Shown here piece by piece: positions 1-64,000 of a DNA stretch of 64,000 nucleotides. The notes below the pieces were generated by a model. It was not told where the DNA came from. It worked only from the letters and a program-made list of their open reading frames with translations, and did no database searches. Positions within the stretch are counted from its first letter, which is position 1. Each line of letters starts with the position of its first letter. This DNA is from a virus (taxonomy: Duplodnaviria; Heunggongvirae; Uroviricota; Caudoviricetes): IMG/VR virus record IMGVR_UViG_3300002220_006883. One strand, 5' to 3'. Both the position numbers and the translations under genes were made by a program.

Positions 1-2316
1 TTAAATGGGTTTTTTACGACTTCTTTTTTTGGGAGCAATATCATCAACTACTTCAGAAGTAATTTCTTTAGTGATTTTGGTGTCTTCAGCATAAGAGTGT
101 AAATATTGAATATCAATTTTTCCATCCTTAACATCAATTTTAATTTCACCACCTTGCTCTAATTTACCAAAAAGAATTTCTTTAGCTAAAACTTGAGAGA
201 TATTTTTTTCAATATAACGCTCAATAGGTCTAGCCCCCATTTTTTCATCAAAACCTTCCTTCGCAATAACTTGATAAGCCTCTTCTGTAAAGATAGAAAT
301 AACTTTTTTATCTAATAATGCTTGTTGAAGCTTTTTAGTGTGCTTTTCAATCACTTTATGGATATTACTAATATCAAGTGAGTTAAATTGAATAACACTA
401 TCTAATCGGTTAAAAAACTCTGGTGAAAAATGTTTTTTAACTTGAGCTTCACGATCTTTATTAACAGTATCAACTTTAGTAAAGCCAATTTTAGATTTTG
501 AAATTTCAGATGCACCAAGGTTGGTTGTCATAATTAGAATAACATTTTTAAAATCTGCCTTACGTCCATCATTATCTGTTAATGTAGCATAATCCATAAC
601 TTGTAAAAGAATATTAAAAACATCAGGGTGAGCTTTCTCAATTTCATCAAGTAAAAGAACACAATGTGGATTTTTACGAATAGCTTCTGTTAATTGACCA
701 CCTTGTTCATAGCCAACATAACCTGGAGGGGCTCCAACTAAACGAGCAACGGCATGTTTTTCCATGTATTCACTCATATCAAAACGAGTAAATGATACAC
801 CTAATTTTGATGCTATTTGTTTAGCTAGTTCTGTTTTACCTACACCAGAAGGACCAGCAAATAAAAATGAACCAATAGGCTTATCACGATTTAATAGGTT
901 AGCACGAGAGAATAAAATATTGCTCACAGTTTTCTCTACAGCATCATCTTGTCCAAAAACTTCATTTTTTAAACTTGGCTCAAGATTTTTAAGCTTATGT
1001 TTTTCTGATTCTTTAATGGAATCAACTGGAATACGAGCCATTCCAGCGACAATTTCCTTAATCTTTTCTTCATTAATAACAGTATCTTTTGATGTTAACT
1101 TAACTTTTGAACCAGCAGTATCAATAATATCAAAAGCTTTATCAGGAAGGCGACGTTCATTCATGTATTTAACACTAAGATTAACTGCACACTCCAAAGC
1201 TTGTTCAGTATAAGTAACACCGTGGAAACTTTCATATTGTGTTTTGCAACCACGTAAAATTTCTAAAGCTTGAGCAGGAGATGGTTCTTCTACATCAACC
1301 TTTTGGAAGCGGCGAGATAAAGCACCTTCTTTTTCAAAATATTTACGATATTCATCATAAGTTGTTGCACCAATAACTTTAATCTCTCCAGAGCTTAAAG
1401 CTGGCTTTAGAATATTAGATGCATCCATAGTACCAGTGCCAGAACCAGTTCCAATAAGAGTGTGAATTTCATCAATAATAAGAACAATCTTAGGATCAGA
1501 TGATGCTTCTTTAATGATTTGCTTTAGTCGTTCCTCAAATTCTCCACGATATTTGGTGCCAGCTAAAACGGCAGGCATATCTAGACTATAAAGTTGGAAG
1601 TCATTTAGTGCAGTAGGAACTTGTCCATCAACAATTCTTTTGGCCAAACCTTCAGCGATAGCTGTTTTACCAACACCAGGTTCACCAACTAAAATAGGAT
1701 TATTTTTGCGACGTTGGCAAAGAATTTCAATAGTTCGGTCAATTTCTTTTTGGCGACCAACAATAGCATCAATTTTACCTTCTTGTGCTTTTTTATTTAA
1801 TGAGATTGCATACTTATGTAAGGCATTTTTAGTAGTATCTTTACTCTGTTTTTCATTAGATTTATCTTTACGTTTATTATGTGCAATAAAACTCATAACA
1901 TCAAAACGAGTTACTTCAAAATGATCAAAATAATTACGAGTATAAAATTCACTGCCATTTAGTTCAAAGAGAGAAACGAAAATAAATCCTTCATCGACCT
2001 TAGTTTTGTTTCCATTAGCTTTTTGTAGTGTAATAGCTTGATCACGAAGTTCACGAAGTGTGATAGTCCATTGTGGATTATCTGATAGAGTTGTCTTAGG
2101 AATATTTTGATCTAAATAAGCGCCGACTGATTCAACAAAATGTTCAACAGTTAAACCCATTGCCTCAAAAATTTCTTGCCCTTTAGGTGTTTGTGATAGA
2201 AACATCATAAAGGTATCTACAGTAATAAATTCATGTTTTTTCTTCTTAGCATACTTGTATGCTTCGTTCATAGCCTGAACACAATCTTCTGAAAAATGCT
2301 TATTGTTTTGTTCCAT
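1..2316 (-). CDS. clpA: ATP-dependent Clp protease ATP-binding subunit ClpA
   Basis: 771 aa with two AAA+ modules (Walker A GEPGVGKT and GPSGVGKT), Clp N-domain; architecture typical of ClpA. Confidence 0.9.
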   Translation of the reverse strand: MEQNNKHFSEDCVQAMNEAYKYAKKKKHEFITVDTFMMFLSQTPKGQEIFEAMGLTVEHFVESVGAYLDQNIPKTTLSDNPQWTITLRELRDQAITLQKANGNKTKVDEGFIFVSLFELNGSEFYTRNYFDHFEVTRFDVMSFIAHNKRKDKSNEKQSKDTTKNALHKYAISLNKKAQEGKIDAIVGRQKEIDRTIEILCQRRKNNPILVGEPGVGKTAIAEGLAKRIVDGQVPTALNDFQLYSLDMPAVLAGTKYRGEFEERLKQIIKEASSDPKIVLIIDEIHTLIGTGSGTGTMDASNILKPALSSGEIKVIGATTYDEYRKYFEKEGALSRRFQKVDVEEPSPAQALEILRGCKTQYESFHGVTYTEQALECAVNLSVKYMNERRLPDKAFDIIDTAGSKVKLTSKDTVINEEKIKEIVAGMARIPVDSIKESEKHKLKNLEPSLKNEVFGQDDAVEKTVSNILFSRANLLNRDKPIGSFLFAGPSGVGKTELAKQIASKLGVSFTRFDMSEYMEKHAVARLVGAPPGYVGYEQGGQLTEAIRKNPHCVLLLDEIEKAHPDVFNILLQVMDYATLTDNDGRKADFKNVILIMTTNLGASEISKSKIGFTKVDTVNKDREAQVKKHFSPEFFNRLDSVIQFNSLDISNIHKVIEKHTKKLQQALLDKKVISIFTEEAYQVIAKEGFDEKMGARPIERYIEKNISQVLAKEILFGKLEQGGEIKIDVKDGKIDIQYLHSYAEDTKITKEITSEVVDDIAPKKRSRKKPI

Positions 2317-2401
2317 AAATAAAATCCCTTTTTGTTATTTACGAGGATATTGTAGCACAAATTTGAAAAACAAGTATAGTTTTTTTAAATAATTTGAAAC
2401 A

Positions 2402-2426
2402 CAAAAAAAGCTGCATAAATGCAGCT
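2402..2426 (-). terminator. rho-independent terminator downstream of the MCP gene
   Basis: hairpin AGCTGCATAAATGCAGCT followed by a T-run on the minus strand. Confidence 0.6.
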
Positions 2427-2446
2427 TATTTTGTGAGACTATTTTA

Positions 2447-4951
2447 TTAAATCTTGAATCGTCCAACAGTGTCTTCAAGTTCAACAGAAATGGTCTTCAA
2501 TGCTTCCACTTCAGTTGTTGTAATGTTAATAGCTTGTTTAGATGCATCAGAAATTTTCTGTAAATCTTGCATGGCAATAGTTAATTTAGCCATGTCAGTA
2601 CTCTTCTCTTCAAGTTTTGTAGAAGCAGACTGAATCTGTTCAGATGTACTCTTAGATAAAGTGTGAATTTCTTTAAGTGCAACACCAGCTTTTTCAGTTA
2701 ATTGTGCTCCTAATACAACTTCTTGAGTTGTTTTTTCCATAGAGGCAATCGCTGTAGCTGTATCAGATTGAATATCGTTAATAAGTTCTTCAATTTTCTT
2801 AGTAGCCTCTTCTGAGTCATCAGCTAAACGTTGAACCTCCTGTGCAACTACAGTAAACTCACGACCAGATTCACCAGAAGATGCTGCCTGAATCGCAGCG
2901 TTTAACGCTAAAATATTAATTTGTTTAGTAATATCTTTAATCAATCCAGTAACTTCAGTAATAGATTGAGCAGATTCACCAAGTTTCTTAATTTTCTTAG
3001 AAGATTCTTGAATAGTAATACGAATTTCATTCATTTTCTCAATGGATTGACTTACAAGTTCTTCACCTTTTTGTGATTCATCATAAGATCTTGCTGATTC
3101 ATCTTGAGCAATCCAAGCTGTTTGAGCAATTTCGTCCATAGAGTTTGTAATTTCACCAATACTGTTGATAGACTCTTGAAGCTTATCAAATTGTGTTGCG
3201 GAAATCTTTAATAACTCTTCAGATGTTTTATCGGTTTTGTCAGCAGAAAGTAAAACTTTGTTTGATGATTGCTTAATTGTTCTAGCAATATCAGCGAACT
3301 GTAAGCGAGTTCTGTCAATTCTCTTAGAAATATTAGATAAGAATTTATCTTCAACGAAAATTGGACGAGTAAAGTCACCATCGTCAAGTGGTTGAATTTG
3401 AGCTAATAATTCAGTAACAGATGTTTCATTAGTTTGGTTCTTTCTTAAAGCTTCAGCCAAGCGAGCAATCTTTTCTGAACGGGCATAGAATACTGCCATA
3501 ATAAAAGCAATAGATAATAATCCAGCAATTAATAAACCAATAGCAACAAATTCTAAAGTTTCATCAAGAGCACCAGTTCCTTTTGCAAATTCAGAACCAA
3601 CGAATGTTTTTTCTAATTCATAAGAAACTTGTAATGCATTATCAATATGAGTCATTAAGCTATCTTCTAATTGTTTTAAATCTGCAATTGATGATAAAGC
3701 TTTAACGTTTGCCTCATTTAATTTTGAATGCTGATTGAAAGCTAATTCAAAGTTTTTAATTACATCAGATAATTCTGGGTGTCCTTTTTTAATTTCAGTG
3801 ACAGTCTGATTAATAAATTTCACATCATTAACTAAAATTTCTGTTTGTTTTTTATCTACTACAGTAGTTAAGGCAATAGTATTAATTTCAGTAACCACTC
3901 TATTGATAGATAAGTTGAAATCATTTGCCAATTTAGGATTAATGCTTTGTAAAGAAATAAAGAAAGAGCTAGAAGATTTTAATAATTCTGGAGTTTTTCT
4001 ACTGAGAGTATTAATTGTCTCTTTAGCTTTTAAAATATTATCTTTGTTTTCTAATGATGCATTGAAACTCTTTAAGCTTTCATTCCAATTGTCGGAAACA
4101 ATTTTAAGTTGTTCTAAAGATTTTGAAGGTAGTGGAGCAATTGCAATTTTCTTATCAATAACACCACCATTACCCAATACATTAAGAATTGCACTAATAC
4201 TTTCTTTATGTTTACTTAAATTATCAAATGACAATTGTGTAGATGTTTTTAGTGTACTTATGTCTTTTTGAGATTTAATAAAAAGCTCTTCTAGATTTGA
4301 AATATGATCTACTGTCTGAATTTGAACATCTTTTTTATCTTCATACTTAATATATGAAAATACTGAACCACCAAACAAAGATAAAGTAATTAAGGCTATA
4401 GGTAATACTTTAATATTAGCCAACCAATCACTAGATGAAGTCTCTTCTTTATTTCCAAAACTTTTTTGAGTGTTTAATCCACTATTAAACAACATGTCCA
4501 TATCTAAAGCAGAAGATCTAGATTTACTTTTAGATTTAGAGTTAAAAGTGTTTGTATCTTGATCAATTGACATTGAATTTGTTGAATCATCATTAGTAGA
4601 TTTAGATAATGTTTCACCTAAATTTAAATTTGAGAAATCAAAATTTCCAGCGTTAGTTGGGGTATCTGTATTATTCTTAACTTTAGAGCTAATATTAGAA
4701 GTATCAAATGTTTCTAGAGAAGTACTAGAAAGTGTTTCCTCTGTGTGACGCTCAAAGTCTGTATTATCGTTTGAAAAGTTTAATTTTGTTTCACCAAAAT
4801 TAAAATCACTTTCTGTATCAGATGTTTGAGTTGGTGAATCTAAATTATCTTTAAATCTTGTGCTTACATCAATGTTGGTAGGTGTATTTAAACCATCTAA
4901 ATTATTATCGTTTTGATTTGTGTTTTTCTTTTTGCTAAAAAAGTTTTTCAT
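2447..4951 (-). CDS. methyl-accepting chemotaxis protein with long low-complexity N-terminus
   Basis: C-terminal MA signalling domain (…ILALNAAIQAASSGESGREFTVVAQEVQRLADDS…), a TM segment, and an N/S/T/D-rich ~170 aa N-terminus. Confidence 0.85.
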   Translation of the reverse strand: MKNFFSKKKNTNQNDNNLDGLNTPTNIDVSTRFKDNLDSPTQTSDTESDFNFGETKLNFSNDNTDFERHTEETLSSTSLETFDTSNISSKVKNNTDTPTNAGNFDFSNLNLGETLSKSTNDDSTNSMSIDQDTNTFNSKSKSKSRSSALDMDMLFNSGLNTQKSFGNKEETSSSDWLANIKVLPIALITLSLFGGSVFSYIKYEDKKDVQIQTVDHISNLEELFIKSQKDISTLKTSTQLSFDNLSKHKESISAILNVLGNGGVIDKKIAIAPLPSKSLEQLKIVSDNWNESLKSFNASLENKDNILKAKETINTLSRKTPELLKSSSSFFISLQSINPKLANDFNLSINRVVTEINTIALTTVVDKKQTEILVNDVKFINQTVTEIKKGHPELSDVIKNFELAFNQHSKLNEANVKALSSIADLKQLEDSLMTHIDNALQVSYELEKTFVGSEFAKGTGALDETLEFVAIGLLIAGLLSIAFIMAVFYARSEKIARLAEALRKNQTNETSVTELLAQIQPLDDGDFTRPIFVEDKFLSNISKRIDRTRLQFADIARTIKQSSNKVLLSADKTDKTSEELLKISATQFDKLQESINSIGEITNSMDEIAQTAWIAQDESARSYDESQKGEELVSQSIEKMNEIRITIQESSKKIKKLGESAQSITEVTGLIKDITKQINILALNAAIQAASSGESGREFTVVAQEVQRLADDSEEATKKIEELINDIQSDTATAIASMEKTTQEVVLGAQLTEKAGVALKEIHTLSKSTSEQIQSASTKLEEKSTDMAKLTIAMQDLQKISDASKQAINITTTEVEALKTISVELEDTVGRFKI

Positions 4952-5009
4952 AACTTCAATCCTTTTATAAAAAAATCATTATATAAGATTGAATATTTTT
5001 AAGCAGTTG

Positions 5010-5669
5010 TCAAATTTTTGGTCTTCTTTTTGGTTTAATTTCTTCTTTATCTTCCTTGACACCTTTTTCTAAGCCACTTTTCTTTTGGATTCCATATAGA
5101 TTGTTTGTAAAAATATGTTCTGCTAAAGCATTACCTACAGCATAACGAATATACTCTTCATCTTTTCTAGATTTAATGTTTTTATGATTTGAAAAAAAAT
5201 CTCTTAATTCTTCAGATTTAAAAGTGTTTTCCTCTTGCAAATAAAAATGTGGAAATTCTTCTTTAATTTTTGACTCATTAAAAAATTCTTCTTTTCTATT
5301 AATGTTTTGAGATTCAAATCCTAAACAAGCAGCTAATTCAGCATCTGGTGGGATTCTGTTTTTAACAAAATGTAAATAATCATAAGTGTGAAGAATTCCA
5401 TCTTTTTGCCCCATTTCTGCTGCTAAATTAATAATGATTAATCTTTTGGCCATTTGTGGGAAAAAGTCCATAGCAAAAATTTCTAACATTTTCATTCTTT
5501 GACTTATCGGTGGTAAAGCCTCAATTTTACCTTCTGCATATTTTTTTGGATAAGGAAAAACGATAACATTGTCATGCTCTTCTAGCATTTGTGAAATAGC
5601 TGAAAAGTGACCAATATGTGGTGGATTAAATGACGCACCATATAAAATAAATTTTTCTACTTTTTTCAT
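5010..5669 (-). CDS. cytidylyltransferase-fold nucleotidyltransferase, NadD-like (HxGH motif)
   Basis: N-terminal GASFNPPHIGH motif; K/E-rich C-terminal tail. Confidence 0.5.
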   Translation of the reverse strand: MKKVEKFILYGASFNPPHIGHFSAISQMLEEHDNVIVFPYPKKYAEGKIEALPPISQRMKMLEIFAMDFFPQMAKRLIIINLAAEMGQKDGILHTYDYLHFVKNRIPPDAELAACLGFESQNINRKEEFFNESKIKEEFPHFYLQEENTFKSEELRDFFSNHKNIKSRKDEEYIRYAVGNALAEHIFTNNLYGIQKKSGLEKGVKEDKEEIKPKRRPKI

Positions 5670-5800
5670 GATAGAATATCTCCCTTAACCTTAATTATAC
5701 CAACTTATTAATAAAATACAAGAATGCAATATTTGACAAAATAATTTTTTTTTAATACCTATGAATAAATAATAATAAAATCATTTAAATGGGATGAAAA

Positions 5801-6145
5801 ATGAGTGAAAACATAAAAAAAGATAATAGAGGATACCTTTATCCAAACAAAAATAAAAATAAACCAACTCAACCTGATTTAACTGGAAAAGTTTTAATTG
5901 AAGGTAAAGAGTTTAGAATTAGTGCTTGGGAAAACCAAACTCCCGAAGGAAATAAATATCTATCTTTAGCTTTTTCTTTACCTGTTCCACAAACAGAAAA
6001 TCAAAATGGTTCTGTACAAAATGGAACACATACAAACACTCAAAACAAAGATGCAAGTCAACAAAAAATAGCAGCACCTATATCTGAAGATTTTGATTTA
6101 GATGCTATATTAAATAGTACTGATGATGAAAACCCATTTAATTAA
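5801..6145 (+). CDS. DUF736-like small protein of the type found on ICEs and plasmids
   Basis: pattern G.L.....K...P.D..G......G...I.AWE....G..YLSL matches my memory of the DUF736 family. Confidence 0.4.
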   Translation: MSENIKKDNRGYLYPNKNKNKPTQPDLTGKVLIEGKEFRISAWENQTPEGNKYLSLAFSLPVPQTENQNGSVQNGTHTNTQNKDASQQKIAAPISEDFDLDAILNSTDDENPFN

Positions 6146-6160
6146 TATAAGGAAATAATA

Positions 6161-6679
6161 ATGACAGACGAAACTCAAAATTTTAATCAGTTCCCATTAA
6201 CTACTGAAGAGAAAAGCAATCCAGTAATTTCTGCTGAATCAAATAATAATGTTGAAGAAAAAAATAGCGAAAAGAAAAAATCAGCTAAAAAAAATAAAGA
6301 TGACTTGGGAGATTTGAAAATTATTGAAAATCCTGTTAGAAATTTACCTAAGTTAATTAATGAAGTTTTGGAAAAGAATTTTTCAGTAATTTTAACTAAA
6401 AATGGATATTACATTAGTGGGTTTTATGGTTTAAATCAAGAAAATGGCAAAAAGGGGTTTGCTTTTGGTCAAGAAACCACCAATCCAGAAGTTTTAGTTT
6501 TCTTTGATTCAAAAGGTCATAAGCACTTAATTAAATCATTTGAAGACTTGGTGAATTTCAACAATCATGTTTGGGGATTATTCTTTAAGCTTTCTGAAGA
6601 ATACAAAAAGCCAAATTCAGAATGGTTCCATTATTTATTGGATTTGGGAGTGTTAAATATAACTCCAGGTGGAAGATAA
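6161..6679 (+). CDS. hypothetical protein
   Basis: 172 aa ORF co-directional with neighbours, followed by a strong terminator. Confidence 0.5.
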   Translation: MTDETQNFNQFPLTTEEKSNPVISAESNNNVEEKNSEKKKSAKKNKDDLGDLKIIENPVRNLPKLINEVLEKNFSVILTKNGYYISGFYGLNQENGKKGFAFGQETTNPEVLVFFDSKGHKHLIKSFEDLVNFNNHVWGLFFKLSEEYKKPNSEWFHYLLDLGVLNITPGGR

Positions 6680-6687
6680 ATAGAAAA

Positions 6688-6714
6688 AAATCCGCGAATG
6701 CGGATTTTTTATTT
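6688..6714 (+). terminator. rho-independent terminator
   Basis: AAATCCGCGAATGCGGATTT hairpin followed by TTTTTT. Confidence 0.75.
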
Positions 6715-6746
6715 GATTTTTTCTGAAATTTTATTATTTTAATCAT

Positions 6747-7391
6747 ATGAAAAAAATAATTTTATTTACATTATCAGTGCTTTCATATTCAGCATTTGCA
6801 CAAGTTAACGATTTTTCTACTGGAAACTCTAATCCAGTAGCGAAATATAACTACTTGTCTCCACAACAACAAGTACAAAACTCTCAACCTGTTGAGTATT
6901 TTTCTAATAATTTTGAAAATCCTAAAAAGGTTGCTTCAAAATCAAAAGGTAAATATAAATATTTAGAACAAAATGCACAATATACCAATGGTTGTTGGGA
7001 TAATGCAGCAAAAGTATATGGGTTAGATCCTTGGTTATTAATGTCTATTGCAAAAGTAGAATCTAGTTTCAATCATGCTGCCATAAATTTAAATAAAAAT
7101 AAAACATATGATTTAGGTATGATGCAAATAAATACAATTTGGCTACCTACTTTGAAAAAATTTGGAATATCTTCCAAAGATTTGTTAAATCCTTGCACTA
7201 GCATTTTTGTTGGAGCTTGGATTATGGCTCAAAATATTAAACAGTTTGGTTATAATTTAGATGGAATCGGAGCCTACAACTCACCAAGAAATGTGAGCAT
7301 TCGTCGCTCATATGCAAAAAAAGTCTATGTCGCATATAGAGAGCTAACCAATGACTTATATTATAATAGGGATAGACATGCAAAAAATTAA
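6747..7391 (+). CDS. secreted SLT-domain lytic transglycosylase (IagB/VirB1-like)
   Basis: signal peptide; SLT motif …AKVESSFNHAAIN…YDLGMMQIN…. Confidence 0.7.
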   Translation: MKKIILFTLSVLSYSAFAQVNDFSTGNSNPVAKYNYLSPQQQVQNSQPVEYFSNNFENPKKVASKSKGKYKYLEQNAQYTNGCWDNAAKVYGLDPWLLMSIAKVESSFNHAAINLNKNKTYDLGMMQINTIWLPTLKKFGISSKDLLNPCTSIFVGAWIMAQNIKQFGYNLDGIGAYNSPRNVSIRRSYAKKVYVAYRELTNDLYYNRDRHAKN

Positions 7392-7644
7392 AGAAATACT
7401 TACATATGAAATATACACAGTAAAAGACTCAATATATGTACATGTTCCAGTTCAAAATTTAATTAATCCAAAGTTTTTACTGAAAAACAATCAATTGTAT
7501 ATTTTTCTTTATAATTATACAATGGGATATATGCTAGATAAATTACCATTAAATTTAATTGATGCGATAAAGAAAAATAAATGTTTATTGTGTGAAGCTA
7601 TCAATTCAAAAGAAAAACAACACCAAATTAATTTAGAACCTTAA
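7351..7644 (+). CDS. hypothetical small protein (low confidence)
   Basis: 97 aa ORF overlapping the 3' end of the upstream gene; no motif. Confidence 0.2.
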   Translation: MTYIIIGIDMQKIKEILTYEIYTVKDSIYVHVPVQNLINPKFLLKNNQLYIFLYNYTMGYMLDKLPLNLIDAIKKNKCLLCEAINSKEKQHQINLEP

Positions 7645-7692
7645 ACGATACCTTTTAAGGGTAAGCCGCTACAAATTTTTTCATCAAACGAA

Positions 7693-7745
7693 TAAAAAAG
7701 CCTTGAAATTCAAGGCTTTAGTCTTACTTCTGAAAATTTATTTAA
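7693..7745 (-). terminator. conserved terminator-hairpin repeat, copy 1
   Basis: AAAAAAGCCTTGAAATTCAAGGCTTT plus a conserved ~20 nt tail; near-identical to the copy at 57331-57385. Confidence 0.6.
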
Positions 7746-8514
7746 TAAAGTATTTAATTTGATCCATTAACTCTTTTTTATCAAAAGGCTTTTGAATCAT
7801 TCCATTTACTAAGCCATCAGTTAGTAAATTAATGTGTGGTGCAGGATTGGCAGAAACAATAATAATTGGAATATTTTGGAATTTCTTTTCAGATTTTATA
7901 CTTGCTACTAATTCAGATCCATGCATTTTAGGCATCTCTAAATCGGAAATAATTAAATCAGGGAAACGATGGGTCATTTTTAAATAATCAAGAGCGGCTA
8001 AACCATCATCTTTAGTAATTATTTCATAATTTTGTTTGGCTAACAAATTTGAAACAAACTTCAAAACAGTTACGGAATCATCAACAACCAAAATAATAGG
8101 TTGATTTTTCTTATTTTTGTTTACTTTAACTTCTGGTGGTGTATCACTATCATCTTTCAGAAAGTCTTCACTAGAATCTGGAATATATTTATCAACACTG
8201 ACGCTTCTCACATCGTCTTCGTAAGACTTGGTTTCAACCCAACCCATAGGTTTTTTGAGAGATTCTTCAAATTTTTGTTGTTTTTTAACTTGTCCAGAAA
8301 TAATTCCACCAACAGTACTACGATTATCAACAAAATTGACATTTTCATCTTTTACAGTTTTGTTTGGGACAGTTGTTGTACGAAGTGGGAATTGAGTTAT
8401 TCTTTCACCTACAATATCTTTATATGTTTCTTTATTCTTATTCTTATTTTTTAAAATAATTGCAATAATAATAAAGAAAATAAAAATAAATACTAGCAAT
8501 ATGATTTCTTTCAT
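7738..8514 (-). CDS. membrane-anchored orphan CheY-like receiver protein
   Basis: N-terminal TM helix, disordered linker, C-terminal receiver (ILVVDDS…DLIISDLEMPKMHG…IIIVSAN…K). Confidence 0.7.
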   Translation of the reverse strand: MKEIILLVFIFIFFIIIAIILKNKNKNKETYKDIVGERITQFPLRTTTVPNKTVKDENVNFVDNRSTVGGIISGQVKKQQKFEESLKKPMGWVETKSYEDDVRSVSVDKYIPDSSEDFLKDDSDTPPEVKVNKNKKNQPIILVVDDSVTVLKFVSNLLAKQNYEIITKDDGLAALDYLKMTHRFPDLIISDLEMPKMHGSELVASIKSEKKFQNIPIIIVSANPAPHINLLTDGLVNGMIQKPFDKKELMDQIKYFIK

Positions 8515-8515
8515 T

Positions 8516-9574
8516 TTATTTCTTCTTTAAAAGTTGATATGTTTCTAATGTTAAATTTTTGTTAAAATTATTCAAATAAGTTTCGTGAACTGGTATACTT
8601 TTTCTTTTTAATTCTTCTATTTCACTATTACTAGGAGTAAAAATATTAACACGATTATTTGATTTTAAGGTAGCTAAATTTTTCTCATGAATTTCTTGAA
8701 AGTATTTCATATTTGAATGAGCAATTTGCTGAGACAAAGATGTTAGCTCTTCTTGTACTTTTTCAGAAAGCGAAGAAAACCATTTTTTATTAACAATCAT
8801 AACATAACTACCTCTTTTGTGATTGCTCACAATAATATTTTTACCATTTTCATATAACTTATTTGATAAAATATTATTAGTGGTTTCCTCTATAATGTCA
8901 ATATTATTATTGTTTTTAAAACTATTAACAATAGTTGATGGCAATGAGTCATTAAAATAAATGGGATTACCACCAATACTTTTAATGAATTTTTCTTTAA
9001 TCTCATTCTTTGTTATGCCAAAATTACGCTTATTAATATCAGATAGGGAATTAATGTTAGATTTACTTATAAATACTTGAACTTCATCAGGCCAAAAACA
9101 AATTGGTTGAATAAAATTATATTTTTTACTTAAACTAAATAACATTTTTTTATTGAGTTCACTATCCATGAAGTTATCCATATCTTTATCATTTGATAAT
9201 AAAAATGGCAAATTAAATATTTCAAAATCATTTATATTATAGTATTCATTAATATTGTCTACAGAAGTAAAGATCATATCTAAAAGACCCAAATCTAATG
9301 CCTCCAACTCTTCTTTTGAGTTATATTGTTTTGATGAATTGTCAGCAATAGTAACTTTAATTTGTGGAAATTTTACTTCTATCAATTCTTTTAACTTAAT
9401 AATAGATTTTGAATGCTGATTATTCGAAGTAAAGTTATGAGAAATTCTTAATAAGATGTTTTCTTCTGATTGTTTTAATACAGAAGATTGTTTATTTGTA
9501 TTTTGAGCATAAACATTAGAGTTTATTCCTAATACACATAATAAAATTATAGAAAATATTTTATTGTTTATCAT
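8516..9574 (-). CDS. periplasmic solute-binding protein, TRAP DctP-like
   Basis: signal peptide; LD.IFTS…DFEIFNLPFL…FWP pattern resembles the DctP family. Confidence 0.5.
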   Translation of the reverse strand: MINNKIFSIILLCVLGINSNVYAQNTNKQSSVLKQSEENILLRISHNFTSNNQHSKSIIKLKELIEVKFPQIKVTIADNSSKQYNSKEELEALDLGLLDMIFTSVDNINEYYNINDFEIFNLPFLLSNDKDMDNFMDSELNKKMLFSLSKKYNFIQPICFWPDEVQVFISKSNINSLSDINKRNFGITKNEIKEKFIKSIGGNPIYFNDSLPSTIVNSFKNNNNIDIIEETTNNILSNKLYENGKNIIVSNHKRGSYVMIVNKKWFSSLSEKVQEELTSLSQQIAHSNMKYFQEIHEKNLATLKSNNRVNIFTPSNSEIEELKRKSIPVHETYLNNFNKNLTLETYQLLKKK

Positions 9575-9585
9575 GATTTTTTAGT

Positions 9586-10407
9586 TTATATTTTATTTTC
9601 TTTGTCTGAAGCCAAAACTAGCATTAAATTAGTTATAAAATTAACCTTATCATTATTTGAAAACTCTGCAAGTTCCAAATCCTCAATTTCTATTAATGCA
9701 TCACTAATAATAGTTACAGAAGCATCCACTATTTCTTTTCTAGATTTAATAATTGCTTTAGTTTTTTGTTCGTTCAACATTATTTGAACAACATCTGGAG
9801 AATAAGATGATGAAATAATTTTAGCTTCTATTACCTCTAATCCAGCTAAATAAATAATTTTAGAAAGAGAATCTTTTAATAATCTATTAATATCTTCAAT
9901 ATTACTTCTCAAAGAGTTTTCATTTCCATCGTAACAATGGCTTCCTATTATTTTTCTTAATGTAGAATCAATTTGATCTGATAAATATGATTCATAATCT
10001 TCAACATAAAATAAGGCTTTAGCACAATCACTAATTTTCCAAATAAAAACAGCTTTTATATCTAATGAATTACCATTTTTATCATTTATTTTCAATAAAT
10101 CAGTATTAATTGTATTTATTTTTAAAGAAACTTTAGCTTTTTTAATAAAAGGGTTAATCCAAAAAAATCCATTATTTTTTAAGCTTCCCCTATATTTTCC
10201 TAATAGGGTTCCCACAATAGCTTCATTAGGATTGTTAATAAAGAAACCAGAAGATAAAAAAATTAAAATAAAAATAGAAAATCCCAATAAAAATGGATTA
10301 CTAAATAAAATGACCAAAGTTATGAAAAAAATTTGTCCCATTAAAATAACCCAGCCATCAAAACAAGTTAACTCTTTTTCATTTATTTGTTCCATAATGC
10401 TTCTCAA
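9586..10407 (-). CDS. SPFH/band-7 (stomatin/prohibitin-like) membrane protein
   Basis: two N-terminal TM helices followed by an SPFH-like core. Confidence 0.65.
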   Translation of the reverse strand: MRSIMEQINEKELTCFDGWVILMGQIFFITLVILFSNPFLLGFSIFILIFLSSGFFINNPNEAIVGTLLGKYRGSLKNNGFFWINPFIKKAKVSLKINTINTDLLKINDKNGNSLDIKAVFIWKISDCAKALFYVEDYESYLSDQIDSTLRKIIGSHCYDGNENSLRSNIEDINRLLKDSLSKIIYLAGLEVIEAKIISSSYSPDVVQIMLNEQKTKAIIKSRKEIVDASVTIISDALIEIEDLELAEFSNNDKVNFITNLMLVLASDKENKI

Positions 10408-10560
10408 AATTTGTATTTTAAAAATAATAAAATTACATATAAAGTCAATTTAAACCTTAAAAGAACTGAAACAAATGATTGTTTTTATATTGTTATTGTG
10501 TTTAACATTTGACTTTTGTTGCTTTTTTTTGTTTAATAACATGAACTGCGAGAGGGCAAT

Positions 10561-11145
10561 ATGAAAAATAATTTAAAAACTAAAAAAGAAGAAATTTTAA
10601 ATAGTGAAGAAATAAGTAATTTTAATGAATTAAATCAAGAATTTAAAAAGCAAAAAACAAATTCAAATAAAGATAGTGAACATTATGATCATTTTTATGG
10701 AATTACAAAAACACTAAGAGAAAAAATTTTGAAACCACCAAAAAATTCTTTATCTGAATTAGTTTTTTTAGAAAAAATAGAAGAATTAGAAGTTATTTTA
10801 AAAAATGAAAATATAAATCTTGATTGTAGAGATGAATTGGGTATTACTGCATCCTGGACTCCACTCTATTGGGGGGTTAAATATAGAAAGTTAGAATGTG
10901 TTAAATTACTGTTAAGTTATGGTGCAAACATGAATACAGTAATAAACGATTTAGATGAATGTTGTGGGACAGTTTTAGACCTCGCAACTTTACGTTGTGA
11001 TGAAGAAATGGAATCACTATTAAGAGCCTTCGCAGAAAAAGAAGAAGTGAATTTAAGTCACAATTTTAAAGCAATAAGAACAAAATTAAGAGGAAAAGCC
11101 CCAGCTTTTAATTTTAATTGCTATGGTAAGAAAAAAGCAGAATAA
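10561..11145 (+). CDS. ankyrin-repeat protein
   Basis: ANK consensus …TPLYWGVKYRKLECVKLLLSYGANMN…. Confidence 0.7.
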   Translation: MKNNLKTKKEEILNSEEISNFNELNQEFKKQKTNSNKDSEHYDHFYGITKTLREKILKPPKNSLSELVFLEKIEELEVILKNENINLDCRDELGITASWTPLYWGVKYRKLECVKLLLSYGANMNTVINDLDECCGTVLDLATLRCDEEMESLLRAFAEKEEVNLSHNFKAIRTKLRGKAPAFNFNCYGKKKAE

Positions 11146-11216
11146 AAATACCTATATAAAAACAAGTAATATTCAAAGCAACACTCAGTTCGGGTTGTTA
11201 AATATGGAGAAGTAAG

Positions 11217-11244
11217 ATAAAAGCCTTGAAACTCAAGGCTTTTG
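11217..11244. terminator. bidirectional terminator hairpin, repeat-family copy 2
   Basis: AAAAGCCTTGAAACTCAAGGCTTTTG between convergent genes. Confidence 0.6.
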
Positions 11245-11293
11245 TTCATATATTGTTTTTATATCAAAATTAAATTGGTTTTTTGATATCTAG

Positions 11294-12250
11294 TTAACTT
11301 TGATTATATTCGTATATTGGCTTTTCTAGCTTTAAAATTTGCCCACGATTGTAATTAGAATTATTACTAGAGCTAATACATCCGTAACAAACACCAGTGG
11401 TTAGATCAACCATAGATAAAGCAAAGAATTCATGTCCAAATTGAGTGAATAAATAAGAATTTATTTCTTTTGAAGAGTAACCTAGAGCAGAACCTGTATC
11501 TATATAATATTGTTGACCTATTTTCATTGGAAATGGAACAACATTGTGGCCACAGAATATTTTAACTTTTTGAGAGAACTCATCATGAACCATAAATGAA
11601 AAATCTCCATCTTCTATTTTGTCTTTATGATCTTTATAGAAGGCTGAAGCATATTTTCTACTCCAAATTAATTTTTGTTTTAAATTGTAGTCTATGGTGC
11701 TATATCTATATTTATTGAAAAATTCTAATATTTGTTCTGAAAAATCAAAATTTTTCATGCTATTAAAATATCTTTCATATTCTTTTGTGTTTGTTTCTTG
11801 ATTAATACCTAATAAATGTTCTGGTAATATTTCAGCATGAACTATATATATCTTTTCATATAATAAATGTTCTATTTCATAAACTAATGGCATATTGAAG
11901 ATACGTTCAATATATGATTCACCTTTTTTAACAACATCAATTTCTTCTGGTGTTAATTCTGGGTCTTCTCCAGCTTCAATAAGTTTTATTTTTGTAAGTA
12001 AAAGGTCTTCATGATTGCCCAATACAGGGTAAAACCATTTTTTCTTTAAAAGAGCAAGGCAATCTTCTGATCTTGGGCCTCTATCTATTAAATCACCTGT
12101 AGAAAATAAGCGATCACGATTAGGATCAAACTTAACGAATGTCAAAAGTCTAGCAAGTTCATCGAAACAACCATGCAAATCACCAACTACAAAGTCGCGC
12201 CCTTCAACATTTGCAGGAACAGTTTGAATAAATTTAGGATCTAGGTACAT
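11294..12250 (-). CDS. PPP-family metallophosphatase (Ser/Thr phosphatase or ApaH-like)
   Basis: GDLHGC…GDLIDRGP…GNHE motifs. Confidence 0.7.
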   Translation of the reverse strand: MYLDPKFIQTVPANVEGRDFVVGDLHGCFDELARLLTFVKFDPNRDRLFSTGDLIDRGPRSEDCLALLKKKWFYPVLGNHEDLLLTKIKLIEAGEDPELTPEEIDVVKKGESYIERIFNMPLVYEIEHLLYEKIYIVHAEILPEHLLGINQETNTKEYERYFNSMKNFDFSEQILEFFNKYRYSTIDYNLKQKLIWSRKYASAFYKDHKDKIEDGDFSFMVHDEFSQKVKIFCGHNVVPFPMKIGQQYYIDTGSALGYSSKEINSYLFTQFGHEFFALSMVDLTTGVCYGCISSSNNSNYNRGQILKLEKPIYEYNQS

Positions 12251-12366
12251 AGTTAATCTTCTTTAATGTTTTTTAAATTTAAATAATTTAAAAATAAAAT
12301 CAAGAGTTATTTATTATATCTTTACTCAGTCATTTCATAATGATATAATAAAAAGATATCTAATAA

Positions 12367-14426
<2,060 letters not shown>

Positions 14427-14427
<1 letters not shown>

Positions 14428-14990
14428 TGAGACTATTAGAGACATTTAATACTTATAGTGAAGAAGACTTCTTGGAGAACAAGAAGTTTTCTTGTCATAG
14501 TTGGGTAAATGATTGTATCAAAGATATTAATTTATCTTTGGAAATTATAGATAAACACAAATCAAATATTAATCAAAAAGATTTAGTAGGAAAATTTAAT
14601 GCATTAAATTATACAATTGATGTTTTTTCTTTTTACCAAAATACAAGATTTAGAAATTATCCTGATACAAATAATAGAGACTATCAATTAGATTTTGCAA
14701 TTATATTTTATGGATTATTAAAAAATAATGGTGATATTTTATCTTATGATTATAGAAAAGAAACAGTAAGAGATAATTTGAATAAATTTTTTAAATCAGA
14801 AAATGAAATTAGTTGGAAAATAACACATCAATTTATCCATCCGTTAATTTTCGAGATGAGTAATTCCGAAAACCCAATAGAACAATTAAGAGAAATAATA
14901 AAAGATAAAGATACCAAAAACTATTTAATGGTATCTTTAGATATAAATTTAATGGAAAAAAATCTCCAGAAAAAAAGAAATAAGATTTAA
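14427..14990 (+). CDS. hypothetical protein
   Basis: 187 aa ORF whose start overlaps the ligA stop by 1 nt (TAATG), suggesting coupling. Confidence 0.5.
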
Positions 14991-15514
14991 TTTATATTTT
15001 CTAATTTCCATAATTCAATTTTTTTATCAAATTTAGAAAATATGTGAGTTGTAATTATATGAAGTAATGAGCTTTTTGATTTATTATATCTAATGGCTAA
15101 AGAGTTATATTTTTTTTGATAAGGCAACAATGTGCTTTCGGAAATTAATATTTCTTCAATTATTTGTTTATAATTGGAAATATTTTTTAATTGTGGAAAC
15201 TCTAAAAACAATACTTCAATTTTTAAAGCTAATTGAGTTATTTTTTCTTCACAAAAATATTCAGAACGAAACTCTTTTTCTTGTTTGAATTTTTGAGCTT
15301 GAGATCGTAATTGAACAACTTCTTTTAAAAAAGTTTGTTCATAATCCATTTTTTCCTCTACTTTGGTTATTAATGTTTCAAAACTTCTAAATCTTTTATC
15401 CAATAAAACGGATATAATTTTTCTCATTTTTAAAATTTGTTTTTCTTTAATGGTTAAATAACCATAAGATAAAAACAAATAAACCAAGATTCCACCTATA
15501 ATTTCAAAAATCAT
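14987..15514 (-). CDS. LemA-family membrane protein
   Basis: N-terminal TM helix; pattern …FPQLKN…SLAIRYNKS… resembles LemA. Confidence 0.55.
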   Translation of the reverse strand: MIFEIIGGILVYLFLSYGYLTIKEKQILKMRKIISVLLDKRFRSFETLITKVEEKMDYEQTFLKEVVQLRSQAQKFKQEKEFRSEYFCEEKITQLALKIEVLFLEFPQLKNISNYKQIIEEILISESTLLPYQKKYNSLAIRYNKSKSSLLHIITTHIFSKFDKKIELWKLENIN

Positions 15515-15633
15515 TTTTTTCCTTATTTTTTTATAATTACATATTATATTATTTTTTTAAAAAAGATCAAATTTTTATATAATAGATTTATTTATTAAAA
15601 TTAACTGTTATAATCTACATAAGGAGAAAAAAT

Positions 15634-16281
15634 ATGCATATATTTTCAACATTAGAGAAACTATTTAAAACTAAAGAGCCAGTAAAAATAGAAGAGAAAA
15701 AAATAGAACTTAATAATAATTCTAACTTAAGGAGAAATGAATCAAAAGTTAATAGTGTTAAATCTAAAAAGCCTTATATTGAAAAAAAGCCTAACTATGA
15801 AAAAGTAATAGATAAGAATACTTGTTATGTTTTGTTTCCTAAAGATGGAGATACTTTTGTGGGAATGCATAATAATGAAAAGAAAACCTTTCGTTTGGCA
15901 GGAATAAATACACCAGAAAAGGGACAAGCTGGTTCAAAAGAAGCTACTGATTTTTTAAGAGAAAATATTGGTAAAAAAGTAGTGTACTTAACTTTTTTGG
16001 GAAAAGATAAATATGAACGTGAAATTGTAGAGGTTTTTTTAGATAAAGAAAGAAAATTAAACTTAAATGAAAAATTAATAGAGATTGGTTTAGCTAAAAG
16101 TGAAAGATATAGGGATGCCAATGGAAATTATACACATTCAACAATGGAATATGTTAAGCATGAATTAAAAGAAAAGTTCGCATTACTAAATTCATATGAG
16201 CCAACAGATTCCCAAGCACAAACTGAAAATGTTGAAATAAATCCAACCCCTCCTAAAAAAAGATTTGGTAACAACAGATAA
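15634..16281 (+). CDS. thermonuclease (staphylococcal nuclease-like)
   Basis: SNase-like core …LAGINTPEKGQ…EREIVEVFL…. Confidence 0.65.
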   Translation: MHIFSTLEKLFKTKEPVKIEEKKIELNNNSNLRRNESKVNSVKSKKPYIEKKPNYEKVIDKNTCYVLFPKDGDTFVGMHNNEKKTFRLAGINTPEKGQAGSKEATDFLRENIGKKVVYLTFLGKDKYEREIVEVFLDKERKLNLNEKLIEIGLAKSERYRDANGNYTHSTMEYVKHELKEKFALLNSYEPTDSQAQTENVEINPTPPKKRFGNNR

Positions 16282-16319
16282 TTGACAAAAAAATTCTTTT
16301 GTAATAGGTTCATAAGATT

Positions 16320-16886
16320 ATGAGAGAAGATATTCAATTTACCTTAGAAGAATTAGATAAAATAAATTTAGTTCATTATATTCAAAGTTTATTTTTTGAA
16401 TATAATGAACTTTACTTAATTAATATCTGTATTCATAAATCATCAGTAATAGAAAAGGGTAAAAAAGTAGATGTGAAAAAAACCATAAAACCTAGCATTA
16501 CATTTAGGTATCAATCTTTTTATTGTGCATGGTTTAATGGTGGTGCATATATTGCTGAAGAATATGAAAAATTATTTGATTGTCAAAATAATAATTTAAC
16601 AAAAATAATTCAAAATTTTAATCCTATTCATTTTTATTTGCAGATAAACAATAAAAAAATAACATATAATGATTTTGAAGAAAAAATAATTAATGTAAAA
16701 GAATTACAAGAAGAAAAAATACCTAATATATTCGGAGAGGCTAATTTTATTAGATTTTGTCGTGATAGTTTTGAATCTGATTCTGATAATTTTCTTGGAT
16801 TAAAAATACTTTCAAAAAAATATGCACAAAACTTAAATAAGACTTTAATTGTAAATTCTAAAAAAGAAAAATGGATTAAAGTGTAA
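16320..16886 (+). CDS. hypothetical protein
   Basis: 188 aa ORF with no recognised motif. Confidence 0.45.
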   Translation: MREDIQFTLEELDKINLVHYIQSLFFEYNELYLINICIHKSSVIEKGKKVDVKKTIKPSITFRYQSFYCAWFNGGAYIAEEYEKLFDCQNNNLTKIIQNFNPIHFYLQINNKKITYNDFEEKIINVKELQEEKIPNIFGEANFIRFCRDSFESDSDNFLGLKILSKKYAQNLNKTLIVNSKKEKWIKV

Positions 16887-16903
16887 AAATTTCTTAGTCA
16901 AAA

Positions 16904-17395
16904 TTGACAAACAATAAAATTATATTAAGAATATATAAATTGTTAGCTATAAGAAGAAGAAGAAAAATGAAAAAAAGTATGAACAAACCAGTTCCATTAG
17001 CGAATAAAAAATTCTATAATACTTATAAAGGAAAAAATGAAAATAAGTATTTTTTTGTATTACCATGTATAACAATTTCTCCTAAAAAGAATTTAAATTG
17101 GGACATGACAATGAAATCTTATTTCTTCGCTTGGGGATATAAATTTATACAATTTAATGTTTGTGAAATTGTAAGTGACACAAGTCAAGAATTAACAAAA
17201 GAATATTTTGAATTATTAAAGAAATCCTTAAAAGATTCTGGATTAATAATATCAGATATGCAAGCTGCCTTAAGTTTTATTAAAAATAACATCTATTTAG
17301 TGAGTATATTGAGAAATTCAAATATAAGTCATCCATATGTAAAGAAAATATTAGTAAGTTATTTTCAAAATCAATCTTTTGTAACAATTGTCTAA
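16904..17395 (+). CDS. hypothetical protein
   Basis: 163 aa ORF with no recognised motif. Confidence 0.4.
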   Translation: MTNNKIILRIYKLLAIRRRRKMKKSMNKPVPLANKKFYNTYKGKNENKYFFVLPCITISPKKNLNWDMTMKSYFFAWGYKFIQFNVCEIVSDTSQELTKEYFELLKKSLKDSGLIISDMQAALSFIKNNIYLVSILRNSNISHPYVKKILVSYFQNQSFVTIV

Positions 17396-17406
17396 TTAAA
17401 TATTTA

Positions 17407-17484
17407 AATACCACAAAATGTGGTATTTGTTTATTGTGAATAAATTAATTATTACAAAAAAAGAAAAGTCCAGATGGACTTTTC
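17407..17484. terminator. two tandem terminator hairpins between convergent genes
   Basis: AATACCACAAAATGTGGTATT and GAAAAGTCCAGATGGACTTTTC, each flanked by A/T runs. Confidence 0.55.
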
Positions 17485-17508
17485 TTTTACTATATTAATA
17501 ATAGTTGA

Positions 17509-18720
17509 TTAAGGTGTTACACAACGATCACCATTCCAAGTTCCAACAATACAAACTTGGCAAACTTGACCATCAAAATTACCAATTCCATTATTTGATG
17601 GTCTAGAGCTTGTAGGGGGTAAGCCACTAGTGCAGTTATTTACATTAGTTGTAGTTCTTTGTGCTAAAGTGCTTAAGTTTGGAGCCCATACTGGAGTAGC
17701 TGCATTAGCTGCACTCCAAATATTATTAGGCACTTCTCTTCCAGCAACAAAAGTTCCTGAAGTAGAAACTCCAGCAGGAGTAGTAACTGTTATGCTTGTT
17801 CCTGCTAAAGTTCTACTTACTGATGCACTTGAGCTACCTGCTGGTAAAACGTCACATCTTAATTGATACATGTTCCAACCTTGACCTAGTGGACAATTTC
17901 CAGCACGTCCTTGTATGGCAGTTAAAGTATTAGTTGAATTACCAACAAAAGCTTTACATAATTTACCATCCCAAGATTGACCAGCAGGACATTCACAAGT
18001 AGATGAGGTAGCATTAAATGTCGCACCACCACTACATGTTGGTCCTGTAGATGTTATTGCACCAATAGGAGGGGCAATATAATATTTAGTTTCTTTATCT
18101 CTAAAGTGACCAGCAGCACCAGTTAGAGTAATTGGCTCTACACCACGTTTTGAAATATCTGTTGAAATCTTAACAATATTATTGGTAACTTGATTACATG
18201 CATTTGATGCAGTATTACTATCAACAACAGAAGCTCCTAAAGCCTTAACTTGTGTTCCATTAACTTGTAATACTTGAGAAATATTGGTGAATGATGGATT
18301 TGTTATAAACTTAGCACAAGCTTCTTGTGGAACACCATTAAATGTCAATTCAACTAGAGCAGTATTAGATACAGTAACACCAGCAAAAGTTACACTACCT
18401 CCCCACAAATTTTTAACAGTACTTGCTGAAGCTTTCATTTCTTCTGGAATAACATTAGCAGAAATTAATCTAGTTGGTGGATTAGTTGCCGCAGTTATTG
18501 TGGTTGAGCTTGTAGCTGCATTACTAGAATCATCAGAAAGACTCATAAAATTACTTTCTAATTGTTGTAGTATTTGAATAACATATTGTGATTGTCTTTG
18601 CACAGTAAAATTATTGTATTTTTTTACATATGAAGAGTAAACACCAGCACCAATAAGTGCTATTATTCCAACAACTAATATTGTTTCAACTAATGTAAAA
18701 CCTTTATTTTTTTTTCTCAT
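17509..18720 (-). CDS. large type IV pilin-like protein
   Basis: prepilin N-terminus MRKKNKGFTLVETILVVGIIALIGAG; 403 aa, T/S-rich, Cys-rich C-terminus. Confidence 0.8.
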   Translation of the reverse strand: MRKKNKGFTLVETILVVGIIALIGAGVYSSYVKKYNNFTVQRQSQYVIQILQQLESNFMSLSDDSSNAATSSTTITAATNPPTRLISANVIPEEMKASASTVKNLWGGSVTFAGVTVSNTALVELTFNGVPQEACAKFITNPSFTNISQVLQVNGTQVKALGASVVDSNTASNACNQVTNNIVKISTDISKRGVEPITLTGAAGHFRDKETKYYIAPPIGAITSTGPTCSGGATFNATSSTCECPAGQSWDGKLCKAFVGNSTNTLTAIQGRAGNCPLGQGWNMYQLRCDVLPAGSSSASVSRTLAGTSITVTTPAGVSTSGTFVAGREVPNNIWSAANAATPVWAPNLSTLAQRTTTNVNNCTSGLPPTSSRPSNNGIGNFDGQVCQVCIVGTWNGDRCVTP

Positions 18721-18834
18721 AATTATTCCACCATATATTTAAAATAGAATAAAATAAAAATAAAAAAAATCAAGAAAACAAATTAAATGATACTAAGTAA
18801 TATTCCTTTAACCATAATATTGTTAAAAAAAGAA

Positions 18835-18873
18835 AAAACCCCATTAGCATGTTGTAAACAATAATGGGGTTTG
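18835..18873 (-). terminator. rho-independent terminator after the Hsp70 gene
   Basis: AACCCCATTAGCATGTTGTAAACAATAATGGGGTT hairpin followed by a T-run on the minus strand. Confidence 0.6.
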
Positions 18874-18891
18874 CTTTTCACCAAGATGAAG

Positions 18892-20646
18892 TTACTGTAA
18901 TTTTTTATTTATTTCTTCTTCAAGAGATTTAACTTCACTTAAATTACTTAAGGTTTTTAATTTATTTTCAAAAAATGAATAGTCTTCTTCATTCAATTTG
19001 TTTTCTTTTTTATACTGATGTAAAAGATTGTCAATATTATTAATTGAATTAATGAGTTCTATTTTTTCTTCATCTTTACTCTTTTGTTCATTAGCTTCTT
19101 GAATAAGTTTATTTATTTCTTCTGTTGATAATCCAGAAGAAGCAGTTATTTTAATACTGTTTTCTTTTCCAGTAGATTGATCTTTTGCACTTACATGTAA
19201 AATACCATTAGCATCAATATCAAAAATAACTTCTATTTTAGGTGTGCCTTTAGGTGCTGGTGGGATACCGACTAAATTAAATTGACCTAAACTCTTATTA
19301 CCTTCAACTACTTTTCGTTCTCCTTGCAATACATGAATAGTTACTGCATCTTGATTATCACTTGCTGTAGAAAACACTTGAGATGCTTTAGTTGGAATAG
19401 TTGTATTTTTATTGATTAATGGAGTCATTACACCTCCCATAGTTTCAATACCTAATGTTAATGGTGTTACATCTAATAATAACACATCTTTAACATCACC
19501 CTTTAATACGGCACCTTGTATTGCAGCGCCTAAAGCAACAGCTTCATCAGGATTAATATCTTTTCTTGGTTCTGTTCCAAAATATTCTTTTACTTTATTT
19601 TGAACTAGTGGCATTCTTGTCATGCCACCAACTAATAAAACGGCTTTAATTTCTTGTGGTGTCTTTTTTGCATCTTGCATAGCTTGTTTAACTGCAATAA
19701 AGCTCTTTTCAACCAAATCTTCGACTAAAGATTCTAATTTGGCTCTAGTAATTTTTACCATTAAATGTTTTGGTCCGCTTGCATCAGCAGTAATATAAGG
19801 TAAATTAACTTCAGTTTGTGAACTAGAAGATAACTCAATTTTAGCTTTTTCAGCAGCATCTTTTAATCTTTGTAAAGCTAATGGATCTTTGGTTAAATCA
19901 ACACTTTGTTCCTTCTTAAATTCTTGAGAAATATAGTTTACTAAAACATTATCAAAATCTTCACCACCTAAAAATGTATCTCCATTTGTTGATAAAACTT
20001 CAAATTGTTTTTCTCCATCAATATCAATGATATCAATAATAGATATATCAAAAGTTCCACCACCTAAATCATATACAGCAATAGTTCCTTCAACATCTTT
20101 ATCTATTCCAAAAGCTAAAGCTGCGGCAGTAGGCTCATTTATAATACGCTGGACATTTAAGCCAGCAATTTTACCAGCATCTTTGGTAGCTTGTCTTTGA
20201 GAATCATTGAAATAAGCAGGAACAGTTATTACAGCATCAGTAATTTTTTCTCCCAAATAATCTTCAGCTATTTTTTTCATTTTAGATAAAATTAATGCAG
20301 AAATTTGAGCAGGAGCAGTTTTTTTCTTGTTTGCCATAACCCAAGCATCACCATTATCATGTTTTATTATTTCATAAGAGCTATGTTTAATAGCTTTTTC
20401 AACTTCTGCATCAGTAAATTTTCTACCAATTAAACGTTTGGTTGCAAAAAAAGTTTCTTTTGGATTTGTAATTGCTTGTCTTTTGGCTGGGGCCCCAACT
20501 AACGCTTCTCCATCAGAAGTATAAGCAACAATAGAAGCAGTGGTTCTTGCTCCTTCTTGATTCTCTAAAACTTTAACATTACCATTTTCTAAAATAGCAA
20601 TACATGAGTTGGTTGTTCCTAAATCAATCCCTATAATCTTAGACAT
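18892..20646 (-). CDS. dnaK: Hsp70 chaperone, DnaK family (short, 584 aa)
   Basis: [20 protein letters not shown] and related motifs; substrate-binding domain present; shortened lid. Confidence 0.85.
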
Positions 20647-20750
20647 AAATTTCTCCTTATGTAGTCTTAATAGAAATATGTTATTGGTTTTAAAAAAAAC
20701 AAGATTTATTTTTTAAAATATGATACAATTCAAACCAAAGGAAAGAATCT

Positions 20751-21584
20751 ATGAAAAAAAATTTAATTATATATCATGGTGATTGCAATGATGGATTTGG
20801 AGCAGCCTTTGCAGCTTATTTATATTATGGCAAAAATGCAGAATATTATCCTGGAATGTATGATGGAAACACTCCAGATGTAAAAAACAAAAATGTATGT
20901 ATTTTTGATTATCATTTCAAAGAAAAAATTTTATTAGAAATGAATAATCAAGCAGAAAGTTTAATTTTAAAAGATCATCATTTTTCCGCAGAACAAATAG
21001 TTGGACACCTTCCATTTACTTTTTTTGACAATTCAAAATCTGGAGCAGTATTAGCTTGGGAACACTTTTTTAAAGAATCTATACCAGAAATGTTTTTGTG
21101 GCTTCAAGACAGAGACTTATTTGAAAATAAAATAGAGGAGTCAAAGTATTTTCATTACTTCCTAGCATCTAAAAAATATTCTTTTGATGATTGGAATGAA
21201 GTATTTGAAAAATTAAAAACTATTGATGGTAGAAAAGAAATTTTAGATTCTGGAAAAACTATTTTTGATTATTACAATAATCAAATGCAATTAATTATGA
21301 AACATCATGCTATTCCACTAACTATAAATGGACAAGATGGTTGGATTATAAATACAAATCGTTTATTTATATCGGAAATTGGAAATGAATTAGCAAAAAG
21401 GAATAATACCTTTGCATTAATTTGGAGTTTAACTGAGAAAGGAACAGTTTCTTGTAGTGTTCGTTCTGTTGGAGATTCTTCTGCAAGGTTGATAGCAGAA
21501 GAATTCGGTGGGGGTGGACATGAACATGCTGCAAAATTCAATATGAAATTAACGGAATTTGTAAGTAAGTTTTTAAATTTTTAA
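20751..21584 (+). CDS. DHH/DHHA1 phosphoesterase
   Basis: HGDCNDGFG and DHH motifs; C-terminal GGGGHEHAA (DHHA1). Confidence 0.65.
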   Translation: MKKNLIIYHGDCNDGFGAAFAAYLYYGKNAEYYPGMYDGNTPDVKNKNVCIFDYHFKEKILLEMNNQAESLILKDHHFSAEQIVGHLPFTFFDNSKSGAVLAWEHFFKESIPEMFLWLQDRDLFENKIEESKYFHYFLASKKYSFDDWNEVFEKLKTIDGRKEILDSGKTIFDYYNNQMQLIMKHHAIPLTINGQDGWIINTNRLFISEIGNELAKRNNTFALIWSLTEKGTVSCSVRSVGDSSARLIAEEFGGGGHEHAAKFNMKLTEFVSKFLNF

Positions 21585-22700
21585 TTTTGATTGATTTGTT
21601 ATCTTATTTTCTTTTAATCCATTTTTTAATGTGCAATAAGAAATAAAAGAGGATATATTTTCAATTTCTTGATTGTAGATATCTAGAAATTCATTTTTAA
21701 CAATCATGTTAGATGATAATTTACATTTTTCAAAAAGTGCAAAAGATTTTTGCATTATTTCAAATAAATCATATTTTGTTAAGTTCGAATTAAATATACA
21801 AAGGAGTTGAGAAGAAGATTCATCACTTTTAATATTTGTTAGGTGTAATTCTTTAAAATTATTATTAATAAATGATAAAGAAAAATCACTAGCTTCTTTT
21901 GCAGTTTTAGAATGAACTATTGATGGATAATTTTTTTCTAAAAAAGAATAATTTACATCAAAAATAATAGTTCGTTCTTCTGAAATAGAAAACAAGCTAT
22001 TAACATTATCTTTTATCTTAATGCTTTTCCAATATTCTTTATATAGATGTAAATCTTCTTGTTTAATATGTTTTCTGATTCCATTATAAACGGATAAATC
22101 AAACTCTTTAATAACTTCTTTTTCTTCTTTACTAGAGTAATATTTTACATATGAATCTTTTGCTAAAGAATAATGATTATTAAGGAATACAAATAAATTT
22201 TCTTTAAGTTCAAGATATTTATTTTCAGAAATCATTAAATTCAATTCTAATGTTTTAATAAAATCAAAAGGATGAAAGTCTTTATGTTTTGTGAAATCTT
22301 GTTCGAGTGTAAATAAAATATGTTTTTGATATGGGTTATCTTTATTTTTAAATTTGTAATTATCTTTACAGTAGATATTAAAAAGTTCAATCATTCCAAA
22401 ATTTTTAAAAAAAGAATGATGAGCATTTTTAAAATTAGAAAAAGATTCTTTTTTTATGAAAGAATGAATTAACTCTTGTTTAAATGAATGCATATCATGA
22501 ATATAAAAATCGAAGTTTTTATGTTCATTAGTTTGGTTCCATGTTTTTTCAACTTCAGCTAAAAAAATATCATTAACATTTTTTTCCTGCCAATTAACAT
22601 TAAACCTAAAAATTTTTTCATTATCATAAATACTGTAATAAGCACAAAAAGACTTATTTTTTATGAATTTTTCTTGAATTAATTGATTGAGTGGGTTCAT
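21573..22700 (-). CDS. hypothetical protein
   Basis: 375 aa ORF with no recognised motif. Confidence 0.45.
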   Translation of the reverse strand: MNPLNQLIQEKFIKNKSFCAYYSIYDNEKIFRFNVNWQEKNVNDIFLAEVEKTWNQTNEHKNFDFYIHDMHSFKQELIHSFIKKESFSNFKNAHHSFFKNFGMIELFNIYCKDNYKFKNKDNPYQKHILFTLEQDFTKHKDFHPFDFIKTLELNLMISENKYLELKENLFVFLNNHYSLAKDSYVKYYSSKEEKEVIKEFDLSVYNGIRKHIKQEDLHLYKEYWKSIKIKDNVNSLFSISEERTIIFDVNYSFLEKNYPSIVHSKTAKEASDFSLSFINNNFKELHLTNIKSDESSSQLLCIFNSNLTKYDLFEIMQKSFALFEKCKLSSNMIVKNEFLDIYNQEIENISSFISYCTLKNGLKENKITNQSKLKI

Positions 22701-22733
22701 AATAAAAATGGCATATTTCTATGCCACTTATAA

Positions 22734-23552
22734 TTAAAATTTTGTTTTTAATTTTGGTTTATTGTTTGCAGAATATTCTTCTGTTTTAGCTACAACTTTA
22801 TCATAAAATTGTTTCCATTTTTCTAATTCAGCAACATCATCTGGATCATTTAAATCATAATCTTCAATAGTTTCTTCATCATATGCAGGAAGAATCATTT
22901 CAAATGGTTGGTAGCCATTACCATCTTTTAATGTAGGGTTTGCACCTAATTCCATTAGTTTATCAAAAGATTTTTCTTTACCATGTCCACAAGCATAATG
23001 CATTACAGTTTGATCTGTAGATAAAAAGTTTTTTTCATTAACATTAAAGTTACACTCTTTAACTAAAAATTCCATCACTTCTGTAGATTGAGACATAGTA
23101 GCATAAAATAAACCAGTATTGCCCATTCCATCAGTATGAGTTACATCAACAGGGTTATGTGGGTTACTAATAAGATAAGATACAATATCTTTATTCGGAA
23201 TTTCACATGCTTTTAAAAAAGTATTTTCGCCATTTTTCATATAGGCATTAGGATTTGCTCCGTTTTTTAATGCAAATTCTAAAAACTCCATAGCACCTGG
23301 TAATAATTCATTAGTAAGTTCTTCTTCATCTTTTTCATTTTTTATTCTTTTAACTGCATATTGTGGAAAAAAGAATAAAAGATTATCAAATTCAGAGATT
23401 GGATCTTTTGATGTGGTTTTAGCAAAAGCTTTTAATTCATCAGTAGATTTCATTTTTTCTAAATCTTCTAATAATACTTCAAAATCTCCAGCTTTTAACA
23501 TTGCCCCTAAACTTTTATAGGTTTTTTTAACTTTTGGTTGGTTGTCACTCAT
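22734..23552 (-). CDS. ankyrin-repeat protein
   Basis: ANK-like repeats (…GANPNAY…, …GNTGLFYA…, …GANPTLKDGNG…). Confidence 0.65.
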   Translation of the reverse strand: MSDNQPKVKKTYKSLGAMLKAGDFEVLLEDLEKMKSTDELKAFAKTTSKDPISEFDNLLFFFPQYAVKRIKNEKDEEELTNELLPGAMEFLEFALKNGANPNAYMKNGENTFLKACEIPNKDIVSYLISNPHNPVDVTHTDGMGNTGLFYATMSQSTEVMEFLVKECNFNVNEKNFLSTDQTVMHYACGHGKEKSFDKLMELGANPTLKDGNGYQPFEMILPAYDEETIEDYDLNDPDDVAELEKWKQFYDKVVAKTEEYSANNKPKLKTKF

Positions 23553-23611
23553 TTGGTTTTTCCTTTTTAATTGATATAATTAATTATAACAATAATAAGA
23601 AAAAAAACAAA

Positions 23612-26332
23612 ATGAATTTTAAAATAAGAAAATCAGATAAAGCAAAGTTAGTTAGATCATTATTTGGGGCGATAAAAAGAGACAACATTAAAAGATTTGA
23701 AGAGTTAATAAATAACCATAGTTGGTTATTAGATTTTAAAAACAATAAACGTGAAAATATATTATTTTATGCTTTTGAAAACAATAGTAAAAAAATAATT
23801 GATTATGTTATAGAAAAAAAACCTAACTTTTTAAAAGAAAAAAACATTCTTAATATAAATATAATTCACGAATTGATATCTAAAAATTACCCGATAGATT
23901 ATTTTATAGAGAAACTTCACTTGTGGACTGAAGAAGAAAAAAATGTTCTTTTTTCAAATTGTGATCCCCAAGGTAATAATCTCTTATTAATGTCTGCAAA
24001 AAGTGGTAAAAAAGAAATATTGGATAAAGTAATAGAAATTTGTCCAGATTTTAAATTATATCAAAAGCATTCTAATTTTTATGGACAAAATATAGCACAT
24101 TTAATGTCTATTCATATGAAATCACAGTATGGTGATATATCTGAAATCTTAATGCCTGAGTTAATGATTCAATTAGATAATATCAATGGGTTTTCTCCAA
24201 TTATGTTATCTGCATATTATCAAGGCTCTAGAAACTTTATATCTTTTTTTAAATTATCCCCTAATAGTCAAAAATCATTTTTAGATAATGAATTAATTCA
24301 TTTTGCTGCTAATAATCCAAATATAAGAGTAATGCAATTTTTAATTGAAAATAAAATGTACTCCAATAATTTAAATAAATATGGTCAAACCCCTCTTAAT
24401 ATTGCATTATCAAAAGGATATTCTCACATAGCAAAAGAAATTTTATCATATAATGAAGATATAAATAAGGATGATTTTGTAATATCTGCAAAAATTGCAG
24501 ATAAAGATAATATTTTATTTGATGAAATATTAAATTTAAAGGTTCATAAAGAATTATCTCAAGAAGATAAAAATAAGTTTTTAGAAATGTTATTTTTACA
24601 TGGAAAATATAATGCAATTATTCAAGTAAAGGAAAATAAAAATACAGAACATTTTTTCAATGAAAATATTAATTTTTCTAGTTTGTTTACCAAAACAGTA
24701 GTAGGTAAAAAAGATATGAATAATAAAATTGATTTATTATTAGCAAATAAAGATAAATTAAACAAAGAAGAGGTTAAATCAGTATTTAAAGCATTAGAAA
24801 AGCTACCATCAAATCAAATTTTATCTATAATTAAAAAATCAACTTTGTTATCAAAAATAAAACAAGAAGATAATGTGGCATTAATTGCTTTAAGTTTAGA
24901 AAAAGGTATAAATCCATATTTGATAAGCAATACATTATCTTTACCAGTTAATGATGAATTGCAAAGCATAATAAAACAATCATTAAAAAATACTAAAAAT
25001 ATAGAAGAAGAAAAGCATTTAGGAAATATTGAATATTGGCTTGTATTATTTAAAGATAAAAAAATAGTGTTAAAACATTATGGAATGATCGCTGCTAAAT
25101 CAAAAGATCCATTTCATTTTATAGATGAAAAATTTAATTTCTTACCTAAAGAACAAAAAAAGGATTTAGTGTATTATACTATAACAGCACTATTTAAGAA
25201 AAATGAAGATATTTCAGAAAAGTCTATTAAAATTATAGAACAATACCCTAATTTATTGAGCAATGTGTATAGCGGAATCCTTAAAGTTGGAAAAATACCT
25301 TGCAATAAAAAATTAATAGAAATTTTAACAACCATAGAAAAACCAGTTATAAGTTCTAATGAGTTGGGTTATTTTTTCAACAAAACAAACGATAAGCATC
25401 AACAAGCTATTAATGTTGTAAAAGATACAATTAACTTATTTAATTTTAAAGATATCAAAAATATGCAGGAGTTTTGTCAACTATTAATATCAAATCAACA
25501 TCATCAAGAAATATTAGATTTAATTATAGATAAGGTTCAAGATAAAGATATTTTTATTGAAGCATATTTAAATAATGCAATAAACTTAAACAATACAGAT
25601 GAAATAATAAAACTAGTAATGCAACATTCAAATAGTAATGAAATTGCAAAAAATCTAATTTTGAAATCCATTCAAGATGATAATTTCAATAATGTAGAGT
25701 TATTAAAAGGGTTAAATAATACAAAATTAACCAAAGAAGACATATTAATTTTGGCTCAATCTTTTATAGATGACTCCAATTATTTTTCATGTGTAAAATT
25801 GCAAAAATGTTTTGAAGATAAATTTGACATAAACAAATTAGATTTAACTAAAATAAATTGGGAGAAAATAGAATTAAATTGCTCCACAATGAACAAAGAT
25901 GAAAGTTTTTTTGATTTTTTAAGTATAAATCAAGCTAAAATAACAGAAAAGAACTTAGAAAATATGAACAATAAATTTATGTTACAAATACGAGATAAAA
26001 ATATATCGTTTACAACTATTGATAAGTATTTACATTCTTTAAATAATTCAATTCATAAAATAGAACCATATGCTATGTTTGAAATTTGTTCTTATGTGTT
26101 GGAAAGACAGTTTTTAAATAATCCTATGGCTCAATTTCTATCTCAAAAAACTTTTGAAAGTATCTTTGATTTGGTTGCAAAAAGTACAAAGGGGGATTTA
26201 TTTGAAAAACTACAAAATCATAAACATTATCAAATTATTGATATAACTTCTAGAGTAATTATGGATAAAGAGATTTTAGAAAGTGATTTAAAAATAAAAC
26301 CAAGCAAAAATAAAAAAATTAATAAAATTTAA
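23612..26332 (+). CDS. large ankyrin-repeat-containing protein (about 907 aa from the ATG)
   Basis: multiple ANK-like repeats in the N-terminal half; the ORF-track start at 23534 is TTG, and I prefer the in-frame ATG (MNFKIRK). Confidence 0.55.
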   Translation: MNFKIRKSDKAKLVRSLFGAIKRDNIKRFEELINNHSWLLDFKNNKRENILFYAFENNSKKIIDYVIEKKPNFLKEKNILNINIIHELISKNYPIDYFIEKLHLWTEEEKNVLFSNCDPQGNNLLLMSAKSGKKEILDKVIEICPDFKLYQKHSNFYGQNIAHLMSIHMKSQYGDISEILMPELMIQLDNINGFSPIMLSAYYQGSRNFISFFKLSPNSQKSFLDNELIHFAANNPNIRVMQFLIENKMYSNNLNKYGQTPLNIALSKGYSHIAKEILSYNEDINKDDFVISAKIADKDNILFDEILNLKVHKELSQEDKNKFLEMLFLHGKYNAIIQVKENKNTEHFFNENINFSSLFTKTVVGKKDMNNKIDLLLANKDKLNKEEVKSVFKALEKLPSNQILSIIKKSTLLSKIKQEDNVALIALSLEKGINPYLISNTLSLPVNDELQSIIKQSLKNTKNIEEEKHLGNIEYWLVLFKDKKIVLKHYGMIAAKSKDPFHFIDEKFNFLPKEQKKDLVYYTITALFKKNEDISEKSIKIIEQYPNLLSNVYSGILKVGKIPCNKKLIEILTTIEKPVISSNELGYFFNKTNDKHQQAINVVKDTINLFNFKDIKNMQEFCQLLISNQHHQEILDLIIDKVQDKDIFIEAYLNNAINLNNTDEIIKLVMQHSNSNEIAKNLILKSIQDDNFNNVELLKGLNNTKLTKEDILILAQSFIDDSNYFSCVKLQKCFEDKFDINKLDLTKINWEKIELNCSTMNKDESFFDFLSINQAKITEKNLENMNNKFMLQIRDKNISFTTIDKYLHSLNNSIHKIEPYAMFEICSYVLERQFLNNPMAQFLSQKTFESIFDLVAKSTKGDLFEKLQNHKHYQIIDITSRVIMDKEILESDLKIKPSKNKKINKI

Positions 26333-26361
26333 TAAAGAAGAGCTAAATGCTCTTCTTTATT

Positions 26362-26754
26362 TTATTGTGCTGGTGAGTTAATGGCAGAAATTATTTTTTT
26401 AAATTCTTTTGAAAATAACTCACACTCAATTTTGGTATTATTTTTACCTCTAGTTTGAGCCATTTCAACATTTTCTTTAAATAAATTTTTAAGTGTGGAC
26501 ATTTGAACATTATTAATGCCAACTACTTGTAAATTTTTAAATAATTTATTTTCTATTAATTTGTATTCAAACTCTGGAAAGTTACAAGATTTTGCATAAC
26601 CAACAATTGCACCACTATATTCTACATTTTTTCTTGCGATGTTTAACTTCATTTGATCCTCTAAGCTAGAGCCATTACCTGGTGTACCTATGTCAATTTG
26701 TGCATTAGCAAAGCTAGAAAAACCTAGCAATAATGTTAAAATTATTTTGTTCAT
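26362..26754 (-). CDS. secreted hypothetical protein
   Basis: signal peptide MNKIILTLLLGFSSFANA. Confidence 0.5.
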   Translation of the reverse strand: MNKIILTLLLGFSSFANAQIDIGTPGNGSSLEDQMKLNIARKNVEYSGAIVGYAKSCNFPEFEYKLIENKLFKNLQVVGINNVQMSTLKNLFKENVEMAQTRGKNNTKIECELFSKEFKKIISAINSPAQ

Positions 26755-26763
26755 TTTTTCTCC

Positions 26764-27648
26764 TTAAATAATACTAAAATTATCATTAATTTCTTGATGG
26801 AATAATTTTGTATTCAAAACTTTGTTATAATCCTCTAACATTCTTTTGTAAAGCCTGCTAGTAGGTAAATCATCTTTATTTTTTAATTCAAGAGCTTTAT
26901 TTAATTCCAACTCTAATAGTTTTTTTTGCTTTTTAATGAAATTTTCAGCCAATGATTGATCTATTAAATTATATTGGATTGCTGCTTGTAAAATAAAAAT
27001 TACATCAGTAATAACTAAAGCATTCTTTTGCATAGCATCGAATAATGCTTTAAAATGATTATTCTTTTTATCTTCACCTTGCATAGATAAGTATTCAATA
27101 TACTTATCCGTGATATTTCTAATATTTAATATTTCTTGGTGATATAAAGCACTTTGAGAAGGATTATATAAGTCATTGTTTTTATAAACTAATGGACTTG
27201 GTTTATCAAAAGAACACTGCCAACCTTTACTTTCAGCTTGCTCTTTAAAAAAATTAATAGTTTTCCATTGATCTTGTTCATCAAAAAAAGCACTAAAAGG
27301 ACTTAATCTACAAGTAATAGGTCTTTCTCCATAAATTTGACATAAATTATCCTTTAATTGATCACAAGTTTTATGACTAATAAATTGAATTGGCATAAAA
27401 TCAATGAAATAAAATAAAGATGCTTCAAGCTCAGGCATCATGATGGTGTGACCAATAATCTGATAATGTAAAGACAACGATTTATCTAATGGAGTGGAGG
27501 CATGAGATATCATAGTATGATGAGCAGTTTGAAAGATAAACTTATCTGCTAAATCTAACATCTCATAAAAATTTACTCTAGGTGGTTTGTCACAACACTT
27601 TCCACATTGAGTACAAGAAAAATGAATATCTTGATTACTAGTAAACAT
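26764..27648 (-). CDS. YkgJ-type cysteine-cluster (CxxCxxCC) protein
   Basis: N-terminal CTQCGKCC motif. Confidence 0.5.
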   Translation of the reverse strand: MFTSNQDIHFSCTQCGKCCDKPPRVNFYEMLDLADKFIFQTAHHTMISHASTPLDKSLSLHYQIIGHTIMMPELEASLFYFIDFMPIQFISHKTCDQLKDNLCQIYGERPITCRLSPFSAFFDEQDQWKTINFFKEQAESKGWQCSFDKPSPLVYKNNDLYNPSQSALYHQEILNIRNITDKYIEYLSMQGEDKKNNHFKALFDAMQKNALVITDVIFILQAAIQYNLIDQSLAENFIKKQKKLLELELNKALELKNKDDLPTSRLYKRMLEDYNKVLNTKLFHQEINDNFSII

Positions 27649-27872
27649 AAAATTAACCTTATATAAGAAATTAAGTTTTATATTAAAAAGTTAAAAAAGT
27701 CAATATTTTTTAAAATAATCAAAATTAATTAAGCCATTATTAATAAGTCCAATATTTTTAAAATTATTGAAGCTTTTATCGTAATTTGATGAAATTGATT
27801 GTTGATTTATTGAATAAAAATTAACAATCAGATTCTGGAATTTTTTATCAAAATCAATAACTGAATTGATGG

Positions 27873-28214
27873 TTAAATTTTGATTATACAGACTTCAATA
27901 ATATCTGAAACAATAAATAAATTATTATGAAATTTCAAAACAAAAGTAGGAATTTCTTGTTTTTTGTCAATTTTTAAAAAATCATAAGTTCCATAACGAT
28001 AGGTAATTCCATTATAGGTATTTGTAAAAATAAAATCTTTAAATTCAGTATTCAATCTACTTTTATTAAACTTAAAATTTAAATAGGAATTCAACTCTCT
28101 ATTCTCAATTAAGAACTCATTAATTTCTTTAATATCTAAATTACCATCTATATAATTTTTTTGAAAATCAAATATTTCTTTATTGCTATTGAAAGCTTTT
28201 TTTATCATTTTCAC
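27873..28214 (-). CDS. hypothetical small protein, translationally coupled to the exonuclease
   Basis: start overlaps the upstream stop by 4 nt (ATGA). Confidence 0.45.
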   Translation of the reverse strand: MKMIKKAFNSNKEIFDFQKNYIDGNLDIKEINEFLIENRELNSYLNFKFNKSRLNTEFKDFIFTNTYNGITYRYGTYDFLKIDKKQEIPTFVLKFHNNLFIVSDIIEVCIIKI

Positions 28215-29092
28215 CTTTTCTTTGATAAGGCACTAGATACGCTTTTCCAATCTTTCACCTTTTCTTCGATAAGTAACCCATTAGGATCAATATCATTGTT
28301 TTTAAGATGATACTCAATAGTATATTTTAAATCTGGATCTATTTTCATTGATCCTTTATGAACTTCTCTAAGAAGCCATGCAAACCAATTTCTTGGACTT
28401 TTGGCTTCTTCAGCAACGGCTTCAGATATTAAGCGATCTTTAAATTTACCAAAGTTCATTTTCTCAACCATAATCGGAGCATTAATAAAATCCAATAATT
28501 CCCCTAATGTAGTTGCGTTAGTTCGTTCTAAAAATTGATTTAAAGTATGATGAAAAACTTCACCTGTAACCAAGATATCTGCTGCTGCACGATGAGCTTG
28601 TAATCCCATAGTATCTATTTTAATACCAAGCCAATATCTTAATTCTTGAGATTTATGACTTCTTAAGTCATGTCCTTTATATCCAATATCCCCAATTTTA
28701 AAAATTTGTCTAGCAAAACGAAGAGTATCCAGCTTCAAGTTAGGCATAGTTTGCAATACTGGTAACATATTTAAATCAAATGCAATATTGTGAGCTACTA
28801 GAACACTATCTCCGATATAATCTAAAAATTCAGGAAGAATTTCATCTAAAGTGGGTTTTCCTTCTACTTCTTCATCTTCAATACCATGAACTGCAACAGC
28901 AGAAGGGTGAATAGACATTTTAGGATCAACTAACCAAGATTTAGGAATTTCTAAAAAGCTTTTTTCTAAGTTCCAACGAACTCCAGCAACTTCGATTGGC
29001 TTATCTTCTCGTTTTGTATTGTCACCTGTTGTTTCAGTATCAAATACAGCAAAAATAACATCTTTTATTGGGGTGTCTAATTTGGTAGTCAT
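28211..29092 (-). CDS. DEDDh 3'-5' exonuclease (DnaQ-like) with C-terminal extension
   Basis: Exo I FDTETTG, Exo II AHNIAFD, Exo III HRAAADIL; ~90 aa C-terminal domain (…FGKFKDRLISE…WFAWLL…). Confidence 0.8.
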   Translation of the reverse strand: MTTKLDTPIKDVIFAVFDTETTGDNTKREDKPIEVAGVRWNLEKSFLEIPKSWLVDPKMSIHPSAVAVHGIEDEEVEGKPTLDEILPEFLDYIGDSVLVAHNIAFDLNMLPVLQTMPNLKLDTLRFARQIFKIGDIGYKGHDLRSHKSQELRYWLGIKIDTMGLQAHRAAADILVTGEVFHHTLNQFLERTNATTLGELLDFINAPIMVEKMNFGKFKDRLISEAVAEEAKSPRNWFAWLLREVHKGSMKIDPDLKYTIEYHLKNNDIDPNGLLIEEKVKDWKSVSSALSKKR

Positions 29093-29287
29093 AAATTCTC
29101 CTAGCTAGTGTTGGAATTATACCATAAAATATTAAAATTGGGTTATAAATCATTAACTTATGGTTTAATCTTATATAATATTATAAATTAGTCAAGTATT
29201 TGGTTTATTATATTCATTTTGTCTATATTATTAAGTTTGACTTTTAAACTAAATATTGTATGTTTTTTTGATTAAAGGGATGTTAAA

Positions 29288-29644
29288 ATGAGTGAAATTA
29301 AAGATAATAATTTAGAAATAAAAGACTCTAAGGTTTTATCTAATACTTATAAAAAAAATGATATTTTAAATTTAATTGATAAATTAAACTTTTTAAACGA
29401 AAGTAACAATAAAGCTTTTGAAGATTTTATAAGTGATGGAACAGTAACTATAGAAGACTTAAAAACAGTTTGGAAAACTAAAGAAAAGCTATTTAAATTA
29501 AAGGAGCAAGCTCTTCATGCAATATTTGATTTAGAACGAGAAGAAATAACAGGTATATCGAAAAATAAAACTAAAAATGGAACAACTGTAATAAATGAAG
29601 TTTCTTGTGAAATAGAGATATTCTTAGAGTCAAATATTAAATAA
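29288..29644 (+). CDS. hypothetical protein
   Basis: 118 aa ORF followed by a terminator. Confidence 0.45.
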   Translation: MSEIKDNNLEIKDSKVLSNTYKKNDILNLIDKLNFLNESNNKAFEDFISDGTVTIEDLKTVWKTKEKLFKLKEQALHAIFDLEREEITGISKNKTKNGTTVINEVSCEIEIFLESNIK

Positions 29645-29664
29645 TATGTAAAGGTAAAAAAAGA

Positions 29665-29696
29665 AAAAGCATAAGTTTGGAACTTATGCTTTTTTA
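29665..29696. terminator. bidirectional terminator
   Basis: AAAAGCATAAGTTTGGAACTTATGCTTTTTT between convergent genes. Confidence 0.7.
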
Positions 29697-29715
29697 TTGA
29701 TTAGACATTAGAGAA

Positions 29716-30783
29716 TTAAATGTCTAAATTTTCTTTCCAAGAACTTTCTAAATCAATATCAGTAATATCATTGATAACACTTGCTGATAAATAACTTGAA
29801 ATTTCAACTTCTTGGGGAGCAACTTGAGTATTTGTATTAGTAAAGTGTTTTTCAACCCAAGGAAGTGGATGATTACCTTTATATCCAGTATCATTACTTA
29901 AGTTAATTGCTTTCATTCTGCGAGCTAACAAGTAATCAACATAATCACATAACATTTTTTCATTTAAACCTAAAACTGGACCATTTTTAAATAAATATTT
30001 GGCCCACTCTTTTTCTTGTTCTCCAGCAGCTAAAAAGATTTCACGTGCTTTATCTTCATTATCTCTAATAATTTGTTCAAATTCTGGATCATCTTTAGGT
30101 AAAAGCTTAATAATGTGTTGAGTTAATGCTAAATGTTCAGCTTCATCACGAGCAATTAATTTAACAATTTTAGCAGAACCTTCAACCATACCTCTCTCTA
30201 AGAAAGAAAAAGTGCAAGCAAAAGAAACATAAAAACGAACAGCCTCTAAAGCATTAGATGCAATTAATGCTAAATATAAATTTTGTTTGGTTGGGTTTGT
30301 AACAAATAAATCATAAGCATCAGTAACAGCAGTAGCACAATCAGCAATTTCTTTAATGTTTGGTAAGTCATCAAAAACTGCACTTGGATCTGGATAAATC
30401 GCACGAATAATATGTGTATATGATTCACTATGAATACTTTCAAAGAATCCCCAAGTTAAAATACAATTTTCTAAACTTGGATCAGTGCAATGTGGTAAGA
30501 AAACCAAACCTGGAGCACGTCCTTGTACTGAATCTAAAAGAATTTGTCTTTTTAAATTACTAGTGAATACAAATTTTTCACTTTCAGTCATTTTATCAAA
30601 ACTACGTTTTTCTTGGCTCATATCCACTTCGTTTGGACGCCAGAAAAAACCTTGCATTTTTGTATTCATTTTTGTAAAAATAGGATGCTTAACTATGTCA
30701 TAACGAGAAATGCCATGACCAGATTTTCCAAAAAACATACTATCAGATTGAGATGTTAAATTTAAAACAGGTAATTTTTCCAT
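29716..30783 (-). CDS. nrdB: ribonucleotide reductase class Ia beta subunit
   Basis: 355 aa; di-iron/tyrosyl-radical region …FESIHSESYTHIIRAI…. Confidence 0.95.
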   Translation of the reverse strand: MEKLPVLNLTSQSDSMFFGKSGHGISRYDIVKHPIFTKMNTKMQGFFWRPNEVDMSQEKRSFDKMTESEKFVFTSNLKRQILLDSVQGRAPGLVFLPHCTDPSLENCILTWGFFESIHSESYTHIIRAIYPDPSAVFDDLPNIKEIADCATAVTDAYDLFVTNPTKQNLYLALIASNALEAVRFYVSFACTFSFLERGMVEGSAKIVKLIARDEAEHLALTQHIIKLLPKDDPEFEQIIRDNEDKAREIFLAAGEQEKEWAKYLFKNGPVLGLNEKMLCDYVDYLLARRMKAINLSNDTGYKGNHPLPWVEKHFTNTNTQVAPQEVEISSYLSASVINDITDIDLESSWKENLDI

Positions 30784-30916
30784 AATGTTCCTTATAATTT
30801 TTTATAGTTTTTTATTATAGTAAAATTTAACGATAAAATCAATGCCCTTTATTTTTTGAATTATCTTGAATTTTAAAAAAAATAATATAGATTTAAAAAA
30901 ACAAAAAGGAAAAAAT

Positions 30917-31255
30917 ATGAAAAAAATAATACTAATGTCTTTTATTGGATTACTATCTAATGTATCTTTTGCTCAAATTTCAATTGGTGGTGGTAATATC
31001 ACAATAGGTCAGCAACCACAGCAAAAACAAAATCAATATTATGGTGAAGATAGAGATTACCGTGAAAATAAACATGGTCCAAATCATAATGCATCATCAA
31101 GAGCAAAAGAGGTACACGAAAGAAACCGTCAAAGAAAAGAAGATAATGATTGGAATGAAGATAGAGAAAGTAGATATCAAAATAATCAACCACAAAATAA
31201 TGGCATCGTTATAGACAATAATGGAATAAAAATACCTGGTGTAATAATAAAATAA
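30917..31255 (+). CDS. secreted basic Q/N/R-rich small protein
   Basis: SD AAAGGA then ATG; signal peptide MKKIILMSFIGLLSNVSFA; low-complexity mature part. Confidence 0.5.
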   Translation: MKKIILMSFIGLLSNVSFAQISIGGGNITIGQQPQQKQNQYYGEDRDYRENKHGPNHNASSRAKEVHERNRQRKEDNDWNEDRESRYQNNQPQNNGIVIDNNGIKIPGVIIK

Positions 31256-31263
31256 TTGTAATA

Positions 31264-31286
31264 AAAGGACTTCGGTCCTTTTGTTA
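31264..31286 (+). terminator. rho-independent terminator
   Basis: AAAAGGACTTCGGTCCTTTTGTT. Confidence 0.7.
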
Positions 31287-31307
31287 TTTGTAAATTTTGG
31301 AGATAAA

Positions 31308-32462
31308 ATGAAAAAATCTAATATATTGTTAGTCTCAGAAACTTTTTTCCCTGATACTAATGGAGTAGCAATGACTTTAACAAGAATTTCCTTGGCTCTT
31401 AAAAGTGAGGGAAGAGAAATAATCATAGTAAGACCCAAAAAACCAAAAGAAAAAATTGGCTATTCTGTTAATAAAGAAAATGGACTCAAAGAATATTTGG
31501 TTAATTCTTTATCTTTACCAAATTATAAACAAATATATTTAGGCTTTATATCATCTAAGAAAATTAATAAAATAATAGATGAAAATAATATTTCTAAAAT
31601 ATATATAGCAACAGAAGGACCACTAGGAAATAGTGCATTAAAGTCAGCAAAAGAAAAACAAATTGATGTTTATTCTGGATTTCATACAGATTTTGAAAGA
31701 TATTGTGAAGATTATGGGGTTAAGTTTTTATCTAAAATTGTAGGTAATTACCTAAAAGACTTTCACAATAAAACAATAAAAACATTATCTCCATCAAAAG
31801 ATTCTGATCATAAAGCTAATCAAATAGGAATTAATAATGTTTGTAGAATGGGGCGTGGAGTAGATAACAAATTGTTTAATCCAAATAAATATTCAAATGA
31901 ATTTAGATCATCTATCGGAGCAACAAAAGAAGATTTAATTTTAACTTATGTAGGAAGATTAGCAAAAGAAAAAAATTTAAATGAAGTGGTAATTGCATTT
32001 GAAAGTGCTTTAAGAGTCAACCCAAATATTAAACTTCTTTTTGTTGGAGAAGGACCAGAATTAAAATCTTTAAAAAAGAGGGCACCTTATGCTTATTTCA
32101 CTGGAGCTTTGCATGGTGAAGAATTAGCTACTGCATATGCAAGTAGTGATATTTTTTTATTTCCTAGTTTAACAGAAACCTATGGAAATGTTGTAATGGA
32201 AGCCGCCGCTAGTGGGTTAGTAATAGTTTCTTATGCAAAAGCCGCTGCACTTGAATCTTTAGGTAATGAAAATGCTTTATTGGCACCCATTGGAAACTTC
32301 TCACAATTTAGATTAATCGTTGATAAAATAGTCGATAAAAATAAATATGAAATTAGAAATAAATTTAAAAATAATTCAAGAGAAAAGTCACTTAATTATC
32401 CTTGGTCTAAAGCTTTAAATGATTTTAAAGATTCATTAGATATTCAAAAATATGAAGTTTAG
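31308..32462 (+). CDS. GT4-family glycosyltransferase
   Basis: SD GGAG then ATG (MKKSNILLVSE); C-terminal GT1/GT4 EXXXXXXE-like region (…TETYGNVVMEAAASG…). Confidence 0.7.
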   Translation: MKKSNILLVSETFFPDTNGVAMTLTRISLALKSEGREIIIVRPKKPKEKIGYSVNKENGLKEYLVNSLSLPNYKQIYLGFISSKKINKIIDENNISKIYIATEGPLGNSALKSAKEKQIDVYSGFHTDFERYCEDYGVKFLSKIVGNYLKDFHNKTIKTLSPSKDSDHKANQIGINNVCRMGRGVDNKLFNPNKYSNEFRSSIGATKEDLILTYVGRLAKEKNLNEVVIAFESALRVNPNIKLLFVGEGPELKSLKKRAPYAYFTGALHGEELATAYASSDIFLFPSLTETYGNVVMEAAASGLVIVSYAKAAALESLGNENALLAPIGNFSQFRLIVDKIVDKNKYEIRNKFKNNSREKSLNYPWSKALNDFKDSLDIQKYEV

Positions 32463-32499
32463 TTAATAAATAAGGGAACATCCGTAGTTCCCTTATTAT

Positions 32500-43097: not shown

Positions 43098-44627
43098 TTA
43101 AAGTTTCTTTTGTTTTTTTCTAGTAGGAGAAGCTGTTAATAAAGTATATTCTTCTTTAATTTCTTCAGGAGTTCTTCCTTTATATTTTTCCATAACTTCT
43201 TTGATAGAATCACCTAAATCTTTAAATTGACTATCAATATTAGATTTACCCCAAATATAAGATTTATTTTTTGAGTCAGTAATAGAATCAAGAGTTTTTT
43301 GAATAGAACTATTCATGCTTCCTTGTGCAATAACTAAAGCAAAAACGGCTCCTATACGTTCGGAAATTTGTAATGTGGCTCTATCAACATCAATTTCGTT
43401 CTTTTTAACCAAATTAACTGCTTTATCAACCATATTTTTCATATTACTCCAATTGTAATATAATAGGTCTGTTCCAGTTAAATTATAATTTTTATTCATT
43501 AAGTTTTTATCATTAATAGAACCTAAAAAAGAAGCTTCTTGAGCACTTTTACTACTGAGTTCATTAACCCCTTTAGCTGCCATTTCTTCATAAATAACTT
43601 TATTATCCTCTGATAAAAACTTACCTAAAAGTTCAATATTTCTTTTAACAAAATTGTTTTTACCAGGATTAATAGATACTATGTCAGTAATAATTTCGTC
43701 TACTATTTGTTTGTTTGAATTATTAGTTTCAGATAATTTAATCATGTAATTGAAAACTTTTTCTTGCTCAGAAAATTCTTTTGCTAACCACTCTTTATTT
43801 AATAATGGAAGGAAAAACTCAAATATTTTATTATTACTTTTTAAATAATTACTTACAGTTACAGAGTAATTTTTATTTAAAATTGATTTAGAGCCACTAA
43901 TATTTTGTTCTTTAAAATCTTTCTCTAATACTAAAAGTTGACTAACAGATTTTAAATCTTCTTTTAATTTTTGAGTGTTTCCTGAAGTTATCATATCAGT
44001 AAAATCACCACCATCAATATGAAAGGCAGTAGCATCAAATAAACGTCTTGGGCTAATTTCTTTTTGAATATTTGCTGGTTGATTATTCCACCATTGACAG
44101 AAAATAGCACCTACCTGTCCAAAAGATTGTTTAAAAAATTCAATATCAACCTTATAAGGAAACTTTATTTGTATTTGGAATCTATCTCTAACTGCTGGGT
44201 CTAATGGTTCAACATGATATTCTTCTTCTTCATTATGAGGATTGATTGCTGCCCAGATCATTTTTATATTATAAGGTCTACCATTAATGGTTTTGAATTG
44301 AATTAACTCCATAAGTGCATTCATGACTTTTTTAGGAGCACGATTTAATTCATCAATAAAAATAACATCATACTTATCGTCTACAAAATCTTCAGGTGGA
44401 ATTAATCTTAACACTTCTTTTCCATCGGAGCGAGTTACAGTACTAGGAACACCAACTAAATCAGTCCAAGGGTCCATTGTTGGTGCAGAAAAATATTTAA
44501 CTCTTAATCCAGCTTTTTCAAAAGTTTTAAAAATAACTGAAGTTTTACCTACACCTCTTTCTCCTTCAAATAAAACATTGAAATTTTTATCTGCATATAA
44601 ATCTAATTTTTTTTGATCAACTAACAT
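43098..44627 (-). CDS. MoxR-like AAA+ ATPase
   Basis: Walker A EGERGVGKTS, Walker B IFIDELNRA, sensor region; 509 aa; 1 nt from the VWA gene. Confidence 0.75.
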   Translation of the reverse strand: MLVDQKKLDLYADKNFNVLFEGERGVGKTSVIFKTFEKAGLRVKYFSAPTMDPWTDLVGVPSTVTRSDGKEVLRLIPPEDFVDDKYDVIFIDELNRAPKKVMNALMELIQFKTINGRPYNIKMIWAAINPHNEEEEYHVEPLDPAVRDRFQIQIKFPYKVDIEFFKQSFGQVGAIFCQWWNNQPANIQKEISPRRLFDATAFHIDGGDFTDMITSGNTQKLKEDLKSVSQLLVLEKDFKEQNISGSKSILNKNYSVTVSNYLKSNNKIFEFFLPLLNKEWLAKEFSEQEKVFNYMIKLSETNNSNKQIVDEIITDIVSINPGKNNFVKRNIELLGKFLSEDNKVIYEEMAAKGVNELSSKSAQEASFLGSINDKNLMNKNYNLTGTDLLYYNWSNMKNMVDKAVNLVKKNEIDVDRATLQISERIGAVFALVIAQGSMNSSIQKTLDSITDSKNKSYIWGKSNIDSQFKDLGDSIKEVMEKYKGRTPEEIKEEYTLLTASPTRKKQKKL

Positions 44628-44732
44628 AATATTTTCCTTATTGTTATTTAATTATAATGGTTTGTTTTTCTCAGTCAAATGCTTGAAGTTGTTATTATTT
44701 GTGATATTATTAAAAGAAGGAGTTATTATTTT

Positions 44733-45407
44733 ATGGAACAAGAAAAAAAAGAAATAATTATTGGAGCTTATTACGAAACTTTAGATAATAAAATCGTATA
44801 CACATATGGTTCAGGCCCAGATGGAATTAAATACAGATTTGATGATGATTCAGGTGGTCATTTAATATCAAAAGAGGATTTTTTCAAATGGAAAATAAGA
44901 AATGATTTAAGAGATTTTCCAAATGCAAGAGATCCAAGAGTTCCCTATATTTTTGATTTAAATTACGATTTGAAATACACTTCAGATGTTGTTAGATATC
45001 TCAAAGATAATCCAAATGACTCAAATGTGATTGAATTAATAGCAAGCCATGCAAGCGATAATAAAAAATTGAAAAAATATGTTGATAAATATAATAAAGA
45101 TTTAAATAATTTCTTAACAGTAACTGAAACAGTCTACGAATTAGAAACAAAAAACTTCTTTTATAATATTATCGAAAAGAAAAATACTGGATGTATAATA
45201 AAAAGACAAAATAAGAATAATTTAAATTCTGATAAAGCAGATTGGAGTAATCAATATATAACAGAAATTTTATCAGGGGATAAAACTTTTAAAAACAGTT
45301 TAAATACAGATATAGAATATTTACCATCAACAACTGATTGTGTTAAACTAATTGAAAAAGAAGAGAAAAAGGCAAACAAAAACAAAGAAAATAAAAGGAA
45401 GCTCTAA
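44733..45407 (+). CDS. hypothetical protein
   Basis: SD AAGGAG before ATG (MEQEKKEII); a longer variant from 44679 is possible. Confidence 0.45.
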   Translation: MEQEKKEIIIGAYYETLDNKIVYTYGSGPDGIKYRFDDDSGGHLISKEDFFKWKIRNDLRDFPNARDPRVPYIFDLNYDLKYTSDVVRYLKDNPNDSNVIELIASHASDNKKLKKYVDKYNKDLNNFLTVTETVYELETKNFFYNIIEKKNTGCIIKRQNKNNLNSDKADWSNQYITEILSGDKTFKNSLNTDIEYLPSTTDCVKLIEKEEKKANKNKENKRKL

Positions 45408-45772
45408 TGGAACTTATTAAAGAAGATTATAGTTTGGGAACTCAATCTGCAAATTTAACAAAAATAATTAAAAGTGAATCTGGATTAAAAATTAAAATAG
45501 ATATTAAAAGTGATTCTTATGATTTTCAGTCTTTTGCTCGTGTAAGTGTATTTAATCCATCAGAACTAAAGTGGAATGTAATTTCAAGTATACCATTCGG
45601 CAACATGAGTACTCCACACAAATTGTTTTATTCAATTCAAAAAAATGATAATCCGGCAATATTATCTGACAAATTTAAAAAAGATGTGGAAGTTTTAACA
45701 AAAGAAGCAGAAGAAATTTTGGATCAAAAATTTTCTATAGATCCTGTTAAAGTTAAAAAATTAAAAAGATAA
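45407..45772 (+). CDS. hypothetical protein
   Basis: start overlaps the upstream stop (TAATGG). Confidence 0.4.
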   Translation: MELIKEDYSLGTQSANLTKIIKSESGLKIKIDIKSDSYDFQSFARVSVFNPSELKWNVISSIPFGNMSTPHKLFYSIQKNDNPAILSDKFKKDVEVLTKEAEEILDQKFSIDPVKVKKLKR

Positions 45773-46126
45773 TTATAATTTATAGCCAAGTTGTTTTTCA
45801 AGTTTTGACTTAGCTTTCTTTTTTAATTTTCGTTCTTCTTTAGTCATGGTGTTTTCACTAGCTTCGTTTTCATTTTCTTGACCAAGTAAAAATTCTTTTT
45901 TTGCTTCTCTAATGCTACCTTGATCTAAAAGCAATTCAGCTAACATGTAATGAGCAAAACATGATTTTGGATGATCTTTTAAATAATCAGTTAATGTTGG
46001 AATGTTATAACGATAACTAGAATCTAAAATACTAGAATCTTCTCCAACCAAAGTAGTATTCATAGTTTCTTCAATAGAACCATATTCTTTTTTATTACCT
46101 AATCCAAAAAATTTCAAAAAGCTCAT
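45773..46126 (-). CDS. hypothetical protein, paralog of 46536-47036
   Basis: ~60% identical C-terminal ~100 aa (IEETMNTT…LTD(Y/F)L…FAHYM(L/I)AEL…KKLKKKAK). Confidence 0.5.
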   Translation of the reverse strand: MSFLKFFGLGNKKEYGSIEETMNTTLVGEDSSILDSSYRYNIPTLTDYLKDHPKSCFAHYMLAELLLDQGSIREAKKEFLLGQENENEASENTMTKEERKLKKKAKSKLEKQLGYKL

Positions 46127-46245
46127 AATTTTATCTCCATGAATTATCTAAATAATATAATTTGTAAATCAAAAGTCAATTTGTTAATGAAAATCTTTCT
46201 TTTTTCTTTTTTTTGGTATACAATTTATTAAAACAAAGGAAATAT

Positions 46246-46527
46246 ATGAATCCATCAATTTTTGAAAATGAACATGAATTTAACCTTCATTTAAAAGCTT
46301 TAGTTGAAGATGCTGAAGAGTTATTAAATTTAACAGATAAAGAAACAACTGTAGAAATAGTAAATTTAAGAAATAGACTAAAAAACAAAATAGTTGATAT
46401 TAAATATACTCTTGAGTTGAGAGCAAAAAAGACTGATCAATATGTAAGAGAAAACCCTTGGAAAGCAATTGGAATTTCTGCAACTATTGGTTTGGTTCTT
46501 GGACTTTTAATTTCAGACAAAAAATAA
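46246..46527 (+). CDS. ElaB/YqjD/DUF883-family membrane-anchored protein
   Basis: C-terminus …ENPWKAIGISATIGLVLGLLIS; SD AAAGGA before the ATG. Confidence 0.65.
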   Translation: MNPSIFENEHEFNLHLKALVEDAEELLNLTDKETTVEIVNLRNRLKNKIVDIKYTLELRAKKTDQYVRENPWKAIGISATIGLVLGLLISDKK

Positions 46528-46535
46528 TTTTTAAA

Positions 46536-47036
46536 TTATTTAACTAGTTTATAGCCAAGTCTTTTCTCAACCTTGGCTTTAGCTTTTTTCTTTAGTTTCT
46601 TTTCTTCATTAGTTAAAATTTGCTCTGGAAATTTAGCTTCCATTTTTTGACCAATCATAAATTCTTTTCTTGCTTTAGTTATATCTCCATTATCTAAATA
46701 TAATTCAGCTATCATATAATGAGCAAAAGCAGATTGTGGTTCTACTCTTAAAAAGTCAGTAAGAGTGGCAATAGTATAATAATTAGCAGCACCACTAATT
46801 TCTGGGTCTAATCCAGCCATAGTAGTATTCATTGTTTCTTCAATTCCATGATAAGACTTATTTTGAAATTTTTTATTTAACTTCTTTTTTTGTTTTAAAT
46901 TCAGTAAATATTTTTTAATCTTGATAAGTGGAGAAAAAATAAATAAAAATATTTTTTTAAAAAAATCAAAAATAACAAAGAAAATAGAGCCAAATAAATG
47001 AACTAAAGCGATAGCTATTTGTTTTAATATATCCAT
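46536..47036 (-). CDS. hypothetical membrane-anchored protein, paralog of 45773-46126
   Basis: N-terminal TM helix followed by the shared C-terminal domain. Confidence 0.5.
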   Translation of the reverse strand: MDILKQIAIALVHLFGSIFFVIFDFFKKIFLFIFSPLIKIKKYLLNLKQKKKLNKKFQNKSYHGIEETMNTTMAGLDPEISGAANYYTIATLTDFLRVEPQSAFAHYMIAELYLDNGDITKARKEFMIGQKMEAKFPEQILTNEEKKLKKKAKAKVEKRLGYKLVK

Positions 47037-47126
47037 ATATTACTCCAAAAAAATAGTGGTTTTTTTATCGTACAATATAAAAATAAGAAATCAAATTTTT
47101 TAATTATTTGATACAAAAAATAACAA

Positions 47127-47750
47127 TTAAGGAATTAAACTTTCAACCCTTACTTTGGTGCTACCAGTATTAACATAGCCTAATCTACATGCTGCTAAAA
47201 AAGAAAGGTCTATAATTCTTCCTTTTAAAAAAGGTCCTCTATCATTAATTCTAACAGTAACGGCTCTTCCATTTTGTAAGTTAGTAACACGAGCATAACT
47301 TGGAATAGGGAGTATCGGACTTGCCGCAGTCATTTGAAACATATCATAGATTTCTCCATTAGATGTTTTTTCACCATGATATCTTCTTCCATACCAAGAA
47401 CCAATTCCTTCTTCTATTAAGAATCCAGGTTCAGTAATTGGATAAAAATCTTGTCCTAATTTATTATAAGGTCTATTCGCCCACTTATGTAATGGTTCTA
47501 ACATGGGTATAGGTTCTAAAGCCAAATTTAAATTTTCTGGTAATTCTAATGGCCCATCAGTTTTATAGAATGCACCACTATTTTTAGAAGGTTTAAATTC
47601 ACAATTATATTGAGATGGTACTCCCTTTATGTCTGTAGTTTTAATTTGAGCTTTAGTAGTAATATCATTTTTATAATTATTATTGGTCTGGACAGTAGAA
47701 CAACCAACTAAAATAAAAGATAAAAATCCTAAATAAAATATTTTTTTCAT
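47127..47750 (-). CDS. rlpA: RlpA-like lipoprotein (double-psi beta-barrel)
   Basis: lipoprotein signal (LVGCST); DPBB region …GSWYG…HGEKTSNGE…AA…P…V…NGR…VRINDRGP…. Confidence 0.8.
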   Translation of the reverse strand: MKKIFYLGFLSFILVGCSTVQTNNNYKNDITTKAQIKTTDIKGVPSQYNCEFKPSKNSGAFYKTDGPLELPENLNLALEPIPMLEPLHKWANRPYNKLGQDFYPITEPGFLIEEGIGSWYGRRYHGEKTSNGEIYDMFQMTAASPILPIPSYARVTNLQNGRAVTVRINDRGPFLKGRIIDLSFLAACRLGYVNTGSTKVRVESLIP

Positions 47751-47804
47751 ATAAATTCCAATTTAAAAAAAGATAAGACACTTTTTTATTTTTTTCAATA
47801 GAAA

Positions 47805-47823
47805 ATGGAGCCTTTGGCTCCAT
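47805..47823 (-). terminator. terminator hairpin after the tRNA array
   Basis: ATGGAGCCTTTGGCTCCAT just 3' of the last tRNA. Confidence 0.55.
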
Positions 47824-47829
47824 TTAATT

Positions 47830-47920
47830 TGGCAGTGAGTAAGAGATTCGAACTCTTGTGCCGGTTTCCCGACCATCATCTTTCCAGGATGTGCCTTTAA
47901 GCCAACTCAGGCAACTCACT
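47830..47920 (-). tRNA. tRNA-Ser (anticodon GGA), class II
   Basis: revcomp AGTGAGT…(anticodon loop CTGGAAA)…long variable arm…AAGAG-TTCGAAT-CTCTT-ACTCACT-G-CCA; encoded CCA. Confidence 0.75.
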
Positions 47921-47926
47921 ATAATC

Positions 47927-48019
47927 TGGAGGAAAGCTAGGGTCCCGACCCCTATCCGTATTTTCTACGAACAAACACATTTCCAGTGTGTTCCAGTTGC
48001 CCCGACTGGTTAACTTTCC
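47927..48019 (-). tRNA. tRNA-Ser(GGA)-like with non-canonical T-loop
   Basis: acceptor GGAAAGT/GCTTTCC-T-CCA; D stem CCA/TGG; anticodon arm ACACA-CTGGAAA-TGTGT; variable arm GTTCGTAGAAAATACGGA; T arm TAGGG-GTCGGGA-CCCTA. Confidence 0.5.
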
Positions 48020-48020
48020 T

Positions 48021-48110
48021 TGGCAGAGGATAACAGAATCGAACTGTCACCGATTCATCATCGATGGTACGGTTTTCAAGACCGCTTAAACACCATGTTC
48101 ACTATCCTCT
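48021..48110 (-). tRNA. tRNA-Ser (anticodon UGA)
   Basis: acceptor AGAGGAT/ATCCTCT-G-CCA; anticodon arm GCGGT-CTTGAAA-ACCGT; T arm GACAG-TTCGATT-CTGTT; long variable arm. Confidence 0.75.
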
Positions 48111-48121
48111 AAACTAAAAAC

Positions 48122-48214
48122 TGGCAGAGGTGGTGAGATTCGAACTCACGCGGGCTTTTTAGTTCCCCTAGCTGTTTTCAAGACAGCCCCCTTAAACCAC
48201 TTGGGTACACCTCT
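48122..48214 (-). tRNA. tRNA-Ser (anticodon UGA), second divergent copy
   Basis: acceptor AGAGGTG/CACCTCT-G-CCA; anticodon arm GCTGT-CTTGAAA-ACAGC; T arm GTGAG-TTCGAAT-CTCAC. Confidence 0.75.
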
Positions 48215-48215
48215 A

Positions 48216-48305
48216 TGGCAGAAGACGTCGGTCCCGACCCGAATCCGTATTTCTACGAACCAACTGATTAGCAGTCAGCGGCTAAACCCTTTAGCTTCAT
48301 CTTCT
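48216..48305 (-). tRNA. tRNA-Ser(GCU)-like with non-canonical T-arm
   Basis: acceptor AGAAGAT/GTCTTCT-G-CCA; anticodon arm GCTGA-CTGCTAA-TCAGT; shares module GTTCGTAGAAATACGGAT..GGGTCGGGACC with 47927-48019. Confidence 0.5.
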
Positions 48306-48310
48306 AAATT

Positions 48311-48400
48311 TGGCGGTGGGCCAGGGAGTCGAACCCTGTGAGCCATTTCCATGACCCTACGGATTAGCAATCCGCTGCATTACCGTTCTGCCAGCCCACC
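48311..48400 (-). tRNA. tRNA-Ser (anticodon GCU)
   Basis: acceptor GGTGGGC/GCCCACC-G-CCA; anticodon arm GCGGA-TTGCTAA-TCCGT; T arm CAGGG-TTCGACT-CCCTG. Confidence 0.8.
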
Positions 48401-48431
48401 ATTTATATCTTTTTATTTAATCTCCTATTTT

Positions 48432-48468
48432 GTTTCAACAATAAAAAAAGCACTCAGTTGTTACTTGA
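48432..48468. terminator. bidirectional terminator upstream of the tRNA array
   Basis: perfect hairpin AGCACTCAGTTGTTACTTGAGTGCT flanked by A7 and T5. Confidence 0.7.
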
Positions 48469-48623
48469 GTGCTTTTTAAAAAATCCTGTCAAAAATTTTT
48501 AGCAATAAGCACCCCTGTTCATTGAAGAACTTGAAGATGAACTAGAGCTAGAAATTTGAACTAAAAACATTTTTCAACCTTTAAAATTAATTGAGTTAAT
48601 TATTACATATCTTTTTAAGTCTG

Positions 48624-49136
48624 TCAATAAGAATTTATATTTTTTTTAATAATTTTTTTTAATAATTTTTTTTCTAAATTTTCGTTTAATAAAATTTGAT
48701 TTAAATAGTCATAGTTATGCTTTATGTCTTTTGCTTTTTTTAATTGTTCTTTGAAGTTACTATCTAAATAATTAACAAAATTTTCCATAACATATGAAAA
48801 ACAAGAATTTATTTCAGTAGAATTTTTTAAAAAATCATCTTTATTACTAGAATTCAACATGATTGAATTATGTGGTCGCTCTAAATCATTGGCCCATGCC
48901 CAGCAAACCTCATCAAACTCTTTATAAGACTGTTTTTTATTGGGAACCCATATAAGTAACATGAAATAAAGATCAGGAAGGTTGATTAAAGAATATTCCT
49001 TAATATGATTTTCTAAAATTTTAATATTAGAATAATCACCTGGTGGAAAAATTAAGTCACTAATTATTTTCGTAGTGTATATTGTTTCATAATATTTGCA
49101 TATTTTAAATTGTATATTCATTTTTGGTGCTTGCAT
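48624..49136 (-). CDS. hypothetical protein
   Basis: 170 aa ORF. Confidence 0.45.
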   Translation of the reverse strand: MQAPKMNIQFKICKYYETIYTTKIISDLIFPPGDYSNIKILENHIKEYSLINLPDLYFMLLIWVPNKKQSYKEFDEVCWAWANDLERPHNSIMLNSSNKDDFLKNSTEINSCFSYVMENFVNYLDSNFKEQLKKAKDIKHNYDYLNQILLNENLEKKLLKKIIKKNINSY

Positions 49137-49189
49137 AATTTCATTTTGTGATTATAATCTAAAAATGCAAAATAGAAATAGGAAGATTT

Positions 49190-49591
49190 ATGAAAGAATT
49201 TATTAAAGTGCCATTTGCAGAAAAAGAAAAAGTTAAAGAGTTAGGTGCTCGTTGGGATAAAGATATGAAGTCTTGGTATGTTCCCGAAGATGCAGATAAG
49301 GAAAAGTTTTCTAAATGGGAAAGACATGACCCATCTACTGCACCACAAATAGACCCAAATTTAACTAGAACTTATTTGAATGTGCCATTTGCTGATAAAG
49401 ATGCTGTTAAATCATTAGGGGCTCGTTGGGATGGCGATAAAAAACAATGGTATTTTTTATCTGACAAAGATCAAAGTTTATTTTCAAAATGGATAGACGG
49501 CTCATCTAATAGTACCCCAAAGAAACAACCAATTCAACAAAACAATGATTTGTCTGATGAATTGGATGATATTTTAAAATTAGGTGATTAA
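49190..49591 (+). CDS. small protein with tandem GARWD…KxWY motif domains
   Basis: two ~40 aa repeats: VPFAEKEKVKELGARWDKDMKSWY and VPFADKDAVKSLGARWDGDKKQWY. Confidence 0.5.
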   Translation: MKEFIKVPFAEKEKVKELGARWDKDMKSWYVPEDADKEKFSKWERHDPSTAPQIDPNLTRTYLNVPFADKDAVKSLGARWDGDKKQWYFLSDKDQSLFSKWIDGSSNSTPKKQPIQQNNDLSDELDDILKLGD

Positions 49592-49628
49592 TTTAAAACA
49601 GCCTACCACGGCTGTTTTGCATTTGTTT

Positions 49629-49946
49629 TCAATATCTATCTTCTTCAGCAAAACCTTCGGAAACCATATAGTCAACATATTCTGAAACCTTATTAACTAC
49701 ATATTCCTTTTTTGATGTAGTAATTTTATGTGGGGCAGGCTCATACAAAAAGTAAGAAACATCATCTGCCCAAGTCCCAAAAATAAAATCTAACAATAAA
49801 TCAATTTGCTGCCCTTTTGCAGTTACATAGGGGTTATCAAAAAAAGCAGCATTAATTTCCATTGGAATTTTATCAATCCACTTATCTTGTTCTTTAGTAA
49901 GAATAATAAATTTATTTAACAAACTTTCAATTTGACTTGCTTTCAT
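49629..49946 (-). CDS. hypothetical protein
   Basis: 105 aa ORF. Confidence 0.4.
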   Translation of the reverse strand: MKASQIESLLNKFIILTKEQDKWIDKIPMEINAAFFDNPYVTAKGQQIDLLLDFIFGTWADDVSYFLYEPAPHKITTSKKEYVVNKVSEYVDYMVSEGFAEEDRY

Positions 49947-49991
49947 AATTTCTCCTAAAAAAACATTATACTACAAAATTAATAATTAATT

Positions 49992-50561
49992 CTATATTTT
50001 TATTTTTTTCTTTTCTGAATGGAAATTTATTGTTTGATTTAAACTAATAAATAAATCACGAGCATTCAATCTTGCAACCAAATCAATTGAGTTATTCTTT
50101 TTTAATAACTTTTCTAGTTCTAAAGTTTTTTCAATACCGTAATCATCAATAAAATAATCTAAAATTTTTCTTTTTTCCACTGTATCTTTCAAGCAGTTAA
50201 AAAATGCTCCATAATTGGCATAAGAAATATCTGCATGCTCAATAATCTCATTGCTTGTTAAAAGGTATTTAATAAGTGGCAATCTATTACTAGTAACAGC
50301 ACTAATTAATGAATTACTTTTATTTTTTTTGCTAATTAGATTTTCTTGACCAAATTTTTTTGACCAATCAACTAAAGCAAGAATATGTTCCATATAATTT
50401 TTAGATTTATTTAAACAACAAAATTCAAAAATCCTTCCTTCTTTATAATTTAAATTAATAAATTCGATGTTTTTTTCATTATATAAAAAAGATACAGCTT
50501 CAATAGGTGAGGAAAGATAAATATGACATAATTTTTCGTTAATTTCAGTTATTTTGTCCAT
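49992..50561 (-). CDS. hypothetical protein (possibly degenerate ANK-like)
   Basis: 189 aa ORF; weak ANK-like segments. Confidence 0.4.
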   Translation of the reverse strand: MDKITEINEKLCHIYLSSPIEAVSFLYNEKNIEFINLNYKEGRIFEFCCLNKSKNYMEHILALVDWSKKFGQENLISKKNKSNSLISAVTSNRLPLIKYLLTSNEIIEHADISYANYGAFFNCLKDTVEKRKILDYFIDDYGIEKTLELEKLLKKNNSIDLVARLNARDLFISLNQTINFHSEKKKIKI

Positions 50562-50621
50562 AATATATTCAACCTTGTTTTATTTGTATTTTTATGTATT
50601 TTATTTTTGGGAGTCCCAAAA

Positions 50622-50999
50622 ATGAAACATTTTACCACAATTTTACAAAAAGAAGAAAAAATTTTCAACAAAGATATTATTATGAATTCACTAGATAATG
50701 ATATGGATTTATATGCTTTAATTGCTGAAGAGTTTTGTAATTCAAAAGAAAAAAGGCATACTTTAATAAGATTAGCATTAGGTCAAAATAAAGTCGCAGA
50801 TTTAGAAAGAGAACTACATACATTAAAGGGTTTATTTTATACTTTGGGGGCTAAAGATTTTGGAGAAAAAGCAAAGTCAATCGAGTTAACTATAAGAGAT
50901 TTAAATGTATCAATAGAAGAAATTCAAAAAAGTATTGATATAATTTTAAATCTTGATGATCAATTAGTTAAAGCACTAAAGGAAGATTTGCAAAATTAA
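50622..50999 (+). CDS. stand-alone HPt-like (histidine phosphotransfer) domain protein
   Basis: HTLKGLFYTLGAKDFGEKA fits the HxxKG…G HPt signature; ATG at 50622. Confidence 0.5.
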   Translation: MKHFTTILQKEEKIFNKDIIMNSLDNDMDLYALIAEEFCNSKEKRHTLIRLALGQNKVADLERELHTLKGLFYTLGAKDFGEKAKSIELTIRDLNVSIEEIQKSIDIILNLDDQLVKALKEDLQN

Positions 51000-51613
51000 A
51001 TTTTCAACTTCTTTTTTGAAATATCGTTTTCTTCAAGTTCCTCATTTAGAATAGATTGCATTATGAAAGGTGTATTCTTAATTCTATTTATATCCTGTAA
51101 GCTTAATTCAGTTAAATGTTCGTGTAGTTCTTCTATAGGCTTAGAGTAAGGGTTATTTAAAATATAGTCTAATATTTCTTCTATATTAATTTTCATTATT
51201 CTTGAAACACTATGGTTTCCATAATAATCTCGATCAATTTCTTCTTGATCAGTATAAATGAATTGATGAAAACGATAATCGGGAATAAAATAATGATCGT
51301 AATAGTCACAAATCTGTTCCAAATTTTTATTATCAATATTATATCTTGAAAATTCATGTTCTTGAATAATAAAACTATTAATTACTTCACCAATTGTTGA
51401 TTCTGTAATGTAATGAGCATCAGTATAATCAACATCTTCCTTGCTATCTTCCCAACATGAATTACCAGAAACAACCTTAGTAATAGATGTGTAAATTATA
51501 AATTCCCTACTTTCATCACTAAAATCAATTTCTGTGGAATGAGAACATCCAAATAGGCAACGGAAGTTTTCTTTTAATAATTCCCTTAAAAATTCTTTAT
51601 TTATTTTTAACAT
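50996..51613 (-). CDS. hypothetical protein
   Basis: 205 aa ORF. Confidence 0.45.
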   Translation of the reverse strand: MLKINKEFLRELLKENFRCLFGCSHSTEIDFSDESREFIIYTSITKVVSGNSCWEDSKEDVDYTDAHYITESTIGEVINSFIIQEHEFSRYNIDNKNLEQICDYYDHYFIPDYRFHQFIYTDQEEIDRDYYGNHSVSRIMKINIEEILDYILNNPYSKPIEELHEHLTELSLQDINRIKNTPFIMQSILNEELEENDISKKKLKI

Positions 51614-51675
51614 AATATTTTGTACACTTTTTTATTATTTTACGATATAATCCAAAAAAATACCAGGAGATTTTA

Positions 51676-51831
51676 ATGGATCATAAAAATAATCAAGATA
51701 ATTATACCATATCTTTAAAAATGATAGTGGAAGCTCAACAAGAAATTGAAGATTTATTGATAGAATATGAATTGTCTAATATGGAAAGCTTCCCAGAAGC
51801 CAATAAAATATTGAGTAGATTTAAAAAATAA
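51676..51831 (+). CDS. small protein (51 aa), absent from the ORF track
   Basis: strong SD AGGAGA 5 nt before the ATG; MDHKNNQDNYTISLKMIVEAQQEIEDLLIEYELSNMESFPEANKILSRFKK; terminator follows immediately. Confidence 0.45.
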   Translation: MDHKNNQDNYTISLKMIVEAQQEIEDLLIEYELSNMESFPEANKILSRFKK

Positions 51832-51833
51832 TA

Positions 51834-51869
51834 AAAAAACTGCATTTTGCAGTTTTTTTTTATTTACAT
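51834..51869 (+). terminator. rho-independent terminator
   Basis: AAAAAAACTGCATTTTGCAGTTTTTTTTT. Confidence 0.7.
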
Positions 51870-51911
51870 TTCAATTGTAAAATTTTATACACTTAACATA
51901 GTGAGGAAAAA

Positions 51912-53222
51912 ATGTTAAGTGTTATTAAAGAAATTATAGCAAAAAGAAAATCTATATCTTTATTAAAAAAAGGGGTTCCTTTTAATGATGATAGGTTTAA
52001 CTCTTTTAGAAAAAACAAAGCTATTATCCTAATAGCTTTAGATTACGATTTAAACACATTAAATTATGTTGAAAAAAGTATATTGTTAGATAAAGACATT
52101 ATACTTAAATCCATTCAAAAAAATCCATTAAATCTTCAGATGCATTCTGATGAAGAAATTATTGGCAATAAAGAAATTATATTAAATGCAATTAAGTTGG
52201 ATTATAAAAACATAAGGTTCGCTTCAGAAAATTTAAAAAATGATATTTCTTTTGCTAAAGAAATTTTAATTAAGGAACCAGATTGCCTTGAGTTTTTTTC
52301 AAACAAAATAAAAGACAATAAGGAAATTATTGACTTAGTTTTAAGTAAATTTTTTCATGGAAAAATTTTTAAATATATTGGTGAAAAATTTAAAGATGAT
52401 AAAGATGTTGTGTTAAAAGAAATGACTCATCATGGCGATATGTTTGAGTTTGTAAGTGATAGATTGAAGGCAGATGAAGAGGTTTTGATAAGTTCTTTAA
52501 AGAGCAGTAATGGTAATTCTATTATCTTTGCCAGTCCGACACTTAAATCTAATATGGATATAGTAAAAAATGCACTACAATATATAAATTATTCAAGCAT
52601 AAATGTTTTTAAAGATTTGGGGATGTTGGCTCAATCAAATAAAGAAATTGCATTACTGGCAATAAGCAAAAAACCTGAATCTTATTTGTATGTAAGTGAA
52701 GATTTAAAGAACGATATAGATATAGTTAAAACAGCAATCAAATTAGACGGTTCTTTGTTTAAATTTATACCCTTAAGTTTTAAACAAAACAAAGAAATAT
52801 TTTTATTGGCTATCAAGCAATATGCTCTAGCTATTGAATTTGCTACAGAAGAATTTAAAAATAATCTAGAAGTTGCTAAAATAGTATTGGCTAGTAAATA
52901 TGATAAAACCTTGTCTTTCTTTAGTGATGAAATAAGAGATAACAAAGAACTTGTATTGTTCGCTGTTAAAAATCATGCATCTCAATTAGAGTTTGCCAGT
53001 AAAAGATTAAAGATGGATTATGATTTGGTAAAGCAAGCTATAACTCAATCAGGAGTTACATATCGTTTTATTGATGAGAATTTAAAGTCAGATCCATATT
53101 TAATTAAAAAAGCAATAGAATGTAGCACTGGTTTAGCATTAAACTATATTGATGAAAAATATTTAAATCATCCAGAAATAAAAGAATTTGTTTATTCTTA
53201 TAAAAATAGATACAGAAATTAG
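51912..53222 (+). CDS. DUF4116-repeat protein
   Basis: many ~30 aa repeats of form (K/N)(E/D)(I/V)(I/V)L.A(I/V)K….L.FAS..LK.D. Confidence 0.55.
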
Positions 53223-53380
53223 TCTTTATGTTCTACTGAGTTTTTTCCTTCAAGTCCTTCTTTGAAACCATGTATTGAGCTTCCAACATCATGACCTATA
53301 TTTTTTAATTTTTTTGTTCCAAAAATAAGAGCTACTACAACTAAAACAATTAACCAATGCCAAATACTGAATCCACCCAT
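53219..53380 (-). CDS. tatA: twin-arginine translocase subunit TatA/E (53 aa)
   Basis: manual translation [43 protein letters not shown]…; SD AAGGAG upstream; too short for the ORF track. Confidence 0.8.
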
Positions 53381-54131
53381 TTTATTTCTCCTTTTATTGA
53401 TTAGAACTATATCATCTTTTTATCATATATCAATAGTGTTACATAATATTCTAATAAATAAAGAATAGAGTTTAAATAATTAAATATTAAGATAAATCTA
53501 AACGATGCCTTGAACGGCAAAGCTTACCCTAACCCAATTCAAAAGAATCAAGTTGATGCATTTGCACGTAAAAACAAGACATATGCCCCAGTTACGGCCT
53601 TGCTATATTTAGGTAAGCAAGTCTCTAGTTCAGTTCTCCTAAAGAACCCATAGCCTGGTCTAGATTCAGCTTCAGTGGTAGTTTGCTATGTCCCATTGTA
53701 CTACCTTCGGTAATCATTTACCTTATTAACCTTTATTCCAGCTTTCCTTTATAGATGGCTATCCGTAGATAGGTTGTCATTTTGTATTTACCATCGCCTC
53801 AACGTTAAATGTTATCTGGAGGTTATAATGTCCCAATCGGGAAATGAAAAAGCCTCATTACTGAAACTTAATCTTTTTTGACGCATAAGACATTAGGTCG
53901 CTAAATCTAGGCTAAGACCATGATTCTGTCAAATAGGTTTTTGCTTAAATTTTAAGCAAAACAAGTGCTATTTAAGAAAAACTCTATATATAATAATGGG
54001 TTACAGCTACCAAACTTTTTTTAAACTTTTTTTGCTGTTTTGGCCTTGACACAAAAATATTCAAAAATATGATTCTTTTTCAAACAAAATAAAAAAGTTC
54101 AGCTATAATAAACAAAACACAAAGGAGTGAT

Positions 54132-54353
54132 ATGAATAAAGAAGATATTGCGAATATAAAAATAATCTTATATGGAAGTAGTGAAGACTTCCAAAAACTT
54201 TATTTACAGAAGGAGTCTACTGAACCTGACTACATAGATAAATTGCTAAAAAAAGTTCATGAAAAAGTGGAATATCTAGTCGTAGAGAAAAAACTAGAAA
54301 AAATGCAAGATTTTCCTGAAGTAGAAAAAATTCTGAAAAAAATAAAGGATTAA
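54132..54353 (+). CDS. hypothetical small protein
   Basis: 73 aa ORF with SD AAGGAG. Confidence 0.5.
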   Translation: MNKEDIANIKIILYGSSEDFQKLYLQKESTEPDYIDKLLKKVHEKVEYLVVEKKLEKMQDFPEVEKILKKIKD

Positions 54354-54356
54354 ACA

Positions 54357-54731
54357 ATGAACAATCATGATAAAAATAATTTAAATTTTCTCTTAAGTGT
54401 AGATATTTGTACACTTTATGATTGGTATGAAAAAGTAGACGAAGATGATCATTTATATGCAATAGAGCTATTGACTAAATTTAATTTGGAAAATATTGAC
54501 ATCAATAAGAATGGATTAGATGAAAAAGATTTAGACAACTTAAAATTCTTATTGAATATAGACAATAAAACACTTTATGATTGGTATGAAAAAGTAAATG
54601 AAGAAGACCACTTATATGCAATAGAATTATTGACTGCTTTCAAGCAAGAAAAAATCAATTATGAAATTGAACAGGTGCTATCTTTAATGAAGGAATTCAC
54701 AGAAGTTAAGAAAATATTAAATAAGTTCTAA
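54357..54731 (+). CDS. small protein with internal tandem duplication
   Basis: two ~45 aa repeats (LNFLLSVDICTLYDWYEKVDEDDHLYAIELLTKF and LKFLLNIDNKTLYDWYEKVNEEDHLYAIELLTAF). Confidence 0.5.
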   Translation: MNNHDKNNLNFLLSVDICTLYDWYEKVDEDDHLYAIELLTKFNLENIDINKNGLDEKDLDNLKFLLNIDNKTLYDWYEKVNEEDHLYAIELLTAFKQEKINYEIEQVLSLMKEFTEVKKILNKF

Positions 54732-54736
54732 TTGAT

Positions 54737-55102
54737 TTGATTAATTTTGTTGATTATAATCTAAGGATGAAAAAAGAAAAAAACAAATATGAAAAATTGT
54801 TAAAGTTGGGAACAACAGCAGGAGTTGTTGCAATGTCTGCGTCCCCAACTTTAATGGCTGCATATAGTGGACTAATCATTCAACCAATCATGAAAATTGG
54901 AAACCCTTTTCAAAATGGATTAAAATTAACAATATTGTCAGCATTAGCAACATTCAATAGTAATGAGTTAGGTAAAAAAGCACATATTTGTGCAGAAAAT
55001 ACATTTGATAATGTTGAGAAAAAAATTGAAAAAGTGTTAAAGAGTATAAGACACAAAAAACAAAATAATAGGAATTACGTGAATCACCTCGACCTAAAGT
55101 AA
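54737..55102 (+). CDS. hypothetical protein with hydrophobic segment
   Basis: 121 aa ORF; could instead be the region overlapping the TnpB-associated RNA. Confidence 0.35.
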   Translation: MINFVDYNLRMKKEKNKYEKLLKLGTTAGVVAMSASPTLMAAYSGLIIQPIMKIGNPFQNGLKLTILSALATFNSNELGKKAHICAENTFDNVEKKIEKVLKSIRHKKQNNRNYVNHLDLK

Positions 55103-55117
55103 AAAACTTCAAGTTTT
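55102..55117. terminator. short bidirectional hairpin between convergent genes
   Basis: AAAAACTTCAAGTTTT. Confidence 0.4.
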
Positions 55118-55121
55118 CAAC

Positions 55122-57074
55122 TTAAATTAACGAGGCTTCTGTGTGATTTCTCACACCATCTTCTTTTGATTTAGCTAATTTAGCATTGGGGAGAAGTTCA
55201 GTAACGACCCCTATTTTATATTCATCTTCAACTATATTTTTAACTAACTTATAGTTGATGGTTTTAGTTCTACTGCATTGATAAACATTATCTTTGCCTA
55301 ACTTATTTCTTATGGTTTTATTTAATAACCTTGATTTAATGATTTTTGCTGCATTACTGTCTGCATTTATCTTTACTTTGTGATTAGCACAGGCTGGATT
55401 TCTACAGATAAATTCTTCTTGCTTAGTTCTGTTATTTCTAGATATGTAATGACAGACTGAACATTCCTGACTGGTATAAGCTGGATTGATAAAATGGGTA
55501 AAAATACCTTGTTTTTCAGCCATACTAGCTACCCAATGTTTTATCTGTCCTAATCTCAATAGTCTAGATAAACGACTGTATTTAATCTTTATACCTTTAT
55601 GTTCATAATAGCTTTTATCATTCAGTATATTCAAATCTTCAAATACTAAATGTAAGATATCTTTACTTTTCCAATCCTTGATTAATCCAGATAAATAAGT
55701 TTTTAATAAACTTTCATTACTGCGTAGTAATTTCTCATAACGGTATTTTTGTTTAACAGTTCTTTCTTCTGTTTTGATACTGAATAATTCTACAATTTCA
55801 TTTAAATTATCTATAAATCTATTTTTATTGTTGGAATTTAATATATCAGAATAAGTATGACCATTAGAATCAGCTATTAAATTGTGTTTTAAATTTAAAT
55901 CACAACCTAATGTATTTAATTCTGTTGGATTAATATTGGTTTTATTGATTAAATTATTTTCAATAACTTTAGCCAGATTATTCTGTTGTTCATAATTAAA
56001 GATTATATGAATTTTTCTGCTCTTAGAGTTATTCCTTAATTGTTCATATTTAATCAATATTTGTGGATTATCTTTAATTAATACATTATCTATGGATTTA
56101 CCAATACTTTTTAATCTAGATTTATTAAAAATTAATGGTAAATAGATGAAATTATCTTCATTATATTTATCTAGTAATTCTTGATAATTATCTTTAGTTT
56201 TAGTTTTATTATTTAACTTAGGTTCTCTAGAAGAAAGAGTTGATACTTTTCTAACTTTAATAAAATATTGATAATCTTTATTAGATAAATCTTTCACAAT
56301 GGATAATTGAGCATTATCTAAATGTCTAGCATGGGTTCCAGTTTGATAAATGGCTAATTTAACCTTGCTGATTAACCTTAGTTTTTTATCAATAATTAAC
56401 TGAATTAATCTATTGTAAATTAAAGGTTTATTGATTTTAAACTGTTTAATTTCATGATAGTTAGCAATAAGTTTGTTATAGGATTTAATTAATCTTTCTA
56501 ATTTACTGATTTCTTTATTAATATCTTCAGTTGAATTATCTTTATTATCCAATAAGTTTTTATTATGACTTAATTCAAGGTTATATTTAGATAAATAAGT
56601 AGTAAGTTGAATTAGTTTATCATCAATATTGAAATCTAAAGCATAAAACTTATTATTAACGATTAAGTTAGACTGAGAATTAATAAATAAAGCTATATTA
56701 TTGATATTAGATTTAGACTTAGAAACAATGAATTTAGCTTTATCTAAATATCTGGTAGTAGTCTCAGAATAATGCCCTGCAATCTCCTGGAATATAGTTT
56801 GTCTTTCCCAAGAATTTAACTGAGAATTATCTAAGAATTTATAATGAGTAAGAAAAGGCTTATAATCTGAGACTAAAGATAATAGATTATCATAGCAATA
56901 TTGAGAAATGATATTTTTATAGTTTTTAGTATTATCAATTAAAGCGAAAAATTCATTAAATTTATCAACATTACAAACTCTAGAATCAATCGTAACACGT
57001 GATGACTTAACATCAGGTTTAAACAAGTTAATGTTTTTATTCTTAACGATTGATTTCTTTAATTTCTTCATCAA
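55122..57074 (-). CDS. tnpB: TnpB/Cas12-like RuvC nuclease, 650 aa, with N-terminal extension (IS200/IS605 OrfB-type)
   Basis: RuvC-I LGCDLN (D392), RuvC-II VFEDLN (E479, 87 aa spacing as in canonical TnpB), CxxC…CxxC zinc finger, RuvC-III INADSNAAKII (D572). Confidence 0.8.
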   Translation of the reverse strand: MMKKLKKSIVKNKNINLFKPDVKSSRVTIDSRVCNVDKFNEFFALIDNTKNYKNIISQYCYDNLLSLVSDYKPFLTHYKFLDNSQLNSWERQTIFQEIAGHYSETTTRYLDKAKFIVSKSKSNINNIALFINSQSNLIVNNKFYALDFNIDDKLIQLTTYLSKYNLELSHNKNLLDNKDNSTEDINKEISKLERLIKSYNKLIANYHEIKQFKINKPLIYNRLIQLIIDKKLRLISKVKLAIYQTGTHARHLDNAQLSIVKDLSNKDYQYFIKVRKVSTLSSREPKLNNKTKTKDNYQELLDKYNEDNFIYLPLIFNKSRLKSIGKSIDNVLIKDNPQILIKYEQLRNNSKSRKIHIIFNYEQQNNLAKVIENNLINKTNINPTELNTLGCDLNLKHNLIADSNGHTYSDILNSNNKNRFIDNLNEIVELFSIKTEERTVKQKYRYEKLLRSNESLLKTYLSGLIKDWKSKDILHLVFEDLNILNDKSYYEHKGIKIKYSRLSRLLRLGQIKHWVASMAEKQGIFTHFINPAYTSQECSVCHYISRNNRTKQEEFICRNPACANHKVKINADSNAAKIIKSRLLNKTIRNKLGKDNVYQCSRTKTINYKLVKNIVEDEYKIGVVTELLPNAKLAKSKEDGVRNHTEASLI

Positions 57075-57214
57075 TTTAGATTACTTAATTAAATTAATTT
57101 TGTCAATTAAATATTGAGTTAATTTATAATTAGTAATACCAAACCTAAAGGTTTGTGTAACTTACATCACCGCCCCAAAGGGCGATGTTTTTCGTTACTA
57201 GAGGATAATAAACA

Positions 57215-57254
57215 AAAGCCCCTCCGAAAACGTGTTGTTTTTTGTGGGGCTTTT
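57215..57254. terminator. hairpin or terminator upstream of the tnpB-like gene
   Basis: AAAAGCCCC…GGGGCTTTT. Confidence 0.4.
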
Positions 57255-57330
57255 GTTTATTAAACCTTATAAATCAAGAAGTTAGGTAAAACTTTCCTTG
57301 CTTACGAAAAAGTTTTTACCATTAAAATGA

Positions 57331-57385
57331 AAAAAGCCTTGAATTTCAAGGCTTTAGTATTACTTCTCAAAATTTAGCAACACAA
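57331..57385 (-). terminator. conserved terminator-hairpin repeat, copy 3
   Basis: AAAAAAGCCTTGAATTTCAAGGCTTTAGTATTACTTCTCAAAATTTA, ~90% identical to 7693-7745; a second hairpin follows. Confidence 0.6.
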
Positions 57386-57438
57386 TTTGAGAGTGGCTTG
57401 GGGTTCCCAAGGCTTTTCACAAAATCAATAAAATAATT

Positions 57439-57873
57439 TTACTTTTTAGAAACTTTATTCAAAATTTCATTAGAGACAGACTTCGCTTTCTTTTGTTCTT
57501 CATCTGTAAATTTACCATTAGAAATTAAAAGGTTTACTCTGTTTTTACAGTATTTTAGTGTTTCAATATGTGTATCTACAGGTAGTGCTTCAATTTTTCT
57601 ACTAGAGAGTTTTGCTTTTTCCTTAGATTCTTTTTCAAGATTGGAAGTAATATTTAGAAACAAAACAGAATGGTATGCGATTTCATGAATAACTTCACTT
57701 TTATTACTTGAGCCACTTCTAGCTCCAGCAATAGCCATACCAACTAACAATTCACCACACATTCTATCTTGAAGAACAGGTGTTTCACTTGTAAAGATTT
57801 TAGGTAGCTCTGGAGTTTGAGCATAAACTAAAGAACTTAAAGTTAAGAGTGAAGATAATAAAATTTTTTTCAT
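57439..57873 (-). CDS. secreted hypothetical protein
   Basis: signal peptide MKKILLSSLLTLSSLVYA. Confidence 0.5.
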   Translation of the reverse strand: MKKILLSSLLTLSSLVYAQTPELPKIFTSETPVLQDRMCGELLVGMAIAGARSGSSNKSEVIHEIAYHSVLFLNITSNLEKESKEKAKLSSRKIEALPVDTHIETLKYCKNRVNLLISNGKFTDEEQKKAKSVSNEILNKVSKK

Positions 57874-57928
57874 TGTTTATCCTTATAAAGTTTGTGATTA
57901 TATACTATTTTTATATTTTTGTGTTAAA

Positions 57929-58813
57929 TTATTCTTCACATTGATTAGAGCTTGAGAATAATTTTTGTTGTTGAGTTACAAAAGAATAAGAGTAAGAATT
58001 GTTATATAGTTCTAATTTTAAAATTCCAAAATCAAAATAACTGTTTTTAACATCTAGGTTAAATGGATTAACTTTATTACTAATTGGGACTCCACCAGTA
58101 CCTACGACAAAATGTTTGGTTTTGTTAATCATCTTGCTCTCTTGAAAATGATGGTCATGACCAGATAAAATAATAGTTGGTGGAGATTTATTAATTACCT
58201 TCATCAACTCTTTCACAGAAGATTTAATTGGTCTTAATCCACTACTGATATATGGATGGTGCATAGAAATAATTGTACATGTTTTTTTATTTTTCAAAAT
58301 ATTTTCTAGCCAGATTATTTGTTCTCTATTATCTTCATTTTCTAAATTAGTATCAAGAAAAATAAAACTCCAATTATTTTTGTTAAAGCTGTAATAATTA
58401 TAAAAGCCATTAGTTATTTGATGATAACTATTTTGTTCTTGTTTTTTAACTAAATCTTGATTGTTAGCAAAATATTCAAAATAAGGTGTTGCTTTGTCTG
58501 CATAATACTCATGGTTTCCTACTGTCGGAAATGTTTTGTTTTTAATTTTGCCAAAATATTTACCATAACATTTTTCTAATTTCTTTTGGGTTCCTTCTTC
58601 ATATACTAAATCTCCAAGTGGGAAGAAGAAATCAAAATTATTTTTAGAAACTAGATTCGATACTGATTTAACACCAATTTCTTTATCTCGCTCACAATAT
58701 GCAATGTCACCAACAGTTAAAACAGTTATTGGCTTTTCTGTCGCCAGAACACTACAGGATAAAAATAAAATAGATAAACCTATAAATTTAAATTTCATAA
58801 AATACACTTTCAA
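57929..58813 (-). CDS. secreted calcineurin-like metallophosphoesterase
   Basis: signal peptide; GDIAY, GNHEY and GHDHH metallophosphatase motifs. Confidence 0.7.
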   Translation of the reverse strand: MKVYFMKFKFIGLSILFLSCSVLATEKPITVLTVGDIAYCERDKEIGVKSVSNLVSKNNFDFFFPLGDLVYEEGTQKKLEKCYGKYFGKIKNKTFPTVGNHEYYADKATPYFEYFANNQDLVKKQEQNSYHQITNGFYNYYSFNKNNWSFIFLDTNLENEDNREQIIWLENILKNKKTCTIISMHHPYISSGLRPIKSSVKELMKVINKSPPTIILSGHDHHFQESKMINKTKHFVVGTGGVPISNKVNPFNLDVKNSYFDFGILKLELYNNSYSYSFVTQQQKLFSSSNQCEE

Positions 58814-59000
58814 GTAAAGATAAATATTATTTTATTTTTAGAAAAATAACAATATGAAAACTTTAATATTTTATTTTTTTTGTTTGACAATGTTAGCTTT
58901 TTAAACTATTGTACGGAGATTGTTTGGAAAAGAAACAGATTGAATTTTAAAAAAAATCTGTTAAAATATTCTTTCCAGTAAAAAAAATTAAGGAGTTTTT

Positions 59001-61289
59001 ATGCAAATAACAAAAAGAGATGGAATAAAGCAAGAATTAGATTTAAATAAGATTCATGCTGTGTTAACTTGGGCATGTGAAGGTCAAAATGATGATGCTT
59101 TACATCCAATTAAGGGAGTTTCTATTTCCCAAATCGAAATGCGTGCTCAATTGCATTTTTATGATGGTATGCCAACCAAACAAATACATGAAACATTAAT
59201 TAAGGCTGCTTCTGAATTAATTTCTGAAGATTTTCCAAATTATGATCAGGTTGCTGCTCGTTTAGTTTGGTTTGCTGTTCGTAAAGAAGCATTCCGTAAT
59301 AATTTGCCACCACATTTATCAAAAATCATTCATACAAACGTTGATAATGGTGTTTATGCTAGAGATATTTTAGATTTATATACAGAAGAAGAAATAGATG
59401 AATTAAATGCAATGATTGATCATCGTCGTGATGATTTGTTTAAATATGCTGGTGCAGAACAGATGCGTAAAAAGTATTTGGTTCAAAACCGTAAAACTAA
59501 AAAGGTATTTGAGTCATTCCAATTCCCTTACATTATGGTGGCAGCATTGTTATTTGGTCGTTACCCTAAAAATACAAGAATGAAATATGTTAAAAAATAT
59601 TATGATTTAATTTCTCAACATTATATTTCTCTTCCAACTCCAATTATGGCAGGATTAAGAACAAAGGTTAAACAGTTTAGTTCTTGCACATTAATAGAAT
59701 CTGGAGACTCATTAAAATCTATTAATGCAGCAGCAGCAGCAATTGTGGATTATGCTTCACGTAAAGCGGGTATTGGTTTAAGTATTGGTTCTATCCGTGC
59801 GGAAGGTCAAAAGGTTCGTGGTGGTGATGCTGTAACAACTGGTGTAATTCCTTTTGCTAAATATTTTAATGGAGCATTAAAATCTTGTTCACAAGGTGCT
59901 GTTCGTGGTGCATCAGCAACTTTTAACTATCCAGTATGGCACTTAGAATTCGAAAGACTTATTGAATTGAAAAACAATAAGGGAACAGAAGAAACTCGTT
60001 TAAGAACTGTAGATTACTGTATTCATTTAAATAAATTATTTTACGAGCGTTTAGTAAAAAAAGGTGACATTACATTCTTTAGCCCTGAAGAAGTGCCTGA
60101 TCTATACAAGGCTTTCTATTCAAGTGATTATAAAAACTTTGAAAAGTTATATAAACAATATGAAAAAGATACTTCTATCACAAAAAAATCTTTGCCAGCA
60201 GTTCAAGTGTTCACTAAAATAATGCAAGAGCGTTTTGAAACTGGTCGTATTTATATTATGAATGCTGATCATGTAAATTCTCACGGTTCATTCTATGAAC
60301 CAATCAAAATGACAAATCTTTGTACCGAGATCACCTTGCCTACTGAACCAGTCACTTATCCTGGTGATACACAATATGCTGATGAAAATGGTTTGATTGC
60401 TCTTTGCACATTATCCGCTATTAACTGGGGTAAATTTACTCCATTTGGTGAATTAGACCAAGAAAGCTCTACACCACATCGTCAAGAAATGAGACTTAAA
60501 GATGCATGTGAAATGGCTGTCCGTGGATTAGATGCTCTTTTGGATTATCAAGAATACCCAGTAGAAGCAGCACGTCGTCACAGTATGAGATACCGTCCAT
60601 TAGGTGTTGGTATTATTGGTTTCGCTCACTGGTTAGCCAAAGGGAGATTATATTGGGGTGAAGAAAATACTTTAGTAGAAGTAGAAGCTATGATGGAAAA
60701 AATGGCTTATTACTTAACAGAGGCATCTATTGATTTAGCTGAAGAATTTGGTGGTTTAACTGTTAAGACAAAATATCATGATGGAATTTTTCCTATTGAT
60801 ACTTCAGTATTAAAAGCTAAAACAAAAATGGATTGGGGAAGATTAAAAACTAAAGCAAAACAATTTGGTATTAGAAATGCCACATTAATGGCTTTGATGC
60901 CATCAGAAACATCATCACAATTATCTAATGAAACAAATGGTATTGAGCCACCTAGAGATATGCTTTCTATTAAGGGTTCAAAAGAAGGTGTTTTACCACA
61001 AATTGTTCCAGAATACTCTAAATTAGCAGCATTCTATCAGACATTATGGCAAGTTCCTTCACAAGATTACTTGAAAACATTGGCAATTTTACAGAAGTAT
61101 ATAGATCAAGCCATCAGTGTAAATACTTCTTACGATCCAAGTAAGGGTGAAATAAAAATGAGTAGATTGATTGATGATTTATTGTTTTCTTATAAATTAG
61201 GTCATAAAACACTTTATTATTCAAATACTAGAGATGGTAGTGGAGATGAAACTGATGATGGATGCGATTCAGGTGCATGTAAGATCTAA
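59001..61289 (+). CDS. nrdA: ribonucleotide reductase class Ia alpha subunit
   Basis: 762 aa; ATP-cone N-terminus; catalytic-site region; C-terminal Cys pair (CDSGACKI). Confidence 0.95.
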   Translation: MQITKRDGIKQELDLNKIHAVLTWACEGQNDDALHPIKGVSISQIEMRAQLHFYDGMPTKQIHETLIKAASELISEDFPNYDQVAARLVWFAVRKEAFRNNLPPHLSKIIHTNVDNGVYARDILDLYTEEEIDELNAMIDHRRDDLFKYAGAEQMRKKYLVQNRKTKKVFESFQFPYIMVAALLFGRYPKNTRMKYVKKYYDLISQHYISLPTPIMAGLRTKVKQFSSCTLIESGDSLKSINAAAAAIVDYASRKAGIGLSIGSIRAEGQKVRGGDAVTTGVIPFAKYFNGALKSCSQGAVRGASATFNYPVWHLEFERLIELKNNKGTEETRLRTVDYCIHLNKLFYERLVKKGDITFFSPEEVPDLYKAFYSSDYKNFEKLYKQYEKDTSITKKSLPAVQVFTKIMQERFETGRIYIMNADHVNSHGSFYEPIKMTNLCTEITLPTEPVTYPGDTQYADENGLIALCTLSAINWGKFTPFGELDQESSTPHRQEMRLKDACEMAVRGLDALLDYQEYPVEAARRHSMRYRPLGVGIIGFAHWLAKGRLYWGEENTLVEVEAMMEKMAYYLTEASIDLAEEFGGLTVKTKYHDGIFPIDTSVLKAKTKMDWGRLKTKAKQFGIRNATLMALMPSETSSQLSNETNGIEPPRDMLSIKGSKEGVLPQIVPEYSKLAAFYQTLWQVPSQDYLKTLAILQKYIDQAISVNTSYDPSKGEIKMSRLIDDLLFSYKLGHKTLYYSNTRDGSGDETDDGCDSGACKI

Positions 61290-61387
61290 AAAATCTAATT
61301 AAAATCAAACAAGAAACCTCTTTTTAGAGGTTTCTTTATTTATTCTTAATTTTTTATTTGTTATAATAATTGAAAAGTGGAATAAAT

Positions 61388-62311
61388 ATGAATAAAGAAA
61401 AAATTCAAGAAATAGCACAAAACTTCCTAAATGAACCATATAGTGATGAAACACTAGGAAGGCTCGCAGAAAAAAATCATAAAAAGTTTTTAAATAATTT
61501 ATCAAAATTAGATGAGAGGCAGATTAATAAAATTTTAAAAGCTTACCCAGAATATAGCAATAAGGTTTTGGATGGTTGGCATTCTTTACATTTTGTAGCT
61601 TTATTAAATGACCCTAATATATTAGAGAGTTTTATGAAAAATGCTATTAATAATGGTTTAACTTCTTTACCAAAAACAACAAAAGAAAAAAAGGATATAC
61701 CTGAAAATATAAGCTTTTTAAATTTTTGTGCTGCAAATAACTGTGATAAATCTTTTGTCAAAATTTTAACATACTTAAGCAATCCAGAAGAACAAAATTT
61801 TAATGAAGCAATAATCTATTCTCTTCATTATGGTAATTCTAAGGTTATTAAGTTTTTAGAAAAAGTAATGGTTAAAGAAGATATTCAATCAACTATGTTA
61901 AGTTATTTTAATGATAGGCCACACAGATTAGATTTCTTATGGAAAACAACCACCAGTGTTGAGAAACTAAATAATATGGGGGTTGATATAAAATATGAGG
62001 AAGATAACAAAAGGAATTATTTTACTTTAGTTTTAGAGTCAATGAATAATAATTATTATGATATTGAGCAAAAGGGCTTTGACTATATTAGAAATACAAT
62101 AGATCAATTTATGGATAGTGGATTTTCTTTGGATATTCCAGATAAAAAAGGAAACATGCCAAGAGCTAGTTTGGAATTATTTATTAAAAATACTTATTCT
62201 AATAGTTTACAAGAAAAATTAGAGGAATATATGCTACTATTAAACAGTAAATCTCTGAATAATGATTTAGTTAAAAAAAATAATGTAGAACCTAAAAAAT
62301 TTAAAATTTAA
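61388..62311 (+). CDS. ankyrin-like repeat protein
   Basis: ANK-like segments (…SLHFVALLNDPNILESFMKNAINNG…, …LNFCAANNCDKSFVKIL…); ATG at 61388. Confidence 0.45.
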   Translation: MNKEKIQEIAQNFLNEPYSDETLGRLAEKNHKKFLNNLSKLDERQINKILKAYPEYSNKVLDGWHSLHFVALLNDPNILESFMKNAINNGLTSLPKTTKEKKDIPENISFLNFCAANNCDKSFVKILTYLSNPEEQNFNEAIIYSLHYGNSKVIKFLEKVMVKEDIQSTMLSYFNDRPHRLDFLWKTTTSVEKLNNMGVDIKYEEDNKRNYFTLVLESMNNNYYDIEQKGFDYIRNTIDQFMDSGFSLDIPDKKGNMPRASLELFIKNTYSNSLQEKLEEYMLLLNSKSLNNDLVKKNNVEPKKFKI

Positions 62312-63315
62312 ATTTTAAGTTTTTTCTTATTAGGAGTTTGTGATTCTTTGATAATATTATTTAAAATATCTTTCTCTTGATTATTTAGTGTTGCCTTACC
62401 TAAATGTTTTAGTGCCTTAGTTCTAAGTAGTTTTTCATCCATGTTTTTATACATAAATAACGGATTGTTTAATAATAATTGCTCTTTATCTTCATGGGAG
62501 GCTAACCTACCTGCATAATTGTTATGAGTTGATTGCTTATTCATATGAATTTTAAAAAAGTTTTTAATAGATTGGGGTAAATTCTTAGATGGAGCCAAAG
62601 TGTTGATGAAAACATTGGTTTGAGATAGTGATTCACAGAAGAAGTTAAGTTCATATAAGTTGTTCGCTCTACATGAGTTCCAAATAGTGCAAAAAGAATT
62701 GAGTATTTCTTTTTGAGAAGGTTGAAAACCTAATTCAATAGCTAGACAAAAGATAAGTGATGAGTCTTCAATCTTAGTTTTTAAAAAATCTAATTTTATT
62801 TTGTTTTGAATAACAAGTTCAGCTATATCATCTAATGTTTGGTTGTATTTAATAATATTTTCTGAATCATTAGGTGAATTTGTTTTATCGTAATAAGATT
62901 TAATTTTTTCGCTAAGAGCATAAGAAAATTTATCTTTTAGATATTCAGGATTTGAGTAGTTAATTTTATGTTTTTTAAAAATTTCAACTCCATATGCTTG
63001 CTCAATTTTAAACATATATAAGTGATTGGTATTTTTATAGTTTTTAGGAGAAACTTCAAAAACCTTGTCTATAACAGTAAAAATATTATCCTTTTGAATT
63101 ATTTTTTGCCCTGGATCTTTGTAGTATGTAGAATTTAAGTTTTCTAATGATTGAATACAGTAATCCAAAGTTGTTTTTAAAATAAAACGAATATGATAAT
63201 TAGATAAGCCTTCATATTGAAGATTTTCTAATAATGGATTTAAATTTAATATGGATTCTTTAAATCTTTTATTTTCAATCCATAATTCTATTTTAGAGAG
63301 ATTGTCATTAATCAT
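62308..63315 (-). CDS. hypothetical protein
   Basis: 335 aa ORF; start overlaps the next gene by 4 nt. Confidence 0.45.
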   Translation of the reverse strand: MINDNLSKIELWIENKRFKESILNLNPLLENLQYEGLSNYHIRFILKTTLDYCIQSLENLNSTYYKDPGQKIIQKDNIFTVIDKVFEVSPKNYKNTNHLYMFKIEQAYGVEIFKKHKINYSNPEYLKDKFSYALSEKIKSYYDKTNSPNDSENIIKYNQTLDDIAELVIQNKIKLDFLKTKIEDSSLIFCLAIELGFQPSQKEILNSFCTIWNSCRANNLYELNFFCESLSQTNVFINTLAPSKNLPQSIKNFFKIHMNKQSTHNNYAGRLASHEDKEQLLLNNPLFMYKNMDEKLLRTKALKHLGKATLNNQEKDILNNIIKESQTPNKKKLKI

Positions 63316-63914
63316 ATTTTATTAATTTTCTTAGGTTTGTCATTTTCAATTGAAATTAGTTTTGAGTTAACTTCAATAAAAGAAGAAGCTATTAAAAAAT
63401 CTTTTGCTGATTGATTTTCTATTGCATACTTTTGAATTGTATCTTTCAAAGTATACCACTGTTCATCAAAAAAAGAAACGGGTAATTTAATGTTATTTTT
63501 TGCTATATCTTGCACAATGTTGGAAAAGAGGTTGATACAAACAGAATCTCGCTTAAAGGGGGAATTTAAAACATAATTATCATGTTCTTTCTCTTGATCT
63601 TTCGTCCAAATTTTATTCCAAGAAGTTTTTATATTTTCCAAAATATTTATTTTTAAATTTTCATTAGAAAATTTAAATCTATTTAAAATTAAATTATCAT
63701 CTTTACCAAATAAATCCAATGAGCGTGCATATCTAAATTGCATGCAAGAAATAATAGTTTCCCCTAATAGTGTATTGTTTTTGTAAGGTGATTCCCAATT
63801 AATGTTTTTAGTATCCAGCCAAATTAACAAATTAACAAAAGAATCAAATGCAACATCTGTATTATATTCTTGAAATCTTAAAAAGTAATTAGATTGATTA
63901 TTTTTATTTTCCAA
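63312..63914 (-). CDS. hypothetical protein
   Basis: 200 aa ORF. Confidence 0.4.
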   Translation of the reverse strand: MENKNNQSNYFLRFQEYNTDVAFDSFVNLLIWLDTKNINWESPYKNNTLLGETIISCMQFRYARSLDLFGKDDNLILNRFKFSNENLKINILENIKTSWNKIWTKDQEKEHDNYVLNSPFKRDSVCINLFSNIVQDIAKNNIKLPVSFFDEQWYTLKDTIQKYAIENQSAKDFLIASSFIEVNSKLISIENDKPKKINKI

Positions 63915-64000
63915 CCAAAAGCTTTCATTTTTTTCTATAAATTCTGGCTTTATTGGAAAAAAGCATTTTATATCAAAGCTGGAATCCGTATATTTTTTAA

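Follow-up and report, generated by a model that had tools for sequence, protein, structure and literature searches.

Why should one locus carry two tRNAs for each of three serine anticodons, head to tail, behind a transcription terminator? The question is posed by positions 48400-47830 on the minus strand of a 64,000-nucleotide stretch of DNA (hereafter the window), in which a preliminary description had recognized six tRNA-Ser genes. This reading holds: in transcriptional order the anticodons are GCU, GCU', UGA, UGA', GGA' and GGA (genes t1 to t6), and a 3'-terminal CCA is encoded in all six. The spacers, previously given as 6, 1, 11, 1 and 5 nt, measure 5, 1, 11, 1 and 6 nt. ARAGORN reported five tRNA-Ser genes (gct, tga, tga, gga, gga), with the serine anticodons claimed for them, and missed t2 (GCU'), which is identified instead by its fold, its orthologue and covariation. 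The general tRNA model of Rfam (RF00005, gathering threshold 29 bits) was passed only by t1 (48311..48400, 54.3 bits), t3 (48122..48214, 57.6 bits) and t6 (47830..47920, 43.7 bits), which are canonical tRNA-Ser genes for GCU, UGA and GGA. t2 (48216..48305) reached 18.5 bits, and t5 (47927..48019, GGA) gave no Rfam match at all at E<=10. The best match of t4 (48021..48110, UGA) was to the tRNA-Sec model RF01852 and, at 43.9 bits, stayed below the gathering score (47).

The three genes that fail the general model share an unusual shape, consisting of an 8-bp acceptor stem, a 4-bp T-stem (8/4) and a D-stem of 5-6 bp, together with 7-bp variable-arm stems and ordinary anticodon loops. t2 folds into a complete cloverleaf with an 8-bp acceptor stem, a 6-bp D-stem, a 4-bp T-stem, G73 and the T-loop GUCGGGA. 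t4 had been counted as a fourth canonical gene; despite its normal T-loop UUCGAUU, it has the 8-bp acceptor stem (A8:U) and 4-bp T-stem, as well as a 5-bp D-stem closed by a 3-nt loop, which leaves three canonical genes in the array. t5 combines a 5-bp D-stem with a 6-bp anticodon stem and U73, and its variable arm and T-loop are identical to those of t2. This common 3' module (t2, 48260-48230; t5, 47972-47941), with the T-loop GTCGGGA in the DNA, is as it had been described. We know of no verifiable functional precedent for this T-loop, with G at positions 54 and 58. G73 is the discriminator base in t2 and t4, and U73 in t5 as well as in L023d and L023e, two related genes of a distant contig (L023). 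The D-loop measures 3 nt in t2 and t4, 7 nt in t5 and 4 nt in the relative of t4 from phage rV5; a tetraloop is thus not uniform. Each array anticodon is represented by one ordinary 7/5 tRNA-Ser and one 8/4 tRNA-Ser resembling tRNA-Sec.

The 8/4 architecture is supported by covariation. In the t2/t5 family, 99.3% of the positions paired under the 8/4 model form pairs, and 17 of 30 pairs have changed on both sides. The eighth acceptor pair forms in all five sequences, as G-C, A-U or U-A, while the competing fifth T-stem pair of a 7/5 fold forms in two of the five; for t2, the 7/5 fold was rejected on this basis. Aligned jointly with the others, t5 agrees with the 8/4 model; taken on its own, it could also adopt a 7/5 fold. 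The family of t4 and its phage relatives is 99.5% paired as a cloverleaf, with 15 pairs changed on both sides; here, both the 8/4 pair (A:U) and its 7/5 alternative (G.U) are invariant, which fits either split. In the D-stems of 5-6 bp, all six pairs show changes on both sides. An orthologue of t2 on a distant contig is 74% identical and carries compensatory changes in every stem, and t2 is conserved in a sister lineage (88/89 positions identical in contig L030). Judged by its full cloverleaf, its covarying orthologue and this conservation, t2 is a real gene despite its low scores.

The preliminary description had read the array as duplicated pairs, that is, as a duplication of the whole isoacceptor family. 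Within each same-anticodon pair, however, identity is only 57-63%, no higher than the background for tRNA-Ser genes, whereas each of t2, t4 and t5 is 74-78% identical to a non-canonical gene of another genome. A recent duplication of pair members was rejected on these values; two kinds of tRNA-Ser are interleaved here, and no family was duplicated. A further suggestion, gene conversion between t2 and t5, is plausible: t5 has the variable arm and T-loop of t2, and its orthologue L023e (77% identical) keeps a different variable arm and the normal T-loop TTCGATT. L023d has the same GUC motif in its T-loop as t2 and t5, and L023e, like t4, scores about 40-44 bits on the tRNA-Sec model.

Are the non-canonical genes translational tRNAs at all? 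They might be decaying pseudogenes, or they might have a role outside the ribosome. Examples of such a role would be the supply of seryl groups to enzymes of the cell envelope or of secondary metabolism, participation in a Sec-like conversion pathway, or action as regulatory decoys. Their low or missing scores on the general tRNA model, their Sec-like shape and the T-loop GUCGGGA of t2 and t5 could be taken this way, and not all natural allo-tRNAs showed activity when tested with E. coli reporters (Mukai et al., Nucleic Acids Res 2017, PMC5389517). Decay is contradicted by a comparison with relatives of the locus. RlpA homologues led to one close relative with the array (L030), and the orphan gene upstream of the leader described below led to L047, which belongs to the same lineage. 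Between the window and this lineage, the six tRNAs are identical at 516 of 518 positions, with both changes in loops. The 24 nt of spacer, by contrast, have about eight changes, and identity falls to 86.5% in rlpA (74.5% at third codon positions) and to about 70% in the upstream orphan gene. The non-canonical genes have thus remained essentially identical across a split that changed their spacers and neighbours; all their stems are intact, with compensatory changes relative to distant orthologues, and their CCA ends are encoded. The possibility, mentioned earlier, that they are pseudogenes is not supported, and nothing was found in support of tRNA-like regulatory RNAs. Genes for tRNA-dependent transferases, of the Fem type or otherwise, do not lie nearby, which speaks against a donor role. 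Other (8/4) tRNA-Ser and allo-tRNAs do work in translation (PMC5389517), and we regard a pseudogene or non-ribosomal nature of t2, t4 and t5 as highly improbable.

The likeness to tRNA-Sec (RF01852) extends to the lengthened acceptor stem, the long D-stem with its small loop and the long variable arm. The anticodons, however, are GCU, UGA and GGA instead of UCA, the acceptor/T branch has 12 bp rather than 13 bp and the scores stay below threshold; tRNA-Sec identity was rejected on these three grounds. No selA, selB or selD was found in the 64-kb window, which, with the serine anticodons and the 12-bp branch, also speaks against a Sec-like conversion pathway. Another counterpart is provided by the (8/4) tRNA-Ser genes with serine anticodons described in phages and proteobacteria, and by the allo-tRNAs; those allo-tRNAs that were assayed accepted serine and worked in E. 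coli translation (PMC5389517). Like this group, t2, t4 and t5 have a 12-bp branch split 8/4, a long variable arm, a D-arm that is Sec-like in its long stem, G73 or U73 and serine anticodons; a proteobacterial or phage occurrence and a tendency to be missed or mis-scored by tRNA predictors are also shared. In contrast to the published group, the window holds three such genes, one per serine anticodon, interleaved with canonical isoacceptors in one operon. Two of them have the T-loop GUCGGGA, their D-loops of 3-7 nt are not strict tetraloops, a 6-bp anticodon stem occurs in t5 only, no toxin-antitoxin genes are associated with them and they follow a predicted serine leader attenuator, a feature absent from PMC5389517. 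t2, t4 and t5 carry serine identity features (the long variable arm, G73 or U73, and G2:C71); most likely, SerRS charges them and they serve in translation.

How the array is transcribed is indicated by its surroundings. The spacers of 1-11 nt and the lack of internal promoter or terminator signals agree with the single polycistronic unit proposed earlier. The terminator described downstream of the array is real: an intrinsic terminator of -15.1 kcal/mol (z = -4.4) at 47825-47802, present in L047 with one loop change, closes the operon. Upstream, a sigma-70-type promoter with an extended -10 element (TTGACA-17 nt-AATAAT with an upstream TG; 48599..48627, minus strand) scored 11/12 in the promoter scan. 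Its -35 element is overlapped by the stop codon of the upstream orphan gene, and both the -35 and the TATG..TAAT block are kept in L047 and L023. It is followed by a Shine-Dalgarno sequence, AAAGG (48582-48578), 7 nt before the ATG (48570) of a 23-codon open reading frame that ends with a stop codon at 48501-48499 and would encode MFLVQISSSSSSSSSSMNRGAYC (48499..48582 with the Shine-Dalgarno sequence; 71/72 nt identical in L047).

Ten consecutive serine codons at 48552-48523 dominate this reading frame. They mix the UCN and AGY boxes, address all three anticodon groups and, with four TCT, three TCA, two AGT and one AGC, mirror the serine codon usage of the genome (40/27/23/7%). The run is the only homo-amino-acid run of at least seven residues in any frame of the 64-kb window, and serine runs of eight or more did not arise in 200 shuffles. 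L047 likewise has ten serine codons. L023 has a homologous reading frame, MFFNLSSSSSSSSSEKMIGAIC, with nine serine codons in a different order. Downstream lies the hairpin that had been described as a bidirectional terminator preceding the array (48477-48443). It is an intrinsic terminator, with a hairpin followed by a U-run and built of regions 3 and 4, AAAAAGCACUCAAGU-AACA-ACUGAGUGCUUUUUUU. The serine leader and the antiterminator upstream give it a new meaning, namely that of one part of a predicted leader-peptide attenuator. Its only Rfam hit is a weak match to a generic terminator-like sRNA. Region 2, GGGGUGCUU (48507..48515), the 5' half of the antiterminator, lies inside leader codons 19-22 and can pair either with the serine-codon segment (1:2) or with region 3, AAGCACUC (2:3).

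The leader is known from three independent sequences (the window, L047 and L023) of two lineages, and all three can adopt the same alternative folds. For the 2:3 duplex, the values are -12.1 (window), -15.1 (L047) and -10.7 kcal/mol (L023), with six core pairs kept throughout, and eight shared stem pairs of the terminator are likewise kept in all three sequences. Compensatory changes occur at two terminator positions (U-A to C-G, including L047, and C-G to U-A); with three sequences from two lineages, the covariation of the switch rests on these two stem positions. The L023 terminator was also detected in a scan. In constrained folds, a ribosome footprint at serine codons 2-8 yielded the antiterminator in all three sequences, while a ribosome at the stop codon, or none at all, yielded the terminator. 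In the window, the terminator (-15.9 kcal/mol) outweighs the antiterminator (-12.1 kcal/mol) in stability, and the switch would therefore depend on kinetics, as in classical attenuators. In the best reading of the sequence, the locus is one transcription unit comprising a promoter, a serine leader peptide, an attenuator, six tRNA-Ser genes and a terminator.

A constitutive tRNA operon could in principle look similar. The hairpin would then only terminate or insulate the upstream gene, a promoter of their own past the hairpin would serve the tRNAs, and the serine-run reading frame would either stay untranslated or specify a small peptide of unrelated function, for instance the precursor of a modified peptide. 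The terminator is indeed strong, leader translation is a prediction from sequence, and a weak promoter-like site (TTGAAA-17-TAAAAA) in the AT-rich, 42-nt spacer that separates terminator and t1 in the window and in L047 could provide attenuator-independent expression. The consensus promoter, however, is situated between the stop of the previous gene and the hairpin. In L023, only about 10 nt separate the terminator from the first tRNA; they leave no room for a promoter, so that read-through would be the sole route into this array. There, in an unrelated context and again before tRNA-Ser genes, the serine run is kept as amino acids with its codons reordered. Region 2 is moreover complementary to the 5' arm of the terminator in all three sequences, and no peptide-modifying enzymes are encoded nearby. 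We judge a constitutive operon to be very unlikely.

Taking the anatomy, conservation, covariation and alternative folds together, we infer a translated leader whose attenuator switches on serine-codon stalling. We consider it probable that such stalling turns on the polycistronic tRNA-Ser operon, whose non-canonical products are most likely SerRS-charged and translational. A ribosome would translate the leader while RNA polymerase transcribes it, and would thereby sample the three decoding groups (GGA for UCU/UCC, UGA for UCA/UCG and GCU for AGU/AGC). If charged tRNA-Ser of any group became scarce, the ribosome would stall within the ten serine codons. Region 2 would then be free to pair with region 3, the terminator would be blocked and polymerase would read through into the tRNA genes. 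If Ser-tRNA were plentiful, the ribosome would reach the stop codon, 6 nt past region 2, and cover region 2, so that the 3:4 terminator would form and transcription would end. Without a ribosome, the serine-codon segment would sequester region 2, again leading to termination. The outcome would be a negative feedback fitting tRNA-Ser supply to decoding demand. More tRNA transcription would not help where serine itself, rather than tRNA, is limiting.

This arrangement resembles the classical leader-peptide attenuators trpL, hisL, leuL, thrL, pheL and ilvL, and pheM for pheST. Like them, it has a promoter-proximal short reading frame with a run of cognate codons, mutually exclusive 1:2, 2:3 and 3:4 pairings and a final intrinsic terminator, and since the stop codon lies just past region 2, the position of the ribosome would select the fold. 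It differs from them in that serine would be sensed, tRNA genes rather than biosynthetic enzymes or a synthetase would be regulated, and the regulatory codons span two codon boxes and three isoacceptor groups. A search of the open-access literature found no precedent for a serine attenuator, a serine leader peptide or attenuation of tRNA genes. With T-box riboswitches, the locus has in common a charging-sensing leader that controls terminator read-through into genes for the translation of that amino acid; a T-box, however, binds uncharged tRNA directly and without translation, and the host here is not of the Firmicute type. No T-box matched even at E<=10 in 47500-48800 (Rfam). Rfam leader families likewise gave no match at threshold, with a weak Phe_leader hit (25.3 bits) on L023 only.

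Where does the module occur? The closest named relatives of RlpA belong to the Chitinibacteraceae (Betaproteobacteria). Three contigs of the same species (L001-L003) are identical to the window, and in four further members of the clade, whose NrdB is 91% identical, rlpA has no tRNA within 10 kb. A homologous leader module, comprising promoter, Shine-Dalgarno sequence, reading frame, region 2 and terminator, was found before a tRNA-Ser array on one unrelated, phage-like contig (L023/L038), where the flanking genes are not syntenic with those of the window, the neighbour gene is an orphan and an RNA ligase (phrog_14301, 1e-46), a metallophosphoesterase and a nuclease lie nearby. With the shared module TACGGATNNGGGTCGGGACC as query, all 11 genome matches were single chance matches in high-GC coding DNA, as were 10 of 11 metagenome matches, leaving L023 as the only real relative. 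Scans of viral collections with the module, the leader pattern and the GGA' pattern returned nothing or chance matches only, and extension beyond the window ends revealed nothing relevant. A prophage location of the region itself is not supported, with only weak PHROG matches and no structural genes.

A phage link is clearest for t4. Over its full length, it is 78-82% identical to tRNA-Ser(UGA) genes in 137 phage records and in E. coli phage-plasmids, the carriers being rV5-like (Vequintavirus), T5-like and P1/D6-like phages. These genes share with t4 the A8:U pair, the 4-bp T-stem, the 5-bp D-stem with a small loop, G73 and the CCA. Annotators have remarked that they are hard to call. In contrast to them, t4 is chromosomal, in a low-GC, Betaproteobacteria-like genome, and sits in a serine-only operon rather than in a mixed phage tRNA cluster. 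The earlier idea of a phage-derived tRNA set is thus supported for t4 at least.

These relationships bring in a reading that refines the stalling-controlled operon and does not strictly exclude it. The locus might be an inducible rescue cassette of phage origin, whose attenuator senses depletion of tRNA-Ser by tRNA-targeting nucleases, such as toxins or anti-phage defences, and which then expresses a full set of serine decoders, including disguised ones (8/4, with GUC for UUC in the T-loop) that would escape cleavage. It has been proposed that phage tRNAs escape anticodon nucleases, among which are enzymes that cut tRNA-Ser (PMC10264068), and a prokaryotic Schlafen nuclease cuts the T-loop UUC motif (PMC13462974), which is GUC in t2, t5 and L023d. 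Several observations would fit: the t4 family is spread over many phages and phage-plasmids; the module has a single distant relative, and this lies on the phage-like contig close to the RNA ligase, metallophosphoesterase and nuclease genes; the module is retained without flanking synteny; and its leader samples all three decoding groups. On the other hand, no nuclease, toxin-antitoxin or defence gene was identified beside the array in the window, the region is not a recognizable prophage, the T-loop of t4 is normal and the anticodon loops of the non-canonical tRNAs are ordinary. The canonical genes may, moreover, simply be the housekeeping copies of the cell. We consider such a cassette possible but rather unlikely. 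Its most far-reaching form, a mobile, self-regulating module for serine decoding rescue that is shared between phages and hosts, senses stalling caused by tRNA-Ser nucleases and has half of its decoders disguised, appears unlikely to us.

Bacterial tRNA levels are generally attributed to growth-rate and stringent control at promoters. If the stalling-controlled operon is real, a sensor acting in cis would read the decoding speed of one amino acid and set the transcription of its tRNAs, which would be a new regulatory principle, providing supply-and-demand homeostasis specific for one isoacceptor family. Leader-peptide attenuation would then cover serine and RNA genes as well, and synthetic biology would gain a compact, portable part. 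Even without the defence aspect, this would be the first case of a tRNA operon with an output set by feedback from the decoding speed of its own codons. The little-understood class of (8/4) tRNA-Ser gains a defined genetic context: each member here is conserved and shares its transcription unit with a canonical partner for the same anticodon, which makes its function testable. Finally, the link to phage tRNA-Ser genes and the phage-like contig with its RNA-repair-type enzymes lead to the question of why phages carry tRNAs.

Six head-to-tail tRNA-Ser genes, each with an encoded 3' CCA, are present on the minus strand of the window as originally proposed: t1 (anticodon GCU, 48400-48311), t2 (GCU', 48305-48216), t3 (UGA, 48214-48122), t4 (UGA', 48110-48021), t5 (GGA', 48019-47927) and t6 (GGA, 47920-47830), the primes marking non-canonical copies. 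The spacers are as short as reported, but their order is 5, 1, 11, 1 and 6 nt instead of 6, 1, 11, 1 and 5. ARAGORN returned five tRNA-Ser genes with the anticodons assigned before and missed t2. Under the general tRNA model of Rfam, t1, t3 and t6 passed, t2 reached only 18.5 bits and t5 gave no match; t4 went to the tRNA-Sec model (43.9 bits, slightly below the threshold of 47). These poor or odd results are explained by the folds. Energy folding gave t2, t4 and t5 an 8-bp acceptor stem, a 4-bp T-stem (8/4) and a 5-6-bp D-stem, the choice between 8/4 and the canonical 7/5 of t1 being ambiguous for t4 and likewise for t5 taken alone. The non-canonical genes are therefore three, not two, and only t1, t3 and t6 are canonical, not four genes as the preliminary description had it; t4 combines a normal T-loop with an abnormal body.

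In the allo-tRNAs defined by Mukai et al. (PMC5389517), the acceptor/T branch totals 12 bp, divided 8/4 or 9/3, the V-arm is long, the D-arm is Sec-like and position 73 is G or U. The same paper reported (8/4) tRNA-Ser carrying serine anticodons from phages, proteobacteria and Clostridia, and demonstrated that allo-tRNAs can receive serine and function in E. coli. t2, t4 and t5 match this description (with the ambiguity of the split for t4, and for t5 alone), and the 8/4 tRNA-Ser genes of the window belong to this already described class; their products would presumably be charged and used by the ribosome as well.

Scanning public metagenomes with the module common to t2 and t5 yielded one true relative, L023, a phage-like 72-kb contig of 24% GC (NCBI assembly GCA_013565675.1; later extended as L038); the last genes of its tRNA-Ser cluster are orthologues of t2 (L023d, 74% identity) and t5 (L023e, 77%). 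In an alignment of five sequences of the t2/t5 kind, the 8/4 cloverleaf was 99.3% paired with both sides changed in 17 of 30 pairs, and the eighth acceptor pair was G-C, A-U or U-A; the pair required by the 7/5 fold formed in only two of the five. The same six tRNA genes occur in the sister lineage L030/L047 (RlpA 87% identical). Here, the tRNAs are 516/518 identical to those of the window, both differences lying in loops, while the spacers carry about 8 changes in 24 nt, rlpA is 86.5% identical (74.5% at third codon positions) and the orphan gene upstream about 70%. Near-unchanged tRNAs amid diverged spacers and neighbours are the opposite of a pseudogene pattern. Judged by sequence comparison, the odd genes t2, t4 and t5 are evidently real and under selection.

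t4 is of phage type, being 78-82% identical over its full length to tRNA-Ser(UGA) of 137 phage records from rV5-like Vequintavirinae, T5-like and D6-like phages, with which it shares its architecture. Among 5,426 E. coli genomes, it matched phage-plasmid tRNA-Ser genes only and nothing chromosomal. The t4-like gene is unannotated in most rV5-like genomes (e.g. PP925834 125876-125966; NC_019517 61643-61732), was found with ARAGORN alone in those records that annotate it, and was marked as hard to call by phage annotators; 18 records of about 137 kb labelled 'Campylobacter phage' carry the same gene as Escherichia Vequintavirus phages. The canonical t1, t3 and t6 showed only a generic 74-77% similarity to assorted phage tRNA-Ser genes. 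Nor are genes with the same anticodon duplicated pairs, as had been thought, since their identity is low (t1-t2, 60%; t3-t4, 63%; t5-t6, 57%). The suggestion of gene conversion gained support: in the window lineage, t5 shares its V-arm and its T-loop, GUCGGGA, with t2, whereas in L023e the V-arm differs and the T-loop is normal.

The odd copies might serve to evade tRNA-cutting defences. Such an escape has been proposed for phage tRNAs (PMC10264068), and the T-loop motif UUC cleaved by a prokaryotic Schlafen nuclease (PMC13462974) is GUC in t2, t5 and L023d; we regard this reading of the locus as a rescue cassette as rather unlikely. The best-supported reading is a tRNA-Ser operon controlled by ribosome stalling, with feedback on tRNA-Ser supply.

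Upstream of t1, the first tRNA of the operon (start 48400), the minus strand carries a promoter (48627-48599; TTGACA-17-AATAAT, extended -10; 11/12), a Shine-Dalgarno site (48582-48578; AAAGG), a leader ORF (48570-48499; MFLVQISSSSSSSSSSMNRGAYC and stop) and a hairpin with U-run forming an intrinsic terminator (48477-48443). The ten leader Ser codons (TCT AGC TCT AGT TCA TCT TCA AGT TCT TCA) cover both codon boxes and all three isoacceptor groups encoded downstream, in proportions agreeing with genome usage (TCT 40%, TCA 27%, AGT 23%, AGC 7%). No other homo-amino-acid run of at least seven exists in the 64-kb window, whatever the frame, and Ser runs of at least eight appeared in 0/200 shuffles. 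Between the window and L047, 71 of the 72 nt of the ORF are identical, with one Ile-to-Val exchange, despite diverged neighbour genes. The L023 leader repeats this arrangement element by element: TATTGACA, TATG..TAAT, AAAGG and AAAAATGTTTTT come first, followed by nine Ser codons in changed order, GGTGCT, Cys and stop codons, AAGCAC and finally GGTGCTTTTTTT; no other run of at least six was present in 20 kb of this contig. In L023 the first tRNA follows the U-run after only about 10 nt, so transcription of the array must cross the terminator. The stop codon (TGA) of the orphan gene (48624-48627, minus) overlaps the -35 hexamer TTGACA of the leader promoter. A weak promoter-like TTGAAA-17-TAAAAA (48408-48436, minus) lies in the 42-nt spacer between terminator and t1; its L047 counterpart is CTGAAA-18-TATAAA, and L023 has no such spacer. 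In the window lineage, this site could allow basal expression without the attenuator.

The element is built like a classical ribosome-mediated attenuator. In the ribosome-free fold, the Ser-codon segment pairs with region 2, which contains GGGGUGCUU, and the terminator (3:4) forms. When a ribosome footprint covers Ser codons 2-8, the partner of region 2 is AAGCACUC, region 3, which is the 5' arm of the terminator; a footprint on the stop codon instead masks region 2 and leaves the terminator as the only structure that can form. This behaviour was the same in the window, L047 and L023 (3/3), the antiterminator (2:3) and terminator duplexes having -12.1 and -15.9, -15.1 and -17.2, and -10.7 and -12.3 kcal/mol, respectively. 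Across these three independent sequences, which represent two lineages only, none of the eight common terminator pairs is ever broken. Two of the positions show compensatory changes, and at one of these region 2 retains a G, which can pair with either U or C; the six core pairs of the antiterminator do not vary. Rfam leader and T-box families gave no match at threshold. A weak, sub-threshold Phe_leader match on L023 (4037-4114, minus; 25.3 bits, E = 0.14) spans the serine leader and terminator and is compatible with a leader-attenuator shape.

The window is bacterial chromosome of about 26% GC (ligA, dnaK, nrdA, nrdB, mltB, chemoreceptor, pilin), and the array region is not recognisable as a prophage. 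The surroundings of the array contain neither SerRS nor Sec genes, and no tRNA-dependent transferase, toxin or defence gene. The nearest named relatives by RlpA are Betaproteobacteria of the family Chitinibacteraceae; clade members with 91% identical NrdB have no tRNA beside rlpA, so gene order in the clade is fluid. The window is also rich in orphan, ankyrin, Sel1, DUF4116 and DUF5710 proteins, among them a 932-aa ankyrin protein (23534-26332), a tandem-DUF5710 protein (49190-49591) and a seven-repeat DUF4116 protein (51912-53222), which suggests an undescribed, possibly host-associated lineage. Further genes include a 650-aa TnpB/Cas12f-like RNA-guided endonuclease family protein (55122-57074, minus; NF040570 at 3e-19; PF07282 TNB domain; PHROG transposase), which is unusually long for a TnpB. 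An AAA ATPase (509 aa) beside a DUF2201 metallopeptidase + VWA protein (459 aa; 41717-44627, minus), both with weak phage-family matches, is found between rlpA and mltB in the window genome only. Directly downstream of rlpA, paralogous proteins of 117 and 166 aa (45773-46126 and 46536-47036, minus) with a common TPR-like C-terminal half flank a DUF883 gene.

L038 encodes mostly orphan genes plus a phage-family RNA ligase (3066-3728; phrog_14301, 1e-46), metallophosphoesterase (15361-16941; 2e-31), nuclease (17915-19030) and RNase H; the first three lie at most 9 kb from the array and are reminiscent of phage tRNA-repair gene sets. Inside the L023 array, about 280 bp are duplicated in tandem (3405-4032, minus; L038 11750-12400), giving UGA-GCU, AGA-GCU and a truncated pseudo-UGA copy; one of these tRNA-Ser genes has AGA, an unusual anticodon. 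The L023 canonical genes lack an encoded CCA and both 8/4 genes encode UCCA, which suggests that the two kinds may differ in origin. The sole protein-level link between the loci is an unclassified repeat protein (window 38196-38768; 31-43% identity to proteins at L023 6796-7257 and 9483-10055), which may hint at a phage-host relationship. As L038 and the window have no flanking genes in common, the promoter-leader-attenuator-tRNA-Ser array is conserved independently of its surroundings.

In open-access papers we found no precedent for a serine leader-peptide attenuator governing tRNA genes, an absence that is not proof; as far as could be found, this is a new form of a known mechanism. Stalling at the Ser codons of a translated leader would relieve termination in vivo and raise transcription of the polycistronic operon. 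Each anticodon would be served by one canonical and one 8/4 isoacceptor from this operon, and tRNA-Ser supply would be under feedback control.

Follow-up and report, generated by a model that had tools for sequence, protein, structure and literature searches.

The window analysed here, a 64-kb stretch of DNA, encodes a RuvC nuclease related to TnpB and Cas12, and the question it raises is what kind of system such an enlarged protein serves. The original prediction described a solo gene. Instead, the gene is part of an element whose ends and target motif are conserved and whose guides derive from the flank and differ between loci: the region from 55079 to about 57207 (minus strand) is very probably a ~2.13-kb non-autonomous, tnpB-only element of the IS200/IS605 family (IS1341-type) carrying an enlarged TnpB. 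We file it under the IS1341 (tnpB-only) group because no TnpA was found beside the copies or, by a crude motif scan, in the window. Its TnpB, although enlarged and rare, belongs to a well-known kind and does not represent a new kind of system.

The 649-residue protein has an intact catalytic triad and a TnpB/Cas12 fold. The three RuvC motifs occur in the expected order, LGCDLN (D392), VFEDLN (E479) and INADSNAAKII (D572), and the catalytic residues are invariant in a 30-sequence family alignment, as are C538, C541, C557 and C562. The 87-residue spacing between the Asp and the Glu is that of ISDra2 / ISYmu1-type TnpB, in agreement with the original prediction. The zinc finger had been described as two CxxC pairs; the first pair has this form (C538-x2-C541), but the second is CxxxxC in the window copy (C557-x4-C562). 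The protein exceeds the cut-off of the Pfam TNB-domain model (PF07282), with 46.8 bits where 26.3 are required, and the NCBIfam model guided_TnpB (NF040570) reaches 69.4 bits, under its cut-off of 100, with profile positions 80–389 covering residues 251–582. The protein has the WED-REC-RuvC-TNB fold of TnpB (AF2 model, pLDDT 76.6) and is a TnpB-family RuvC nuclease. Homologues (n=35) share 42–100% identity, with full-length members of 645–705 aa, and sequence comparison identifies this family as a divergent, enlarged TnpB branch. Its parts, in residues of TnpB, are as follows.

Residues 21-30: WED strand
Residues about 36-235: enlarged helical REC, with a coiled-coil hairpin at 150-215
Residues 248-363: WED barrel with inserts
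Residues D392, E479 and D572: RuvC, with the TNB zinc finger at C538, C541, C557 and C562
Residues 595-650: low-confidence tail

The first RuvC Asp lies ~190 residues later than in standard TnpB. A miscounted start as the cause is ruled out by profile alignments, and standard 432-aa relatives align solely over query residues 385–588 (their 202–405). The proposed ~200-aa N-terminal expansion is accordingly genuine, measuring ~190 residues by the profile and by the alignments with the 432-aa relatives. REC comprises ~200 aa, compared with ~100 usually, including the coiled-coil hairpin, and WED carries inserts. Among 1.84 billion representative proteins, only 39 have an N-terminus of this type. 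The extra REC/WED mass is a lineage trait, partly common to relatives of ~550-620 aa. A group of ~546-aa TnpBs from IMG/VR viral contigs (L025, L032-L040) is colinear with the protein over residues 37–615, including the first REC helices (hhalign, 99.9%, 26% identity), and is likewise transposon-borne, with a conserved 3′ end ...TTTAATTCTTCGGA followed by divergent flanks. In contrast to the window's TnpB, its members are ~100 residues shorter, lack parts of the helical insert at 120–235 and have different end sequences, to which our covariance model of the scaffold gives no match.

The gene can be read from either of two start codons, and a promoter is predicted directly upstream.

55122..57074, minus strand: ORF with TTG start, 650 aa
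55122..57071, minus strand: tnpB with ATG start, 649 aa
57078..57106, minus strand: predicted tnpB promoter, with TTGACA at 57101-57106, a 17-nt spacer and TAATCT at 57078-57083

The 650-aa ORF of the original prediction is real, but judged by homologous sequences the true start is almost certainly the ATG at 57071, which is the same in all homologues (MKKLKK) and in the database entry P0001, giving 649 aa. This ATG lies 6 nt past the -10 box. All 13 loci compared keep one register, consisting of TTGACA or TTTACA, a 17-18-nt spacer, a TAnnnT box and a start codon 6–8 nt further on, and in none of them does a Shine-Dalgarno sequence occur between the TAnnnT box and the start codon. From this promoter geometry, the tnpB mRNA is probably leaderless. 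A generic promoter scan was uninformative in DNA of 26% GC (18 sites, 19 expected), and the promoter call therefore rests on positional conservation. Codon comparisons indicate that TnpB, including its N-terminal expansion, is under purifying selection (dN/dS about 0.2), with values of 0.16-0.27 for the whole protein and 0.24-0.37 for the first 240 codons.

Comparison of the flanks of 13 loci reveals sharp borders, at which TTTAT is joined to CC... on the left and the element ends in ...TGATTCAC on the right. The termini, CCTCT... and ...TTCAC, do not form inverted repeats; the left and right hairpins are alike. No repeat of TTTAT was present past the right end at the loci compared. The left side is composed of the following features.

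57208..57212, minus strand: target or transposon-adjacent motif (TAM) TTTAT, directly 5′ of the left end
57205-57209, minus strand: alternative target reading ATTAT, if the element begins at 57204
57075..57207, minus strand: left end (LE), kept in 12 loci of differing genomic context
57188..57191, minus strand: putative left guide tetranucleotide AAAA, directly 5′ of the hairpin foot
57168..57187, minus strand: left-end subterminal hairpin CATCGCCC-TTTG-GGGCGGTG, with covariation
57140..57155, minus strand: second left-end hairpin CAAACC-TTTA-GGTTTG, followed by a T-rich run

In 11 of 12 loci, TTTAT abuts the conserved left end; the sequences further upstream are unrelated. The window copy has three extra nucleotides (TAT, 57205-57207) before the conserved CCTCT... 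start at 57204. A hairpin near 57166-57190 had been proposed as an IS605-type end, and its stem, at 57168-57187, indeed covaries: in a covariation test over the loci, 85% of cells are paired, and 14 cells are changed on both sides compared with 5.1 in shuffles, a count reached in 0 of 500 shuffles, whereas the signal falls away in slid controls. Stem position 6 repeatedly holds a T.T mismatch. The hairpin lies 17 nt from the target motif and is followed by a conserved ATGTAAG; L006 is without a recognisable left hairpin, and that of L050 is disrupted. The AAAA upstream is invariant (alignment A7). In IS608, the guide rule pairs AAAG with TTAC (PMC3201880), and by analogy AAAA would pair position by position with TTAT. 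Most loci hold a hairpin of unrelated sequence where the window has the one at 57140-57155, which is possibly a terminator insulating the element from outside transcription.

At the opposite end, the original prediction had placed a guide RNA at the 3′ end of the gene, and there the alignments of loci support a predicted module of three hairpins with covariation.

55079..55212, minus strand: guide-RNA (omega-RNA) scaffold and right end (RE), from alignments A3 and A4, overlapping the 3′ end of the ORF
55188-55211, minus strand: S1, GGGG-[TCGTTACTGAACTTCT]-CCCC
55174-55184, minus strand: S2, a variable hairpin, followed on the same strand by the scaffold linker AAAAGAAG
55141-55156, minus strand: clade-specific hairpin in the scaffold
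55087-55135, minus strand: S3, the right-end hairpin CCTCG...CGAGG, with a 39-nt loop that holds the stop codon
55079-55086, minus strand: right terminus TGATTCAC
55063..55078, minus strand: flank and putative guide GTAATTCCTATTATTT, antisense to the 3′ end of the ORF at 54737-55102

A hairpin proposed near 55143-55162 exists, at 55141-55156, but is the clade-specific scaffold stem and not the right-end hairpin; locus alignments place the latter at 55087-55135, just before the terminus. According to RNAalifold, 6 of 14 pairs show compensatory changes, with both the right hairpin and S1 covarying, and folds of single sequences agree with the scaffold structure. At the position of S2, 9 of 13 copies have a hairpin of unrelated sequence. 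A covariance model of the scaffold yields exactly one strong match per element (60–97 bits) and zero elsewhere in the window. Identity at synonymous codons is 0.81 over S1, compared with about 0.55 elsewhere, and in L057 and L059 the scaffold is conserved though it lies downstream of the stop codon and is non-coding. The ORF extends to 5 nt or less from the right terminus in many copies, and the ~70-aa C-terminal tail, originally seen as a protein region, proves to be for the most part a by-product of translating the overlapping scaffold, not a protein domain.

The TTCAC terminus is invariant, and the flanks of all 13 loci diverge completely right after it. By the TnpB paradigm, the flank at 55063-55078 would be transcribed as the guide; this 16-mer has no second match at up to two mismatches in the window. 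On the right side GAAG and TCAC are both invariant, hence without covariation by which to check guide pairing. An Rfam scan of the locus at E values up to 10 returned chance matches only and no known omega-RNA family. A pseudoknot between the S1 loop (CUUCU) and an AGAAG linker was considered and rejected, as the loop variants of L052 and L055 are uncompensated. A possible internal promoter of the guide RNA, with GATAAT in the conserved GATAATGTTTAT as its -10 box, was considered; no conserved -35 box accompanies it.

An ORF next to the element provides a view of the insertion site.

54737..55102, plus strand: neighbouring small ORF, whose last 8 codons (VNHLDLK*) come from the right end of the element

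Its homologues P0088 (98% identity) and P0089 (80%) end in ...NYIN and ...KYIN. Joining 55078 to 57208, which gives the site TTTAT/GTAATTCC, yields the ...NYIN C-terminus of P0088; this ending requires a stop codon in place of the AAA of the window, and the empty-site match is at the protein level. At the level of sequence, then, the element has defined boundaries, covariation at both ends, a target motif and a counterpart that resembles the unoccupied site.

Each locus for which a gene table was returned has different neighbour genes, including those for a type IV pilin, a T2SS ATPase and a tRNA synthetase at related loci, and the window itself encodes NAD-dependent DNA ligase, DnaK and MCP. 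No eukaryotic or viral context was found for the element, and a scan of IMG/VR for the invariant S1 loop gave no match and thus no sign of a phage-borne element. A sister cluster at 87% identity has 72 distinct variants, every listed one of them on a contig of 2.0–4.7 kb, as would be seen with a repeat at which assemblies break. With about 26% GC, the host genome is AT-rich, and it encodes many ankyrin and DUF4116 proteins, which suggests life with a eukaryote. No close relative turned up among the GTDB species representatives.

The report of no nearby Y1 transposase holds: none was found in the 64-kb window by a crude motif scan (HUH...Y), nor any Y1_Tnp domain among the neighbours at 10 related loci with Pfam gene tables. 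Mobility therefore hinges on an unseen partner. A Y1 TnpA, supplied in trans, would bind the similar subterminal hairpins at both ends, and the element would move as single-stranded DNA. TnpA would cut the left side after TTTAT, 17 nt 5′ of the hairpin, and the right side after TCAC, 8 nt 3′ of the hairpin, and the element would reinsert 3′ of TTTAT without target duplication. The conserved promoter would drive a probably leaderless mRNA of a single gene, that of the enlarged TnpB. Over its final ~134 nt, the element would form the three-hairpin scaffold overlapping the 3′ end of the ORF, and transcription would continue into the flank, which would serve as guide. After excision, the TnpB–RNA complex would cut the rejoined donor site (TTTAT plus flank) and force repair from a copy still holding the element. 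Within this scheme, we infer that the guide RNA is expressed and the nuclease active, and likewise the TAM and where TnpA comes from.

The parallels are closest to IS1341 and IS608. They share subterminal imperfect hairpins at both ends without terminal inverted repeats, insertion on the 3′ side of a short defined motif (TTTAT/TTAT), a tnpB that reads from left end to right end and a 4-nt guide directly 5′ of the hairpin foot in IS608 and, putatively, at each end here. Elements of the IS605/IS1341 type are commonly cleaved at TTAT on the left (PMC9956272). Predicted cleavage is 17 nt from the left hairpin, on its 5′ side, and 8 nt from the right hairpin, on its 3′ side; in IS608 the corresponding distances are 19 and 10 nt (PMC3201880). 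Unlike in these elements, tnpA was not found, the right cleavage site is TCAC, TnpB is ~250 residues longer, its ORF approaches the terminus in many copies and the promoter geometry implies a leaderless mRNA. ISDra2 / ISYmu1-type TnpB shares the D-E-D triad and its spacing, the TNB zinc finger, the WED-REC-RuvC order, an omega-RNA (reRNA) scaffold that overlaps the 3′ end of tnpB up to the right terminus with the flank as guide, and a T-rich 5′ TAM, predicted here, identical to the transposon target. The differences are size (649 aa versus about 400), a REC that is roughly doubled and has a coiled-coil hairpin, the WED inserts, an unrelated scaffold sequence without an Rfam match and a score below the NCBIfam TnpB cut-off.

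Could the window copy be a decaying relic, in which element and nuclease no longer function in this genome? It departs from the consensus in the three extra nucleotides at its irregular left junction, in a right-hairpin loop lengthened by a 39-nt insert and in a C-terminus that is cut short, and may be immobile. The copies tied to this genome, 9–15% diverged, include P0002 (91% identity, apparently on the same 347.7-kb contig) and the truncated P0009; as these diverged copies are the only others, no recent transposition is evident here. We nevertheless consider a relic unlikely. The 649-codon ORF is unbroken in AT-rich DNA, where stop codons arise easily, every catalytic residue is kept and dN/dS against the closest relative is 0.24; loop inserts occur at the same site in the intact copies L051 and L057, and the window's insert folds as an extension of the stem.

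Distinctly improbable is the proposal that TnpB was domesticated, losing its transposon role to become a host RNA-guided nuclease or regulator. The missing tnpA, the few and diverged copies in the genome, purifying selection, the degenerate left ends of L006 and L050 and a REC lobe enlarged as in Cas12 lineages would all suit it. Exapted TnpBs have a fixed guide and a fixed genomic partner, whereas here the guide-encoding flank differs at every locus, contexts are unrelated, the triad is intact, and the ends, target motif and cleavage-site and guide tetranucleotides are kept across 12–13 loci. TldR regulators, nuclease-dead TnpBs, have lost the RuvC catalytic residues and use a fixed guide against a host promoter; we rejected this candidate given the invariant triad and the different guide at every locus.

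Another reading is that of an intermediate on the way to Cas12, or of a cryptic type V system with CRISPR-like or split guide RNAs. Cas12f and CasLambda are the best sequence and fold matches among solved structures, with ISDra2 TnpB behind, Cas12f2 is the second-best NCBIfam match, and 649 aa and an enlarged REC are in keeping with small Cas12 proteins. However, the Cas12f likeness is limited to the RuvC/TNB core, at 13–17% identity. As first reported, there is no CRISPR array: no array-like direct repeats occur within 5 kb on either side (50000-62000), and the gene tables of related loci contain no Cas domain (cas1, cas2 or cas4). The RNA module is a single scaffold that ends at the transposon terminus. 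We regard this reading as very unlikely. That a host-associated bacterium took up a Fanzor-like gene from a eukaryote or a giant virus is scarcely credible, despite the TnpB/RuvC fold, a size near that of Fanzor1 and an AT-rich (about 26% GC) host genome with many ankyrin and DUF4116 proteins, in view of fold searches that rank Fanzor2 below CasLambda, Cas12f and several other Cas12 effectors and level with TnpB (the protein being no nearer to Fanzor than to prokaryotic relatives), sequence matches without any Fanzor, a bacterial sigma-70-type promoter, IS608-type ends, bacterial neighbour genes, and closest outgroups that are 432–550-aa TnpBs on metagenome and IMG/VR viral contigs, some multicopy per contig.

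Read as a tnpB-only IS1341-type element, the locus has consequences for annotation, tools and evolution. A gene barely recognised by curated models, and called 'transposase' or left unnamed in databases, can now be annotated as an RNA-guided nuclease that belongs to a defined IS1341-type element, for which exact ends, target motif and guide-RNA module are given. TnpB C-terminal 'tails' can be mere translations of an overlapping RNA gene, a lesson for method. At 649 aa, with a compact scaffold and TTTAT as its predicted TAM, the nuclease is a candidate editor. REC-helix accretion is regarded as a hallmark of the path from TnpB to Cas12 (PMC10691335); it also occurs in elements that stay ordinary transposons, and size alone is therefore not evidence of domestication. 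More tentatively, and less likely than not, this rare clade may have evolved a TnpB whose REC lobe, with its coiled-coil hairpin, reached Cas12 size although the protein still works as a transposon nuclease; its scaffold would be among the shortest (about 68–135 nt), its ORF would run through the entire scaffold and its mRNA would be leaderless. If so, its TnpB would possibly be a monomeric, T-rich-TAM editor, and the clade would represent an independent, pre-CRISPR case of the size increase usually tied to Cas12 evolution.

The nuclease gene is very probably part of a TnpA-less IS1341-type insertion sequence that combines an enlarged, divergent TnpB with a guide-RNA gene. A protein search returned 35 homologues (42–100% identity; full-length members 645–705 amino acids (aa)), and DNA was recovered for 13 loci, the window among them. 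Alignment of their flanks reveals two sharp boundaries, left and right, so that the gene described as solo in the original prediction instead lies in an element with conserved ends. The alignment defines both ends and the target motif TTTAT. Where gene tables were returned, neighbouring genes differ from locus to locus. TnpA is missing, as first noted: none adjoins any copy, and a crude motif scan found none in the 64-kb window.

Features of the element (window positions)
55122..57074, minus strand: tnpB open reading frame (ORF), 650 aa if read from TTG
57168–57187, minus strand: left-end hairpin, 8 bp, GC-rich, followed by ATGTAAG
3′ of ATGTAAG: second left-end hairpin, sequence variable between loci
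3′ of the second hairpin: promoter boxes TTGACA/TTTACA and TAnnnT, 17–18-nt spacer
Upstream of the right hairpin: scaffold stem S1, GGGG, invariant 16-nt loop TCGTTACTGAACTTCT, CCCC
Upstream of the right hairpin: scaffold hairpin S2, position fixed in 9 of 13 copies, sequence different in nearly every copy
Upstream of the right hairpin: linker AAAAGAAG
55141–55156: extra stem, restricted to the window, L006 and L008, flanked by duplicated AGAAG

A small gene on the opposite strand, 54737–55102, takes its last 8 codons (VNHLDLK-stop) from the element's right end; of its homologues, P0088 (98% identity) terminates in ...NYIN and P0089 (80%) in ...KYIN. Joining 55078 to 57208 sets TTTAT against GTAATTCC and translates to ...NYINKSP, which at the protein level matches an unoccupied site to the residue, with the exception of an AAA where the homologues need a stop. 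This match places the putative left junction after TTTAT at 57212–57208, on which the window copy has three extra nucleotides (TAT) ahead of the conserved CCTCT.

At the left boundary, unrelated upstream sequence gives way to TTTAT and the conserved left end, which starts with about 13 variable nucleotides and then an invariant AAAA. The GC-rich hairpin had been proposed, at 57166–57190, as a possible IS605-type end, and its covariation within a conserved left end bears this out: 85% of its cells are paired, slid controls collapse, and it shows 14 double-sided changes compared with 5.1 in shuffles, a count attained by none of 500 shuffles. A T.T mismatch at stem position 6 recurs in the left and right hairpins. 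The start codon follows the TAnnnT box by 6–8 nt without a Shine–Dalgarno sequence. All 13 loci share this promoter/start-codon register, which favours a genuine promoter and an mRNA that lacks a leader.

The closest sequenced relative, L006 (87% identity), belongs to a sister cluster of 72 distinct variants; every variant listed lies on an element-sized contig, which suggests that this cluster is proliferating elsewhere. The upstream sequence available for L006 (267 nt, positions 1–267) includes the promoter, but a GC-rich left-end hairpin could not be recognised in it, and the sole palindrome there is AT-rich and remnant-like; either its left end has decayed or its subclade has a different one. 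A second copy, apparently of the same genome as the window, is only 91% identical.

The right end of every copy reads ...GAAG, a hairpin (CCTCGTC..GACGAGG) and TGATTCAC, and the flanks are unrelated directly after TTCAC (window 55079). Both this hairpin and S1 show compensatory changes. A covariance model of the RNA module gives one strong match per element (60–97 bits) and no second match elsewhere in the 64-kb window; Rfam holds no matching family. Two observations show that conservation acts on the nucleotides and not on the protein. The module is conserved in L057 and L059 although all of it lies 3′ of the stop codon there, and within the ORF synonymous-codon identity reaches 0.81 in S1 and 0.75 in GATAATGTTTAT, above a background of approximately 0.55. 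This covarying, structured module is a good candidate for the guide RNA anticipated at the 3′ end of the gene. In several copies the ORF spans the entire scaffold and its stop (TGA or TAA) falls within TGATTCAC, leaving 5 nt to the terminus, and the recurrent C-terminal peptide GVVTELLP...EAPSFRAG is the product of this read-through. The ~70-aa tail, previously taken as a protein region, is therefore mostly a translated RNA gene; residues 622–650 have pLDDT below 50 in the AlphaFold model. The hairpin reported at 55143–55162 exists, as the stem 55141–55156, but is limited to the window, L006 and L008, and its single variant is compatible with G.U pairing.

The window copy also carries a 39-nt insert in the right-hairpin loop, which includes the stop codon and, when folded, lengthens the stem; L051 and L057 have different inserts at the same position. 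This insert and the irregular left junction would fit a decaying relic, a reading that we consider unlikely given that the window ORF is intact and constrained.

The segment GATAATGTTTAT (codons KDNVY; window 55281–55292), approximately 70 nt upstream of S1, occupies the same position in 12 of the 13 loci. Every third-codon position is invariant despite dS above 1 between copies, which points to a nucleotide-level function. It could belong to the 5′ portion of the guide RNA or act as an internal promoter; neither a partner sequence nor a −35 box was found for it.

All tnpB homologues begin MKKLKK and the database entry for the window protein has 649 aa, which makes the ATG at 57071 almost certainly the true start. 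The predicted TnpB ORF and RuvC motifs are all recovered, and D392, E479 and D572 are invariant in a 30-sequence family alignment. The predicted CxxC..CxxC zinc finger stands in its four cysteines (C538, C541, C557 and C562, likewise invariant) but not in its spacing, as the second pair is CxxxxC in the window copy. Pfam places a Cas12f1-like TNB domain above threshold; NCBIfam guided_TnpB aligns residues 251–582 with profile positions 80–389, below its cut-off (69 versus 100 bits). The nearest solved structures by sequence are Cas12f proteins, with the match confined to the TNB/RuvC-III region. In the AlphaFold model (pLDDT 76.6), a WED strand is followed by a REC of approximately 200 residues (36–235) made up of helices only, then by a WED barrel carrying helical inserts, and finally by RuvC and the zinc finger.

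The proposed N-terminal expansion is upheld by standard 432-aa TnpB relatives, which align only from residue 385 onward. A group of ~546-aa proteins on IMG/VR contigs, also transposon-borne and with its own conserved terminus, is colinear over 37–615. With the first 250 residues as sole query, 39 proteins were matched among 1.84 billion representative proteins, and the clade with this N-terminus is rare. dN/dS is approximately 0.2 for the whole of tnpB and 0.24–0.37 over the first 240 codons, which marks the expansion as functional protein rather than junk. One 234-kb record, IMGVR_UViG_3300007220_000010 (L026, L028–L031 and L039), carries a standard-size TnpB (432–434 aa), distantly related to that of the window, in six or more copies, a heavy insertion-sequence load for a putative viral genome.

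Judged from its sequence, the element has IS200/IS605 anatomy. The IS608 cleavage sites are TTAC, 19 nt 5′ of the left hairpin foot, and TCAA, 10 nt 3′ of the right one (PMC3201880), whereas the predicted sites of the element are TT(T)AT at 17 nt and TCAC at 8 nt. In IS608, a 4-nt guide directly 5′ of each hairpin foot reads the cleavage site, AAAG pairing with TTAC (PMC3201880); the element has AAAA in place of AAAG on the left, and GAAG on the right. By analogy, AAAA against TTAT would fit the position-by-position rule of IS608, and TTAT is a frequent left cleavage site of IS605/IS1341 elements (PMC9956272). From this anatomy and end geometry we infer that a Y1 TnpA acting in trans would move the element as single-stranded DNA, excising it and inserting it 3′ of TTTAT. 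The guide RNA would derive from the whole tnpB mRNA or from its 3′ portion, with scaffold 55212–55079 and the flank GTAATTCCTATTATTT... as guide. The nuclease would then cut TTTAT-flanked copies of that flank, that is, the rejoined donor site, preserving the element. Each step is modelled on the accepted TnpB paradigm (PMC8612924, PMC10278001).

The original prediction had raised other possible fates for the nuclease. Domestication is improbable, being contradicted by conserved element ends and guides that differ at every locus. A transition toward a Cas12 effector is less probable still, as an array is absent: CRISPR-like repeats, earlier reported lacking within 3 kb, are lacking within 5 kb on either side of tnpB. 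A Fanzor origin can be dismissed almost entirely: the genomic context and the promoter are bacterial, the ends are of IS608 type and the fold matches rank against it.

The window and related loci have other features. At L052, the element directly follows a small ORF (2345–2938) with faint LAGLIDADG homing-endonuclease matches, itself downstream of rtcB; the two may be neighbouring selfish elements. Five tandem tRNA-Ser genes lie within 570 nt at 47830–48400 (minus strand; anticodons two GGA, two UGA and one GCU), an unusual clustering of one amino acid's isoacceptors. A terminator-like palindrome (AAAGCCTTGAAATTCAAGGCTTT with flanks) occurs at no fewer than three sites (57330–57376, 7694–7740 and 11176–11249; 81–94% identity); it has the look of a small repeat, either REP-like or serving as a shared bidirectional terminator. 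Within the small ORF 54357–54731, a 128-nt direct repeat (54369–54655; 74% identity) doubles a ~50-aa module, LNxDxxTLYDWYEKVxEEDHLYAIELLT. A basic C-terminal motif, K/R-K-x-K-I/L (for example ...KKKLKI, ...KKKIKI and ...PKKFKI), ends 8 of the 69 window ORFs of at least 100 aa. It may serve a set of effector-like proteins as a common signal for sorting or secretion. The eight ORFs are:
5010–5669
14427–14990
21573–22700
44679–45407
49992–50561
50996–51613
61388–62311
62308–63315

The window also encodes ankyrin-repeat and DUF4116-repeat proteins (23534–26332 and 51912–53222), and ankyrin genes lie beside relatives of the element at L050, L052 and L053. Together with a GC content of approximately 26%, this suggests bacterial hosts that live in association with eukaryotes. 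GTDB species representatives include no close relative.

We consider three features of the element to be of moderate interest: a REC expansion in a nuclease that is still transposon-borne, a compact scaffold wholly overlapped by an ORF, and the leaderless promoter geometry.
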